DNA of 64,000 nt. It comes from Pecten maximus. Lineage: Eukaryota. A program made the translations under genes and the position numbers. Where the stretch lies: assembly GCF_902652985.1 (NCBI RefSeq), contig NC_047018.1, forward strand, positions 34,286,001 through 34,350,000. The letters are read 5' to 3'. Shown one piece after another: positions 1 to 64,000 of the stretch; position 1 is the first letter of the stretch; the number at the start of each line of letters is the position of its first letter. Below the pieces are notes generated by a model. The model worked only from the letters and a program-made list of their open reading frames with translations, searched no databases and was not told the DNA's origin.

Positions 1-2139
1 GTGGCAGGTTTTTTGACATTAGACAATTTAGGTTTGGTCCTGTTTACAGATCTCCCCTCACAAACAAAGGAAAAAACTTTGAAGTTGTGGCCGTTACAAG
101 GATTTTCTAAGCAAGAACAACTGATGTCACGGTATTGGATTTGTCCATGACCTGTAGTCACAACCTGATGAAGTCTCATTGTACCAGGTACTGTTTTCAA
201 ACTGATCATCTTCAGTCTCACGTCAATTTCATTTATGTCCTCTTGGTGTATGATATACAGATGAACAGATGTGTTAGCTTCTTGAAGACTGGTAGCAAAG
301 GTTTTGGCATTCATAATATCTGTTCCATTGCGAACACATCGATCAGCTTCCCTTTTCAATGCACCGCCAATGCCATCTGGTATACCTTTCCCATGGCCAG
401 CTTCATGAAAGTTCCAGGTCGCAGCAGTAAAACCTAGTTCAAAAATCTCTGTGGACAAAAGGTAGAAGTTTGCTTTTTGTCGATATTGAGATGTAGGGCC
501 ATCGCTGAATATATGGACATGATCGACTGAGGGATTCTTGTCTCTGATTTCTCTTAGGACTGGTGTCATAAATGCCCAGATAGAAGCTGGATCATGTTGC
601 AGAGAATCTGAAACTCCACTGAAGGTAACCAAACTTCCATGTGTTCCAATAGTGTAATAACCTGTGTGTAAGGTTATTTGGGGCTGGGAAGCTCCAAAGT
701 GCATGCTTTGTATTTCAGTGCTCATTTTCCGACATAATTTTCGGCAAAGTCTACATGGATGAAACATTCTTGATTGGAAAGTGACTCTTTCACAGATTTG
801 TAAAACTTTAGCTGGTTGCAAATATTAAAGCTGTGTCGTCTGTAGATCAACCACATCTGGTCATGGAACTTGTCCACTAATGTACCTGCTGTTCCACTTT
901 CTTCTTCTTTAACCGTCAATGTCACACTTTTCTTTTCACCACCTTTGAGAACTCTGTCTTCTTTTACTGTTTTCCATTGTTTCCAATGTAATATTTGATT
1001 TTGGTCTTTGACCTCGGTTTGTACTTGTTTTTGGTTGCAAATGTCACATTGGCCATACATGCATATTTTTTCTTTAGTTGAGCATACCACCTCTTCAAGC
1101 AGTTCATTAAGATGATCAGACTTAATGATTTTTGACTTGTATAATGCTTCTGCCAAAAACTTTACATTTTCACACTTTTTACAGCAACACGTGTCCCTAT
1201 CTACCTCAGTTGGCGGAACAATCCAAAATGGCCGAAGGTGACAGAATGTGGAATAGCCCATCTTGGTTTTATTCTCTGCAGTGTATTTTTTGTGCAAGTT
1301 CCATATTGTGTCATTTAAGAGTCGCTTTTGATGCTTGATTTTGTGTTTTGTCAGGGTACGTTTAGCACCAGTAGTTAGGCGGGAAACATCATCTCTCTGG
1401 AAAAAGTGATGGACATGGTTAGCAAGGCGTCGAGAGCGACTTCCCTTTGATTGACATGGTTTCTTTTGCCTTCCTATACCAAGGTGTTGAGCTACAAACG
1501 TTCTCAAATGATACTTTTTCAATATGTTTCCTGACAGAACTCTCCTCAATGCTTTTCTTTCGTTCCTTTTCCTACATGCTGACTTCAGCTGCTGAACCAA
1601 CACGTTATGAAATAATAATGCTTTTCTAATCGTTTTAGTTGATCCTCGCATCTGTTTCCTAGTTTTGGAACGCGGTGTACTTGGTGTGTCTTCTGTTTTT
1701 TTATCCTTTATCCTCATCCATCTTTTCCTGTACATATCTGTTTTTCTCTCTGATGCGTTCAGTTTTGAGCTAAGTGTTGCATTATCCCTGTAACATTTAC
1801 TTTGCCTTCTTTTTATCTTCCTTTTGCTGTAAGTCTGTTGTCTTGAAGTTGTGGCCTGTGCAGGTGATGATTGCTGCTCTGGTGAGTTGGGGGTGTTATC
1901 AATGTTTCCATGTTTGTTTTTTTCTTTCTCAAACTTTTTTTGCTTTTTCTCCAGTATTTCCTCTGAGCTCGTTGTTCTCTTCTGCTCATACTACCTATCA
2001 CTTTCCGCTTCCCCAACGTCTTATCATCATCATACTTCTGTTTTGATTTTGCAAGATAAGCTTCACGTCGAATTGGATCCCTGTCTCTTTTTGCTCTGTA
2101 TCGTTTTTGCTTTTCAGCTGGTGTCAATGCCATTTTCAT
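1..2139 (-). pseudogene. Transposase with DFAENY / SDG / HGKGxxDGIGG motifs, split by two 1-nt frameshifts; 3' end outside the window
   Basis: ORFs 1813-2151 and 722-1735 plus an unlisted open frame from ~724 to 1 join into one protein: basic N-terminus, CCCKKC, DFAENY, EIQSMHF, QITLHTG, FSDGPTSQYRQK, WNFHEAGHGKGIPDGIGGALKR. Frameshifts at ~1888 and ~725. A probable 5'UTR intron spans ~2140-3057 (GTAAGT...TTTCAG). Confidence 0.8.
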
Positions 2140-3601
2140 CTGAAACAACAATTACAGTTTATAAAATTTCAACATACTAAGCTAGATTTATAAATGTAAC
2201 ATTTATCATCCGAATAGTCTATAAAGTCAATGATATGTCTATTGATACAAGTTTATGTCCATGGTGTTACCAAAAGATTGAGTTCATATGAATAATATTT
2301 CGGATAAGAGTGATGTACCACTTAAGTTGTGAGAAACATTTACAAGTTACTGTTCATGTATTTCAATAACACTGCATTTAAAGTGGCAGTTATGTCTCGG
2401 TATGTTAATTCTGTAATCATTGTCTGTTTGTGTCCATGATGTTACTTTGAAAGGTAAATCATAACATTACTCATTACATTTTGTTTTAATTGAATTTAAA
2501 GACTCGGGGAAATTTTTAAGAAACATTGTGACCAATAGCCTTTATCTCAGTAAATCAACAGATATACACTATTTATACAATAACAAGTCAACATAGCCAA
2601 TATGTCCTTGATGTTACATACTGTGTCCCTAATGTTACTATTTACCCTACACCCAAGCATTATGAAATGATTTTTACCAAACAGGAATGAATTTTCCCAA
2701 AAATTTTGATTTATTTCGATTTAGCATACACCACAAATATTTTGAAGATAATATTTATAACTAAATAGAAACATTAAATAATTACACTATATTGTCCATG
2801 ATGTCACCATTCCATGTCCCTCCTGTTACTTTTTCAGAGGTAACACCAGGGACAGTAACAGCAGGGACAAATTCTTATCAATACTACAATTTCAAAAAAA
2901 TGGTGGATCCCTTTCTGTGATGATCAAATGGATAGATTAATGCATTCATATTGCAGCAATGTACAATGAGTATTTTAAAAAATCTGGCAGATCATTTATT
3001 CAGAAAATTAGTAACATCATGGACTGACTAAAAAGTTATGAAGTAGTGAGTACTTACCTAGGTTGTGTTAGCAGGGAAGCCAGAGACACATCTCAAAAGC
3101 ACATGGCGGGATCTACTTAACAGGAAGTATAATTAACAGGAAGTGAATCTTTTTATGCTGGGGGATCATTCATTAATTATTTTTGACCATGTAACTACAT
3201 TGGTAACATCAGGGACATGATATAGTGGACAGTCAAAATATTTTATTTTTCAGTTTTTTTTTAGTTTCTTTTTTTTTCTTCTGTTCTGTAATTATTTTGA
3301 GGAACTATGTATCTCCAAAATCCCATAAAGTTTTAAAATATATTTTATTAAGAATATGTCATATTACTACGGTGAAAAATGAAATGATGTCGACGGACAC
3401 CGACTTTCTAACAAATGCAACATTTCAACCTTATGAAAAGTATATCTTTTATCAAAATAAATTTCAAAAGTAAATGTTTTTACTTACATTGGTATCTAAT
3501 TAAACTTCTAATGAACACTTAGGTCATCTAGCATGCTTATTATTTTAAGGCTGCATACAAAAGTAGCTAGGACAGCAATTGTCCATTTTTTTAGAATGAC
3601 C
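1..3601 (-). mobile_element. Autonomous-type DNA transposon, Sola-like (tentatively Sola2), truncated by the window start
   Basis: Carries a transposase on the - strand and about 10 copies of a 15-bp subterminal motif (TGTCCMTGATGTTAC, both orientations, 2256-3217). The end is placed at ~3601, where sequence switches abruptly into the right half of the MITE seen intact at 5089-5542. Confidence 0.7.
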
Positions 3602-3803
3602 TATATAATCCACGTTGGTGACACATTTTGACAGCTATCTCCAGAAAATGCCCAACATGCTGGGTTGAAACTTTTATATTTTGCTTCTCAGATGTTGGTC
3701 TTGGCCAGGTGAGATGGAAAGTTGCATATGAGATGTTGGGAATTTATTATGAATTTTAATGTTACAATGAAACATATAGCGAAGCTAATTGTGGTCTTAG
3801 TCC
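3602..3803. mobile_element. Right half of a MITE, interrupted by the Sola-like element
   Basis: Appears identical to 5341-5542 and ends in the TIR TAATTGTGGTCTTAGTCC. Confidence 0.75.
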
Positions 3804-5088
3804 TATATGATAGGCCCTGAAATACATGTTTTTTATTTGACAAATCCACATTTTTTGGCCGATTCTCTTAAAATTTGACATGCTTGTTGACAGTTATATT
3901 TGTGATTAGTTAGTAAAGCTATTTTTCAAATTTAAAATGAATTTAACTTCAAATTAGATTTTAAAATGATTTTTTATGTTATTTTTTTAGAATTTTTTAA
4001 TTATTTTTGTATTGTTTTATATTTAAATATTTGACATGGTCATGTATTCTATAGGGACTGATTGTTAGATTTGAAAATTTAAAACATATTTATTTTAATT
4101 TTTTTAATTGATTTGAGGGTATTAGCTATTTATCCAGAGACACAACATTCCCGACCACCGCCACGGGGAGGCTCCCTCTTTAGGTAGTCATATATATTTG
4201 TATATGTAACTTTTTTGTTGTTGTTACGCATTTGTTTTTGAATTTTGAATTCAATGTCTTATTTTCAGGTTTCCCACTGTATCTTAAACAGTTTGTTTTG
4301 GCTTTTCAACATTGATGATCCTGAAGCTGATTGTCTCCCCTGCATTTGCTGGATCTAGCTGTCCTCTCCTGTAGTTAGACTTCAGAGCAGACTTGGACCT
4401 CTCGCATGATCTTTGTGCTGTTCTACTAGTAGCGATAGAGTTCTCTTTTTCATTTTAGGTTTATACTTTGCTGTATAGTTCTTCTGAGCTCAGTTGAACC
4501 AGCTTATGCTTCACTTCCCTCCACCCCTCTTCTCTGCCTATGGCTGGACAGCGTAACAGTAATTGTAAACAAGTGCTGGCTAGTGTGTCTATTGGTGGTA
4601 ACTCACTGTGGTTGGTCACTGCAAGTCTTCATTGTTGCATTTAGATTATTTCATGTCCTTATGAGACCTGATTAATGCTTTGAAACAGTTATGATATCCG
4701 TCTGATAACAAAATTAAAATATTTTAAAGCAAAATTTTAAATTCTTTAAAAATTAAAGTTAAAATTTGAAATTGGGAGCAAACTATATATAGTTATATGC
4801 CGGGAATATCAAAGTTTCTAAACCAGTTTACAGAATTGAAATATCTCAATTATTCAAAAAAACTGTTTCATTTTATCTATCACGTGATATCAGAAATATA
4901 CATAGTAGCTGTATGTAGAATTGTGTCTTGATTTTCAGTGTCAATAGGGTGTTTTTAGATCTCTGTAATTCCTGTTTTATGTGTCATAGAGTAATTCTGT
5001 TTTCACAGCATGATTTCAAATAGCTCAAAGTTTATGAAAATAATTATTTTAAGTTTTTGACAAAAATAGTGTCCTATAATATATATAT

Positions 5089-5542
5089 GGACTAAGACCA
5101 CAATTAAGTACTTCCGGGTTCAGGCCCCACGAATGAAGTCCCCTCAAAAATGTATGTATTTCAGGAAAACCAATCAAATGCCTCTTTGAACTTGATTTCT
5201 GTTGATGAATTTAATGTGGATTTATAGCAGAGATGTCAATCTATGTTTTGTGATGTAAAATAATAATATTGATCATTTATTATGTGCTCCAGGACCCTGT
5301 GTGATGAGTCTTGATTTGACCTCTACCCCTGACCCGGATGTATATAATCCACGTTGGTGACACATTTTGACAGCTATCTCCAGAAAATGCCCAACATGCT
5401 GGGTTGAAACTTTTATATTTTGCTTCTCAGATGTTGGTCTTGGCCAGGTGAGATGGAAAGTTGCATATGAGATGTTGGGAATTTATTATGAATTTTAATG
5501 TTACAATGAAACATATAGCGAAGCTAATTGTGGTCTTAGTCC
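5089..5542. mobile_element. Non-autonomous DNA transposon (MITE), ~450 bp
   Basis: 18-bp TIRs GGACTAAGACCACAATTA / TAATTGTGGTCTTAGTCC in (TA)n flanks. Confidence 0.75.
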
Positions 5543-6195
5543 ATATATCCAAAAAATGAAGTCACGTTGAATCTCGGATAATCTCGCGATTGACCTACGT
5601 GACCTTTCCAGCCCTATTTAATGTTAGTGTGATCTGAATGTATAGCTATAACTTACTTAATTTTGAAATTGATGATATCAAATCATCAATTTCAAAATTA
5701 TAACACTTTTTTTTTAATCTGCAGCATCTGTCAGGGGAAAATGTAGTTCGAATGCCCAACTGGATGAACTGTACATGTAGCAGCATTGAAACATATCTTA
5801 GTTAGCAAAGATGCAAGAGGTTGTGGCTCTAAAAGCTAGAATTAGAGGCAATGTTTGTTTAGTGCAAGATCTCGACCACATTTCATTTATTTTATCCTAT
5901 TGGGTTTATTTGGTATGGCAACGTTATGACCAATCAGCTAATAAAAACAGAATGATGTCTAAAAACTACGTTAGATATAGGTCGGTTCTTATTTCTATTC
6001 AATTTTTCTGTACACTATATTTTCGTGAATTCATTAACAATCTTGATTTGAGATATGAAATGTGCATTTCCAAAAAAAAAGACTTTTTTTTAAAATGAAA
6101 TTCATGTGTATCAGGTGTTTTAATCTAGATTAAAATGTCAAATCATAAAATAATACAAATTAAAGTGTTGATATCCCATTTAATTAGGCATTTAT

Positions 6196-7119
6196 CCAGA
6201 GACATATATACAGAGATTGGCAGCTCTCTATTTGCCCTTGTGTTTACATAGTGGCCCCTGACCTTCCCACAATCCTTTGCGGTCGCTCGGTTCAGTCTTC
6301 ACCAGACGCCATATTGGAGAAAACTTGAAAACCAGACACATAATTATCGATAATTTCTATTTGAAATCATCACCGAGATCCATTTATGTGCTTTAATTTT
6401 ATTAATATCAAAGTGCAGAAGTGTCAACAATATGAAATATATCACAATTTGTTGTCCAAGTGTTTGTATTTTGAGTATGAAAGTCAAGCACAACGCAGGA
6501 AAGATCGGCGGGAATCTCCAATTTTCGAAAAGTCCCTGGGGTTTTCGAGAATACGGATAAATGACAACAATGTGCATGATAATCAAGACCACATTCCATA
6601 AGTATGATAGTTTTTGGTTAATGTGGTAACTTTTGTAGTGGCCTAAATAAAACGATGTGCTTTTTGTGTGCATTTAAAATTGACGATGTTTTGGTCTGAC
6701 GTAATGGCGGCTTAATTACAAACTTGGACATGTCGAATAGGACCCAATGGATTTTCGAAAATACGGATTAATGACAACAATATGCATGATCAATAAGACT
6801 ATATCCTATAAGTTTGATAGTTTTTGGTTAATGTGGTAACATTTGTAGTGGCCAAAATAAAACGATGTGCTTTCTGTGTGTATTTAAAATGACGATGTTT
6901 TGGTCTGACGTAATGGCGGATTAACCAGAACATGTCGAATAAGTTCCAATACTACGATACACACATGCGCAAAGCCCGATTTACCTGCGCTCGCGTGTGT
7001 TTGATAGGAGACGGGACGCTCTCGATAAGGGATATTCTTGAGTGGTCACGAATAAAGGGAGCCACTACGTGTACGGGGAAATAGCGATGTTACTAATCTC
7101 TCTGTATATATGTCTCTGG
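6196..7119. mobile_element. Non-autonomous TIR element with an internal ~200-bp direct duplication
   Basis: 21-bp perfect TIRs CCAGAGACATATATACAGAGA / TCTCTGTATATATGTCTCTGG. Segment ~6540-6735 is repeated at ~6750-6940. No TSD is evident. Confidence 0.7.
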
Positions 7120-7407
7120 CTCTATACATTATTTATCTCTAGTTATTGACACGAGTAATATGAGTCATAAGTGATGCTTTGACCTTAATCCAATTACATC
7201 TTTCAGATTTGTTATCTAAAACTGATACGGAGGTTGAGTCTCGTAAATAGCATTGAAATTAAACTTTGATACACACGTGCGTGTACAACGACCCGGAAGT
7301 AGGTGGTCTGAGGCCAAAGTATAATTGTGGTCTGAGGCATATAGGTATATAGGTCTCTGCTGAGGCCAACTACGCCTGAATAGAAAACATCATAATTAAT
7401 TGAAAAC

Positions 7408-8657
7408 ATGGATGGACCAACATTTTTCTACCACGCAACTTCAGCAGGAAATGAAGCTCTGATAAAACAAACAAATATCCTGATGCCACATCGATACAAT
7501 CCACCCGAAGACTGGATGATGATGGTTAGTAATGAACAGCGCCATCTGGTACCTAATGGGGTGTGGTTCTGTGCCACGCTCTATGATGGGGATCTGCCAA
7601 CGATTTCTCCGCTTGGTACTAGACGGGTGAGGATTGATATAGCAAACGTCATAAAGCAACTTGGAGGAAATGTGAAACTGTATGCAAGAGTAACTAATCA
7701 AAAAGTTGGAGACAACTTCTATACCAGGTTGATGCTCGTGAAAGAAGGAGAAAATTTTGAAATTTTGAATCACATGTCTCAGCTGGATATTGCCGAAAAT
7801 CAGTGGTTAACACTGACTGGTGAATACAGAGTTGCGCGTAGACCAATCTGGGTGTATATCTACATCCCGTACCAGATCGATGTCAGTAACTGTGACTGGG
7901 ATGAGGTGAGGTATGTATATACAACATATTAGAGGTGACAGAAGGCTGACAAATTATATATTTGTTTTAATGTCTTCGCTAGGTATCAAACCTCTGCATG
8001 GCTTATAATTTAGACTTCCGCTTAACCAATCAAGATAAAGAGAAGTTAATTCACTGTAGCCGAACAGTATATAATTTATTATTGCAACTGATTATATAAT
8101 TTACCAGGTTTGATTACACTAAATCTCGGGATGCTCCAATTTGAAGTGAATTGATCAGACTGCTGTCTTCACAGAATCTCGATGAGTTCTACAATTTTTA
8201 ACAGCTTGAAAAAACAGAAATCATGTATTTGTCTGTGGTCCCAAGATTAACGATTAAAATGAATGTCTTCACTATATGCCAATGTGATTTAAGTGATAGT
8301 TATATTGTATTATTATAATCTATATCTGAATCTCATATTCTGGTTATGTAAAGGTGTTCAATATAGCTATTCATGCACATATACTGGTATAAATAACAAT
8401 TTCTTTGTTACAGATACGTGCCAAGGGTTGTTCATCCCAGAGGCGAGGATGAGACCACAGGCGAGGATCAGACCACAGGCAAGGATCAGACCACAGGCAA
8501 GGATCAGACCACAGGCGAGGATCAGACCACAGGCAAGGATCAGACCACAGGCGAGGATCAGACCACAGGCGAGGATCAGACCACAGGCAAGGATCAGACC
8601 ACAGGCGAGGATCAGACCACAGGCGAGGATCAGACCACAGGCGAGGATGAGACCTGA
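7408..8657 (+). CDS. PHYHIP C-terminal-like domain protein (possible ADP-ribosyltransferase fold) with an acidic GEDQTT-repeat tail; exons 7408-7910 and 8414-8657
   Basis: The 174-aa ORF contains GVWFCAT..GDLPTISPLGTRRVRI, YTRLML and LDIAENQWLT, resembling PHYHIP-C motifs as I recall them (GxFFSC..GQPPQDSPYGRxRF, LDIACNKFLT). Donor AG|GTATGT at 7910 and acceptor TTCTTTGTTACAG| at 8413 are phase-compatible and join to ORF 8418-8657. Confidence 0.65.
8440..8654 (+). repeat. 18-bp tandem repeat, ~12 copies, probably coding
   Basis: (GGC RAG GAT CAG ACC ACA)n encodes G-E/K-D-Q-T-T. Confidence 0.95.
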
Positions 8658-9800
8658 CCTACACAAATACACAATTTGTCATCGCCATTATATTATGGTA
8701 TGAAGGAACAGCATCAGTCTTCTATATTTGCCTATTCATCCAGAATCAACATATTTGTTAAAAAGTTTTAAAATACTTTGAATGAGCAGCAAAAGGTCTA
8801 GTTATAGATATATATATATATAATTAGGCCTGCAGCATTCTGGTATGAAAATCTAACATGTTTATTCAAATGATTGACCTTGACTAATGATTAACTTTCA
8901 ATGTCACTTGGGTCTTGCCAACATATTTATATTATAGATATATATATATATATATATACATGTATATGATGTTTATGATTATATCTATTTGCTTAATTAT
9001 ACTTAATCTATATGTACAACAGTTAAAGTATGTAGACTTATTATCATCTGTGGAATCTACATCAAATATTTTATCTATCTATACAGACCTACACCTAATA
9101 CTTTCTTAATATACATTTATATATTATATTCACATTTAATTTATTTTGTTATATTTCATGACAAGTGTGTGATTTAAAAAAAAAAAAATTTCAATGAATG
9201 ATTTTTTTTCTGTAAAGGAGCAGAAAGAAGTTAATGAAGTTAATAGTGTGGAATGGAAGTTTTAAAATATTGCCAAATGATCTAAATATAATCATGCTTT
9301 CAGTTTTTTGCTAAATGCTGTGATAATCAAAGTGTACATGATAAGATGTAAAATACAATATATTTATTGCAATATCATTGTCTATTGTAACATTTCAGAA
9401 CCCAATCCTTTAAACCTAAGTTATCTGAGGATATGTTGTTAATTTTTTTATGTGTTTTAGAAGGTATGTTTACCTGAATTACTTGATGTACTGTTAATGA
9501 ATATTATAAACAAAAATTATACAAATTTATACACAATCATTATTGAGTTATTTGTAGTGAATTAATTTAACAGTTGTAAGGATGACATACATGTATATTC
9601 TAGTTATACTGTATTTACCGATGTCTTGATGACATATTGTGGCCTAATTCTTTGTTCAGTTGAATGTTTTTATTAACGCAAAGCATGTTTCATGGTATTG
9701 ATGTAAAAGTTCTTTCAGAAACTAGACAAATAACATTTAGGCTTCAGCTGCTAGAATGTGAAAATAAAGATAAAGAACATACCACATATTCCTCAATAAC

Positions 9801-11092
9801 TACCAGTTGATAGACTCATCTATAGCTGTAACCAGTTTATAGACTGACATCTATAGCTGTAACCAGTTGATAGACTCATCTATAGCTGTAACCAGTTTAT
9901 AGACTGACATCTATAGCTGTAACCAGTTTATAGACTGACATCTATAGCTGTAACCAATTTATAGACTGACATCTATAGCTGTAACCAGTTTATAGACTGA
10001 CATCTATAGCTGTAACCAGTTGATAGACTCATCTATAGCTGTAACCAGTTTATAGACTGACATCTATAGCTGTAACCAGTTGATAGACTCATCTATAGCT
10101 GTAACCAATTTATAGACTGACATCTATAGCTGTAACCAGTTGATAGACTCATCTATAGCTGTAACCAGTTTATAGACTCATCTATAGCTGTAACCAGCTT
10201 ATGGACTGACATCTATAGCTGTAACCAATTTATAGACTGATATCTATAGCTGTAACCAGTTTATAGACTGATATCTATAGCTGTAACCAGTTTATAGACT
10301 CATCTATAGCTGTAACCAGTTTATAGACTCATCTATAGCTGTAACCAGTTTATAGACTGACATCTATAGCTGTAACCAGTTTATAGACTGACATCTATAG
10401 CTGTAACCAGTTTATATAGACTGACATCTATAGCTGTAACCAGTTTATAGACTGACATTTATGGCTGTAACCAGTTGATAGACTGACATCTATAGCTGTA
10501 ACCAGTTTATAGACTGACATCTATAGCTGTAACCAGTTTATAGACTGACATCTATAGCTGTAACCAGTTTATAGACTGACATCTATAGATGTAACCAGTT
10601 TATAGACTGACATCTATAGCTGTTACCAGTTTATAGACTGACATCTATAGCTGTAACCAGTTTATAGACTGACATCTATAGCTGTAACCAGTTTATAGAC
10701 TGACATCTATAGCTGTGACCGATTTATAGGCTGACATCTATAGCTGTAACCAGTTTATAGACTGACATCTATAGCTATAACCAGTTTATAGACTGACATC
10801 TATAGCTGTAACCAGTTTATAGACTGACATCTATAGCTGTTACCAGTTTATAGACTGACATCTATAGCTGTAACCAGTTTATAGACTGACATCTATAGCT
10901 GTTACCAGTTTATAGACTGACATCTATAGCTGTTACCAGTTTATAGACTGACATCTATAGCTGTAACCAGTCTATAGACTGATATCTATAGCTGTTACCA
11001 GTTTATAGACTGACATCTATAGCTGTAACCAGTTTATATAGACTGACATCTATAGCTGTGACCAGTCTATAGACTGATATCTAAAGCTATAA
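9801..11092. repeat. 30-31 bp minisatellite, ~42 copies
   Basis: Unit TATAGCTGTAACCAGTTTATAGACTGACATC, with a 30-bp variant. Confidence 0.97.
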
Positions 11093-11464
11093 TCATTTAA
11101 AAATGATATCCAGACGACAAATTTTTGTTGATTTCTTGTGCAATATTTATTTTTGTGATAATTTGTTGTCTCTTCTATTTTGGACATTTTTACCACAGCA
11201 TGAATCAAAACTGTTTTATCAGTAAAATTAATTCCTTTGTTGTAATTTAATTCTTTTGTTTTATTTTAATTCTTTTGTTGTATTTTAATTCATTCGTTGT
11301 ATTTTGTCTACACAATTTGTAATTTATTCTATACACAATAAAAACTAGCATATTCATGCATGTGTTTGGTGTGTCATTCACCCCAGGCCTAATTAGAACC
11401 ATGTAATATACTCCTGCTTTTTTAAATCTCTACTAGTCCTGATCGCTTGAATGGATTTCACACG

Positions 11465-11960
11465 AATTGTCATAGCGGGTTGTCTGTGTAAATGTTGATC
11501 CCACACACGAGTTGTCATTTGGGATCGTTTGTGAAAATGTTGATCCCACACACGAGTTCTCATTTGTGATTGTCTGTCTAAATGTTGATGCCACAGACGA
11601 GTTCTCATTTAGGATTGTTTTCGTAAATGTTGATCCCAAAGACGAGTTATTTTGGATTGTCAGTGTAGATGTTGATCCTACACAGGAGTTATCATTTTGG
11701 ATTGTCTGTCTAAATGTTTATCCCACAGACGAGTTATCATTTGGGATTGTCTGCGTAAATGTTGATGCCACAGACGAGTTATTATTTGGGATTGTCTGCG
11801 TAAATGTTGATGCCACAGACGAGTTGTTATTTGGGGTTGTTTGTGTAAATGTTGATCACACAGACGAGTTATCATTTGGGACAGTCTACTCATTAATGTT
11901 GACCCCAGACAAGTTAGCTTTAAGGATTGTATGTCTGAATGTTGACCCCTCAGATGAGTT
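11465..11960. repeat. 45-bp degenerate tandem repeat, ~11 copies
   Basis: Unit ~AATGTTGATCCCACAGACGAGTTATCATTTGGGATTGTCTGTGTA. Confidence 0.9.
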
Positions 11961-13441
11961 TTATTATCCTTTGAGCAAAGCCTTGCTCTTTATGTAAAAA
12001 AATAATCTACCTCATCTCATACCATCAGGCATATTTTATAATTTTGAGGGAAAATATACATCTACTTTATAAAATACTCGCACAAAAAACGCCCAGATAT
12101 TTTTTATCATTTTATCTGGGGAAAGGGGTAATTTTTTAACACACAAATAATCCATTTTGTGCAAGGAAAGAAAGCTTTATGGTAAATAATATGATGAAAA
12201 AGTCACAAATATGTGATACAAGAAATGAGATTTTTACCATTTACACTCGGTGAATCACAATGTGCAGTATATTAACATCCATTGCCTCACTATTACCACA
12301 GACGTCTGCTTCGGGTTAGCATATCAGAAAAATAGCCCCACCCCTACTAGACTAACCAGAATCAGACACCTGTCTTATTACACAATTAATATACAGGTGT
12401 TGTACAAAAAAATGCTTTGACTCGAAGACCTATCGTATAGATTGTTATTTACTTCTCTATCCCTAGGGTTTTGACTGTTCTGAAGACAACATCAAAATCA
12501 GAAATTAACACTTTTTTTCCGTACACATATTGCTATGCCTTTTGTTTAGTACCTTTATTAGGTAGATAAATTATTTCAATGAACATATAGCATCTTGACT
12601 AAGCTTTCTTCGAAACTTTAACTACTTTGCAGAAATACCACAAAATTAAGAATTATTTGAGTAATACCATTATACAATCTTCATATTCATCATCATCGAT
12701 ACCAGGGGTTCTTCCTACAGAACTCTGTTGGAAAGAACACATAGTTCAAAATAAGGTACAATGTAGCATTACATTTAAATTCATAAACATAGCATCGCAC
12801 ATTATTTATTACTATTGACGATACACTTTCCCATCACACTTCTCTCCCATACACACAAGGTGTCACATAATTTCTGTAAAACAGATTGTAATAAATAAAA
12901 CGAACATCTTATCAATATTATGATAAATGTAATTAAAACAAAGGAACGTACTGGACGAAAATCAAAGTAAAGTGAATGTCCAAATGGATAACTGATACAT
13001 ATAAATGACACGGAATTGCAAGGAATCTCTTATAGGGACTTTACAGATTTGAAGAAGCGGCCCCCATTTCTGCAATATTCCACAAATATCACTGTACTCT
13101 AGCTTAAATCTACCTTTGACAAGCGACTCAAGAATACCTTATCCGCAAGTTTTCTGGATACAGCCGTGTGAGAGCAAGACTCAGAGGATCAACATTAAAA
13201 GTACTCATACCCTTATGCGATTGACAATGCAGGTATGAATACTTTTCACATGTTCTTCCTTTATAAAGGCTCCTATACCTGGTAGCAACCCAACTAATTG
13301 AGTCCAAATCTTCATCAACTTACACATATAGACCATAACAACTACCAAGCAATTAACTCGCTAAAGATTGTGTATTGGTATAAACATTTTTGGCATACTC
13401 CAAAGAATTTTTTTTTTTTTTTTATCAGTTTATCCATTTTT

Positions 13442-13678
13442 TTGCCCGCTAACTACATGTAGGTTAGGTAAAGATGATCCAATTTCTTGTGTCTGCTTGC
13501 TATATGTAGTTAGGGAAGTTGATCGAATTTCTTGTGCCTGTTAACTACATATGGTTTGGGTACAGTTGATCCAATTTCTTGTGCTTGTTAACTACATATG
13601 GTTTTGGCACAGTTGATCTAATGTCTTGTGCCCGCTAATTACTACATGTGGGTTGGGTACAGTTGATCAAATTTCTTA
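13442..13678. repeat. ~47-bp degenerate tandem repeat, 5 copies
   Basis: Recurring TGCCYGYTAACTACATRTGGTTxGGTACAGTTGATCxAATTTCTTG. Confidence 0.8.
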
Positions 13679-14340
13679 CATTGCATTCCTTAATTAACAA
13701 ATTATTATAGAATCAGAAAATAATTCGCTGATGATTTTTTCACTTGAAAAAAATGCCATTAACTCGATTGATCGTGTCAGTTTTGGTATTAAATTTTTTC
13801 TAAATTTGGGGACATAGATAAGTTTAAATGTGATCTATCCTTTGTATAGTAATACAAAATCAAGTATTATGGTAGACATGAAATTTGATATTAAAAAAAA
13901 CAAAACCGAAGTCTTACAAGGGGAATGATATTCCACGTTATTTCAGTATGTTTGTAAATGACCTAAAATTGAATTTATCGGTGATGATGTCCAGCATTTT
14001 CATTAATTCAATCAGCTCGTTATTTCCTCCAAAATAAGGAAGAGTACAATGAAAAAGAAAAATGAATTAAGTGTAGATAGATATTTGAAAATTAGAGGTG
14101 CAAACATTGACATATGTAATGGATCATCAATAATAAGAAGCCATATATTTTTTTTAAAGACATTTTAATACATAAATATATAAGAACCTCACACACACAA
14201 ACACACATCAATTCCAGTTGGTATGGTTTGCCTGTCATCATAATCATAATCGTATCATACTCATCATCATCACAATCCATCAATTAAACTACAAGGAGAT
14301 AAATACATAAAAAAAACATACATACTTCTATACTTGTATA

Positions 14341-14468
14341 NNNNNNNNNNNNNNNNNNNNNNNNNNNNNNNNNNNNNNNNNNNNNNNNNNNNNNNNNNNN
14401 NNNNNNNNNNNNNNNNNNNNNNNNNNNNNNNNNNNNNNNNNNNNNNNNNNNNNNNNNNNNNNNNNNNN
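14341..14468. other. Assembly gap (128 N)
   Basis: Run of N. A ~48-bp sequence is duplicated on either side (~14104 and ~14527). Confidence 1.
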
Positions 14469-15933
14469 GATCAATCCTGTCGAGGGCTCAGCTTCTGTGT
14501 TGGTCATATCAACTCTTGCCACGTCAACATTGACATAAGTACTGGATCATCAATAATAAGAAGCCATATATTCATCAAGGATGACTTGGTCTAAAATTAC
14601 ATACTTTTAAACAGTTATATATAAATGACAGCGTATTGAAAATATAGCAAACGTACAACATTCGCCTTTACAGAAAAAATAGGCAATCTTTAGTAAAGGA
14701 TATAATGGGCAGTTCATCATATGGAAATGCTGCACATCCAGCTTCACTTGGGACACCAAATAAGTTAGAAATTTGAACCTCTGTCTGCTTGACCGAGGGT
14801 CGCATATACATTAACGGGATATTTGTTGACAAAATTGTTTAGCATGTGTCTCGCAAATTAGCCATATTTTGACTCTCTACAGACTAATGAACGGTGAACA
14901 ACTGTATCCTCATAAAAACCACTGTAACGTGCACATAAAGGCTCACAATCTGGAGGAATTATTTACATTTTAGCAACAGATTTGCACGCCCTGTTAAAAC
15001 TGAAGTACTGTTTTGAAAAGGACAAGACGACAGACGGCGTCATAGAATGATGTAGAGTTCGGAATCTAATAAAATAAAACTATGCACACGAGATTGTCGG
15101 TCAGTTGATTCTTTACATAATAAAACATATTTTACCAAAATTTTCCATTTGAAATAAGATGGAAATTTATCTAAATTAAGAAAATCATCTTGAGAACTGT
15201 ACTTGTGGAGAATATCCCAACCATCAGTAATAAATCCCAGTTTACATTTGTACACACCAAGGCGCTTTTGATGCAAGCGCAATAGAAATAATTGTTTAGA
15301 CTTGCATTGTAAGACTAATTGGTGCTGTAAACGCAACATTTATAATGTTGTACTGGGCAACTAGGTTCAATCACAACCTTGGCATATATATCAGCTTTAG
15401 TTTCATAAATACGACATTTTTTAGGATTCAATCCGACAGCTACATGTAGGTAGATTTAAGCTGAATATTGCGTATTATAGAATGAACTTACTTATCCTTA
15501 CCTATAAATGCATTCATGGTTAATGTGTTTAGATGGTTCAGCATGACTAAACATCAGGTAGTAAGTGTTAAGTTTACTTGCATGTATGTCTTGTATACCT
15601 TGTATTGATATATAATTCACCTAGTTTGTCTACATGAAACACCAAAACATTCGGGCTGTGCTAACGGGCACAAAATAATTTCGTGTATTTTATTAAATTT
15701 TATATTTGATGATAATGTTATTCCTTAATTAACGAAAGCTAAACTACATGGACATATTATTTAAGTATACAATTGACACGCGTGATTGACGATGATCTGG
15801 TGTCGGGTGCATTCTTGTGTAACCGATTAAGTTTGTACATATATTCACGCATTCAATTTTAAACGTATAGGGTTCAGGTGGATTCACAAGAGAAGGATTA
15901 TAGACGAAAAACAAGAAGACTTAACTTTTAGAA

Positions 15934-17344
15934 ATGATTACAGTATTCAATGTTTTGGTGATAATGTACTCGAGTATATCGGGAGTCCAAACTTCTACGA
16001 GACTTGATACACAAGTCTTACATGACAAACTTTTACAAACATACAACAAAGATCTCGGACCTAATTTCAACCAATCGCAACCAATTCTTCTTCAACTGTC
16101 GTTCAATTTGTTCACTCTCAACGAATTCGATGATATAGCCGGAAAACTTGTGTTCCTTGGACTTTCAAACATTGAATGGCGGGACGACAGGATGGTCTGG
16201 AATCCCCTTGAACATGGAAACACAACTACAGTGATGATGCCACAGTCTAAGGTATGGATCCCACATCTGTTCGTTGCAAAACCACATACTAATGTGAAAA
16301 AGATTGGGTATGATTTCGTACAAGTAACATACACTTCTGACGGATGGGCACGTTGGGCTGTCCCAGACTTGTTTGATATTTCATGCACAGCAGATATAGC
16401 TTACTTCCCTATGGACCGACAAAAATGTGAGATATACATCAGTCCCTGGTCATACGAGGAAAGTACATTTGATTTCAGACTTCCACTTAATACTATGACA
16501 CAAACTGATTTCGTCGAAAATGGTGCTTGGAAGATTCTCTCAACCGAACTGTATGTAGCCCAACATATAGATAATGAATATGTCGTTATGGTGATAAACT
16601 TTCAAAGACGTCCCCTTTTCATAATACTGAATCTTCTCCTGCCAATACTAGTAGTTGAAGTGTTGAACGTGTTTGTTTTCCTTCTTCCTCCCGATCCGGG
16701 AGAGAGGAGTGCGTTTGGAGTAACTGTGCTGCTCTCCATGGCAGTGTTTCTTTCTATTGTGTCCGACAAATTGCCCAGCACATCAGACCCACACATTGCC
16801 CGTGTTTCAATATACATTGCTGCTGAACTGACACTTAGTGCGTTGATTATGTTATTTGCAATGATAAGCCTTTTACTGTACAACAAGCCAGACGATCAAC
16901 CTATCCCGGGGTGGATCAGACGACTTGTGTCAAAACGTTCCAAACAGCAGAAACACAAACAACGAGACCCACGCGTACATAGACATATGGACAACCCTGA
17001 AGTTGATGTTCGCAGAGGTGTAAAACGAAGTAACCAGGGAAATGGCCGTTACAAACATGGAATAGACTCAATTGAAATATACAGAGGATATCACGTTGAA
17101 CAATTAAGACTCGGAGAACACCAATGCAGTTATACCCAGGACTATAGAGACCCTCCATACACCAGTTCTGAAGATCTGTGTGAAGGGTCAACGGATGTAG
17201 AGGATACACCAATCGTAACATGGAATGATGTTGCTAAAGTGGTTCGACAAATTCTGTTTGGCTTTATTTTCATTCTTAAATATAGTTATCATTGCAGCGA
17301 AAGGAATAGACACTCTTAGTTATTTGAATAATGTGACAATGTAA
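15934..17344 (+). CDS. Intronless nicotinic acetylcholine receptor-like (Cys-loop) subunit, non-alpha, copy 1; TM4 frameshifted in this assembly
   Basis: Signal peptide, WxDxRMxW, VWIP, Cys-loop CTADIAYFPMDRQKC, ENGAW, TM1-TM3 with GERSAFGVTVLLS. The ORF stops at 17319, but removing an extra A at ~17237 and at ~17280 restores WNDVAKWFDKFCLALFFILNIVII ending at TAA 17344, matching copy 2. Confidence 0.93.
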
Positions 17345-17828
17345 CATGTTATTGAACAAAATACTCTCACTCTAATGTAAAACTCATCGATTATTAAACA
17401 ATAGTTGGAATCAATACCTCTTTCATCTTGTTGTTGATTTAGGGGTTATCCACAAAATAAATATACAAGTTTTAAGGGAGCGTTTTATTATTTATATCGA
17501 GATTTTCGAAAAACAGGATAAAACAAGAGAATACTGATGTAATACCGAAATCATAATTTAACTCAAGATGGATAAACCAGGGCAAACTATGAATAAAAAT
17601 CTAAATTTGCGCGGACACCCTTGGAAACTTACAAGGAAAGAAGACCGTGTGTTTCAAATTAGTGAGCAATAAAATGCATTGTAAACAATCAATAAGCATG
17701 GGAACAACCTACATAAATGTATAAATAAAAATGCAATATAATATCATTTACTTTGTGTATTAGTTAAACTTAGGTAAATCTGGTTTAAATACATATCTTT
17801 ATTATCACTCCGTTACATAGATCATCTA

Positions 17829-17943
17829 ACAACATTTTCTGATAACATTTACCCCAGACAACATTTTCTGATAACATTTACCCCAGACAACATTTTCTGA
17901 TAACATTTACCCCAGACAACATTTTCTGATAACATTTACCCCA
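17829..17943. repeat. 29-bp tandem repeat, 4 copies
   Basis: (ACAACATTTTCTGATAACATTTACCCCAG)4. Confidence 0.95.
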
Positions 17944-19281
17944 TCCGTCGTTGACTATCAAGACGAATTGTCACTTGGCCATGTCAATTTCACCAATTTA
18001 ATTCGTCACATCGTGCAGGTAATTGAAGGCTACTTCGGAAACTAAAGGCTACTTGGGACGAAATTACTTCAGACATTGTTAGGATTAACTATTTCGGACA
18101 TCGAAAATTCACTTCAAAAATTCTGAAAGTAGTAATTGAATTGGTCAATACAAAAGGTCATCGGAACGTGACCCTAATGGATGATGTCTGATCCTCTTTG
18201 TAATTGAGTGCGAATAAGGATCAGCAATTTAATCAGATTGCACTTAAGTACAAATACATAGAATCATTAGTTGGTTTGATATCACATGTTCTATCCAAAA
18301 ATCTGACTCTATCTTAATACAAAAAGTGATCATTTAATCAATGGATATCTACATCAATATAAGGAATGTAGCAAATGTAGAATTACCGTTTCTGAAAACC
18401 ATGTTTGCGAAGTTGGCATCGCATTCAATTTCCCCACTGAGTAAACGGTAATAATTTACCCTGCCGCAAAGGGAAACTATGAAGGTAAACAAAGTTAATG
18501 TTACGTTGTAAACTCTATTATTGAGTTTAACTAAACACTAACAACATAATATTCTTTTCTCGATCCTCAACTTTTGAGGGATTGTACATTAGACACACAA
18601 AGATAACCACCAGATACAGTAGGAACCAAGAATAACTGAAACTGCGCAAACATTATTTCGTATGACTTGTCAATGGTAACTGAGTTTTGAGTGATGATTA
18701 AAGCTATATATGGTAGTAATAAATAATTCAATTACCACCAATTTATTTCACAAAACACACGTGATTTCTAAATTTATACACCGCCACATACAATTCATAA
18801 CATACATGTAGTAACAGTACCATAAGCAAGACCGTAAGACCGATAAAAATATCCATCACTTCAAAGCTAAGATAGATGGGTTGCTATAAATAAATAATGA
18901 AAAATTTACTGTGACTGTTTCTATATTACCTAATACGTACATACACCATATGAGAATCATGTCATGGATACATGTGAATTCAAAAATAAAATTTTGTAAA
19001 ACTTTGTTTTCTCAGTAATATATAGGAAATATAAAATTGGAAGGATTTTAACGGCCTGTGTGGTTCATAAATCGATTGAATAGAAAACTTTGCGTTATAT
19101 TTACGATATACATAGACGGTGTTAAGTCATGTGCAACGAAGCGTAAAGCCTGCTTTATAAATACGTATGCTATACAACAGTGTCAATTTTACTGAGATTG
19201 ATGTATATTAAGCTGTTCCGTCACTCAGAAGGCTTTTCCCTGAGTTCTCATTCTATCGATCAGCAATTCAAGATTTAAGAT

Positions 19282-20682
19282 ATGTTTGGAGTTTATAATA
19301 TTTTACTGGTGACAGCGTGTGTTTGTTTAAATGGGGTCCAAAGCACAACAAGAGACGATGTACAAAAGTTAAACGACAAAATTTTGAATGAGTACAAAAA
19401 AGATCTCGGACCGAATTTCAACCAGTCTCAACCTATTGTCCTTTATATACAGTTTAATTTGTTTACACTCAACGAGTTTGACGATAAAGCCGGAAAGCTG
19501 GCATTTCTGGGATATTCCAGCATTGAATGGCGGGACGACAGGATGGTCTGGAATCCTCTTGAACATGGAAACACAACTACCGTGATGATTCCACAGTCTA
19601 AGGTATGGATCCCACATCTGTTCGTTGCGAAACCATATACTGATGTGAAAAAGATTGGGTATGATTTCGTACAAGTAACATACACTTCTGACGGATGGGC
19701 ACGTTGGACCGTCCCAGACTTATTTCAGGTTTCATGCACAGCAGACATAGCTTACTACCCTATGGACCGACAAAAATGTGAAATATACATCATTCCGTGG
19801 GCATACGGCAAAGGTACATTTGATTTCAGACTTCCACTCGATACTATGACACAAAATGATTTCGTCGAAAATGGTGCGTGGAAGATTCTCTCAACCGAAA
19901 TGCATGTATCGGAACACAGTGATGGCGATTTGGTCATAATGGTGATAAAATTTCAAAGACGTCCTCTTTTCATTATACTGAATCTTATCTTGCCAATAGT
20001 AGTAGTTGCTGGGCTCAATATTTTTGTTTTCCTTCTTCCTCCGGATCCGGGAGAGAGGAGTGCGTTTGGAGTAACTGTGCTGCTTGCCATGGCGGTGTTT
20101 CTTTCTATTGTGTCAGACAAACTGCCAAGTACGTCCGAACCTCACATTGCTCGCGTGTCTGTGTTCATCCTCTCTGAACTCATTGTCAGTGCCCTCATCA
20201 TGGTCTTCACTGTGTTTACGCTGATATTGTACAATAATAAGGATGATAAACCGATCCCTGATTGGATGAAACGTTTTGTCTTGAGGTGTTCGAGAAGAAA
20301 GACAACTGTGAAGAAAGGGGCAAGGAATGATGATGATGTCATTGAACCAAATAGAACTGATCCGAGATACTGGCGTTCCGAAAACGACCGGTATCATCGT
20401 GATAACACGGTATATGGTAAAAACAGAGGGTATCCTAATGAAAATACTGACCGAAGACACCATGAACCTTTACAACAAAAGGCTAACCAGAGCAATAGTC
20501 GACATACGGCTCCAGAAGGCCCGGTAGAATTGGCAGCAGACGACACAAATACGACTGTTACATGGAACGATGTAGCCAAGTGTTTCGACAACGCTTGTCT
20601 GTTGTTGTTTATATTCCTCAACGTTTGTATTGTTGTTATTGAAATCATAGACTCTGCGTATTATTGGAATACTGACTTTTGA
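19282..20682 (+). CDS. Intronless nicotinic acetylcholine receptor-like (Cys-loop) subunit, non-alpha, copy 2, intact 466 aa
   Basis: Signal peptide, Cys-loop CTADIAYYPMDRQKC, four TM segments, GERS before M2, WNDVAKCFD before M4, no vicinal CC in loop C. Confidence 0.96.
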   Translation: MFGVYNILLVTACVCLNGVQSTTRDDVQKLNDKILNEYKKDLGPNFNQSQPIVLYIQFNLFTLNEFDDKAGKLAFLGYSSIEWRDDRMVWNPLEHGNTTTVMIPQSKVWIPHLFVAKPYTDVKKIGYDFVQVTYTSDGWARWTVPDLFQVSCTADIAYYPMDRQKCEIYIIPWAYGKGTFDFRLPLDTMTQNDFVENGAWKILSTEMHVSEHSDGDLVIMVIKFQRRPLFIILNLILPIVVVAGLNIFVFLLPPDPGERSAFGVTVLLAMAVFLSIVSDKLPSTSEPHIARVSVFILSELIVSALIMVFTVFTLILYNNKDDKPIPDWMKRFVLRCSRRKTTVKKGARNDDDVIEPNRTDPRYWRSENDRYHRDNTVYGKNRGYPNENTDRRHHEPLQQKANQSNSRHTAPEGPVELAADDTNTTVTWNDVAKCFDNACLLLFIFLNVCIVVIEIIDSAYYWNTDF

Positions 20683-22137
20683 TTCTATTCATTTAAATTA
20701 TATTCATAATACATTTTTATATTTGAATACATGTATATCATAAATGTTAGAGTATTTACTGTGATTTACCACAAACATCATTAAAAAGACAATTGGTCGT
20801 GTTAGTTAATGTAACAAACATTTCTAACGTTCTTTGTTCTTATTCCCTATACTAAGATTATAACGTGCGATGGTTTCCACCATACATGGCACGCTGTGTT
20901 GAATTAATTCACACCAATGCCAGATCATGTGTTTCACGAGAGAATGTAAGAGACCATACCTAATTATGCTGTATATATTTCATAAGATGTCTGATAGAAA
21001 TTGATTGAATACTTGTCATGCCTGAATAAATGTCAAATCTAGTCTTGTCATACATGTAAATGTAATGTTCACACGATCTATACTGGCTCATGTTTGCTGT
21101 ATAAGAAGGCTAATTGCTAGTCCATCAAGCGTGAATATAAAAACTATTTTCCTCAGCTAATGTGTTACATTCTTATTCAATATTCGATCTCGCCTGACTC
21201 AAAACCATTCGCATCAGAAGAACGGTATTTCTCGCGCCAAATTGTCGTAATGATACTGATTCAACTCATATATTTATTTTACTATTGGTAGTTTTGAGTA
21301 GCACACCTCAAACCTTTCAGTCTGTACATGACATGGTTTGCTGACTATAAGATCCAATGAAGCGATAAATATATATTTTAAAGTACCTACGTATCATTTG
21401 CCTCCAGGGAATATGCGTAGGTTAATTTGCATTTTAACTTGTAATAAATAGTTTCATGTATTTATATGTACGTGTACATGAAATCACAGCAATCTATTTG
21501 TAAGTTTGAACCTGTCTAACTCATAAAATACAGTCACGAAAAATAAGGTGTAGCGCGTGACGTTGATGTGTGGGCTTTCATTGACAGACTCTGTCGTAAT
21601 ATCTCTAAAAAAATGTGTTTATGTTCATTTTCAGACAACTGTGCCCATTTAAAACATCACGAACAGTTGATTTTTGATAAGCTATGACGTCAGAACCTAC
21701 GAGATAAAAAATATCTTATGTTTGAACACGAATGGTTTTCACATTTAACGCATAAAACATATGGTATGCATTAGTCTCACTGACAAAATTATGTTTTTCT
21801 TAAATTTCTTCTTGAGTGAGTTCGCTAACCAACACCAAGGACACGTGATTGTATGGCATGGTGCGTCATGATTTCCCCTCAATCTGATTAAAATTATACT
21901 TGTAATTTCTACTCCTCTACGATACATTACGATATATTCCAAATCGATTGTAATGTTTTAATGTTATTGGATCTCCCCTTATATATACATGACTTATATG
22001 CAATTCGCATGCATGTATGTAATACATTGCGATCTAGGTATTGAGATATAAATAATCTAACAGACGATTTTTCACTATGATCATATCAAGGTATCGAGCC
22101 GATCATCACTGCGCTATTGATGAGTTCTTTTTAGGAC

Positions 22138-22225
22138 GTGGATGTGGTGCAGTGGTATAAGCTGCGGGTATTTCTGGCTAGGAGATTAGATGACGTAGAT
22201 CGAGAGTTCGAGATCAGGCAGGTTT
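22138..22225 (+). repeat. tRNA-derived SINE head (degenerate)
   Basis: A-box-like TGGTGCAGTGG and B-box-like GAGTTCGAGATC; does not fold as a canonical tRNA. Confidence 0.5.
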
Positions 22226-24684
22226 CAGTAAAATTGTCTTCTTTCGTCATTTGTGTAACTATGTTTATGACTTCTTCCCAATAATTATGAGGTCAAAAGT
22301 CATATTGCATGCAGCTTGGATAAAAAGATTATTGACTCCATTTTCTTTAAATCACAGAAGTCGAATGTGCCAAAGCCACAAAAATATTTGTAATCGCCAT
22401 TGGATTCTAATGTATCATAATAGTTGGCTTGTGACATACTTGAATGTAAAATAAAATGTTAACCACAATGTGCATGGGTAGATATAGGTTTGTAGGATCT
22501 TATTTATCATGGGACGTATAACGCCGTCGTCTATAACAGCAGTTCTCCGTTGATGATCCTAGACTAAGACAAAGACTAATCATAGAAGGTAATTAATAAA
22601 GAATAATATTTTCGTCGAAGTGAAACGTAAACAAGAAATATCTTTAAAAAAGATAAACGCAATAGTTTAATGCTGGTAGTTATAATGTAAAACTGCTGGT
22701 GAAATAAATTAACGAACTAATGCGTTTCAGCAACGATAACAAATCAGTTTGAATCATTTTTGATGATAATAAGACTGCATTTGAATCAGGAATATAAGTT
22801 TATTAATGTGTTATTTGAAAAAAAATACATCCACTTTGTTTCGTTTTTAACTGCATATTTGCATTTTGCATTTGCCGCTTCATTGACCAATCACAAACTT
22901 CATCTTTACCAGTAACGCCACCTGTCGCGTCATAACCGGGGCCAAAAGAATATTATACGGCTATGCCGAAAAATGATAAATATATAAATAAATTCCAAAT
23001 AAATCATGCCGCAACCATTTCTCACTGTCGGAAACCCACGACACTCAGTCAGTGCCGACTCGATAGACAGTGTCGACGATTCTCGTGAGGTCGACAATAC
23101 CGAGTCTCGTGGTACGACAGTATAGAATCGTGTGAGGTCGACAGGACAGGTCGCATTGGTGGTTTCCGTCGATGCATCTTTCTTTGTGTTAGAAAAAACT
23201 TCGACCAATTAAATTCTTCATCAGTTTGAAATATTCCAATAATTCAAGCAATTCAACCAAAGGTAGAACATTTATCAGTTAATGTAATACCCTATATACA
23301 TGTACACTCATTTGTTGGAAGGATGGAAGTAAGAATACAGGGGAGGGGTCATTCCACCCACATCCTTGTGGTTATACCCGGCATGTAGGACAACACAGCC
23401 GGGGTCTAGGGTAATAAAACATGGCTTCACAACGAAATATTTACCATTGTATGGCACTGCCACTATATATCCCTACCAATTCAGTTGCGAGTTCACCAGC
23501 TTATGAACTGCCAACTGAAATTTGAATTTGAAAATTTCAAAAAAAAAAATCGCACGACAAATAAAAAATCGCAGATGGTAAATATAAGCATTGAACGGCT
23601 TTCAGTTGGCATTCATAGTCAATATGAATGCCAACTGGACAGAGGCAAATTCAACATGAAGCTTAAATGTACTTATGTTTTTTAAACCTACGCCATCTGC
23701 AATTTGGCAAACGAATATTTTAAACCTTTCCTGACGAAGCTGCCGTTGTTAGATATTAAATAGTTGATAGTGACAAGGGGAATTGGCACTAATCTCCATC
23801 CCATGATTTACATATATATATGTTTACATACAAAAACCCACAACTAAATAATCATCATCTCTTATTGACAAGCTATACTATTGTCTGTGGCGTGTTTTGG
23901 TCACAGTTACTCTATTATGAGACTGTTGATCAGTGTTTGATCATCCCTTACATCACCTGGACCAAAGTCAAGGACACAAGTTCAAGAACACAGGTTTAAG
24001 GTTACCAGTTCATGTCCAAGAGTTCAAGTTCACACGTATCTGATCAACCCTCACATCAAAATGATCAAGTTCAAGGGCACAGCCTGAGGTCACCGGTTTA
24101 AGGTCACTAATTAAAGCTGACAAATTCAAGATAACAAGGCTCATCAAGTGCACAATACAAAAAGTATATTTGACCTCGAGGATTTTCATCAAAATATTTC
24201 TCCATGTGATCAAGCTTAACAAAGAAATTCAAATGATATATTATTATCAGCTTGTTTAGACAATTATTGTAAAACTTTATGATGGAAAATCAATTCATAT
24301 AAAATATGTTCGGGCTGCGGGTTGGAAATTCGTGTCAAATTCCTCTACTTTTGTTGTCTGTTGTCTCTGTTGCTCACAAGTCAAATTCTAAATCAGGCAT
24401 GTGTCGACAGGGTAGATTTAAACTAATTAACACATGAGGTTTTCTCCGTTACCGAACCTATATTTGTAACAGGGAAGATCGAGTTGTACGAAAAATACCC
24501 TATGCCGTTGTATTTGACCTTTCAAATTTCGGCTCACATGAACTGAAAATGCGACATGTAGTAAATGATATCAACATTCGCCCCCGTAGACAACCGCATT
24601 CCAGGCTCTCAATCTCCTCTACAGACGTAGTTTGAAGTGGCCGACGGCACCAAACCTGTTATAAGGAAGGATCAATGAAAATAC

Positions 24685-24780
24685 TCTGCCTAAGGACGGG
24701 ACTCGAACTAGTGATATCTTGCTCTTCAAGTGCATGGAAATCCTACCACTAAGCCAAAGGGAAATTCGCGGTAGCCTGAG
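24685..24780 (-). repeat. tRNA-derived repeat fragment
   Basis: Reverse strand has TGGCTTAGTGG and GTTCGAGTCC; it shares the AAAGGGAAAT...TAGC flank with the copy at 59655-59760. Confidence 0.5.
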
Positions 24781-25287
24781 CAAGGAAGATGAACTACATG
24801 ATCCTTTGGTGGATACCTATGGTATTCAATAGTTCTCTACAAGGAAGTAGAAAGGCCTAACTATACTCTGTAGACAGTACAAAAATAACATCTTATGCTT
24901 CTACCTTCGCTTCATTTAGATCGGAATCGAAAATCGACTGATTGCAGTGAATATAGAAAACGCCGTTCTGATTGGTTGAAAAAAAAAAGAAGAAAAAAGT
25001 TAAGAGCTGTGATAGGAAGTGATGATATGTAACGTTAACGTGTTAAAGAGTTGAAAGTATTATCAAGTTGATAAATTCTTGAATTTCACTGGTTAAAATG
25101 TAAAAAAAAAATGGTTTTATCAAGTTGACAGGTAAAAATCGAATAAATCCTAGATTGAAAAACTACTGCAGGCGCAGTCTAAGGACTTCTGGTACTTTGA
25201 TATCTGGCTTGACCTGAGATCGTATGGCAAATCTAGTGAGGTTCCGAATAACAGCTCGTGACTTTTCTTTTCGGAAGTGAAAACAAG

Positions 25288-28200
25288 ATGGCTTGTCTAC
25301 GAGCAGAAGACTGTAAGTTTCTTAAAAACAGTTGTATAAGAAAACGTTGGTGCTCCTCATTATTTTTCCGACAGACAATTCATTTGTTATTCTAATCTGC
25401 TAACTGAAACAAAACCACTAAATGTTGTGTAATATAACTTCACTGCTCTAGCCTGAACCACCAAAGTCTTGGGACTGTTGGACTAACAAAGGGTACTGTA
25501 GCCTATACTCCTATAACATAAGAGGCCGCTGGTCGGCTCTTTTTCTATCGGATATTATTTTGCCGACTGTTACACGGCGCCTGTCAAAAGTATCTCGCCG
25601 TGTAAAACCTCTAACATTGTTGGAGTACTGTAGCCTACTGTACTGTAGTAAATCAGGATCAGCTGATCATGACCACTCGGGCACTAGTAATACAACTGGT
25701 ATAAAAGGAAAGATGAGTCAGTGCCCAATGCTGATGTGGTAAAGTAGCTAATGGGCCAATAGCCTAAGCACAATTATGGCTTAATTTTTTATAAGCCTCT
25801 GTTAGTGAAATGACAGCTGAATGTTGTATATATTCCCTCTAAATATGCAGTTTGACATGTGATTTATTTTGTTTTTGTTCATTTCATTGGGATTGATTAA
25901 TGCCAAAAGATGTCTTGTGAAATTTTTTTTTCTTGAAATTCATTTCATAATAATTTTGCCTCTTCTATGTGATGGACGTGGTTTCTTTCTTGTAACTTAA
26001 GAATTTTACTTCTTCCCAAAAACAATGGGACATTGTATACTGAAACGAAAAAGAAACGCAACTTCAAATTGTAGGTTTAATAAAATAATACTTGTGAGCA
26101 TTATGTTTAAATTTCATATGTAATAGTTAATATTGAATATTGATGTAACATCCTTTAAATGTTTAGAGATTTTTAAGAACAGGTCACTTTGCTAGAAGGT
26201 CATGATTGGTAGTACCCTACGTGAATCCAAGTTGAAATGGCAGCAGTTTTGAAACCGTGCCCTAATATCGTGTGTGTCCTCCTCGAACAGTTATCACATC
26301 TCTAATTCTTTGTTGCATTGAGTTCATCAGGGCATTGACTTTCCGTATTGGAATGTTATTCCATTCTTGGACGAGTGCATTTGCTAACTGAGGGAGGGTA
26401 TTTGGGGGGTTACGGCGATTTCGAATTCTTCTGTCTAATTCATCCCACAAATGCTCGATTGGGGACAGGTCGGGGCTATATGGAGGCCAATCTATAGGAA
26501 CAATGTTCTGTGTCGCAAGAAAGTCTCTACAGACTCTTGCAACGTGTGGTCTCGCGTTATCTTGCTGAAAGGTTAGATGATGCTGCCTAACAAACGGCAC
26601 AACATGGGGCCTAAGGATCTCATCCCGATAGCGTACGGCCGTTAAATTCCCATTGACTATCACCAAAGGCGTCTTCAAACCATGGGAGATTCCCGCCCAA
26701 ACCATAACTGATCCACCCCCAAATCGGTCGTGTTCCAAAACACAGGCGTCAGCAAAACGTTCGCCTCGACGCCGGTACACACGTTGACGGCCATCTGCTC
26801 GAAATAACGTGAATCGAGATTCATCGGTGAAGAGCATAGACCTCCAACGTCTCATAGGAAAACGTCTGGGCATATGTGCCGTTGCCCATTGCATACGACG
26901 TGCTCGACGTTGCGGTGTTAGTGGTAAACCAACGTACTGTCGCCTTGCACGCAAATTAGCCTCACGCAGTCTGTTGATCACTGTTTGGGGATGAATTCGA
27001 CGGTTATGATTACCAATCGTATTCCTTGCCGTTTCAGCGGCCGTTAATCTCCTGTTACGCAGGTGTGCCAACCTAAGAACCCGGTCTTGACGTCGCGACG
27101 TTACGCGTGGACGTCCTGATCTCGGCTGGTCATCGACTCTTCCTGTTGCGTTAAGACGTGAAACTAATCGACTAATAGTCGATTTGTGAACTCTGAATTG
27201 TCGAGCGACGTGAAGTTGCGTGTTCCCTGCCAGAAGCATCGCTATAGCACGTCCTCTATCAACCTTTGATAACCGTGGCATAATTGTAAAAGGAATTATT
27301 GTTTGCAAAAGTATTGGCGATGATGTGGCTCAATGTTAGTGATGAATTGATACTGGTTTGAATGAAAAAAGAACGCATATGTTTGTACAGGCACGGTTTT
27401 TGATGTTTTTACCGCGCCGGAAGTGCATAGGTCTCTAGTCACACTTGGGTGATTTTGAAGATTGGTATGGGTGTTAGGCAGGGTGCATGTTTATTTCCGC
27501 GATTTTTATACAGATATGTATATTTAATACAAAATTAATCACAATTTTCCATGTTGCGTTTCTTTTTCGTTTCAGTATATATATAAGTTTTTGGAAATTC
27601 CTAAGTGATGTCTGACTTGAGAAACAATGTGGAATGTTATAATGTCAATCTTGTGCAAGAAGAGTGGAAAAATGCACAGCCAGACCGGGGTTCGAACACT
27701 AGCCGGATGTTCTAGCTATGTACCAACTGAGCTTCCCGGGTCGCCAATGATTGACCTTCTTCAGTCCTACTATAATCTTCCCTCCCTTTTAAAGTCTTCG
27801 ACCCTGCAGAAGACCTAACAGCTCACTACCCAGGTTCGGTTATCATCTTGCCAAATATTCACCTCACTTCAAACAAGGTGTAACAGGAGAGGATAAAATG
27901 TAGCGGCCAGACTGGGCTTCGAACCCGGGACTCTGAATACTAGCCGGATGCTCTACCAATTGAGCTACCTGGTCACTGATGATCGACCCAGTCCAGTCCT
28001 GCTACACACCTCCCTCCTTTTTTCCAAGTCTTCGCCCTCGAAGACACACAAGACCCTTATACCTCCACCGTGGGTATTTTAGTTGGGCGCCAATTTTGTA
28101 ACAGGAGAGGAGAAAATGTAGTGGCCAGACCGAGGTTCGAACCCGGGACCCCCGAACATTTGAGCAACCTGGTCACCGATGATCGACCCAGTGAGTCCAG

Positions 28201-31200
28201 TCCCGCTACACAAGGTTTGGTCACAGGCACCAAATATAAGAGGAGTGGACAAATGCATGGCCAGATCGACTGGGGTTCGACCCCAGGACCTCCAAACACT
28301 AGTCAGATGCTCTACCAATTGAGCTACTTGGTTGCCAAATAATGATCGACCCAGTCCAATTCCCATCTCAAACACAATCTCAGCAGCCAGCTGCCACATC
28401 TCTTCATTATTTTAATTTCTGGTCATATCTGAGGTAGCTTGCACATAAATTGGCTTGAAAATGTTTTCTAGCCCTGATTTTCTTGGGAAGTAGCATGTAT
28501 GTCTGTTTTGTAATGTCTTATGAAACATTGTACATGATCAGTACTAATTTACCTACATGCACAGTCACTACTGTGTATGTTTGCAATTTATTTTTCAGTT
28601 TGAAAACTTGGGAGTTATTCCCCTTCAATGATATTCGCCCAATTCCTATAACCATATTTAACCTAAAATAAACCCCCTCCCTTAGTGAAAATGTTTATAA
28701 TTATATATTGCAAATGTCTAGTATTAAAGTCTAGCTTATTTGTGAACCACTTTTAGCTTACTATTTTAACTGATGGTTTTGCAAAATGAAGCAGTGTCTT
28801 ATTTGAGTGTCTTATTTGTGGGTCAGGGGTTTAGTGTAGATAGATATCATAATCAAAGAATGTTCAAAGTAATTTAGCTTATTCTCTGAACTGATTCTTA
28901 TGATCACACAAGACTGGCACATAAGGTTGTTTAACTTATTTATTTTTCATTTTCTTGGAAGATATCCTGAATGTTAGAGTCACTAAACCTCACGTAAAAT
29001 GTATATTTTTAATTTTAGGTGGGTATCGCTTCCTGGTGCTGTTTTTTAACTGCATGTTGACATTTGGTTCCTACTACTGTTTTGACATGCCAAGTGTCTT
29101 GCAAGATGAATTCCAAGGGGTAAGTTGAAATCTTTGATGTATAAACAATGCTTCTGTTCAAATCCTTGAAGTAACATGTCTAAGCTTATTGCACAAATCA
29201 GTAAAAAGGTTTAAATGCATAGATTTAAAAGATCTGTGACATGTGAAGCTTGTCAAGATTAAGCTGCAATAATGCAGCTCTGGACAATGGACAGATGGTT
29301 TCAGACAGATGGTTATTGTCAGACAGAGAGCACTACATGTAGGCAGCTAGGGTACAAATATTTGTTCTGGTCAAGATTAGAATCGTGAAGATTTGAAAGT
29401 AGAGAGTATTTTTATTTTAAAAGGTTTGCATACAGTTATATTATTAATTTACCTGAAAGATCTTTGTTTTATGTAAACCAGGTGAGCAACTGTACACAAA
29501 ACTCTACCGGGCAGGAAAACAGCTCGTGTGTTAAATGTGATGACTGTCTGGGGATGTCTGCAGATGACTACAACCTCCTCTATGCCATATACGCCTGGAC
29601 GTATGTATCCAAAGGGAATCCATGTATTACGAAAGTAGTTAATTCCACAGCACTATATCAAAGACTGATAAGTCCTTGAGCCTTGCTTTTTACAAGCTTA
29701 TTTACAAGGGATAGTACTAGTTCCACAGGAACTGAGGATAAAAATGATTATGATAATGATGATATTATAACATTAACATGTAATATTAAAAAGTCTATGA
29801 ATGAACTGAAATTACAAAATATATGAGTGGTTAACAAAACAGATTGTATGTTTTTTTGACTGGTGTCTGGTCCCATTAAATCAATAGAAATAATTTGCAG
29901 CTCTGTATAACTATGATATAACCCTTCTGCATCAGTCCATCTTATTCATGTTATCAATAAATCAGATTGGTCCAAAACATCATGAGAATGCTGACCTCTT
30001 GAATAAAAGCATGCATGACCTGAAATATCAATGAATGCTAAGTACTACAAAAATGTAATTAAAATAAGCATTAAGATTTCTGTTCAGAGCAAACAAGATT
30101 TCTGAAAAAAGAAAAAGAATTTTAATCAAAATTTATCTTGTTATAGCCTGTTTAAACTTTGAATATTTAGAATGTAACCCTACTGTGGTTTGAAATCTTT
30201 TGATTTATTTTGTGATTATATTGTGTGAATTTGTGGCAAATACCTGTTTTACTGCCTTGGATACTTTTTACCAGCAAAAGTTATTTTTCAAGAAAATGAT
30301 TATGATATACCACTGCAAATTTCAAACAAAGTATGGTATCCCAAAGTTTTATATAAAAACAAGCAATGCTATGTTTTCCCTTTCAATGAAGGCACAAGAG
30401 AAAAAAGATACCATCACCTCATCATCTTAGGATACATACTTGTTGATATATTCAGTACTTTTCTTCATTATAAATACTCTGATTTGCTTTTCAGAAATGC
30501 AGCTGTTGTCATTGGTGCAGGCTTCCTGATAGACAAACTTGGGAACAGAGGTTAGTGTCGGCTGTGGTTTATGAATATATTTGGTGATTTTCATGTTGTT
30601 TGTTAAGAAATGCTTCAATGTACAAACAGTGCATGGTTTATTTGTTGATTTGTATTTTATTACAGTGGGAGTATTTCTGTTTTCCTTCCTGTGTGTTGTG
30701 GGATCCTCCCTATTTGCCCTTGGGAGCATGTTTAAGGGTACATCAGCCATGTTGCCAATCATGTTGCTGGGACGTCTGCTGTTTGGGTCTGGCAACGGCT
30801 CCCTCACAAGTAGGCCATTCACATTGTACCACAGGATTAATTTTGACTGATTAAGTGAATATATGATATGAATGTTACTTCAGTTATCAGTATTAAATAT
30901 AAATAATGTTGAGATTTTTCTTTGTAACTCATCCAAAAACTATTTGTGATAGTCCTCAAACTATAAATAAAACTAGAATTTCAGTGTTAGTAGGGTCCCC
31001 CATAATGCATTAAGTTTTTTGCACAGTATTACATAAATCCACAACATTTGCTTCACTAATAATCATCGCATATAAATGTACATACAAATGACCTTTATGA
31101 CCCAAATTATAGAACAAGTTTGTCCATATGGCAATATTCCTTGTTCGCATCATGTTGAAGAACATTCTTTTTCATGAGAAAATTCAGTTAGTGGAATTGG

Positions 31201-34200
31201 TGCATAAATATTAAGTACATGTATAATGAAATGATTAGAAAAGTCCTTCTGTATTTATGATTCCTTATCTTTAAGTTGTACAGAACAGGATAACGGCCTA
31301 CTGGTTCCGTAACAAAGAGCTTGCCATGGCCTTTGGTATAACACTGGCTTTCTCCCGACTTGGTAGTGTCCTTAACTTCTTCCTGACACAAAGCTTTTCC
31401 GAGGTCTATGGGCTCTCCTGGACACTGTGGGCAGGTAATGTTCTCAACTAACATATTTATAGGAACTGTCTTTATCCTTGAAGTATATTTTAACAGACTG
31501 ATAAAACACTGTATTTGAAGTTAAGTACAGTTCTGTATACTTAAAAAATGTTGAAAGACTTTGTTTATATTCAAGATGTGAAATGTTTCCATCATACCTG
31601 TAATTAACCATTTATTTCTGTTTATATTTAAGATGTAAGATTTTTCTATCATCAATTAGCACCATCTTTTAATTGAAAGAAAAAAATGTGTGAAAAAACT
31701 AAAACTCTACATTTATATCTGTTCCAGTTCCTTCTGTAGTGTACATTGGATGTGAAAACTCAATTCAAAGCTATTTCACATTATGGTGATATAGATGAAA
31801 AGTCATGAAAGTACATGTACTCCTTTTTATTTTACCTGTTGCTTTACCTGTCACCTGTCGTTGAGGTATTTTATCTGGGTCCACTGCTCTGACCCATTAC
31901 CTCACTCCCACTTCCATCCCATACATTTTCCATTGTGTTATCTTGTTACATTGATGACTCTGTTACTTAAGTATTGACCTTATCATTGGCTGTCTTTACT
32001 CAGGAGCTATGCTGTGTGGCCTGGGTTTCATATCAGCCTTGATTGTTAGCTTCTTAGACATGTATGGTGTGAGGCAGTTGGGAGATGAGCAAAACCTCAA
32101 GGCAGAGTCCAAGAAACTAGTGAGTAATTGGTATAGGGTGAATTAAAAATCACTGGATAATTTCATTTACAGGTTTACAATATATTCTTAACAATATTTT
32201 TGGTCTTGTGATGAAACGTTTCTCGTTTTCTCAAGATAAGTGTGAAAATGAAATATTTGTGACTGCTGTTTATGTTAAAAAGTAGACATACATGCAATTA
32301 TGCAATGTTTGTGTTTCAGAAAGTCACAGATATAAAATATTTCTCCTTATCCTACTGGCTATTGGCCCTTGCCATCATGTTTTTCTACAATGGAGTATTC
32401 CCCTTTGTTGCTGACGCAAGGTAAAGTCATTAACTTCCTCCTTGATACATTTGGGACAAATTTTGTTTTTAGTGCATTTCATAATGATATAGATATTCAG
32501 TGAACTAATTTCATTATATCAGAATAAAAACACTTTTCATTCCGCACAGTTTAACTTTAATAATACATTACATGTATTTTTGCAATTTTTTTTGCAATTT
32601 CTAAAATTCATTATTTTCATGACGAGTAACTCTGTGGATTTAAAATAATTTCAAAACTACATATTTAACAGCATAAATTGTCCACTTATTATAATTCCAG
32701 TTTCATTTTCCAATGAAAGGTTTCTGTACAACAATTTTAAGTATCCATTTGCAGTGTAGATATGATATTCAATTAGCCCAGGACATACAACAGATTAATA
32801 CCATATATTTTAGTTATAGAAATGTACTTTGAACACTTTCTTCTCCAATTGTCATGTGACAAAAATGCTTTGAATTTTCACTGGTTTGTAATCCATTTGC
32901 TTTCTTTCCCCACAGTGAATTTATACATGTCAAGTATAAATTTGATCTGAAAACGTCCTCGTATTTGGCTGGTGCAGTGTACGATGTTTCCATGGTTGTC
33001 TCCCCCTTTTTAGGAGGGCTCATTGTATGTATCGTCAAATTTTGCCTGATTATATCTATAATTTTAAGTTTATTATGACATTTGTTCTTAACTTTTGTTG
33101 CATTTAGAAATAATTATATAAAGCACAACCTTTATATGTTTTTAAGTATTTGTTATTTGTCTCACTTATCGACATTGGTGTACATGTATACTTTTGCTAT
33201 TCAATATGTCCAGAATATCAGTCAAATCTACTAGCAGAATCTGATATAGTAGAATTGCACATTCATGTTTGTGTTGTTAATTATTCAGCAGTTTATATCG
33301 TATTTGGGTACCAAGGTATATGTAAAGTGCTTTCTCTTCTTTTTGATAATACACATCAAATTGTTATTGAAATGCATGATTTACTCTATTTCAGCAAGCT
33401 AAAGGTCTCTGGTTAAATTTTGCTCTCTTCTGGATACTGGATGATTAAAATTTTATTTAAAATATTCTCAGTTGTTCATTTGGATGCGAATTTACAAATA
33501 TTTAGGGAAAACATCATTTAATCAGAATATTATAAAAACTGAATACAAATCCACCAAGTATAACTAATAGCAGCTTTGATCTGCAGACATCCCCTCACTT
33601 TCGTCACCTTGTTTACATTACTTCTATAGGGAGTGATCATTATTTAAAGCAGATATGCAGTAAATTGACATTTTCCAATTTTACAATGTTTTTGTTTTTA
33701 AAGATTATTTTGATCATGGCATTGGGCTTAATCTTAGTTTAAGATGTTGTCTACAAAATTGATGTAAACTATTTTTTATCAGAAAAATAAAAAATTGAAG
33801 AAGTTAAATGGGTTTGCGACATTGTGTTCCCGATCGGATCAAACCCAGCTATAAATAAGTTAACAACAGTGCTCTAGCTCTCATGCCTAGTGATATGTGT
33901 GAGCACATCAGGTTTAATACACACTTGTATGTTACGAAGCATTTGCACATCTAACAATGTAAGGTATTCTTTCTCCATTTCAAATTAATTTGATAGAAAT
34001 GTATTTAAATACGTACCGAAAGTGTGCAAATTTATGTACATGTACCCCCACTGTACGTGTAGCCTTAAACATATTTTTTTCCTCGACAGGATGTCATAGG
34101 GAGACGAGGAATCCTGGCCGTCATGTGTGCCAGTCTATCAATACCAGTGTTTGGAATTTTAGCGTTTACATCGGTCTATCCTTTGGTGGCAACACTATGG

Positions 34201-37200
34201 CTGGGAATTACTTACTCTTTTGCCGCTGTGAGTCATTAGTGAATTATTAAGATCTCTAATAAATAATAGAATCTCATTATTTCCAAACTACCTGGAATCA
34301 AAAGAAACATTTATTGTAAACAAAATACAAATACACTGTAGATTAAAGCATGATAATTTGTATTAATTGATGTTAACTCATTTATTGCCTCTCGAATGAA
34401 TATTGAGATTTTATTGAACAATACAAATTGAAATTTTTTTAGAAATACACAATAATAATTAAATTAAAGCATGCATGCTTTAATTTATTGCCTTGTTAGC
34501 TCACCTGCCCGAAGGGCAAGTGAGCTTATGCCGTGGCGCGGCGTCCGTCGTCCGGCCGTCCGTCCGGCGTCAACTTTACATTCAAGCAACTTCTTCTCAA
34601 TAACCAAAAGGCCTAGAGACCTAATATTGGGCCTGTAGCATGCTGGGGTGAAGGGCTACCAAGTTTGTTCAAATGAATGACCTTGACCTTCATTCAAGGT
34701 CACAGGAGGCAAAAAGGCTAAAATCTTTAAACGACTTCTTCTCAATAACCAAGAGTCCCAGGGACTTGATATTGGGTCTGTAGCATGCTGGGGTGAAGGG
34801 CTACCAAGTTTGTTCAAATGAATGACCTTGACTTTCATTCAAGGTCACAGGAGTCAAAAAGGCTAAAATCTTTAAACGACTTCTTCTCAATAACCAAGAG
34901 TCCCAGGGACTTGATATTGGGTCTGTAGCATGCTCGGGTGAAGGGCTACCAAGTTTGTTCAAATGAATGACCTTGACTTTCATTCAAGGTCACAGGGGTC
35001 AAAAAGGCTAAAATCTTTAAACGACTTCCTCTCAATAACCAAGAGTCCCAGGGAGTTGATATTGGGTCTGTAGCATGCTGGGGTGAAGGGCTACCAAGTT
35101 TGTTCAAAAGAATGACCTTGACCGTCATTCAAGGTCACAGGAGTCAAAAAGGCTAAAATCTTTAAACGACTTCTTCTCAATAACCAAGAGTCCCAGAGGC
35201 CTAATATTTGGCCTGTAGCATGCTGGGGTGAAGGGCTACCAAGTTTGTTCAAAAGAATGACCTTGACCGTCATTCAAGGTCACAGGAGTCAAAAAGGCTA
35301 AAATCTTCAAACGACTTCTTCTCAATAACCAACAGTCCCAGGGAGTTGATATTGGGTCTGTAGCATGCTGGGATGAAGGGCTACCTAGTTTGTTCAAATG
35401 AATGGCCTTGACCTTCATTCAAGGTCACAGGGGCCAAAAAGGCTAAAATCTTTAAACGACTTCTTCTCGATAACCAACAGTCCCAGAGACCTAATATTTG
35501 GCCTGTAGCATGCTGGGGTAAAGAGCTACCAAGTTTGTTCAAATGAATGACCTTGACTTTCATTCAAGGTCACAGGAGTCAAAAAGGCTAAAATCTTTAA
35601 ACGACTTCTTCTCAATAACCAAGAGTCCCAGAGACCTAATATTTGGCCTGTAGCATGCTGGGGTGAAGGGCTACCAAGTTTGTTCAAATGAATGACCTTG
35701 ACTTTCATTCAAGGTCACAGGAGTGAAAAAGGCTAAAATCTTTAAACGACTTCTTCTCAATAACCAAGAGTCCCAGAGAGTTGATATTGGGTCTGTAGCA
35801 TGCTGGGGTAAAGGGCTACCAAGTTTGTTCAAATGAATGACCTTGACCTTCATTCAAGGTCACAGGGGTCAAAAAGGCTAAAATCTTTAAACAACTTCTT
35901 CTCAATAACCAAGAGTCCCAGGGAGTTGATATTGGGTCTGTAGCATGCTGGGGTGAAGGGCTACCAAGTTTGTTCAAATGAATGACCTTGACCTTCATTC
36001 AAGGTCACGTCGATCAAGTATGCTTAAATCTTTAAATGACTTTTAGTGAAAAGCCAAAGTGCAGAGAGACATTATATTGGTCCTGTAGCATGCTTTCAAA
36101 TAACTGCAGGATCCATATATGAAAAGATCACTGCATTGCAGGTGAGCGATTTGGGCCCATTGGGCCCTTGTTTGCATTAATAATGGTTAATTGTTATTTA
36201 TTGCCATTTGAGAAATTCTTGTTTTGTGATAAATATCAAATTTTATTGAATGACACAAATTTAATTTGTCACTTATTCATTCTGTTTACAGGCAAGCTTA
36301 TGGCCATCTATTCCACTTGTGGTGAGTCCAGCCACCGTGGGTACAGCCATGGGACTGACTACATCCATACAGATGATAGGAATAGGAGTTTCTAACTTGG
36401 TAGTTGGTCAGATCCTGGGCAAAAGCCTACAGTAAGTTTATTGTATAAAAGAGGAAAGAACGAACTTACATAGAACCGTTAAAGAGGTTACAATATTTGA
36501 AGCCAAAACAAGGTTTTCCTACCATAGAATCTGGGTCCGTTAAGAGGACCCATTCCCCTAAAGAAAATCTCGTGAAAATTCCCAATTTGCCACTGAAAAT
36601 TCCCCAAATAAAGATTATTTTTTCAAGATTAAATATGCTTGATGTGAAAAGACCTCAGGCAATTTTGAATGAATAGCAGACATAAAATATGAAATGAAAT
36701 GAAAAAAGAATAAAGGCAATATCTATTAAGAACATGAATTTGCTTGAATTTCTCTTTCCTCTGTTTCCCAATTTCACATTTTGTCGCATAAAAAAAAATC
36801 CCAATTAAATGGACCGTGGACCCAGATGAAAAATTGTAGGAAAATCCATGCAATATACCACTGAGGCCTCTTGTATGTAGTTGATTAGATGGTTTCTTTA
36901 TTCAACAGTTACATTGATCACAACTTAACAAAAAAAAACTTTTATCATTACAATCAGTATCAGGAATGGATGGTAATTTTTTTTTTTTTTTTTTTTTGAA
37001 GAATAGCATTAATAGTTCCGGGTAATTAGGTATACCTCCTGGTTATAAAATCTGTAACCCAGAAACTGCAATGGATTTGAGTATTGTTCATGGTAAAGAC
37101 ACTTTTGAACAGGAAATATGTTATGATCCTTTGTGTTTGTTTCTCTTCAGTCTGAAGAGAGAGGAGACACTATTGAGGTGGAAATATGTTATGGTCTTCC

Positions 37201-37996
37201 TCCTGGCCAACAGCCTTGCATGTGTACTAACCACTGTGTTCCTCAACATCAACGACAAGAGAAGGGTAAGGGTTTAATGTCTGCTTTTGTTGATTGACCG
37301 TTTACAAGTCTGATTACTGTTAAGATTTTTGTTCAGTTCAGATAGATAATAACCTTACAAACACTATTACATGCGAACTTAAATAAGTTTTTAATGTTCA
37401 TCTTCTTAAGTTTGAAAGTTGTAGTCTCACAAGAGAGAGCAAACAAACTTCAAAGATCAATAGAAATACATAATAAACAAAATTCTGTATAAAGTATCTT
37501 ATGAATCCCTCAACAAATCCAGTTCCTTTTCCATTTCAGCCACTTTTGAACTAGGCATCAACATGCACAATTAATCCTATGAGCTCTTCAACAGATTGAA
37601 TTCAGTTTCATATCCCTGTATCATGATATCACTTGATTAAATTTTAGAAGCCGTTGATCAACGTTAAAACTAAAGTCAAGTTCTTGCCTTTCAAAGTTTC
37701 TAGTTTCTGTCCAAAGAATTAAATAACAGAAAAAGTTTGGTGCAATTTCAAATAATTGTAACCATAATCAGAACCAGGGTAACAATATTTTACCTACATA
37801 TCAACAAAAATTGCTTAGTTATTGAACTATAAATGTAATTGGAAATTAATCGTCTTTTTGATAGGGAGGAATTCTTAACCTGAGTCGAAAACAGAAGGCT
37901 ATGAAAGCAGCCCAGTTGGAGGCTGATCAAGCTGAGAAGGAACCAGATGAGAGAGATTCACTGATTCCAAATCGCCGACGGCCAGTCATCAACTGA
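25288..37996 (+). CDS. MFSD1: MFSD1-like lysosomal major facilitator superfamily transporter, 13 exons, ~484 aa
   Basis: Exons 25288-25312, 29019-29119, 29482-29600, 30495-30550, 30666-30809, 31276-31434, 32004-32119, 32320-32420, 32916-33024, 34090-34227, 36292-36431, 37151-37265, 37865-37996. All introns GT-AG and phase-consistent (1455 nt). Motifs: RFLVLFFNCMLTFGSYYCFDMP, GFLIDKLGNR, GRLLFGSG, WFRNKELAMAFG, SRLGS, GLIDVIGRRG. Confidence 0.92.
26038..27577 (-). mobile_element. Intact Tc1 DNA transposon in MFSD1-like intron 1
   Basis: Perfect ~25-bp TIRs TACTGAAACGAAAAAGAAACGCAAC / GTTGCGTTTCTTTTTCGTTTCAGTA with TA flanks. Confidence 0.95.
26262..27281 (-). CDS. Tc1 transposase (DD34E)
   Basis: HTH N-terminus, GRPR, FTDESRF, VMVWAGI, FQQDNARPH, WPPYSPDLSPIEHLW. 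There are 34 residues between the second D and the E. The first ATG is at 27281. Confidence 0.97.
   Translation of the reverse strand: MPRLSKVDRGRAIAMLLAGNTQLHVARQFRVHKSTISRLVSRLNATGRVDDQPRSGRPRVTSRRQDRVLRLAHLRNRRLTAAETARNTIGNHNRRIHPQTVINRLREANLRARRQYVGLPLTPQRRARRMQWATAHMPRRFPMRRWRSMLFTDESRFTLFRADGRQRVYRRRGERFADACVLEHDRFGGGSVMVWAGISHGLKTPLVIVNGNLTAVRYRDEILRPHVVPFVRQHHLTFQQDNARPHVARVCRDFLATQNIVPIDWPPYSPDLSPIEHLWDELDRRIRNRRNPPNTLPQLANALVQEWNNIPIRKVNALMNSMQQRIRDVITVRGGHTRY
27660..28370 (-). repeat. Cluster of four tRNA-like (Thr-AGT-like) repeat units
   Basis: Reverse strand GGTAGCTCAATTGGTAGAGCA...GGTTCGAA at ~27680, 27905, 28125 and 28260, with shared flanks (GATGATCGACCCAGTCCAGT, AGGAGAGGANAAAATGTAG). 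Confidence 0.75.
34496..36171 (+). mobile_element. Non-autonomous Helentron-type element (HINE) with a 145-bp satellite array (~10 units), in MFSD1-like intron 10
   Basis: 5' TTAGCTCACCTG plus hairpin, GTCC microsatellite, 145-bp repeats, 3' CAGGTGAGC subterminal inverted repeat, GGGCCCATTGGGCCC hairpin, TT insertion site. Confidence 0.88.
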
Positions 37997-38316
37997 AACG
38001 CACCACGAAGACATTCCTTAGTTTCCTATCGTTCAACCAGGAAGGTGCTGTTTGTGTGATTAGTAAGAGAGGAGTGAGGTGAGATTGAATGGACGGAATT
38101 GAGGTAATGGAAAATATATTTCAAGTAAGAGTTGAACAGAGAGAAACTAGGAATCATTAATTGAACAGAGAAACTGATTGAATTGTAGGAATTGAGATAA
38201 TGGAAAAAAGATATTTCAAACTTGAGTTGAATGGAGAGAAACGGTAAGCTATCATTGTTTTAATATACAATGTGTAAGATTTGAGACAAAGAATATTATG
38301 TGAGATAGATATATTT

Positions 38317-40115
38317 TTAGGTCATCTGACCCGAAGGGTCAGGATGACCTATAGTCATCATGCTTCGTCCGTCGTCGTGCGCCGTCCGCCGTCCGCCGTG
38401 CGCCGTGCGCCGTCCGCCGTGCGTAAACTTTTCACATTTCAAACTTCTTCTCAAGTTCCATCAGTGGGATTGAGTTGAAACTTGCCTGAAATGATGCTGG
38501 GATGGTCCTGACCAAGTGTTGTTATTTTTCGGGTCAGTCTGAAATCCAAGATGGCCGCCACATCCGCCATTTTGAAAACACATTTGAAACTTCTTCTCAA
38601 GTTCCACTGGTGAGATTGAGCTGAAACTTGCCTGAAAGTATCCTGGGATGGTCCTGAGGAAGTGTTGTTATTTTTCAGGTCGGTCAGAAATCCAAGATGG
38701 CCGCCATGGCAACCATCTTGAAAAACACATTTTAAACTTCTTCTCCAGTTCCACTGGTGCCATTGACCTGGAAATTAGTGAGGATGTTAAGGAAGGAGAG
38801 CCAACAAAGTGTTGTTATTTTTTGGCCCCGTAAAAACTTCGACATGGCAGCCATGGCGGCCATTTTGTAAAATGATTGCGCAATCATGGTTCTTCTAAAC
38901 AACACCTATTTAAAACTTCTTCTCAAATTCCACCAGTGGGATTCAGCTCTTACTTACCAGAAATGATCCTGAGATGGTCCTGAGGAAGTGTTGTTATTTT
39001 TCGGGTCGGTCAGAAATCCAAGATGGCCGCCATGGCAACCATCTTGAAAAACACATTTTAAACTTCTTCTCCCGTTCCACTGGTTCCATTGAGCTGGAAA
39101 TTGGTGAGGATGTTAAGGAAGGAAAGCCAACAAAGTGTTGTTATTTTGCGACCCCGTAAAAACTTTGACATGGCAGCCATGGCGGCCATTTTGAAAAGTG
39201 ATTGCGCAATCATGGTTCTTCTAAACAACACCTATTTAAAACTTCTTCTCAAATTCCATCAGTGGGATTGAGCTGCAACTTGCCTGAAATGATGCTGGGA
39301 TGGTCCTGACCAAGTGTTGTTATTTTTCGGGTCGGTCAGAAATCCAAGATGGCCGCCATGGCAACCATGTTGAAAAACACATTTTAAACTTCTTCTCCAG
39401 TTCCACTGGTGCCATTGAGCTGGAAATTGGTGAGGATGTTAAGGAAGGAAAGCCAACAAAGTGTTGTTATTTTTCGACCCCGTAAAAACTTTGACATGGC
39501 AGCCACGGCGGCCATTTTGTAAAGTGATTGCGCAATCATGGTTCTTCTAAACAACACCTATTTAAAACTTCTTCTCAAATTCCATCAGTGGGATTGAGCT
39601 GCAACTTGCCTGAAATGATGCTGGGATGGTCCTGACCAAGTGTTGTTATTTTTCGGGTCGGTCCGAAATCCAAGATGGCCTCCATAGCCGCCATCTTGAA
39701 AAACACATTTAAACTTCTTCTCCAGTTCCACTGGTGCCATTGAGGTGGAAATTGGTGAGGATGTTAAGGAAGGAGGGCCAACAAAGTGTTGTTAATTTTT
39801 CGGCCTCGTAAAAACTTTGACATGGCAGCAATGGCGGCCATTTTGTAACATGATTACGCAATCATGGTTTTCCTGAACAACACCTATTTCAAACTTCTTC
39901 TCAAATTCCACCGGTGGGATTCAGCTGTAACTTACCAGAAATTATCCTTAGATGGTCCAGACCAAGTGTTATTATTTATTGGGTCGGTCAGAAATCCAAG
40001 ATGGCCACCATGGCCAACAGTGCCACTATATACTTGCTACAGAGAATGCATACTACAATAATATAAGGGTTTTAATTTAGAGTCAGATGACCGTTAAGGC
40101 CCCTGGGCCTCTTGT
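38317..40115 (+). mobile_element. Non-autonomous Helentron-type element, family 2, with a 326-bp (147+179) higher-order repeat
   Basis: 5' TTAGGTCATCTGACCCGAAGGGTCAGGATGACC, CCGT microsatellite, 3' GTCAGATGACC and AGGCCCCTGGGCCT hairpin. ORF starts recur at 38648, 38974 and 39300. Confidence 0.88.
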
Positions 40116-40681
40116 ATGGTTATGAGTTAATTAATGTCTCAAAACTAGTCATAATCCCATCTCACAGAAAATAGAGCAAAAAGACACACACCTTTCTATA
40201 TTTCTGTATGTATAATCAAAGCAAAGTTTTTAAACTGATTTAGTTGTGGAATTTAATAGCCATTCTCTTATATCATAATGCATCACAATTTCATTCAACA
40301 CAATGTTGTATATATATATCCCTAGACAATTATGTTTTGTTTTTTTCTTTTTTATATTTTAAATACATACTGTTTTTATGAAAAATTATTTTTATGATCA
40401 GTTCCTCATTATTTTAGTATTATTGGTATTAAAATCGTTTGTCATCAGAGTTCTACTGAATGGACATCTTTATTTAATGTATAATATGTTTTGTCATGTT
40501 AATCCAGTTGTGATTATTTTGAGTTGGGCATCTCAAACTTGATCTTACCAGTGGTGTGGATCATAAATGTGATCATCAGACTTTATAACACATTTAATCA
40601 TTTGTGTTATGACACTGATATCAATGTAGTTACTAGTATATTATAAATACAAATTATGACTCTACCAAATCTTTAAATAGC

Positions 40682-40864
40682 TGGCTCCATTTTCATCAAC
40701 ATTCCTGAACTTAATGAAATTACTTAACTTAAATTTTCCATAGGAATGCATTACAGAATTTAAAGGGAAAATCTAAGTTAAGGAATCCTCCTTAAACTCT
40801 CTGAGGTTTTCCTATAATGGGAACTTTTAAGTTACCGGGTAAGGAATATTGATGAAATTGGCCA
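40682..40864. mobile_element. Small MITE
   Basis: Imperfect TIRs TGGCTCCATTTTCATCAACATTCCT / AGGAATATTGATGAAATTGGCCA. A similar, more decayed copy lies at ~50175-50420. Confidence 0.55.
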
Positions 40865-42494
40865 CTGATTGGCGATAAGACTGAAAAAATACCTTTTGAA
40901 CATGGCACATTCCAGTTGTATTATGTCGGAGAAAAAAGACTTTTTATTATATTAGTACAGTATATTAAGTTAATGTCCATTGTTTCATTTTCCATCATAA
41001 CTATTATACACACTGTTCATTGTCTACTTTTCCTTAAATGATAATTTTATGTTTCTAGTTCCTTGTTAAATTAGGAGGCAAACCACTGTAAACCTCCGAT
41101 GAATTGTGCCAGTAAAATATTGTTATTTTAAATGAGATTTTGTAGGGATATTAAACTTTTACCTCTGTATGATGTAAAATGTAAATTTTCCATGACAATG
41201 ACTACTTGATATTGAGGTTCTCTGATTTTATTGTTAGTATGTGCCACTTTCTATATATATATATGTATGCCAATAATTGAGATTATGAACAAATTTAACT
41301 GTATAAGGTATTTGAAGTGATTATAACTGTAAATTTCATGTTCATTAAACAGTGATTTCTTATGAATAGTGAAATGGGTATACGATATAATGATATACAA
41401 GTCTATACCCTAAAAAATGTTCTATGAATATATGTTTGTGCGTTTTTAAAACACCCTTTACCTCGTTTTATGTTAGTAAACAATGCTACACGGAAAAAGC
41501 CAAATGAAGTCATGTGAGTGCGAGGGACAAGTTCGTTTACAAAACACTTTGAAATTTGTAATGAAGGGAAAGTCATAGTTTTATGATTTTCCAACTGATT
41601 ACAGTTAATGTCACTTTTGATATTGTTTTAACTTCAGTACACCTAAAGAATATTTTTTGTATTAAATTCTGAATCCGTGCAATATTTCTAATGCCTACAT
41701 GTTTGTGAAAGTACCACTTTCACAAAATGTGTTTAATAACTGTACTGTAACAGACTAATTTCAGGTCATTGAATATTAATTTCAATGTTAACCAGGTAAA
41801 TTGTTTTAATTCAAAGATCTGAAGCAAAAATTGATTTCAAAAATAATATGGTGTTCTTTTTTTTCATTTGGTTAATTGCAAACAAAAGAAATGTTTTAGC
41901 TTCATTTTATTTAGTTGCTTCAGAAATTGTGTTCATTGTTTTAATTCAAACTACCCAAAACTGATTGTCATTATTGAAAGATATGTTGTCCTTAAAATAT
42001 TTGCAGAAATACAATATTTTTCTTAAAGCAAATGAGTGACTGTGATAAATGAATTGTAATATGTTTATTAAATGATGGTTTTAATCTATTTTATACGATA
42101 AATAAAAATACCAGGTATTGCCAAATCTTGTTGTTTTCTGCTGTAGTTATTGTATTTTCTGTGTAGACATTGTCTAGACAAATGTTGACGTGTCATCTGT
42201 ACATGTATTAAGTATGAAATGTTGACACTGTGCCCCTATCATTGGTTAACAATGAATTATGACGTCAGTATTTTCTCTGTAGACAAATGTTGACATTTTT
42301 TCCCTCTATAATTGTTTAACAATAAATGGCAACAACAATATTTTGTCTTTAGATGAATATTGACATTTGTCCTCTAATTGTTTGACGATGATAAAAATTA
42401 ATAGTTTTTTTGTAAACAAATGTTGATATTGTATCTTCTATAATTGTAATGATGAATGACGACATTAATATTTCCTTTGTATAAAAGGTGTATA

Positions 42495-42907
42495 AATCAG
42501 GTGATTTGCACAACTTCTGACAAGAGACAATGTTTTCATATGGTTTTCATAGTGTATTCATGATCATATGTTTGTTGTTTTCACTTAGTATGTTCATATC
42601 AGCAAACCACATTAGGAATGTAAACTTACAGATGTACAAGACAGATGGAGAGGAAAAATATAGCCCCCTCTCCCCCTCCAGCAAGTTTCACCAATAGGGC
42701 AATATATAATTACTTTTACATACTTTCATTTTCACTGGGTCAGATATGGTTAACATTTTCAAAGGAAATGTAATATAATGAACTATATTTACATTCCTAA
42801 TGTGGTTTGCTGATATGAACATACCAAGTGAAACCAACAAACATATGACCATGAATACACTATGAAAACCGTATGAAAACATTGCCTCTCGTGCAAATCA
42901 CCTGATT
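42495..42907. mobile_element. MITE with ~125-bp inverted arms
   Basis: 42495-42623 is the reverse complement of ~42788-42907 (AATCAGGTGATTTGCAC ... GTGCAAATCACCTGATT). Confidence 0.8.
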
Positions 42908-43185
42908 AATCGGGTCATATTAATACGCCATTGACAGTAAGACAGGAAGAGTAGCTTCTTAAAAATATTGAATGATTGTATTTAATATTATTTTTACTTT
43001 AATACTTCTTTCTTTTTGTTTTATACAAAATTAAACAAAAAAGACCGGAAAATGCGGAACGACATTAAAACAATGGCGTGGTGCATAGGCGGGATCTCCC
43101 GGCTGTTCTAATAATTTGGCGTTTCATCGTATACTTGACAAATTTTTCTTTTTAATAAAATTTCTCGTTTTCTCGATATAAATTT

Positions 43186-45020
43186 TTAGGTCATCTGACC
43201 CGAAGGGTCAGGATGACCTATAGTCATCATGCTTCGTCCGTCGTCGTGCGCCGTCCGCCGTGCGCCGTGCGTCGTGCGTAAACTTTTCACATTTCAAACT
43301 TCTTCTCAAGTTCCACCAGTGGGATTGAGCTGAAACTTGCCTGAAATGATCCTGAGATGGTCCTGACCAAGTGTTGTTATTTTTCGTGTAGGTCCGAAAT
43401 CCAAGATGGCCGCCATAGCCGCCATTTTGAAAACACATTTTAAACTTCTTCTCATGTTCCACCAGTGCTATTGAGCTGAAACTTGCCTGAAATGATCCTG
43501 AGATGGTCCTGACCAAGTGTTGTTATTTTTCGGGTCGGTCCGAAATCCAAGATGGCCGCCATAGCCGCCATCTTGAAAAACACATTTTAAACTTCTTCTC
43601 AAGTTCCACCAGTGCTATTGGGCTGAAATTTGCCTGAAATGATCCTGATATGATGCCGACCAAGTGTTGTTATTTTTCGAGTCTGTCCAAAATCCAAGAT
43701 GGCCGCCATAGCCGCCATCTTGAAAAAACACATTTTAAACTTCTTCTCCAGTTCCACCAGTGCTATTGGGCTGAAACTTGCCTGAAATGATCCTGATATG
43801 ATGCCGACCAAGTGTTGTTATTTTTCGAGTCGGTCCAAAATCCAAGATGGCCGCCGTGGCCGCCATCTTGAAAAACACATTTTAAACTTCTTCTCCAGTT
43901 CCACCAGTGCTATTAAACTGAAACTTGCCTGAAATGATCCTGATATGATCCTGACAAAGTGTTGTTATTTTTCGGGTCAGTCCGAAATCCAAGATGGCCG
44001 CCATAGCCGCCATCTTGAAAAACACATTTTAAACTTCTTCTCCAGTTCCACCAGTGCTATTGGGCTGAAACTTGCCTGAAATGATCCTGATATGATGCCG
44101 ACCAAGTGTTGTTATTTTTTGGGTTGGTCTGAAATCCAAGATGGCCGCCATAGCCTCCATCTTGAAAAACACATTTTAAACTTCTTCAGTTCCACCAGTT
44201 CTATTGAGCTGAAACTTGCCAGAAATGATCCTGAAATGGTCCTGACCAAGTGTTGTTATTTTTTGGGTTGGTCTGAAATCCAAGATGGCCGCCATAGCCG
44301 CCATCTTGAAAAACACATTTTAAACTTCTTCTCCAGTTCCACCAGTGCTATTAAGCTGAAACTTGCCTGAAATGATCCTGATATGATCCCGACCAAGTGT
44401 TGTTATTTTTTGGGTTGGTCTGAAATCCAAGATGGCCGCCATATCCGCCATCTTGAAAAACACATTTTAAACTTCTTCTCCAGTTCCACCAGTGCTATTG
44501 GGCTGAAACTTGCCTGAAATGATCCTGAGATGATGCCGACCAAGTGTTGTTATTTTTCGGCTTGGTCTGAAATACAAGATGGCCACCATAGCAACCATCT
44601 TGAAAAAACATTTTAAACTTCTTCTCCATTTCCACTGGTGCCATTGAGTTGGAAATTGGTGAGGATTTTAAGGAAGGAGTGCCAACAAAGTGTTAATATT
44701 TTTCCGCCTTGTAAAATCATTGACTTGGCAGCCATGGTGGCCATTTGTAACATGATTGTGCAATCATGGTTTTCCTGAACAATGCCTATTTTAAACTTCT
44801 TCTCAAATTCCCCCAATGGAATTCAGCTGTAACTGTAACCAGAAATGATCCTGAGATGGTCCTTACCAAGTGTTGTTATTTATTGGGTCGGTCAGAAATC
44901 CAAGATGGCCACCATGGCAAACGGCGCCACTATATACTTGCTACAGAGAATACATACTACAATTATATCAGGTTTTTAATTTAGAGTCAGATGACCGTTA
45001 AGGCCCCTGGGCCTCTTGTT
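43186..45020 (+). mobile_element. Non-autonomous Helentron-type element, family 2, with a ~147-bp monomer array
   Basis: Same termini as 38317-40115; about 9 consecutive 147-bp units, then one longer unit. Confidence 0.88.
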
Positions 45021-45038
45021 AAAATCAAGGTTATGTAA

Positions 45039-45150
45039 ATATATGAATTGAATAGATTTTTTAAATTTTCATTGCGGCTATGAATACCAGTAGCTAGCTA
45101 CTGGTATTCATAGCCGCAATAAAAATTTTAAAAATCTATTCAATCCATAT
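45039..45150. repeat. Near-perfect ~110-bp palindrome
   Basis: ...ATTGCGGCTATGAATACCAGTAGC TA GCTACTGGTATTCATAGCCGCAAT..., with arms extending to ~55 bp with few mismatches. Confidence 0.9.
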
Positions 45151-45239
45151 ATGAATTTCAGAGCTTTGATACAGTTATATAATGAAGACTTCTAGCTCTT
45201 ATTGCAGTTAAATTTGGTGTCGGTTCTTTAATTAGAACA

Positions 45240-45877
45240 AACATATGAGATGACCTATTGCAATCACCTTTAGCTCTGCATTGTGCTTTGTGTTATAAAC
45301 AATTAACATTTCATTTTCAATAACCAAAAGAACCAGTCATGATATTCGGTCAGTAGCATATATATGCTGGGATGAAGGGCTAACCAAAGTTGCTCAAATG
45401 AATGACTTTCAAGGTCATAGGTGTCAGGGTGTGTAAAAATCATTAAAAGGACTTCTTCTAAATAACCAAGAGGAATAATATTCGGCCAGCTGCATGTTCG
45501 GATAAGAAGCTTTCAAATTCAAATGTTCAAATGACTTATTTTCAAGGTCACGGTGGTTAAATACTGATATGTTTAAAACGTGGAACCAATAGGCCCAGAG
45601 TCCTGATAAGTCTCATGCTAAATTTTCTTTCAAGATGACAGGTGAAATGTGTTAAAATCTTTAAAACATCTTTTAGTTCTTAATAACCAGGCAGTCCAGG
45701 GCCATGATATTGGGGCATGCTTGGATTACAGATTGAAAAGATTTTTCAGTTGAATTACATTGACTAAGGGTCAAATGTGTAACATTCTTAATTCAAATTA
45801 GAAAAAGAAAAAAACAACTTCAACTATCAGTATGTATTTTAGAACTTTGGTGACTGTTAAGGCCCATAACCCTCTTG
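45240..45877 (+). mobile_element. Degenerate Helentron-type element related to the 145-bp satellite family
   Basis: Remnants of CAATAACCAA, GCTGGGATGAAGGGCTA, CAAATGAATGAC, CAAGGTCA; 3' GGTGACTGTTAAGGCCCA...CCTCTTG. Confidence 0.6.
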
Positions 45878-48219
45878 TCTTCGATTGAGTTTTCTGTTTA
45901 CCCTGTATATATTCACCATTCCCATGTACAATACTTGGTTATGACCAGTCATCCGGAATTTCATTCATGTAGCTTGATATTTTTTCTTAACAAGCAAGAC
46001 ACCTTAGAGGAAAAAACACAGAAAAACTACTTAACATCACTTATGATTTTAATAACACAAAAAATATATTATATGGCTCATTAATATTACTAGTGTATTA
46101 TATGTGCAGTTTTGGATACTAATTCATAATCATACATTACCATTATATGCATTAACTGTAAGCAACACACATGTACATTTCATGTTAAAAAAAAGTATAC
46201 AGTGCTGAAAATTATATTACTGGGGTATTGTTCTCTCAGACCGGTAAATTCATAGTAGTATATGCTGGTGATTTGATTATATGAGTAAACCAGGTAGTCT
46301 GGATATTGTAAATTAATTACGTATCCTAAATAATTTCCCATCTCTACCAGAGGTGTCATTCCTTTCACTCACTGTGAATGTAGCAGAGCACAAGGAATCC
46401 TGGGAGAGATTGGATAATTTCATTATTGTATGTATAGTTGTTGAATTTCACGGGGCTAATATTTTGCAGTTGTCCCAGTCAGAATTATAGTCGGTGGTTA
46501 TTAAATTTTTCACAACATTACCTTCTAAAAATTCGTCAGTAAACACACCATCACACAATTAAATCCCCATCTTCACCCCCATTCCTACCCCAAAATATTA
46601 CAAACTATAGTACTGCTGATAATTTCATTATTGTATGACAGATAAGTATTATTGTATACGTCCTGCATGTAATTTTCACACCTGTGTCAATTTCACAGTA
46701 ATATAGAACAGTACACACAACCACAAACTGTTAATATAGTGAAGTAACTCTACCAGTTACCAAACAAACCTTAAACTATGTGAAATACTTTAAAAATCAA
46801 TGTCAAAATCAACACAGTGAATTCACAAACCAGTATACAACATTAAAACACGACAGAAAAACATCTGTGTGTAGTCTAATATGTAAGAATTGATCTAGGC
46901 CAGCATATTAATGCTTGCAGTTGGACAAGACTTGGCTTTTTGATTCTTATAGCCGTAATATCAAATGAGTTGCTAATAAATATGTCTTACTTCTGGAGGG
47001 ACTAGGAGTTTCTTATGAGTAAATCAAGAATTTCATGTTGGTTTTATCATTTCACAATTATGAACCTATCTTTAAACATTTTAAAATTTTACAATAATTG
47101 GGAAAGAAGTTACATTTATAATAATTACTCTTGTTTGCCAGGATGGAAGCATGTGAGGGATCTTAGTTGTGGGAAGAAACAAGAGTACTCAGGGGGGGAA
47201 ACCAACATGGTCAGACAGGTGACCACAAGTATGGTCAGGTAGGTGACCACAAGTATGAAACAAGTTACATTGTCTATATATATACGCATCACTGTTGCTG
47301 GCTCAGATCGAACATGTTGAGGGTCTTGATGGGGAGTAAACAGGGGTACCCACAGAAATCACAGGAAAAAAATGAGAACCACCGCCATTCCTACATGCAT
47401 GGAGAAATTCATTTAAAGGGGAAAAATATAATCCCACAGGGAAACCAATTCATATAAGTATATTTTTAGGTTACCATTGTATCTGGTTGTTTGTTCATTT
47501 TTTATTTGAAAATATCGAATAATTAAAAAAAATGTGAATACAGTTCATTAATTAGTATACTAGATACACAGGCTGGGTTTCATATGCTTGAAATTCACTT
47601 TAGGAATACCTTTTTATGATGTCACTTAAATTTCTTCACAACAAATATTCTATGCTGAAATGGAATAAAATAACAAAGAAGGAATGATATAAAAAATTAA
47701 GTTTGGAGACAGATTTTTCAGAGGTATTCTTTAAAAAAAATGGAACATCATATATAATTTACAAGTTACACAATCTGGAATGACAATCAGATAAAATACA
47801 AATCATCATTGTAACATTGTGTATAGTGATGATCAGTTGGTATTTTAATCAGATTTCAATTTGCTAGAATGAAAGGTATAAACTACAAAAATGTATATGT
47901 CCCCGGCTGTAAATCAGGAAAGGGAAAAATAAAAACTACAATTCAAAATTTCTACTTATACCTAAAACAAAAATGGCATTGGTGTAAGCATAACAAAATG
48001 TCATAATGTTTACATATATATCAACTGTAAACAACGTGTGGTTGCTAGGTAGAGGTACTTTATAAGTCCTGTATTTTGAGATGTTCCACTGTTCTGAGGA
48101 CAGCATACCTAGTATGCTGAAACATGTAAACCTGTTGAAGATCTACCAACAGGTGATGTCTGGTCTTCTGTGCTCAATGTATATATATATCTAAGCATAG
48201 GGTGTTAAATAATGTTAAA

Positions 48220-48440
48220 TAGGGTGTGACCAAGTGGTTAAGGTGTCTCAACACTTTATCACTAGCCCTCCACCTCTGGGTCATGAGTTTGAAACCCACG
48301 TGGGACAGTTGCCTGGTACTGACCGTAGGCCGGTGGTTTTTCTCCGGGTACTCTGACTTTCCTCCACCTCCAAAACCAGGCATGTCCTTAAATGGCCCTG
48401 GCTGTTAATAGGACGTTAACCAAAATAAACCAAACCAAAG
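48220..48440 (+). mobile_element. tRNA-derived SINE with a V-domain-like core
   Basis: A box TGACCAAGTGG, B box GAGTTTGAAACC, core GGTTTTTCTCCGGGTACTCTGACTTTCCTCCACC, tail GGACGTTAA(CCAAA)n. Confidence 0.75.
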
Positions 48441-50938
48441 TTAAATAACTTAGGATATGAACTTTGGATTTGGATATTCATGTACCACACACTTTCAACA
48501 CACCTTTTTATAAAGCTGTTGTATTTAATATCTAGGGTAGGATGGGTCCTCATACAATGGTATTGATACCCATTAAAGAATATTTTCCATGTAATAATTA
48601 AAACTCTCATAAGGCAAAATGAAAAAAAACAAAAAAAACTATAATTTTACATCTCACGATATAGTTTTACAACAGTTTCTGATCATGATTATACAGTCCA
48701 ACAGTTAGCGTGTCTAATAATCTAAAATCACAATGTTATGTATATAAAAACAGATTCACATGTGATAGCAAACCCTTCATTGATACCTTGTGGGGGCAGT
48801 AACAAGTCATATAGGTTTGAATAAGTTCTGTACACATACGTATTGTACACATACATACTGTTCACATAGTTACTGTAGGTACATTTATAGGTTTGGGTCA
48901 CACAGCATATCGTCAATAACATGTTGGAATGCTTAGAAGTTACTCCAGAAATATAAATATACTAACATAACACATGTATTCCTCAGTGATATGTTCTAAA
49001 TGAAAACCCTTCATCTGTACTTTTTGGAATTGAAGTACCAATTCATAAGGATTTAAACCATGAATATACAATTCACAACAATTTAAATATCTCTCCATCT
49101 GTTGATCTTAACAATATGTAATGAAGCAATAATTTAAATACAACACCATTTATCGATCTTAACAATATGTAGAGACATAACAAAGCAGAAGCATTATTTT
49201 ATGGCTGCAATAAAAATATAAAGATGAATCAAAAACTGAATTCATATATATTGATAAATGTAGAAGTCTAGTGGGTTATAAAGTAAAGTGTATTTCATAG
49301 TATCGGTACACACAAGATAAAATTATAAAATATATATATATAGTATGTAGATATTAAAAGGGACTCTAACAAAGAGACAAGGTTATTGAGCAGGATCTAC
49401 AGTATCTCGGAATATCTTAATCACAGACACAAGCTTCATGTAAAGTTATACTACAGAATATTCTATGCTTGTCTGTGGTATTATTCGTAGAGTTGTATAT
49501 TGAAGTAGATATGTAGTATAAAACATTTTTGTATATTAAAGTAGATATGTAGCATAAACATTTTTTGTATATTGAAGTAGATAATATGTAGTGTAAAATA
49601 TTTTTGTTATGCTGTAACAATACTAATACTTCCATTCTAAATAATTTTACAAAGAAATTTGATTAAAAAATTCCATATTATTTTTAAAAGATATAAATAC
49701 AATAATCTAATCATGCAGGACTCAGAGATAGACATATACAAACTTTGATAGTATTGGTATTGAAATAAATAAAAATACCATTATAATTGAGCATATATTT
49801 TTAAAAGTAGTTCTTAATTACACATAAAATATAAACCATCTATCAGTTAGTAGTTCTACGTTAGAAGACTATCTGTTGCCTTACAGCAATGAAGGTTCAC
49901 TGTGTACAGAATATATGCTGACATTACTGAAAAAGTGCTACATGCATATATACTAATTAATTGAATCTAAAAGGGGAACATTAATCACAACAAAATAGGG
50001 ACTGGTTTCCTTGTCTTGTCTACCAGTTTCACCTGAACATTGGCCTTGAAGGACAATGGAACCCACCTTTCGCCACTAATCATCTGGCATTGGCTCTGCC
50101 CGAGGACTTTATAGACTAATCAAATAAATGGTACAATTTGAATGACAGACCCTGTTTAAATATGATACAGGTGTACCCTAGTTTCAACAAAATTTCTTAC
50201 ATTATGAAAATTCTTTCATAGCTTAAAATTTTCTGTAGGAAACATTCCTGCAGAATTTAAGGGAAAATTCTATAACATGTTCCTATGAGAACATTTAAGA
50301 TAAGGAACATCCATAAAACTTGGGAAACATGGAACAACTCAACAAAGAGTTAAAATCACAGAAATTTTACTTCATGTGAAAACATGTGGAATTCATTAAA
50401 ATAAGGAATTTATGAAAACTCACTATCAGATTTATAGAATCTGGAAACACATTTGAATCATATCTAGTAAACTTCAAGCCTCTTTTAATTTTGCAGTTGT
50501 ATAACTATAATTCCTAACATGAATGTATTACACTGTTGTACAATAAACAACACTAGCTATACAATAAATATCAAACTAATATGTTCATTTCTAAAATAAA
50601 TCTGTCATTGAATAAATATGTTAACAAATAAATAACCAGAGAAAAAAAAACAATATAGAATATCAAATAAGAATAATCATGTTACCCATTGTTCTGGAAT
50701 GTCATTGGGAAAAAAAAGTAAGATTCATATTTTGATTTTATTTGATATTATCTACCGGGTAAAAGTTTTGTTTATATTTTTGTAATAAGTGTGTCTTTGT
50801 AAAAAGAAAGACAGCAAACTCAGTTAAAAATTCCATAAAGCTAGCCTTTCCATCAAAAGTAAGTTTGTTACTGAATTCACTTAAAGTTCACAGTTAAAAT
50901 GACAAATTATAAATCACCCATATTGAAATATTAAAAAT

Positions 50939-52895
50939 GGGACTTTTCTGTGGTTTTCTGTTGATGATGTTGTCTATGTTGGGACTTTTCTGTGGTTTTC
51001 TGTTGATGATGTCTATGTCGGGACTTTTCTGTGGTTTTCTGTTGATGATGTTGTCTATGTCATGACGTTTCTGGTGTTTTCTGTTGATGATGTTGTCTAT
51101 GTCGGGACTTTTCTGTGGTTTTCTGTTGATGATGTTGTCTATGTCAGGACTTTTCTGTAGTTTTCTGTTGATGATGTTGTCTTTGTTGGGACTTTTCTGG
51201 TGTTTTCTGTTGATGATGTTGTCTATGTTGGGACTTTTCTGTTGATGATGTTGTCTATGTCGGGACTTTTCTGTGGTTTTCTGTTGATGATGTTGTCTTT
51301 GTTGGGACTTTTCTGTGGTTTTCTGTTGATGATGTTGTCTATGTTGGGACTTTTCTGTGGTTTTCTGTTGATGATGTTGTCTATGTCGGGACTTTTCTGT
51401 GGTTTTCTGTTGATGATGTTGTCTATGTCGGGACTTTTCTGTGGTTTTCTGTTGATGATGTTGTCTTTGTTGGGACTTTTCTGTGGTTTTCTGTTGATGA
51501 TGTTGTCTTTGTTGGGACTTTTCTGTGGTTTTCTGTTGATGATGTTGTTCTATGTCAGGACTTTCTGTGGTTTTCTGTTGATGATGTTGTCTTTGTTGGG
51601 ACTTTTCTGTGGTTTTCTGTTGATGATGTTGTCTTTGTTGGGACTTTTCTGTGGTTTTCTGTTGATGATGTTGTCTATGTCGGGACTTTTCTGGTGTTTT
51701 CTGTTGATGATGTTGTCTTTGTTGGGACTTTTCTGTGGTTTTCTGTTGATGATGTTGTCTATGTTGGGACTTTTCTGTGGTTTTCTGTTGATGATGATGT
51801 CTATGTCGGGACTTTTCTGTGGTTTTCTGTTGATGATGTTGTCTTTGTTGGGACTTTTCTGTGGTTTTCTGTTGATGATGTTGTCTATGTCGGGACTTTT
51901 CTGTGGTTTTCTGTTGATGATGTTGTCTTTGTCGGGACTTTTCTGGTGTTTTCTGTTGATGATGTTGTCTTTGTCGGGACTTTTCTGTGGTTTTCTGTTG
52001 ATGTTGTCTATGTCGGGACTTTTCTGTTGATGATGTTGTCTTTGTTGGGACTTTTCTGTGGTTTCCTGTTGATGATGTTGTCTTTGTTGGGACTTTTCTG
52101 GTGTTTTCTGTTGATGATGTTGTCTATGTCGGGACTTTTCTGTGGTTTTCTGTTGATGATGATGTCTATGTCGGGACTTTTCTGTGGTTTTCTGTTGATG
52201 ATGTTGTCTTTGTTGGGACTTTTCTGTGGTTTTCTGTTGATGATGTTGTCTTTGTTGGGACTTTTCTGTGGTTTTCTGTTGATGATGTTGTCTATGTCGG
52301 GACTTTTCTGGTGTTTTCTGTTGATGATGTTGTCTATGTCGGGACTTTTCTGTGTTTTCTGTTGATGTTGTTTTTGTTGAGACTTTTCTGTGGTTTTCTG
52401 TTGATGATGTTGTCTATGTTGGGACTTTTCTGTTGATGATGTTGTCTATGTCGGGACTTTTCTGTGGTTTCTGTTGATGATGTTGTCTTTGTTGGGACTT
52501 TTCTGTGGTTTCTGTTGATGATGTTGTCTATGTCGGGACTTTTCTGTGGTTTTCTGTTGATGATGTTGTCTTTGTTGGGACTTTTCTGTGGTTTTCTGTT
52601 GATGATGTTGTCTTTGTTGGGACTTTTCTGTGGTTTTCTGTTGATGATGTTGTCTTTGTTGGGACTTTTCTGTTGATGATGTTGTCTTTGTTGGGACTTT
52701 TCTGGTTATGTTGTCTTTGTTAGGACTTTTCTGGTTATGTTGTCTTTGTTGGGACTTTTCTGTGGTTTTCTGTTGATGATGTTGTCTATGTCGGGACTTT
52801 TCTGGTGTTTTCTGTTGATGATGTTGTCTTTGTTGGGACTTTTCTGTGGTTTTCTGTTGATGATGTTGTCTATGTTGGGACTTTTCTGTGGTTTC
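50939..52895. repeat. 42-bp minisatellite, ~47 copies, directly 3' of the DHCR24 stop codon
   Basis: Unit GGGACTTTTCTGTGGTTTTCTGTTGATGATGTTGTCTWTGTY. Confidence 0.97.
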
Positions 52896-55800
52896 CTATG
52901 TTCTAACTTTGCGGTTGATCTTGTCGTAAACCTCTGGGAAGGCTCTCTCACAGTTTGTTAACTTATTCCTCATTCTGTCATATAGGGAGTGGTCAAACAT
53001 CGCACGAAACTCCTCTCTTGACAGGTAGGTGTCTGCGTAAAGCATCTGGAATCTGACAGAGTAAATTTTGCATTAGATAAATTCTGTAAATATTGAAAGG
53101 GAGTAACTGTTTACAGCACAGAGTATTCCTACACAATTTTAATGGTGAACACAAGATACCAGTATGTTTCAGAGTGAAGTGAACTTGGAACACTTTTGTG
53201 CAGCAAATCAAGCAAAAAGGGAAAGTATTCATCTGATGTGATATAATTGGTATTTACTGTTGAAAAACATACAATTCTTTGTAGAGCATTGGATTGATCA
53301 CTTTAAAGAAACAACTTAAATGATGGGACTTTCTAACAATATGAAAATAAACTAAAATAATAACTCCTTCATTCTCATTGGAAATCTCTTATCCGAAGTT
53401 TGACTTCAGGAGGACAGTTACTGGATAACAATAATGTAAAAAAAATTAACAATGGCACTGGGTATCACTCAGCAATTGCTATTGGTAAGCAATACCCAGG
53501 CATTGTCTAAAATAAAATTTTTGTTCAAATTAAGTTGTAAAATGAGAATACCCGTTGACTTTCGTAACATATGCCTCAAGTCGTCGTGTGGTTGGTATGG
53601 CATCAAAGTGGATTGCCTTGGGAGAACCATATGCTCCTATGTCCACATACATCTCATCCTGGTCTCCGTTTGGGTGGACCATTCCAGGATTGTTGTACAG
53701 CTTGAAGGGGCACAGCCAGAGTGGGTACATCTAAAACAAAAAATACCCACATCTAAAACAAAAAATAATAATTGTTAGATTTAAAGATTTTCCTGATTTG
53801 TAGATTTTCCTGATTTGTAAAACATCATTTATTTATGAGAAATTGTAAACCACCTGTTATGGGAATTATATACCTTGACTCAAATAATCTGATTAAAATT
53901 ACATCTGGATCTATGCTTCCATTTTGTAAACTAATAGGTACACTACAAACCGTGGGCATAGTTCAAGATATATGATTTTAATTAGATTGTATCTCTGATA
54001 ATATATTTCTAAAATCTAAAAATTTATTACAAAAGAGCATAATACAAATGTAATAAGATTTGTATTTATACTGTCCAGAGAAAAATCAACAAACCCCTTG
54101 GCAATTAATCCAAAATCAAAATTAATCAATCATGTTATCTATCTATATCAAAAGTAGTATTATTATAATAAAACCCTTCAATGAAAACAATTATAAATAA
54201 TTTTATATAATCGTTGTACAATACAGCTTACCTTGATTTCTTCATGGAAGACTCCAAGAGCCTCTTTTAGTGAAGCCATAGGTACCAACATATCTTGAAT
54301 AATCTGATATTTCTCGTACATTCGCTTGGTTGTTTCCCCTTGAGTGAGCTTCAGTAGGGAGATCTTGGGTGGTACACTCCAGCCAAACAGATACCGGAAC
54401 ACTGGATTGTTTCCAAAGGGAATGATATCCTATGGGATGAAATTGTACTGTAAAAATTGAACTGACAGGCAAGGAAATTTATCATTTGAAATGCCCTGTA
54501 TGTTTTGTATTTATCCACAATGCATGAGTTTTAAGCCACTTACCTGTAGTTCCCAGAAGATGCTCCGTGTATGTCTGTGGTAGTAATGTCGGATCGGAAT
54601 GTATTCTACATCAGGGCCTTTTTCCAAAAACCCTTCCACATGCTTAAAGAACCATGGCTTCCAGAAATATCCAATTGGGTTAATCTACAAGGAGACAAGA
54701 TGACGGTTGTTACAGATATCTCTTCCAGCCCCTGGAGATCACTCAAGCTTCTATGACTTTTAGTCACCTTAATCTTATGATGAATGCCCATATATATTGC
54801 CAAATTTATTAAATTTACTATGTGTATTTTCTAAAGTTATTTATCACCAATATTTGGCTATAAAGTATAACATTATCACTGCTTTCGATATTGGTTTATT
54901 TATAATTAATTCAAAACATAATTTAGTAACTCCAGACAAAAAAAGCATTTTACTGCTAATTATTTTACATTTCTTTGATGTTAAAATGGCTAAGGTCACT
55001 AGGTCTACATACTGGCACTTGAGAATATCAAAAATTATTTTGCACTTTCTGAAATAAATCGATTTTTTTTTTCTGTGACATATCATACAAGATAATTACC
55101 TTATCAAAATCAGCTTCATCTGTGAGGTTGCCAGTCATAATAACAGCAGTATTCTTGGAGTATACCAGCCCTTCCACAAATTGGTTATTTTGTATTTTCA
55201 TAGTTTCTTTTACAAACGTTTCGATCATATCATCAGTTGTATAAACAGGTTTATACTCCATCCTTACAAAGGTCTTCGCTGGAATGATTTTTAATTCGGC
55301 AGAAACCAGAAAACCAAGGGTACCATAGGACCAGGGAACAGAGTAGAACAGCTCTTTGTTGTGTGTCTGTGAAAGAAAACAATTTTATTGTTAAAACTTG
55401 TTAATGTAAATAGTTAAAATAGGCTTTTTCTTTACTAATGTAAAAATAGCTACGATAATGTAGCTCTGGACGACAGACAGACAATTTTTGACAGATGGTC
55501 GTCGCCAGCAGTGTAGGCAGGGAATGAATATTCGTTCTAATGTAAAAATGACCAAGGTTTTCTACCATTCAGCAACATAGCTTAATTCGTTCATTGAAAT
55601 ATTATGTTGGAAAGGACAACAGTTTATTTGAGTTAAGGCAAATTCTAACAATGTCCCTGTTGCATTAATTAGGTTAAAAAACGTAATATATTGTGTCAAA
55701 TGATCACATAGCAATTGGATGAAACTGTAAAAAAAATTAAAAAGAAATTTGATACTGTTTTTTTTCCCCATTTTTACTCTTTGCACACTACTCCTGGAAT

Positions 55801-58800
55801 ATGTTATGGTAAAATCAAATTTGGCATAGGACTACCTATATTTGAATGGTGTCAGAAAACCTGCCCAATTACTAAGCTGATGCAAATGACAATCAATTTC
55901 AAACCAGTCAAAGCTAACAGTATGGGGATCGTAAGATTTGACAGGTGTACATCAAACGACCAAACTAGTCTTTTTTATCCACAAGATGGCGGTGACAGAG
56001 TCTTTGATTTTTCCATGACATATTCCAGGGGTGGACAGATCGATCGAAAGTAACCCGTCGTGGATCATCGAGGATGTGCGTTTGGTAAATGTTGAGTATC
56101 ATCAAACATGTATAAGAATACAAAAGAAAATTTAATTGATCAGAAGTAAGAATCTTAATATATCCATATAACTAGGTCAAAATTTGGACTAAATTATCAT
56201 ACAGAATCATCCCATAAGGAATGACGCTGAATGTTCAGGAAAAGAAATAGCTGTATCTGTCCAAATTTTGTGCTACAATTATTACTATATTTACCGCTGA
56301 ACACTTGATTACATTGCCATCGGCCAGGACAAGCTCATAGCCTACACAACAGTGCTGGAACAGACCATGTTTGTGTGAAGACGTCTCTATACCAACTCCC
56401 ATAATCAAACCACCTGTGAAAACAGAAGTACAGACTAACAGACCTACTCACATAACAAATACATGTATATACAAACGTAAAGTTGATATATTTTAAAACA
56501 AATCTTATATTAATCTGTCTTGTTGGCCTAGGTGAATGATGAGCGTGTCACCATTACACCCCGACCACCCAACCAGCCTATTCCTGTAATCAAACCAACT
56601 GGATACTTATGACAATGTATGTTTACACTAAAATTGCATTCCAAATGAATCAGATGAAGTTTTGATAGCTATGCTGTGTACATCACTTTCCTTCAACTTA
56701 ATAAATTGAGCATTCATCCATGTGATAGGACATTAAACAATACAAAACATTCCTTCAATATGAAACTACATACCCACAGTGAGATCATCCAGTTCAGGTA
56801 AGACAGGTAAAGTCCAGCCAAGGGGATTGAGGAATGCAGAAATTTGACCCATACTGACCAGTGGCTCAACTCTGACCGTCTGATTGATGGAATCAATTTC
56901 AAGGATATCCACCAAGTTAACTTTTATCTTGCGGCTGCTTTTTTTGTAGAGACCTTGTCGAAAGCTGATTGTCATCCATCCTGGGCGAGCTGTACACATT
57001 TGCTTCAAGCAGCCATCACTGTCCCATTTCCTAACCTATAATACATTAGGCATAGTGAAAATCCACATTAAATTCATTAATATGTCTTTATTTTCTAAAA
57101 GCAACAATTACAAATGTATATACATATATATATATGCCAACTACTACAAGAAGTGCTGCACCATAGTTTAAGGATCACCATTTTCAAAAACATCATCAGG
57201 TATTCGGTCATATTAGTTTGTGTTGCTTACCTGTCAATGTCTATCTAGTGTTCATTTAGCATTTAGTAGGGTTGCTACCCTCTTGAGATGCCAAAGTGGG
57301 AGATCAACCACCAAGCGATTGTTCAATGTCATAGCGACATTTCAATGACATAAAATTGTTTTTGTGCAGTGATTTTCATCATAAAGAACCCTATATTGTT
57401 TTATTAGTCTAACAGGATAAAGAATTAAATATTTTTAAATACACATCTAGATGCCATATATGGAAAGTAATATTAAGAAAAAAGTTTATTTACTGTGGTC
57501 AGGATCGATCCCAGGACCCCAAGACTCGCTATCTGATATGATCTATACCAATGTTGAGCTAAATAGTAATTCTTCAGTACTTCAGTCAATCAAGTGGATT
57601 TTTTGCTGGCTTTCAGTACTCTTGTCAAACAAGGAAACAGCTAGCTTGTGAACAGATACAGGATATACTCCTCCAGGAAATGGCTTGTTGAGTTTCCCAG
57701 CAGTATGTGGTGCTTGTGAAGCACAGCTGAGTTTCTATCATGGTTCCCTACATGATCAGCATGATCTGACTGGAGAACTCTGGGTTACTAATCTGATGCT
57801 CTACCAATTTAACTCAAGAGAAATTCTCCCTAGCCGAGTCAGTAGGAGGCAGAAACAGTAGGATGCCATAAAAGACTACTGATGGTTATATATAGATATG
57901 GACATTTCAACTGTATAGTCCAATAGCCAGATTTTGTGGCTGTGCAGTTGAGTATCATGTCTATGTAACAAAGTTAATTAAGCAACATAATGGGGCTCAG
58001 CACTTAGATGGGTGGCCACTTCATTGTACCCCTGTTAACCTGTAGGGTGCCCTCGCACAGCATGGAAAGCAACTTGCTATAACAACATGTAGTTGTGAAT
58101 GCTGAAGATGACAAATAGGTTGAACTCATGAGAGTCTCCAGACGAAGCTCATCAGTGAAGTGGTATATGTGACAATTAATGAACATCATGAGCATTACAG
58201 CTCCAGAGTCCAATATCTACCTTAAGCTATCTTTTTGTGGCTGTGCGGTTAAGTGTCGTGTAACGAAGTTAAGCATTGTCCAGCAGGGCCTCACTTGGAT
58301 GAGTGACAGCTCCATGGTACAATAGTGCACCTAACTATGTTCCGATTTAAAACTTAATATCTGTTATTTACTATAAATACTGTGTATAGTTGATAAATAG
58401 ATACAGGCAACTATGCAAAGGCATGTATGAAACAAAAAATCTAGATCTGTTACATTATAATATTATATAAATGCCATTTTTTAAAGTGACCTCACTGACC
58501 TGTGGACTTGATATATATTATATAAGCCCATGTCAATAATTGGCTTTAGTCTGCAGAGATTTATGATGATCGTGAACAGATAAACTAGAAACTAGCCGTA
58601 AACAACCGACTTGTACTGAAACCAAAGAAATAATTCTGCAAAAATACACACCTGTTCTTGAACATCTTTCACTTTCTTGTCATGTTGTTTGGGGGCCGAA
58701 TTCATCTGGAAGACGATCCAATTTCGAAAGTACATGAAGAAATCGTAGACAACGGACATTGGCAACAAAAACAGGCAAACGAATACCCATCGGTAATTTT

Positions 58801-58903
58801 TGATGACATATTCTAAACCCCGATAGTTGATCCATCCAATCAACGATATTAATGCCGAGATACCGATGAAAGCAGCGCTTTCCAACGAAAATTCAATATC
58901 CAT
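52896..58903 (-). CDS. DHCR24: Delta(24)-sterol reductase, 8 exons, ~524 aa
   Basis: Exons 58652-58903, 56774-57035, 56295-56413, 55100-55366, 54544-54684, 54232-54429, 53552-53730, 52896-53052; phase-consistent (1575 nt). Motifs: [99 protein letters not shown]. Confidence 0.97.
55790..56032. mobile_element. MITE in a DHCR24 intron
   Basis: TIRs CCTGGAATATGTTATGGTAAAATCAAA / TTTGATTTTTCCATGACATATTCCAGG. Confidence 0.65.
57932..58312 (+). repeat. Two degenerate 5S-rRNA-related SINE-like fragments
   Basis: AAGTTAAGCA...CACTTGGATGRGTGAC resembles the 5S A and C boxes; each is preceded by TTTTGTGGCTGTGCRGTT (~57932 and ~58232). Confidence 0.45.
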
Positions 58904-59180
58904 GGCCCAGCTTCCAGAACGAAACACCTGTCAACCCGCTCATCTACTTGCTGTTTAAAGGTCAACAAGGGTCAAGGCTACAAGGTCGCGTCGTTGGCAA
59001 CTTCCTGCATTTCGGAACTCATCGGGTATTTACTATACCTTTTCGATACTTGAATTGTTCCGAAATACCGCGGGAACACCCCGCTATTTTCCCGCCACAC
59101 AAACACATGTACCCTTGTTTTGACTGATGCGTTGCAGTCCGACGGACATCTTACATTTGTTTGATCTCCGAATCTGAACA
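58904..59180. promoter_or_regulatory. Probable bidirectional promoter shared by DHCR24 and UHRF1
   Basis: Only 277 bp separate the divergent ATGs. The interval is CpG-rich, with E2F-like TTTTCCCGCC (~59087) and GCGGGAA (~59070), and AAGGTCA-like half-sites (58958-58988). Confidence 0.7.
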
Positions 59181-62100
59181 ATGTGGATTCAAGTCAGAAG
59201 CTTCGATGGGAAGATTTCTATGCAAGTTGACAACTTGTCGAAGTTGACGAAAATCGAAGATTTGCGAGAGCGACTTGTTGAAAAGTTCGATGCACCTACT
59301 GATCGTCAACGCTTGTTTTACAGAGGGAAACAGGTAGGCTTAAATGCATATTATACCGAAGTAAACCGACAGAAGTAGTTCTGCCAGTTCTGTTTTCACA
59401 TTGCTAATTAATCGCAACTGATTAATTGGTGCATCAATTCTCATAATTGATGTTGCTAAATCAAAGATTAATCTGAAGTTAATAAAGTTTGGGCCATGCA
59501 TATATGTAAACAAACTTGCCGCTCGCATAACAAGGGTATTATCCTAATAAATATATCATGCGGGCTATTGTAACAGTGAGAGGGGGAAGTGCCCAGTAAA
59601 TGTAATGCTTGTTAGTCAATCACTATAGAGCTGTGAGAGGAAAGAGAGCAGTTTGCCTCCACCAGGGATCGAACCAGCGACCCTCGGCTTAATGGCCGCC
59701 GCTCTACCGACTGAGTTAAAGGGAAATCCATCCTAGCGCGAAGCTAGAAGGCGACCATATCACTATGTACAAGTAAAACCTGCAACATAGCTAACGAGAA
59801 AAAATCATGTATTCTATTGATCTGGAGGTGTGTCCCTTCCAACAATCTGACTGGCCACGATTTGTGGATTTGGTAGACACAAGAAATCCTAAGTTTGCCT
59901 GATACACACATGGTCGTATGATGATGAAATATATTTTACTATAAAGTATTTAGAAGGGTTTAGTGCTTTTACAAATGAATTAGGATTACTGGTGATGGGA
60001 GAAATTACACAATAATCAAATACAGTTATCAAGTAGAATTTCTTAATGAAAAGAATGATAAAAAGAAAGACATTGTAGCCACAGGGGCTTGGCACGATTT
60101 TCCAAATGATAGTCTATATATATATGTATATAGTATCAAGGGTAGTAACTACAAAGAGGGGGAAGACGAACGTATTTAAAAAAAAAAAAATTGTCGTCTT
60201 CTGCGGGTCAAAAATCTTAGTGACACATACATTACCTTAAAGAGAAATGTTTTATCTTTCCAATGAGTGTTCGATGAACAAAATTGGCCAAGTATTATCC
60301 AAGTTATGACCTGACGAATTCGGAAATAGATGCTGAAATGGCTAGGTCGGAATCTCCCTGTCCGGTTGAATAGTCACCTCGCCTCTAATGGGTACCTCAA
60401 TAACCATTCAGAAATCGAAAAATCGACGCTTGCAGCGGTATACAGTAACCATAACTATGTCAATATAGGATGTCGGTTGGTTATGTTATCCGTCATGTGC
60501 CGTAGCCAATTCCATATTACATCACTGAGCTTACCGTCTTCAATAAGAACCGCCATCTCTCCCTTCATTCGGAACGCTTCTTGACTGTACCACCACTATA
60601 ACGACCTTAACAAAGTCACGAAAGGTTAGGGAAAGATGGCGGTTCTTTTTGAAGACGGTAAGCTCGGTGATAACATAACCAACCGACATCCTATATTGAC
60701 ATAGTTATGGTTACTGTATACTGCTGCAAGCGTCGATTTTTCGATTTCTGAATGGTTATTGAGGTACCCATTAGAGGCGAGGCGACTATTCAACCGGACA
60801 GGGAGATTCCGACCTAGCCATTTCAGCATCTATTTCCGAATTCGTCAGGTCATAACTTGGATAATACTTGGCCAATTTTGTTCATCGAACACTCATTGGA
60901 AAGATAAAACATTTTTCTTTAAGGTAATGTATGTGTCACTAAGATTTTTGACCCGCAGAATACGACAAATTTTTTTTTTTTTAAATACGTTCGTCTTCCC
61001 CCTCTTTGTAGTTACTACCCTTGATACTATATACATATATATATAGACTATCATTTGGAAAATCGTGCCAAGCCTCTGTGATTGTAGCTTGTTTTTTTTC
61101 CCCATTAAAGAATGAGTTAAAAAAAAACCACATCCCTGTAAACTTACTAAAAGTTGATTTACAACCACTTTGCTCCAAAATTAGTTTCCTGAAACAAGAT
61201 ATATAAATTATGTTACTCCTATACGTATATGAGGTCTTATTCCACCTGATTACATTGGTGGATATTGTGACCTCATATCCCATCAGCGTATGTTTCTTGT
61301 AGTTGCCAGCGCCCTGATTCTTGGGCGTGACATAAAAAGTGTTATAAACCATCTAGTATTAATCCATTTATGCACAAACTGTTGATGATATGGACACCTC
61401 TTAAATATAATTAAATCCACAATAATTCACTTGCAACCTACTGTATTCAAATACTGGCTCACTAAAACAACTTTGCTTTTCCGTTTATTATAAAATACGG
61501 AATATAAATAAAACAGCAACGGAATAATTTCAAAGCATTTCATTTGTTGGTCTATTTCAACTCCAAACCGGAAATAACCTTGAGAGGTCACAGCCAAATT
61601 AAGTATGTCTGTATATATAAAAATGGAACCAACGCTTAAACGATAAGAGGGGCTAATAATCACTGATTTTGGATATAGATATGGACACAATATGTTAACT
61701 GTGTTTATTTAGCATAGCTTAATAGAAAATTTATGCAAGTCACATCATATAAAATGTGAGTTATTATAACTTTTAAGCGATTTTAATTAGAGGTGTCACA
61801 TCAACAGGTTCTACGTGCAGTGGTGATTAGAGTTTACATGACAGCCTGTCAAAAGTTTCCTGTCGTGTAAACCTCTAATATTATTGGAGTAAAATTATGT
61901 ATGAGATAATTTTGTTTGTTTGATATAGTACTGTTAATATCCACAGATACATATTTGATCTCATATAAGTTAACAGGCTGTTCATGTTCATCATTAAATT
62001 CATGTGTTTTTTTTTCTCTAGTTGACAGATGGTCATTCACTGTTTGACTACAATGTTGGTCTGAACGACCTGATACAGATCTTGGTAAGACAGGATGCCC

Positions 62101-62183
62101 CAACTGACAAAGCCACACCTACAGTCAATGGCTACAATAGCGGTGGTGAAGAGAGTTCAGCCTCGGACAAGGAAAACAAAAGG
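59181..62183 (+). CDS. UHRF1: E3 ubiquitin ligase UHRF1, first two coding exons (59181-59333, 62022-62183); the gene continues past the window
   Basis: Ubiquitin-like domain MWIQVRSFDG...LSKLTKIEDLR...QRLFYRGKQ | LTDGHSLFDYNVGLNDLIQILVR, characteristic of UHRF1/2; GT-AG phase-0 intron. Confidence 0.95.
59655..59760 (-). repeat. tRNA-derived repeat fragment
   Basis: Reverse strand TAACTCAGTCGGTAGAGCG...GGTTCGATCCC; no proper acceptor stem. Confidence 0.55.
60080..61080. mobile_element. Foldback non-autonomous DNA transposon (P- or hAT-type) with ~450-bp TIRs and an 8-bp TSD
   Basis: 60080-~60563 is the reverse complement of ~60630-61080 apart from a ~30-bp indel. ATTGTAGC lies at both 60072-60079 and 61081-61088. 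Termini are CACAG...CTGTG. Confidence 0.92.
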
Positions 62184-63586
62184 GTATATGATCTTATTGT
62201 ACTGTATATTTATCAGGTTAGAAACCAGTGCCTGGTAGTTCTCCAATCCATCATCAGGGATCACCATGGCTTCAGATTTTACTATGGAGGAACCTGCGGG
62301 GACAATATTAATTAATTAAAGGGAGATAATTTGTTTACATGAGTTATGTCCCTTTTCATTTTTAGGGAGATGATTTATTGTACAGTAGTTATATCCCCTT
62401 AGAAATTGTTTTCAGAAATAATGATAAACTATTTTAATCCTGGTAATATGAATTTATTTATTCAATATGTAAGAAAAATAAATACAGCATTTACCAATCT
62501 CTGACTCATCCATATTTGTACATCCTTAAATAAATACATTGCTCGTTCTTCATTCTCTTTACCAACTCAGACTTTCTCAAACTCATGGTCTCTCTCTATA
62601 TCTCTTTAAGATTACCAATTCAATGTTACTGATACACTTCCAAAGCTGAAGTTTCTTAAAATAATAAACACTATGATATCACACTAAACACAATAACAAT
62701 ATGTAATGTCACAGCACTAATATAATATGATTTCCAATGTCACAATTGTCAGTCATTTTCACACACAAATTGTCCATTTTCTTACAGCCCAACTTCACAC
62801 TTCATTGTCCTCAGGATCAAACAATGTGGTGATGGTGATATTTCTTTTTCTGATCTGTGTCCATATATAGGTCTGCTGTCCTGTTTTTAAAACATGCCTA
62901 CAAATCAAATGAAACATTCAAAGTTAATAAAAATAAATTAATGAAATGTTTAAACATGAAACTTTCACTCTAGGTAAATACTTGGACCTAATAACTGAAA
63001 ATATTGAAAAAGAATTAATTTTAATTTTTGGTTTTATGATTAAACAAAGTCAGTATATATTAGTCACTAATGTGAAATTTGGAAATAATACATTTTTTAC
63101 CAAATATCAACTATTAAGTTTGTTTACATTAAATATACAAACTAGCCAATAACATTTTGAAAAATAATTCAAAAATTATATTTTTTATTATGACATGTAA
63201 GATATTTATATTATACAAAATACATTTTAGTAACCATTTGACACCTAAATAACTTACCTTCATCTTCGTGGTACTTTAGCCATAAATATTTCTTCATTCA
63301 GTCGGTAAAAATGACGATCTGTGTTTTGACTTTGTCGGTGAACAGACCGGGCTAAGCCTTCTGTCGTTTCGGCGAATTCTCGAAAAATGATTCAATAGAC
63401 TGCTGCTTTAGTTGTCGCTCCATGATTACAGAATAAAATTATAATCATCGGTCTTTTTGTTCTACAGTTCATGTTACTTTCGTTTTGCAAACTCCTCATT
63501 TCTTCACAAACGCAACATCCATGTCACGTGTGTTATAAAGTAATCGGGGTCATATATGCGTTTTACTTTAATTGTCGAAGCCATTT

Positions 63587-63690
63587 CAGGGGTCGACATT
63601 AACGCTTGTCCGATTGTCCGGTACCAGACGAAATTGATGTCGGACAAGTGAAATCATTAAAGTACTTGTCCGACGGGACAAGCAACAAAT
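63587..63690 (+). mobile_element. Possible left end of a hAT-like non-autonomous element
   Basis: CAGGGG start followed by repeated TTGTCCG / CGGACAA subterminal motifs in both orientations; no right end found. Confidence 0.4.
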
Positions 63691-64000
63691 CTGTCATTGT
63701 GTTTTATTTATGTTATATTCTGAAGTCAAAACTGATTCAATACTCACTGTAAAATGAGTAAAAACTCCTTTACATTGTGTTAACCATCGAACGGAAGTGA
63801 GTTGATCATGCTTATTAAAGCTTCATTCGGAACTACAGTACATAGAAATGATGGTAGACTTCCGAGGGCTCTCGAAACCATGTAATCGGTATCACTAGTA
63901 TGTTTGAAACGCATGCGCATGCTGTACATGTGAGAGCATTGATACTACGACAGATACCGTCTGCTGGAATCGTAATAAAAATGAATCCGTTTTGATATAA

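Follow-up and report, generated by a model that had tools for sequence, protein, structure and literature searches.

The gene whose coding frame starts at position 7408 on the forward strand of the 64,000-nt stretch of Pecten maximus DNA analysed here (the window) is probably a transcribed, duplicated, stand-alone member of the PHYHIP_C family with a predicted ADP-ribosyltransferase (ART) fold, and on the model it would be a weakened or re-tuned NAD+-binding enzyme. Weakening or re-tuning is considered likely because the pocket histidine is kept but two conserved pocket residues differ. With its pocket so altered, this gene (the window copy) matters less than the family to which it belongs. 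Below, C4, C10, C11 and C851 are contigs of the same genome, L-numbers are loci, P-numbers are database proteins, and X1, X2, X4 and X5 are contigs of four of the 24 listed sequencing runs, placed on the window.

The first-pass annotation proposed a 174-aa frame, and an ATG-to-TAG frame carrying the segments FYHATS, IKQTNILMP and GVWFCAT does run from 7408 to 7932 (+). It is more than a chance frame: it has 14 matching places in its own genome and 12 related database proteins, and RNA contigs lie over it. X2 and X4 are on record as RNA, from two samples of one study; X1 and X5, from two other studies, are RNA by guess. All four cross the start codon unbroken (X1, 7277–7487; X2, 7295–7910; X4, 7286–7910; X5, 7384–7584), which answers the call for a transcription check. 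Because of the in-frame TAA in the leader (Table 1) and the lack of any AG between it and the ATG, an upstream exon cannot extend the frame. A spliced-on FN3 exon is ruled out on these grounds, together with the absence of a match to the upstream exons of the C11 genes described below, and the earlier description of the protein as FN3-less stands. By eye the protein has no signal peptide and begins directly with strand 1. Its 5′ leader bears no similarity to DNA upstream of the C10 paralogues, to which similarity begins at the ATG.

Table 1. Features of the window copy and its surroundings, in window coordinates
Feature	Position	Strand	Basis or remark
High-copy non-coding element with terminal inverted repeats (putatively MITE-like)	6197..7118	.	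Arms 6182–6216 and 7099–7133
Transcribed 5′ leader	7286..7407	+	X4 from 7286, X2 from 7295; in-frame TAA 7393–7395
Coding exon, whole PHYHIP_C-like ART-fold domain, aa 1–167	7408..7910	+	Frame, contigs, profile and structure comparison
H9-x-T11, strand 1	7432..7440	+	DSSP strand 6–11; Arg in canonical PHYHIP
G51-V-W53-F-C55-A-T57, strand 2	7558..7578	+	G-L-F-F-S in canonical PHYHIP copies
L69	7612..7614	+	Family Tyr in 15/16; Leu in 1/149 wider relatives
Y150	7855..7857	+	Family Glu in 14/16; Glu in 93/128 wider relatives
Splice donor GTATGT	7911..7916	+	Contig ends; same donor in C10 paralogues
TAG stop claimed earlier	7930..7932	+	Likely intronic, used only with intron kept
Candidate exon 2	8414..8657	+	18-nt tandem repeat, single-copy in genome; joining putative
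Non-coding block common to C10 units, same relative place	9533..9780	+	Candidate acceptor 9659/9660
Candidate terminal exon, conserved with C10	11199..11345	+	Pyrimidine tract, CAG at 11198, AATAAA 11337–11342

The C-terminus of the proposed product is likely wrong. X2 and X4 both end on the genome at 7910 and continue for 68 letters that have no place on 3900–8425. As the RNA contigs leave the genome at the GT donor at 7911, the TAG at 7930–7932 is likely intronic, and the spliced message likely reads through the exon joint. The claim of a single-exon domain thus holds for the domain, which lies in one exon, but not for the gene, which likely has two or more. In the C10 paralogues a TAA stop stands 2–5 nt before the shared donor, and those 6 nt are absent from the window copy. 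Candidate exon 2 would add an acidic, Thr-rich tail of 81 aa, for a total of 248 aa; with an acceptor at 9660 the protein would stop after 168 aa; and one at 11199, where the AATAAA is conserved with C10, would give 184 aa. The candidate acceptors at 9660 and 11199 both sit in blocks conserved with C10. No coverage was found at 7977–8425 in the four runs, in a comparison that reached just 12 bases into the nearest candidate exon and is hence uninformative on it.

Searched by itself, the 174-aa protein matches no Pfam family at E ≤ 1 and falls below the gathering cut-off of PHYHIP_C (PF19281). Among 16 aligned members, 10 match PHYHIP_C at E ≤ 1, and two relatives pass the cut-off of 27, namely P0010 (33.6 bits; 41% identical to the window copy) and P0013 (27.6 bits). 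HHalign comparison of the family profile with four full PHYHIP_C copies on C11 gave 92.3% (E 5.5e-7, 143 columns). The Pfam and HHpred-type check thus came out empty for the query and positive for its relatives and profile. The 12 related database proteins come from four scallop genera. Against 1.84 billion representatives, a HMMER search with the family profile gave 215 clusters at E ≤ 0.001; 148 new clusters among the best 150 were scanned, and PHYHIP_C was found in 101 and fn3 in 3. These results together uphold the reading of the window copy as a divergent PHYHIP_C relative without FN3. Of the best 150 clusters, 77 have His at position 9, 9 have Arg and 1 has Asn; the position is uncovered in 63. 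Twenty clusters were looked up and nine were named: six from scallops, one from the amoebozoan Planoprotostelium, one from the nematode Pristionchus and one EukProt entry. The Planoprotostelium member is of the His type. Judged from these sequences, the His-type branch is large and extends beyond molluscs, and the proposed label of an invertebrate family proves too narrow.

Homology with the C-terminal domain of PHYHIP and PHYHIPL (PF19281) extends over about 160 residues, and both groups keep the same order of motifs: FY-[RH], G-x-[FW]-F-[SC], P-x-x-S-x-[FY]-G-x-x-R, N-x-[FW]-L and V-E. An Atlas structure search with P0010 places a chordate PHYHIP cluster first (TM 0.55). The window copy lacks the FN3 domain, N-terminal helix and C-terminal Cys-rich tail of the canonical proteins, and its domain ends at about residue 167; where they start F-Y-R-N and have a G-x-F-F-S strand, it has F-Y-H-x-T and G-V-W-F-C, so that their Arg-x-Lys and Ser stand against its His-x-Thr and Cys. 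Four genes at C11:41.537–41.623 Mb (L015–L018) hold the whole PHYHIP_C domain in one exon, with an R-S-E triad. By eye at least two of the four have an FN3-like exon upstream, on which Pfam made no call, and one of the FN3-like genes lies after a Ser/Thr-rich frame (L028) that is at least 1,276 aa long. Other layouts occur among the relatives (P0028, P0021, P0106), including tandem double domains, and in a Mizuhopecten relative the domain is fused to CCHC zinc knuckles, a fusion that hints at nucleic-acid binding. None of 7,993 scored candidates of 386–2000 aa was a longer fused form, a result of little weight; longer relatives, of up to 684 aa, do appear in the full HMMER search. Sequence searches of the PDB, single and profile, gave best E-values of 0.55 and 0.43, both unrelated, and PHROGs, PADLOC and NCBIfam gave scattered matches at E ≥ 0.02.

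The ART-type fold suggested by the first-pass annotation was recovered by structure comparison. The predicted model of the window copy has a confidence of 90.7, though it is alignment-driven; it contains the ART beta-sheet core, and 48 of the 50 listed matches in a structure search are ARTs, with Tpt1 and DarT nearest. For the PHYHIP_C model all 50 listed matches are ARTs. On these predicted models the window copy very probably has an ART fold, and the register of its triad against known ARTs can be held with nearly as much confidence. In that register H9, predicted to be retained at the NAD-binding His position, aligns with PARP1 H862 and diphtheria toxin (DT) H21, as residue 5 of the model aligns with PARP1 858 and DT 17.

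About half of the model aligns with Tpt1/KptA (PDB 8tg4, 9ld6, 7yw2) at 14–16% identity; matches start at chain residue 88–91, so that only the C-terminal NAD-binding lobe is matched and the N-terminal RNA-binding lobe is absent, as are the second His and a PTS_2-RNA Pfam match. Tpt1/KptA has an H-H-h motif, whereas the stand-alone PHYHIP_C family has a Glu on strand 5. Unlike the DarT DNA ADP-ribosyltransferases (PDB 7omv, 7yk3, 8baq), the window copy is eukaryotic; no antitoxin partner was seen for it and no PADLOC or NCBIfam match of note was found. PARP/ARTD catalytic domains (PARP1, PARP16 and the pseudo-PARP TASOR) are also among the closest known systems. The bacterial families DUF2971 and DUF7002 are Atlas structural neighbours of P0010 (TM 0.52 each), with models predicted on both sides and aligned-part scores under the Atlas bar; no sequence-level link to them was found. 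DUF2971 is described in PMC12522546 as ART-like and close to DarT.

The four C11 copies carry Arg-Ser-Glu at the triad columns, with R32 in register with PARP1 862; at matching columns they have Arg, Ser, Phe and Glu, against His, Cys/Ser, Tyr and Glu in the stand-alone family. Compared in this way, the two sets read as R-S-E and H-type versions of one domain. The likeness to ARTs could also mean that a beta-sheet arrangement, reused or alike by chance, serves protein or RNA binding throughout a wholly non-catalytic family; we consider this unlikely, in view of the nearly pure ART match lists, the fall of the most conserved residues at the triad positions, and the His/Arg difference, which is the known H-Y-E versus R-S-E swap.

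Taking the family as ART-like, intact members would then bind NAD+ through the H-x-T of strand 1, the aromatic residue on strand 2 and the tyrosine of S-P-Y-G; their strand-5 Glu would stabilise the oxocarbenium ion, and one ADP-ribose would be transferred in the cytosol. We infer this full course, from binding to cytosolic transfer, to be reasonably probable. The closest folds, Tpt1/KptA and DarT, act on RNA phosphates and DNA, and this tilts the balance slightly towards a nucleic-acid or phosphate acceptor, a tentative choice by analogy. The Tyr at family position 69 is likely the nicotinamide-stacking aromatic, to judge from its position, and position 150 would map, by ungapped alignment, to the catalytic Glu of PARP1 and DarT. 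A slowly evolving H-S-Y-E lineage of the His-type family (L012, P0011, P0012) has very short branches across scallops, and its members are probably the best for a first enzyme assay.

The window copy retains H9, T11, W53 (on strand 51–55), C55 and R107. Read against H-Y-[EDQ], it has the strand-1 His, H9, but Tyr150 in place of the acidic residue on strand 5; read against R-S-E, it has His-Cys-Tyr. A residue other than Glu stands at position 150 in 35 of 128 wider relatives, and the Ylistrum relative P0005 also has Tyr there. In a tree with only 5 of 17 inner branches well supported, the window copy and P0005 form a candidate grouping, and their Tyr150 may be shared or convergent. With His, Trp, Leu and Tyr in its modelled pocket, the window copy would, on a slight balance of probability, bind NAD+ or ADP-ribose with transfer reduced or changed; such a change is likely rather than certain because Glu-less PARPs can still transfer a single ADP-ribose. 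In a rival reading the window copy is a fully active, Glu-independent mono-ADP-ribosyltransferase, PARP16- or Tpt1-like, that has moved to a new target and whose fast change is adaptive. The retention of H9, T11, W53 and R107, the intact and transcribed frame, the Tyr of P0005, the alignment of Y150 with PARP16 residue 254 (which we take to be Tyr) and the proximity of Tpt1, an H-H-h enzyme without Glu, all agree with it. The window copy is however the sole one of the 16 members with a non-aromatic residue at 69, where Leu occurs in 1 of 149 wider relatives, and its dN/dS is not above 1; we regard full activity as improbable.

At least 14 places in the genome match the window copy, all such counts being lower bounds. 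Open full-length frames are found at five of the 14: the window copy, L002 and L003 (in a roughly 4-kb tandem array on C10, 69–71% identical to it), L004 (on C851, 45%) and L012 (on C10 at 8.768 Mb, about 30%). The remaining matches are frameshifted, stop-ridden or 3′ halves. Database protein P0003, of Pecten maximus, is 100% identical to one locus. As the protein collection searched returned neither the window-copy protein nor the 70%-identical C10 copies, these are probably unannotated.

From the ATG, similarity to C10 extends through blocks in the intron and 3′ region as far as about 11.35 kb. Because these blocks are common to both, the sequences point to an origin by DNA duplication and not by retroposition or element carriage. 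The suggestion that the gene is element-borne accordingly finds no backing, and none of 17 viral or 65 metagenome candidates was confirmed as a DNA relative. The inverted-repeat element at 6197–7118, where contigs have loose ends (6197 and 7118) and the summed depth is very high, lies upstream and stops about 170 nt short of the transcribed leader; it is a neighbour outside the gene, and carriage by it is ruled out, since it ends before the leader and is absent beside the paralogues. The best match in the viral structure library, an uncharacterised Bacillus phage protein (E 0.0096, TM 0.39), is a lead only, and Atlas feature matches to unnamed phage and bacterial clusters (0.95–0.97) were not taken as gene transfer. 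The DNA at 7119–7318 is unrelated to that upstream of the paralogues; 7119–7203 recurs about 330 kb away on C4 at 93%, and 7254–7318 matches short dispersed repeats. The 5′ end of the window copy may be a new acquisition.

Purifying selection, which the first-pass annotation had made a test, is clear for the family and weak for the window copy. The C10 copies against L004 give dN/dS of 0.17–0.19. The window copy gives 0.25 (0.13–0.45) against L004, with synonymous sites close to saturated; for its closest paralogues the value is about 0.8 (L002, 0.79, 95% bootstrap 0.49–1.34; L003, 0.77, 0.45–1.24); synonymous sites to the outgroup are saturated. On these alignments the family is under purifying selection and the window copy appears relaxed or adapting. 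The intervals spanning 1 would suit a transcribed duplicate in early decay, under relaxed selection and with no function of its own, as would the coding mismatch of 16% (9–21% in alignable non-coding blocks), the lost stop codon, the two changed pocket residues, the many broken sister copies and the absence of the exact protein from the collection. The stop-free frame by itself is weak evidence, with P 0.09–0.15 under neutrality. Yet the coding gaps of the window copy net to triplets, whereas 420 aligned non-coding bases hold 15 gaps, of which 12 are not triplets; about 500 nt pass with no frameshift, against about one gap per 28 nt in non-coding blocks. With RNA contigs in two RNA runs and two guessed ones, and with the confident though alignment-driven model, this makes decay unlikely, and we prefer the weakened or re-tuned enzyme. 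The tandem birth and death of copies fits, as a guess, a defence or stress role.

We know of no biochemical activity for PHYHIP and PHYHIPL, which are conserved animal proteins. If their C-terminal domain combines the ART fold and an intact triad, a function for them becomes testable by a simple NAD+ assay, and the two would join the list of animal ARTs; the presence of His- and Arg-type members in one family would inform the relation of the H-Y-E and R-S-E clades. In molluscs the family is small, tandemly duplicated and partly unannotated, and it turns over rapidly, as defence genes typically do. The widest reading, which we advance as a speculation with the odds somewhat against it, is that PHYHIP_C would be an unrecognised eukaryotic ART family bridging both classical clades, with an Arg-Ser-Glu branch (canonical PHYHIP/PHYHIPL, human included) and a large stand-alone His-type branch; human PHYHIP would have an NAD+-dependent activity, and the scallop genes would be a fast-evolving defence set of enzyme and pseudo-enzyme copies. 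No PHYHIP–ART link was found in the literature, though the fold link may already be recorded in subscription papers or in the Pfam clan or ECOD entries; PHYHIP has no mention in the main text of PMC9503650, or in the main text and six supplements of PMC10041065.

Elsewhere in the window, two overlapping frames with Cys/His clusters at 722–2151 (−) have no Pfam match and presumably resemble a frameshifted CACTA/EnSpm-type transposase. Long minisatellite arrays (9743–11180, 11414–11962 and 50900–52900; 31-nt, 45-nt and one strongly skewed) give low-complexity open frames. An open Tc1/mariner-type transposase frame (DDE_3 and HTH_Tnp_Tc3_2) lies at 26262–27329 (−); its first 160 residues are identical in a C851 copy (L023:902–1966), which suggests recent movement. 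Also on C851, about 5.5 kb from L004, a frame at L022:9143–9616 (−) resembles a C1q globular domain by eye; bivalves have expanded sets of C1q-domain immune genes. Exons at about 55000–58930 (−) resemble, by eye, delta-24 sterol reductase (DHCR24). At 15925–17319 and 19279–20682 (+), two Cys-loop ligand-gated ion channel genes stand in tandem, each a single exon encoding about 465 aa with Neur_chan_LBD and Neur_chan_memb (Pfam); intronless nicotinic-receptor-like expansions are known in bivalves.

Follow-up and report, generated by a model that had tools for sequence, protein, structure and literature searches.

Two neighbouring intronless genes in the 64,000-nucleotide stretch of Pecten maximus DNA analysed here (the window) appear to be intact tandem paralogues encoding nicotinic acetylcholine receptor (nAChR)-like subunits for a ligand other than acetylcholine, with a middle part homogenised by gene conversion and with selection keeping parts of the pocket different between the copies; we give this combined reading a probability of about one half. 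The subunits, alone or in mixed pentamers, would form a shallow open pocket at their interfaces, with a short loop C and the loop B tryptophan (TrpB) as its floor. Ligand binding would open a Na+/K+ pore, and between the two pocket versions either the preferred ligand or the choice of partner would be different.

The tandem gene pair and its family

15934..17344, + strand: gene 1, intronless non-alpha nAChR-like subunit of about 469 aa with the assembly's extra base discounted
19282..20682, + strand: gene 2, intact intronless non-alpha nAChR-like subunit of 466 aa with signal peptide, extracellular domain (ECD) and M1-M4
16699..16707, + strand: G-E-R cation-type motif before M2, gene 1
20050..20058, + strand: G-E-R cation-type motif before M2, gene 2

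Gene 2 is a single-frame open reading frame (ORF) on the + strand whose start lies 3.35 kb from that of gene 1, and gene 1 as assembled is likewise a single-frame + strand ORF (15934-17319, 461 aa). Both genes match PF02931 (113-115 bits) and PF02932 (61-75 bits) above the curated cut-offs and contain a Cys-loop of 15 residues (C-x13-C, formed by Cys152 and Cys166), and structural modelling gives a match to nAChRs with Z of 30.6-31.5 and rmsd of 2.9-3.1 over 351-357 residues. The transmembrane (TM) helices of the gene 2 model span residues 228-251, 256-280, 291-318 and 428-463, and gene 1 also has four, its M4 being present in the read-supported frame. The G-E-R motif aligns with G-E-K of alpha7, with Glu at -1' and no Pro at -2'; judged from these residues, both genes likely encode cation-channel subunits.

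The preliminary description of this DNA had proposed a tandem intronless non-alpha nAChR-like pair, which the ORFs and the PF02931/PF02932 matches confirm, and its assignment of the pair to the expansion of intronless nAChR genes in bivalves is supported by the single ORFs, the tandem arrangement and the many paralogues in the genome. The genome contains at least 85 such matches without an internal stop (92 matches in all, from 91 of 270 candidates scored). A tblastn search of the 64-kb window found no further nAChR fragments, and ESM Atlas returned generic ligand-binding domain (LBD)/nAChR clusters only. Protein searches returned the same 15 proteins each time, with three matches, at 33%, from beyond scallops, where the range is thinly sampled. 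The family itself is already described: 138 such genes were reported in the scallop M. yessoensis, with diverse ligands suggested for them (Jiao et al. 2019, PMC6896357). Those genes resemble the pair in being intronless and non-alpha, in the two-gene tandem array, in the combination of an LBD with a TM domain and in a degenerate acetylcholine site; the accessible portion of that paper describes neither gene conversion nor conversion-resistant pocket islands, and functionally characterises no member.

Age of the duplication and probable gene conversion

Orthologues of the pair were identified in Argopecten irradians (XP_069128588/9), Ylistrum balloti (XP_060073713/4) and Mizuhopecten yessoensis (OWF48894), at 55-73% identity and with the same motifs. 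Those of Argopecten and Ylistrum form pairs with consecutive RefSeq accessions, an arrangement like that of the window pair, and among the 15 protein matches there is no gene-1-type protein for Mizuhopecten. The names of the orthologues (nAChR beta-3-like, alpha-6-like or beta-like) are automatic best-hit labels. In a tree of the C-terminal part the gene-1-type proteins of three genera group together (UFBoot 96-99), and a clade of gene 1 plus gene 2 is rejected (AU p=0.0002). The duplication predates the divergence of this lineage from Argopecten and Ylistrum, a recent origin being rejected by this topology test and by the saturated dS of the flanks; the flanking non-coding DNA of the two genes contains no long shared repeat. 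Collapse of the assembly as the source of the near-identity is unlikely as well, since in runs X1 and X5 each copy is matched by independent contigs that show 0 differences across 396 bases.

16171..16770, + strand: homogenised tract (putatively by gene conversion), gene 1; corresponds to gene-2 codons 81-280
19522..20121, + strand: homogenised tract, gene 2; codons 81-280
16170..16430, + strand: part of the gene 1 tract with mosaic haplotypes in other individuals; one contig carries gene 2 letters at 5 of 6 variants

Within codons ~81-280 pS is 0.18, as against 0.60 and 0.85 in the flanks (Fisher p=2e-15), and the copies share identical runs of 65, 41, 38 and 36 nt. The divergence of the paralogues in this bounded tract is far below the age of their duplication, and a pS dip limited to these codons in an old pair points to gene conversion between the two loci, which very probably caused the homogenised middle. 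Sites following a species pattern outnumber those following a gene pattern by 8:0 and 4:1 in residues 83-168, the corresponding ratios in residues 281-345 being 0:4 and 0:10. The homogenised tract differs from species to species; for instance, the Ylistrum pair is 98% identical in another tract, residues 23-82. Mosaic haplotypes are present in runs X9, X12 and X14, which come from three studies; the sixth variant of the contig listed above was deduced from change counts, and the mosaics are proven only in blocks with sites less than 31 nt apart because contig assembly pops short bubbles. ECD protein trees do not reject the topology without conversion (AU p=0.16-0.24). Since near-identical tandem copies need not be recent duplicates in this family, pairwise dN/dS values or trees of the ECD can give a misleading picture. 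A literature search for gene conversion in these channels returned, besides a nematode review, mentions for protocadherins or inversions only, and the pattern of conversion and islands was not found in print.

Pocket differences and their possible maintenance

16162..16170, + strand: loop D, gene 1, immediately outside the tract; Leu in place of TrpD / CRT1 Tyr58
19513..19521, + strand: loop D, gene 2; Tyr78 at the TrpD / CRT1 Tyr58 position
16441..16464, + strand: loop B difference cluster, gene 1; 5/8 residues, 171-178
19792..19815, + strand: loop B, gene 2; Trp173 equivalent to alpha7 W149
16549..16587, + strand: loop C island, gene 1; pS 0.53 (flank level) vs 0.15
19900..19938, + strand: loop C, gene 2; short beta9-beta10 hairpin with a two-residue turn, without vicinal Cys, TyrC1 or TyrC2
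16636..16671, + strand: M1 difference cluster, gene 1; 5/12 residues, 236-247, outside the pocket

By alignment with alpha7, the five residues of the aromatic box correspond to Ala116 (TyrA), Trp173 (TrpB), a deletion (TyrC1), Gly/Asn215 (TyrC2) and Tyr/Leu78 (TrpD), which leaves TrpB as the only one retained. Both copies lack the vicinal cysteines, and their loop C falls 6 residues short of that in alpha7. The absence of vicinal cysteines, the loop B Trp and the GER motif, all noted earlier for both copies, are thus confirmed by the alpha7 alignment. As TyrA, TyrC1, TyrC2 and TrpD are lost, gating by acetylcholine is unlikely, and the earlier suggestion of non-acetylcholine channels, read as a probability drawn from sequence, agrees with the retention of TrpB only and the shortened loop C; both subunits are probably gated by something else. 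Among 30 paralogues examined, vicinal cysteines occur in none, TrpD is missing in all that align at its position, and the loop B Trp is found in 22 and lost in the closest ones; its retention in the pair is weak evidence. Differences between the genes fall on 7 of the 15 positions that we take to be equivalent to ligand contacts, as against 33 of 190 others (p=0.012). Alvinella Alpo4, nematode EAT-2 and the DopC channels of invertebrates are also cation-type, nAChR-like subunits whose pharmacology is non-canonical, being orphan, gated by acetylcholine despite lacking vicinal Cys, or gated by monoamines. Most of the aromatic box is kept in Alpo4 and EAT-2, whereas the pair keeps TrpB only; for EAT-2, an acetylcholine-gated non-alpha homomer, this retention is documented (PMC7173930).

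The preliminary description also held that the copies differ mainly at the ligand-binding loops within near-identical ECDs, and the five segment pairs that it quoted (loops D, A, E, B and C) all read as written. Near-identity applies to residues 83-168 (92%) but not to residues 23-82 (73%) or 169-227 (71%), and the predominance of loop changes holds inside the ECD core only, as identity drops to 53% in M3 and to 29% in the M3-M4 loop and M1 has a cluster of its own. In the ECD, 20 of 66 loop positions differ vs 20 of 139 others (Fisher p=0.007), and in residues 83-227 the figures are 15 of 54 and 9 of 91 (p=0.006); however, a circular-shift control preserving the clumping is marginal, with 10 of 145 shifts reaching or exceeding the observed value (p ~0.07), and loops A and E are nearly unchanged (0/10 in strict loop A, 1/13 in loop E). 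The change previously ascribed to loop A sits 3-5 residues past the TyrA position, outside strict loop A. Clustering in the loops is genuine, if modest, and owes most to loops C (8/12) and B (4/9), the other loops contributing 3/5 (G), 2/7 (D) and 2/10 (F). The M1 cluster is as dense as the loop clusters, yet lies outside the pocket; in gene 1 it includes an intramembrane Glu in common with the Argopecten gene-1-type protein.

Loop C has a synonymous peak (pS 0.53 vs 0.15, p=0.01-0.03) and behaves as a conversion-resistant island of old divergence. Several of its gene-1 residues are common to gene-1-type orthologues of two genera, and a tree of the loop C segment rejects neither pairing. Both loop C types occur, unchanged, among the listed contigs in 3 of 4 runs and both loop B types in 6 of 7, and the loop B and C differences are invariant in every run with contigs listed there. 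The genes for human red and green opsins offer a parallel as anciently duplicated tandem genes that conversion keeps alike except around their ligand-tuning sites, where divergence is retained (PMC3924837); in the opsins the retained sites are proven functional and the converted parts are introns, whereas in the pair it is coding sequence that was converted, and the islands are only presumed to be functional. On balance the analysis leans slightly towards selection, which may hold the differences in loop C, loop B, beta1-beta2 and M1 against conversion in the manner of the opsins.

A neutral patchwork, in which conversion evened out most of the ECD core, the surface loops differ through weak constraint, diverged patches resist conversion mechanically and both copies may bind the same ligand, appears a good deal less probable than this, even though several observations suit it. 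The loop pN/pS of the pair is 0.64-0.71, thus below 1, and 11 other young paralogue pairs from this genome likewise yielded no finite loop pN/pS above 1. In all 13 other pairs compared, orthologue pairs included, the loops are enriched in the same sense (OR 1.24-2.78, 8/13 at p<0.05; 2.59 for this pair), the circular-shift result is marginal, and the gene-1 loop B residues are common to no orthologue examined. With loop pN/pS below 1 and similar enrichment between orthologues, diversifying selection is not shown, and neither is the earlier notion of diversifying pockets; the loop contrast seen at that time probably arises because conversion erased differences elsewhere in an old pair. Loop C varies among orthologues of the same gene at 5-10 of 12 positions and loop B varies too, so no gene-specific pocket is strictly conserved. 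What speaks against neutrality is that differences near the loop A tip, beta6 and the Cys-loop vary between individuals whereas those of loops B and C do not in the runs listed, that gene-1-type residues of loop C are kept in two genera, and that the beta1-beta2 changes lie at pocket-facing positions (5/12 vs 3/30, p=0.03).

A structural role, in which these non-alpha subunits would join true alpha subunits in receptors gated by acetylcholine and modulate kinetics, assembly or allosteric sites there, is unlikely. Such a role would agree with the lack of an alpha motif, the cation-type M2, the vertebrate nAChRs as best whole-length matches and the fact that M1, M3 and the cytoplasmic loop differ between the genes more than the pocket does; many nAChRs together with AChE are expressed in bivalve gills, according to PMC6896357. 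However, TrpD of the complementary face is replaced (by Tyr or Leu), and the pair would therefore make a poor acetylcholine site. The number of stop-free matches in the genome also weighs against an accessory role, as does the full principal site kept by only 13 of 132 oyster receptors (PMC6896357).

Chemotactile receptors, candidate function and the gene 1 frame

Membership in the clade of chemotactile receptors (CRs) or CR-like proteins, with poorly soluble or microbial ligands and common descent with octopus CRT1 and squid CRB1, is improbable. CRT1 (8EIS, 9E6B) and CRB1 (8EIZ) resemble the pair as clustered atypical nAChR-like subunits without acetylcholine motifs, and CRB1 and CRT1 supply the three best of 49 PDB matches to residues 24-103, with 28.5-29.1 bits vs 21-23.5 for alpha7 in a segment picked after the whole-ECD scores had been seen. 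Tyr78 of gene 2, replaced by Leu in gene 1, aligns with the CRT1 ligand contact Tyr58, and a CR-like clade including bivalves is reported in PMC13174522. Over the whole ECD, however, CRT1 reaches 61 bits and vertebrate nAChRs reach 70-89, the latter are also ahead over the whole protein, structural Z is 22-23 for CRs (22-23% identity in the structural alignment) as against 30-31 for nAChRs, and no CR occurs in the best 60 of 314 (whole protein), 387 (family profile) or 87 (residues 122-173) matches, an absence that may be compatible with kinship. The hydrophobic pocket of CRT1 consists of Y58, W122, F124 and F192. The loop E contact positions of the pair are polar (Arg141, Thr/Ala143), with no aromatic loop E contacts evident; positive selection is shown for the CRs and not for the pair.

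Under the preferred reading of converted paralogues with protected pocket parts, external chemosensation in gill, mantle or tentacle would be a candidate function, at well under even odds; the immune role put forward in the preliminary description would likewise be a candidate. Both genes are present in the small, probably transcriptome, assemblies X10, X12 and X14, which is a weak sign of expression, the RNA status of X5, X12 and X14 being a guess. More speculatively, and with rather low probability, the pair may constitute a two-receptor chemical-sensing module kept in at least three scallop genera, with a scaffold that is re-standardised by recurrent gene conversion and two different pockets that are protected by selection, as a counterpart of the octopus taste-by-touch receptors. 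If that were true, the islands would be a natural mutagenesis map of specificity residues for an orphan family of ~100 bivalve channels, and an opsin-like tuning system would exist in a Cys-loop channel. For the question of what the hundred or more bivalve non-alpha nAChR-like genes bind (PMC6896357, PMC13174522), the pair is an unusually clean test case, since conversion has probably removed most background differences of the ECD core and a few residues in loops B, C and D/G and in M1 could be exchanged as a test for ligand differences between the pockets.

17236..17239, + strand: one extra assembly base just before M4 of gene 1, absent in 4/4 runs

In the assembled gene 1 this base shifts the frame before M4, leading to a stop at 17319 and the loss of the hydrophobic M4. 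Its absence from all four runs (4 samples, 4 studies) marks it as an assembly error and not a pseudogene lesion, and true gene 1 therefore ends at the stop at 17342-17344 with the hydrophobic M4 kept; the assembly's gene 1 model is wrong at M4. That gene 1 is a decaying pseudogene without M4, its loop changes reflecting decay, is suggested by the assembled frame and yet has a negligible probability and is rejected for the runs examined, as none carries the extra base, the frame downstream lines up with M4 both in gene 2 and in the orthologues, and intact gene-1-type orthologues exist in two other genera. The frameshift had gone unmentioned in the preliminary description.

The gene pair and its family

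The pair lies in tandem on the forward strand, and residue and codon numbers below follow gene 2.

15934-17319, forward strand: gene 1 ORF as assembled, a single frame with Cys-loop ligand-binding and transmembrane domains
19282-20682, forward strand: gene 2 ORF, a single frame with Cys-loop ligand-binding and transmembrane domains

With both domains present in two single-frame ORFs, this is a real intronless nAChR-like gene pair, as the preliminary description had proposed. Vertebrate nAChRs are its best solved relatives by sequence and structure comparison, and gene 2 as modelled by AlphaFold (mean pLDDT 77.9) contains a complete extracellular domain (ECD) sandwich, four membrane helices and a loop C shortened to just a two-residue turn. 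Among the matches listed, the nearest named proteins belong to three scallop genera (55-73% identity). At least 92 matches were identified in the genome (91 of 270 candidates scored), 85 of them without an internal stop. The pair belongs to the intronless nAChR expansion already reported in Jiao et al. 2019 (PMC6896357), in which, according to excerpts of that paper, two-gene arrays are the most frequent array type.

Alignment of the two copies at the DNA level revealed a single surplus base in assembled gene 1, immediately upstream of M4. This base (at 17236-17239) is missing from all four sequencing runs compared, representing four samples and four studies; in the frame they support, gene 1 regains a hydrophobic M4 and ends at the stop at 17342-17344. 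The frameshift is therefore an error of the assembly, and neither gene is broken. The region between the genes contains a 29-bp tandem repeat (17829-17943) and varies among individuals, with a 62-base replacement at 17420-17483 in two of four runs and a 78-base deletion at 18245-18324 in three of four.

Old duplicates with a homogenised middle

The two genes are old duplicates: C-terminal trees unite the gene-1-type proteins from three genera (UFBoot 96-99), a clade of the window pair is rejected (AU p=0.0002), and accession numbers run consecutively within both the Argopecten and the Ylistrum pair. Synonymous divergence is uneven, being ~1.15 at residues 23-82, 0.18 at 83-227 and 0.2-0.3 up to 280, and then saturated; over codons 81-280 pS is 0.18, versus 0.60 and 0.85 on either side (p=2e-15). 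Between residues 83 and 168, identity is 92% for one window copy against the other and 71-78% for the window copies against five orthologues; the Ylistrum copies are 98% identical, but over another stretch (23-82). Site patterns along the protein switch from species-type to gene-type. Recurrent interlocus gene conversion is the simplest reading of the homogenised middle; what speaks against it is that a topology without conversion was not rejected by protein trees of the ECD alone (AU p=0.16-0.24). Conversion may be common across the family, as other young pairs (L015, L023 and L024 at G000:C1:32.54-32.55 Mb, and L016 and L017 on C8) likewise vary in synonymous divergence from one part of the gene to another, e.g. 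0.08 to 0.32 and 0.04 to 0.41.

Conversion between the copies looks to be still ongoing. In run X9, one contig spans 16170-16430 at a depth of 56.6 versus ~30-37 for single copies; five of its six variants are gene 2 letters, the sixth being inferred from change counts, in a region where the copies are distinguishable at just 14 of 261 positions. Run X14, from a different study, has the same gene 2 letters, and X12 has the block at codons 116-121 in common with them. Contig phasing is valid only within blocks of sites <31 nt apart, as assemblers pop short bubbles; mixed haplotypes are present inside such blocks, and the differences at 121, 149 and 159 are therefore not fixed. Both loop B types were found in six of seven runs examined, and both loop C types, unaltered, in three of four examined there, the pieces of the remaining run (X4) being unlisted.

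Islands of divergence and the predicted pocket

With loop windows transferred from alpha7, the earlier view that the copies differ mainly at ligand-binding loops holds for loops C (8/12 differing) and B (4/9), which drive the clustering (20/66 loop versus 20/139 other ECD positions, p=0.007), and fails for strict loops A (0/10) and E (1/13), the claimed loop A change sitting just past the TyrA position. Within residues 83-227 the counts are 15/54 versus 9/91 (p=0.006), and a circular-shift control gave 10/145. At 15 positions that we take to be contact-equivalent, seven differ, versus 33/190 elsewhere (p=0.012); the same test reached p<0.05 in one of eight other pairs. Diversifying pockets, as formerly suggested, receive no support here: loop enrichment is family-wide (OR 1.24-2.78 in 13/13 other pairs, 8/13 at p<0.05), and loop pN/pS of the pair is 0.64-0.71. 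Of 11 other young pairs, ten have a loop pN/pS of 0.12-0.81, and in the eleventh a single change, a non-synonymous one, was counted.

Loop C (207-219) is retained old divergence, as its pS is 0.53 versus 0.15 in the remaining tract (p=0.01-0.03) and gene 1 has five residues at 208-223 in common with gene-1-type orthologues only. The five loop B changes within eight codons look recent and gene-1-specific, since none occurs in any orthologue. M1 forms a third cluster (5/12 differing) outside the pocket, including an intramembrane Glu also present in Argopecten. The islands match the peak-of-divergence pattern of red/green opsins, as outlined in excerpts of PMC3924837, but that selection is their cause is an inference. 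Overall, the genes are real, their family is already described and the non-acetylcholine hypothesis is plausible and already published; what this analysis adds is an old pair with apparently recurrent conversion and pocket-side islands, a combination not found for these channels in searches of the open-access literature. The combination makes the pair a useful test case, although the evolutionary mechanism is a known one.

In the alpha7 alignment, used to assign pocket residues, both genes have Ala at TyrA, retain TrpB, have Gly or Asn at TyrC2 and Tyr or Leu at TrpD, and lack TyrC1 and the vicinal cysteines through a six-residue deletion. The cysteine loss, loop B Trp and GER noted initially were recovered. 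Among the 30 best-scoring genomic loci, vicinal cysteines occur in 0, TrpB in 22 and GER in 30, with TyrA and TrpD in none where aligned, so none of these features is peculiar to the pair. In the nearest sister genes (L004, L005, L006, P0009, P0011, P0012) the loop B Trp is replaced by Ser, Thr or Tyr, so this clade is not dependent on it. Aromatic-box roles are given in excerpts of PMC7173930 and PMC10338036; the former indicates that acetylcholine gating is possible without vicinal cysteines in EAT-2, which retains most of the aromatic box, whereas the scallop pair does not.

Candidate ligand types and surrounding sequence

Chemotactile receptors (CRs) of cephalopods scored lower than nAChRs over the ECD and in structural comparison, with CRT1 at 61 bits versus 70-89 for vertebrate nAChRs in an ECD search, and CR structures at Z 22-23 (rmsd 3.7-4.1 over 289-314 residues) versus 30-31; CRT1 was absent from the best 60 matches of the family profile. 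Over residues 24-103, a segment picked post hoc, CRB1 and CRT1 ranked top by 5-8 bits, and within it CRT1 Tyr58, a ligand contact according to part of bioRxiv 2025.03.03.641191, aligns to Tyr78 of gene 2 and, in gene 1, to Leu. These rankings conflict over whether the pair belongs with the CRs. CR-like function is possible, as is monoamine gating like that outlined for DopC (excerpts of bioRxiv 2025.04.02.646353). Portions of the literature describe a CR-like clade including bivalves (2026 preprint, PMC13174522) and bear out that octopus suckers have atypical subunits that are clustered (PMC9068888); the available portion of a bivalve tentacle transcriptome paper (PMC11682238) gives CRs as known from cephalopods alone and does not mention nAChRs.

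Elsewhere in the window, a 178-codon stop-free ORF (7396-7932, forward strand) has no Pfam match; in the ESM Atlas it resembles hypothetical clusters from phages and bacteria at 0.95, and the closest named ones are ADP-ribosyltransferase-like (DarT/PARP 0.93, Arr 0.90; slightly sub-threshold recognition). It has 14 genomic matches, many stop-containing. Its closest paralogues (68-71%) and those of the nAChR pair (42-47%) are both on C10, ~230 kb apart, at G000:C10:31.62-31.64 Mb and C10:31.86-31.92 Mb, which hints at a common duplication or transposition history of the window block and this part of C10. A stop-free Tc1/mariner-type transposase ORF (26262-27329, reverse strand) exceeds the cut-offs for DDE_3 and HTH_Tnp_Tc3_2. 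Overlapping long frames at 3-1990 (reverse strand; 422 and 274 codons, the longer without a Pfam match) give the impression of a broken transposon gene, and a long low-complexity tandem array at ~50900-52400 with strong strand skew produces spurious ORFs.
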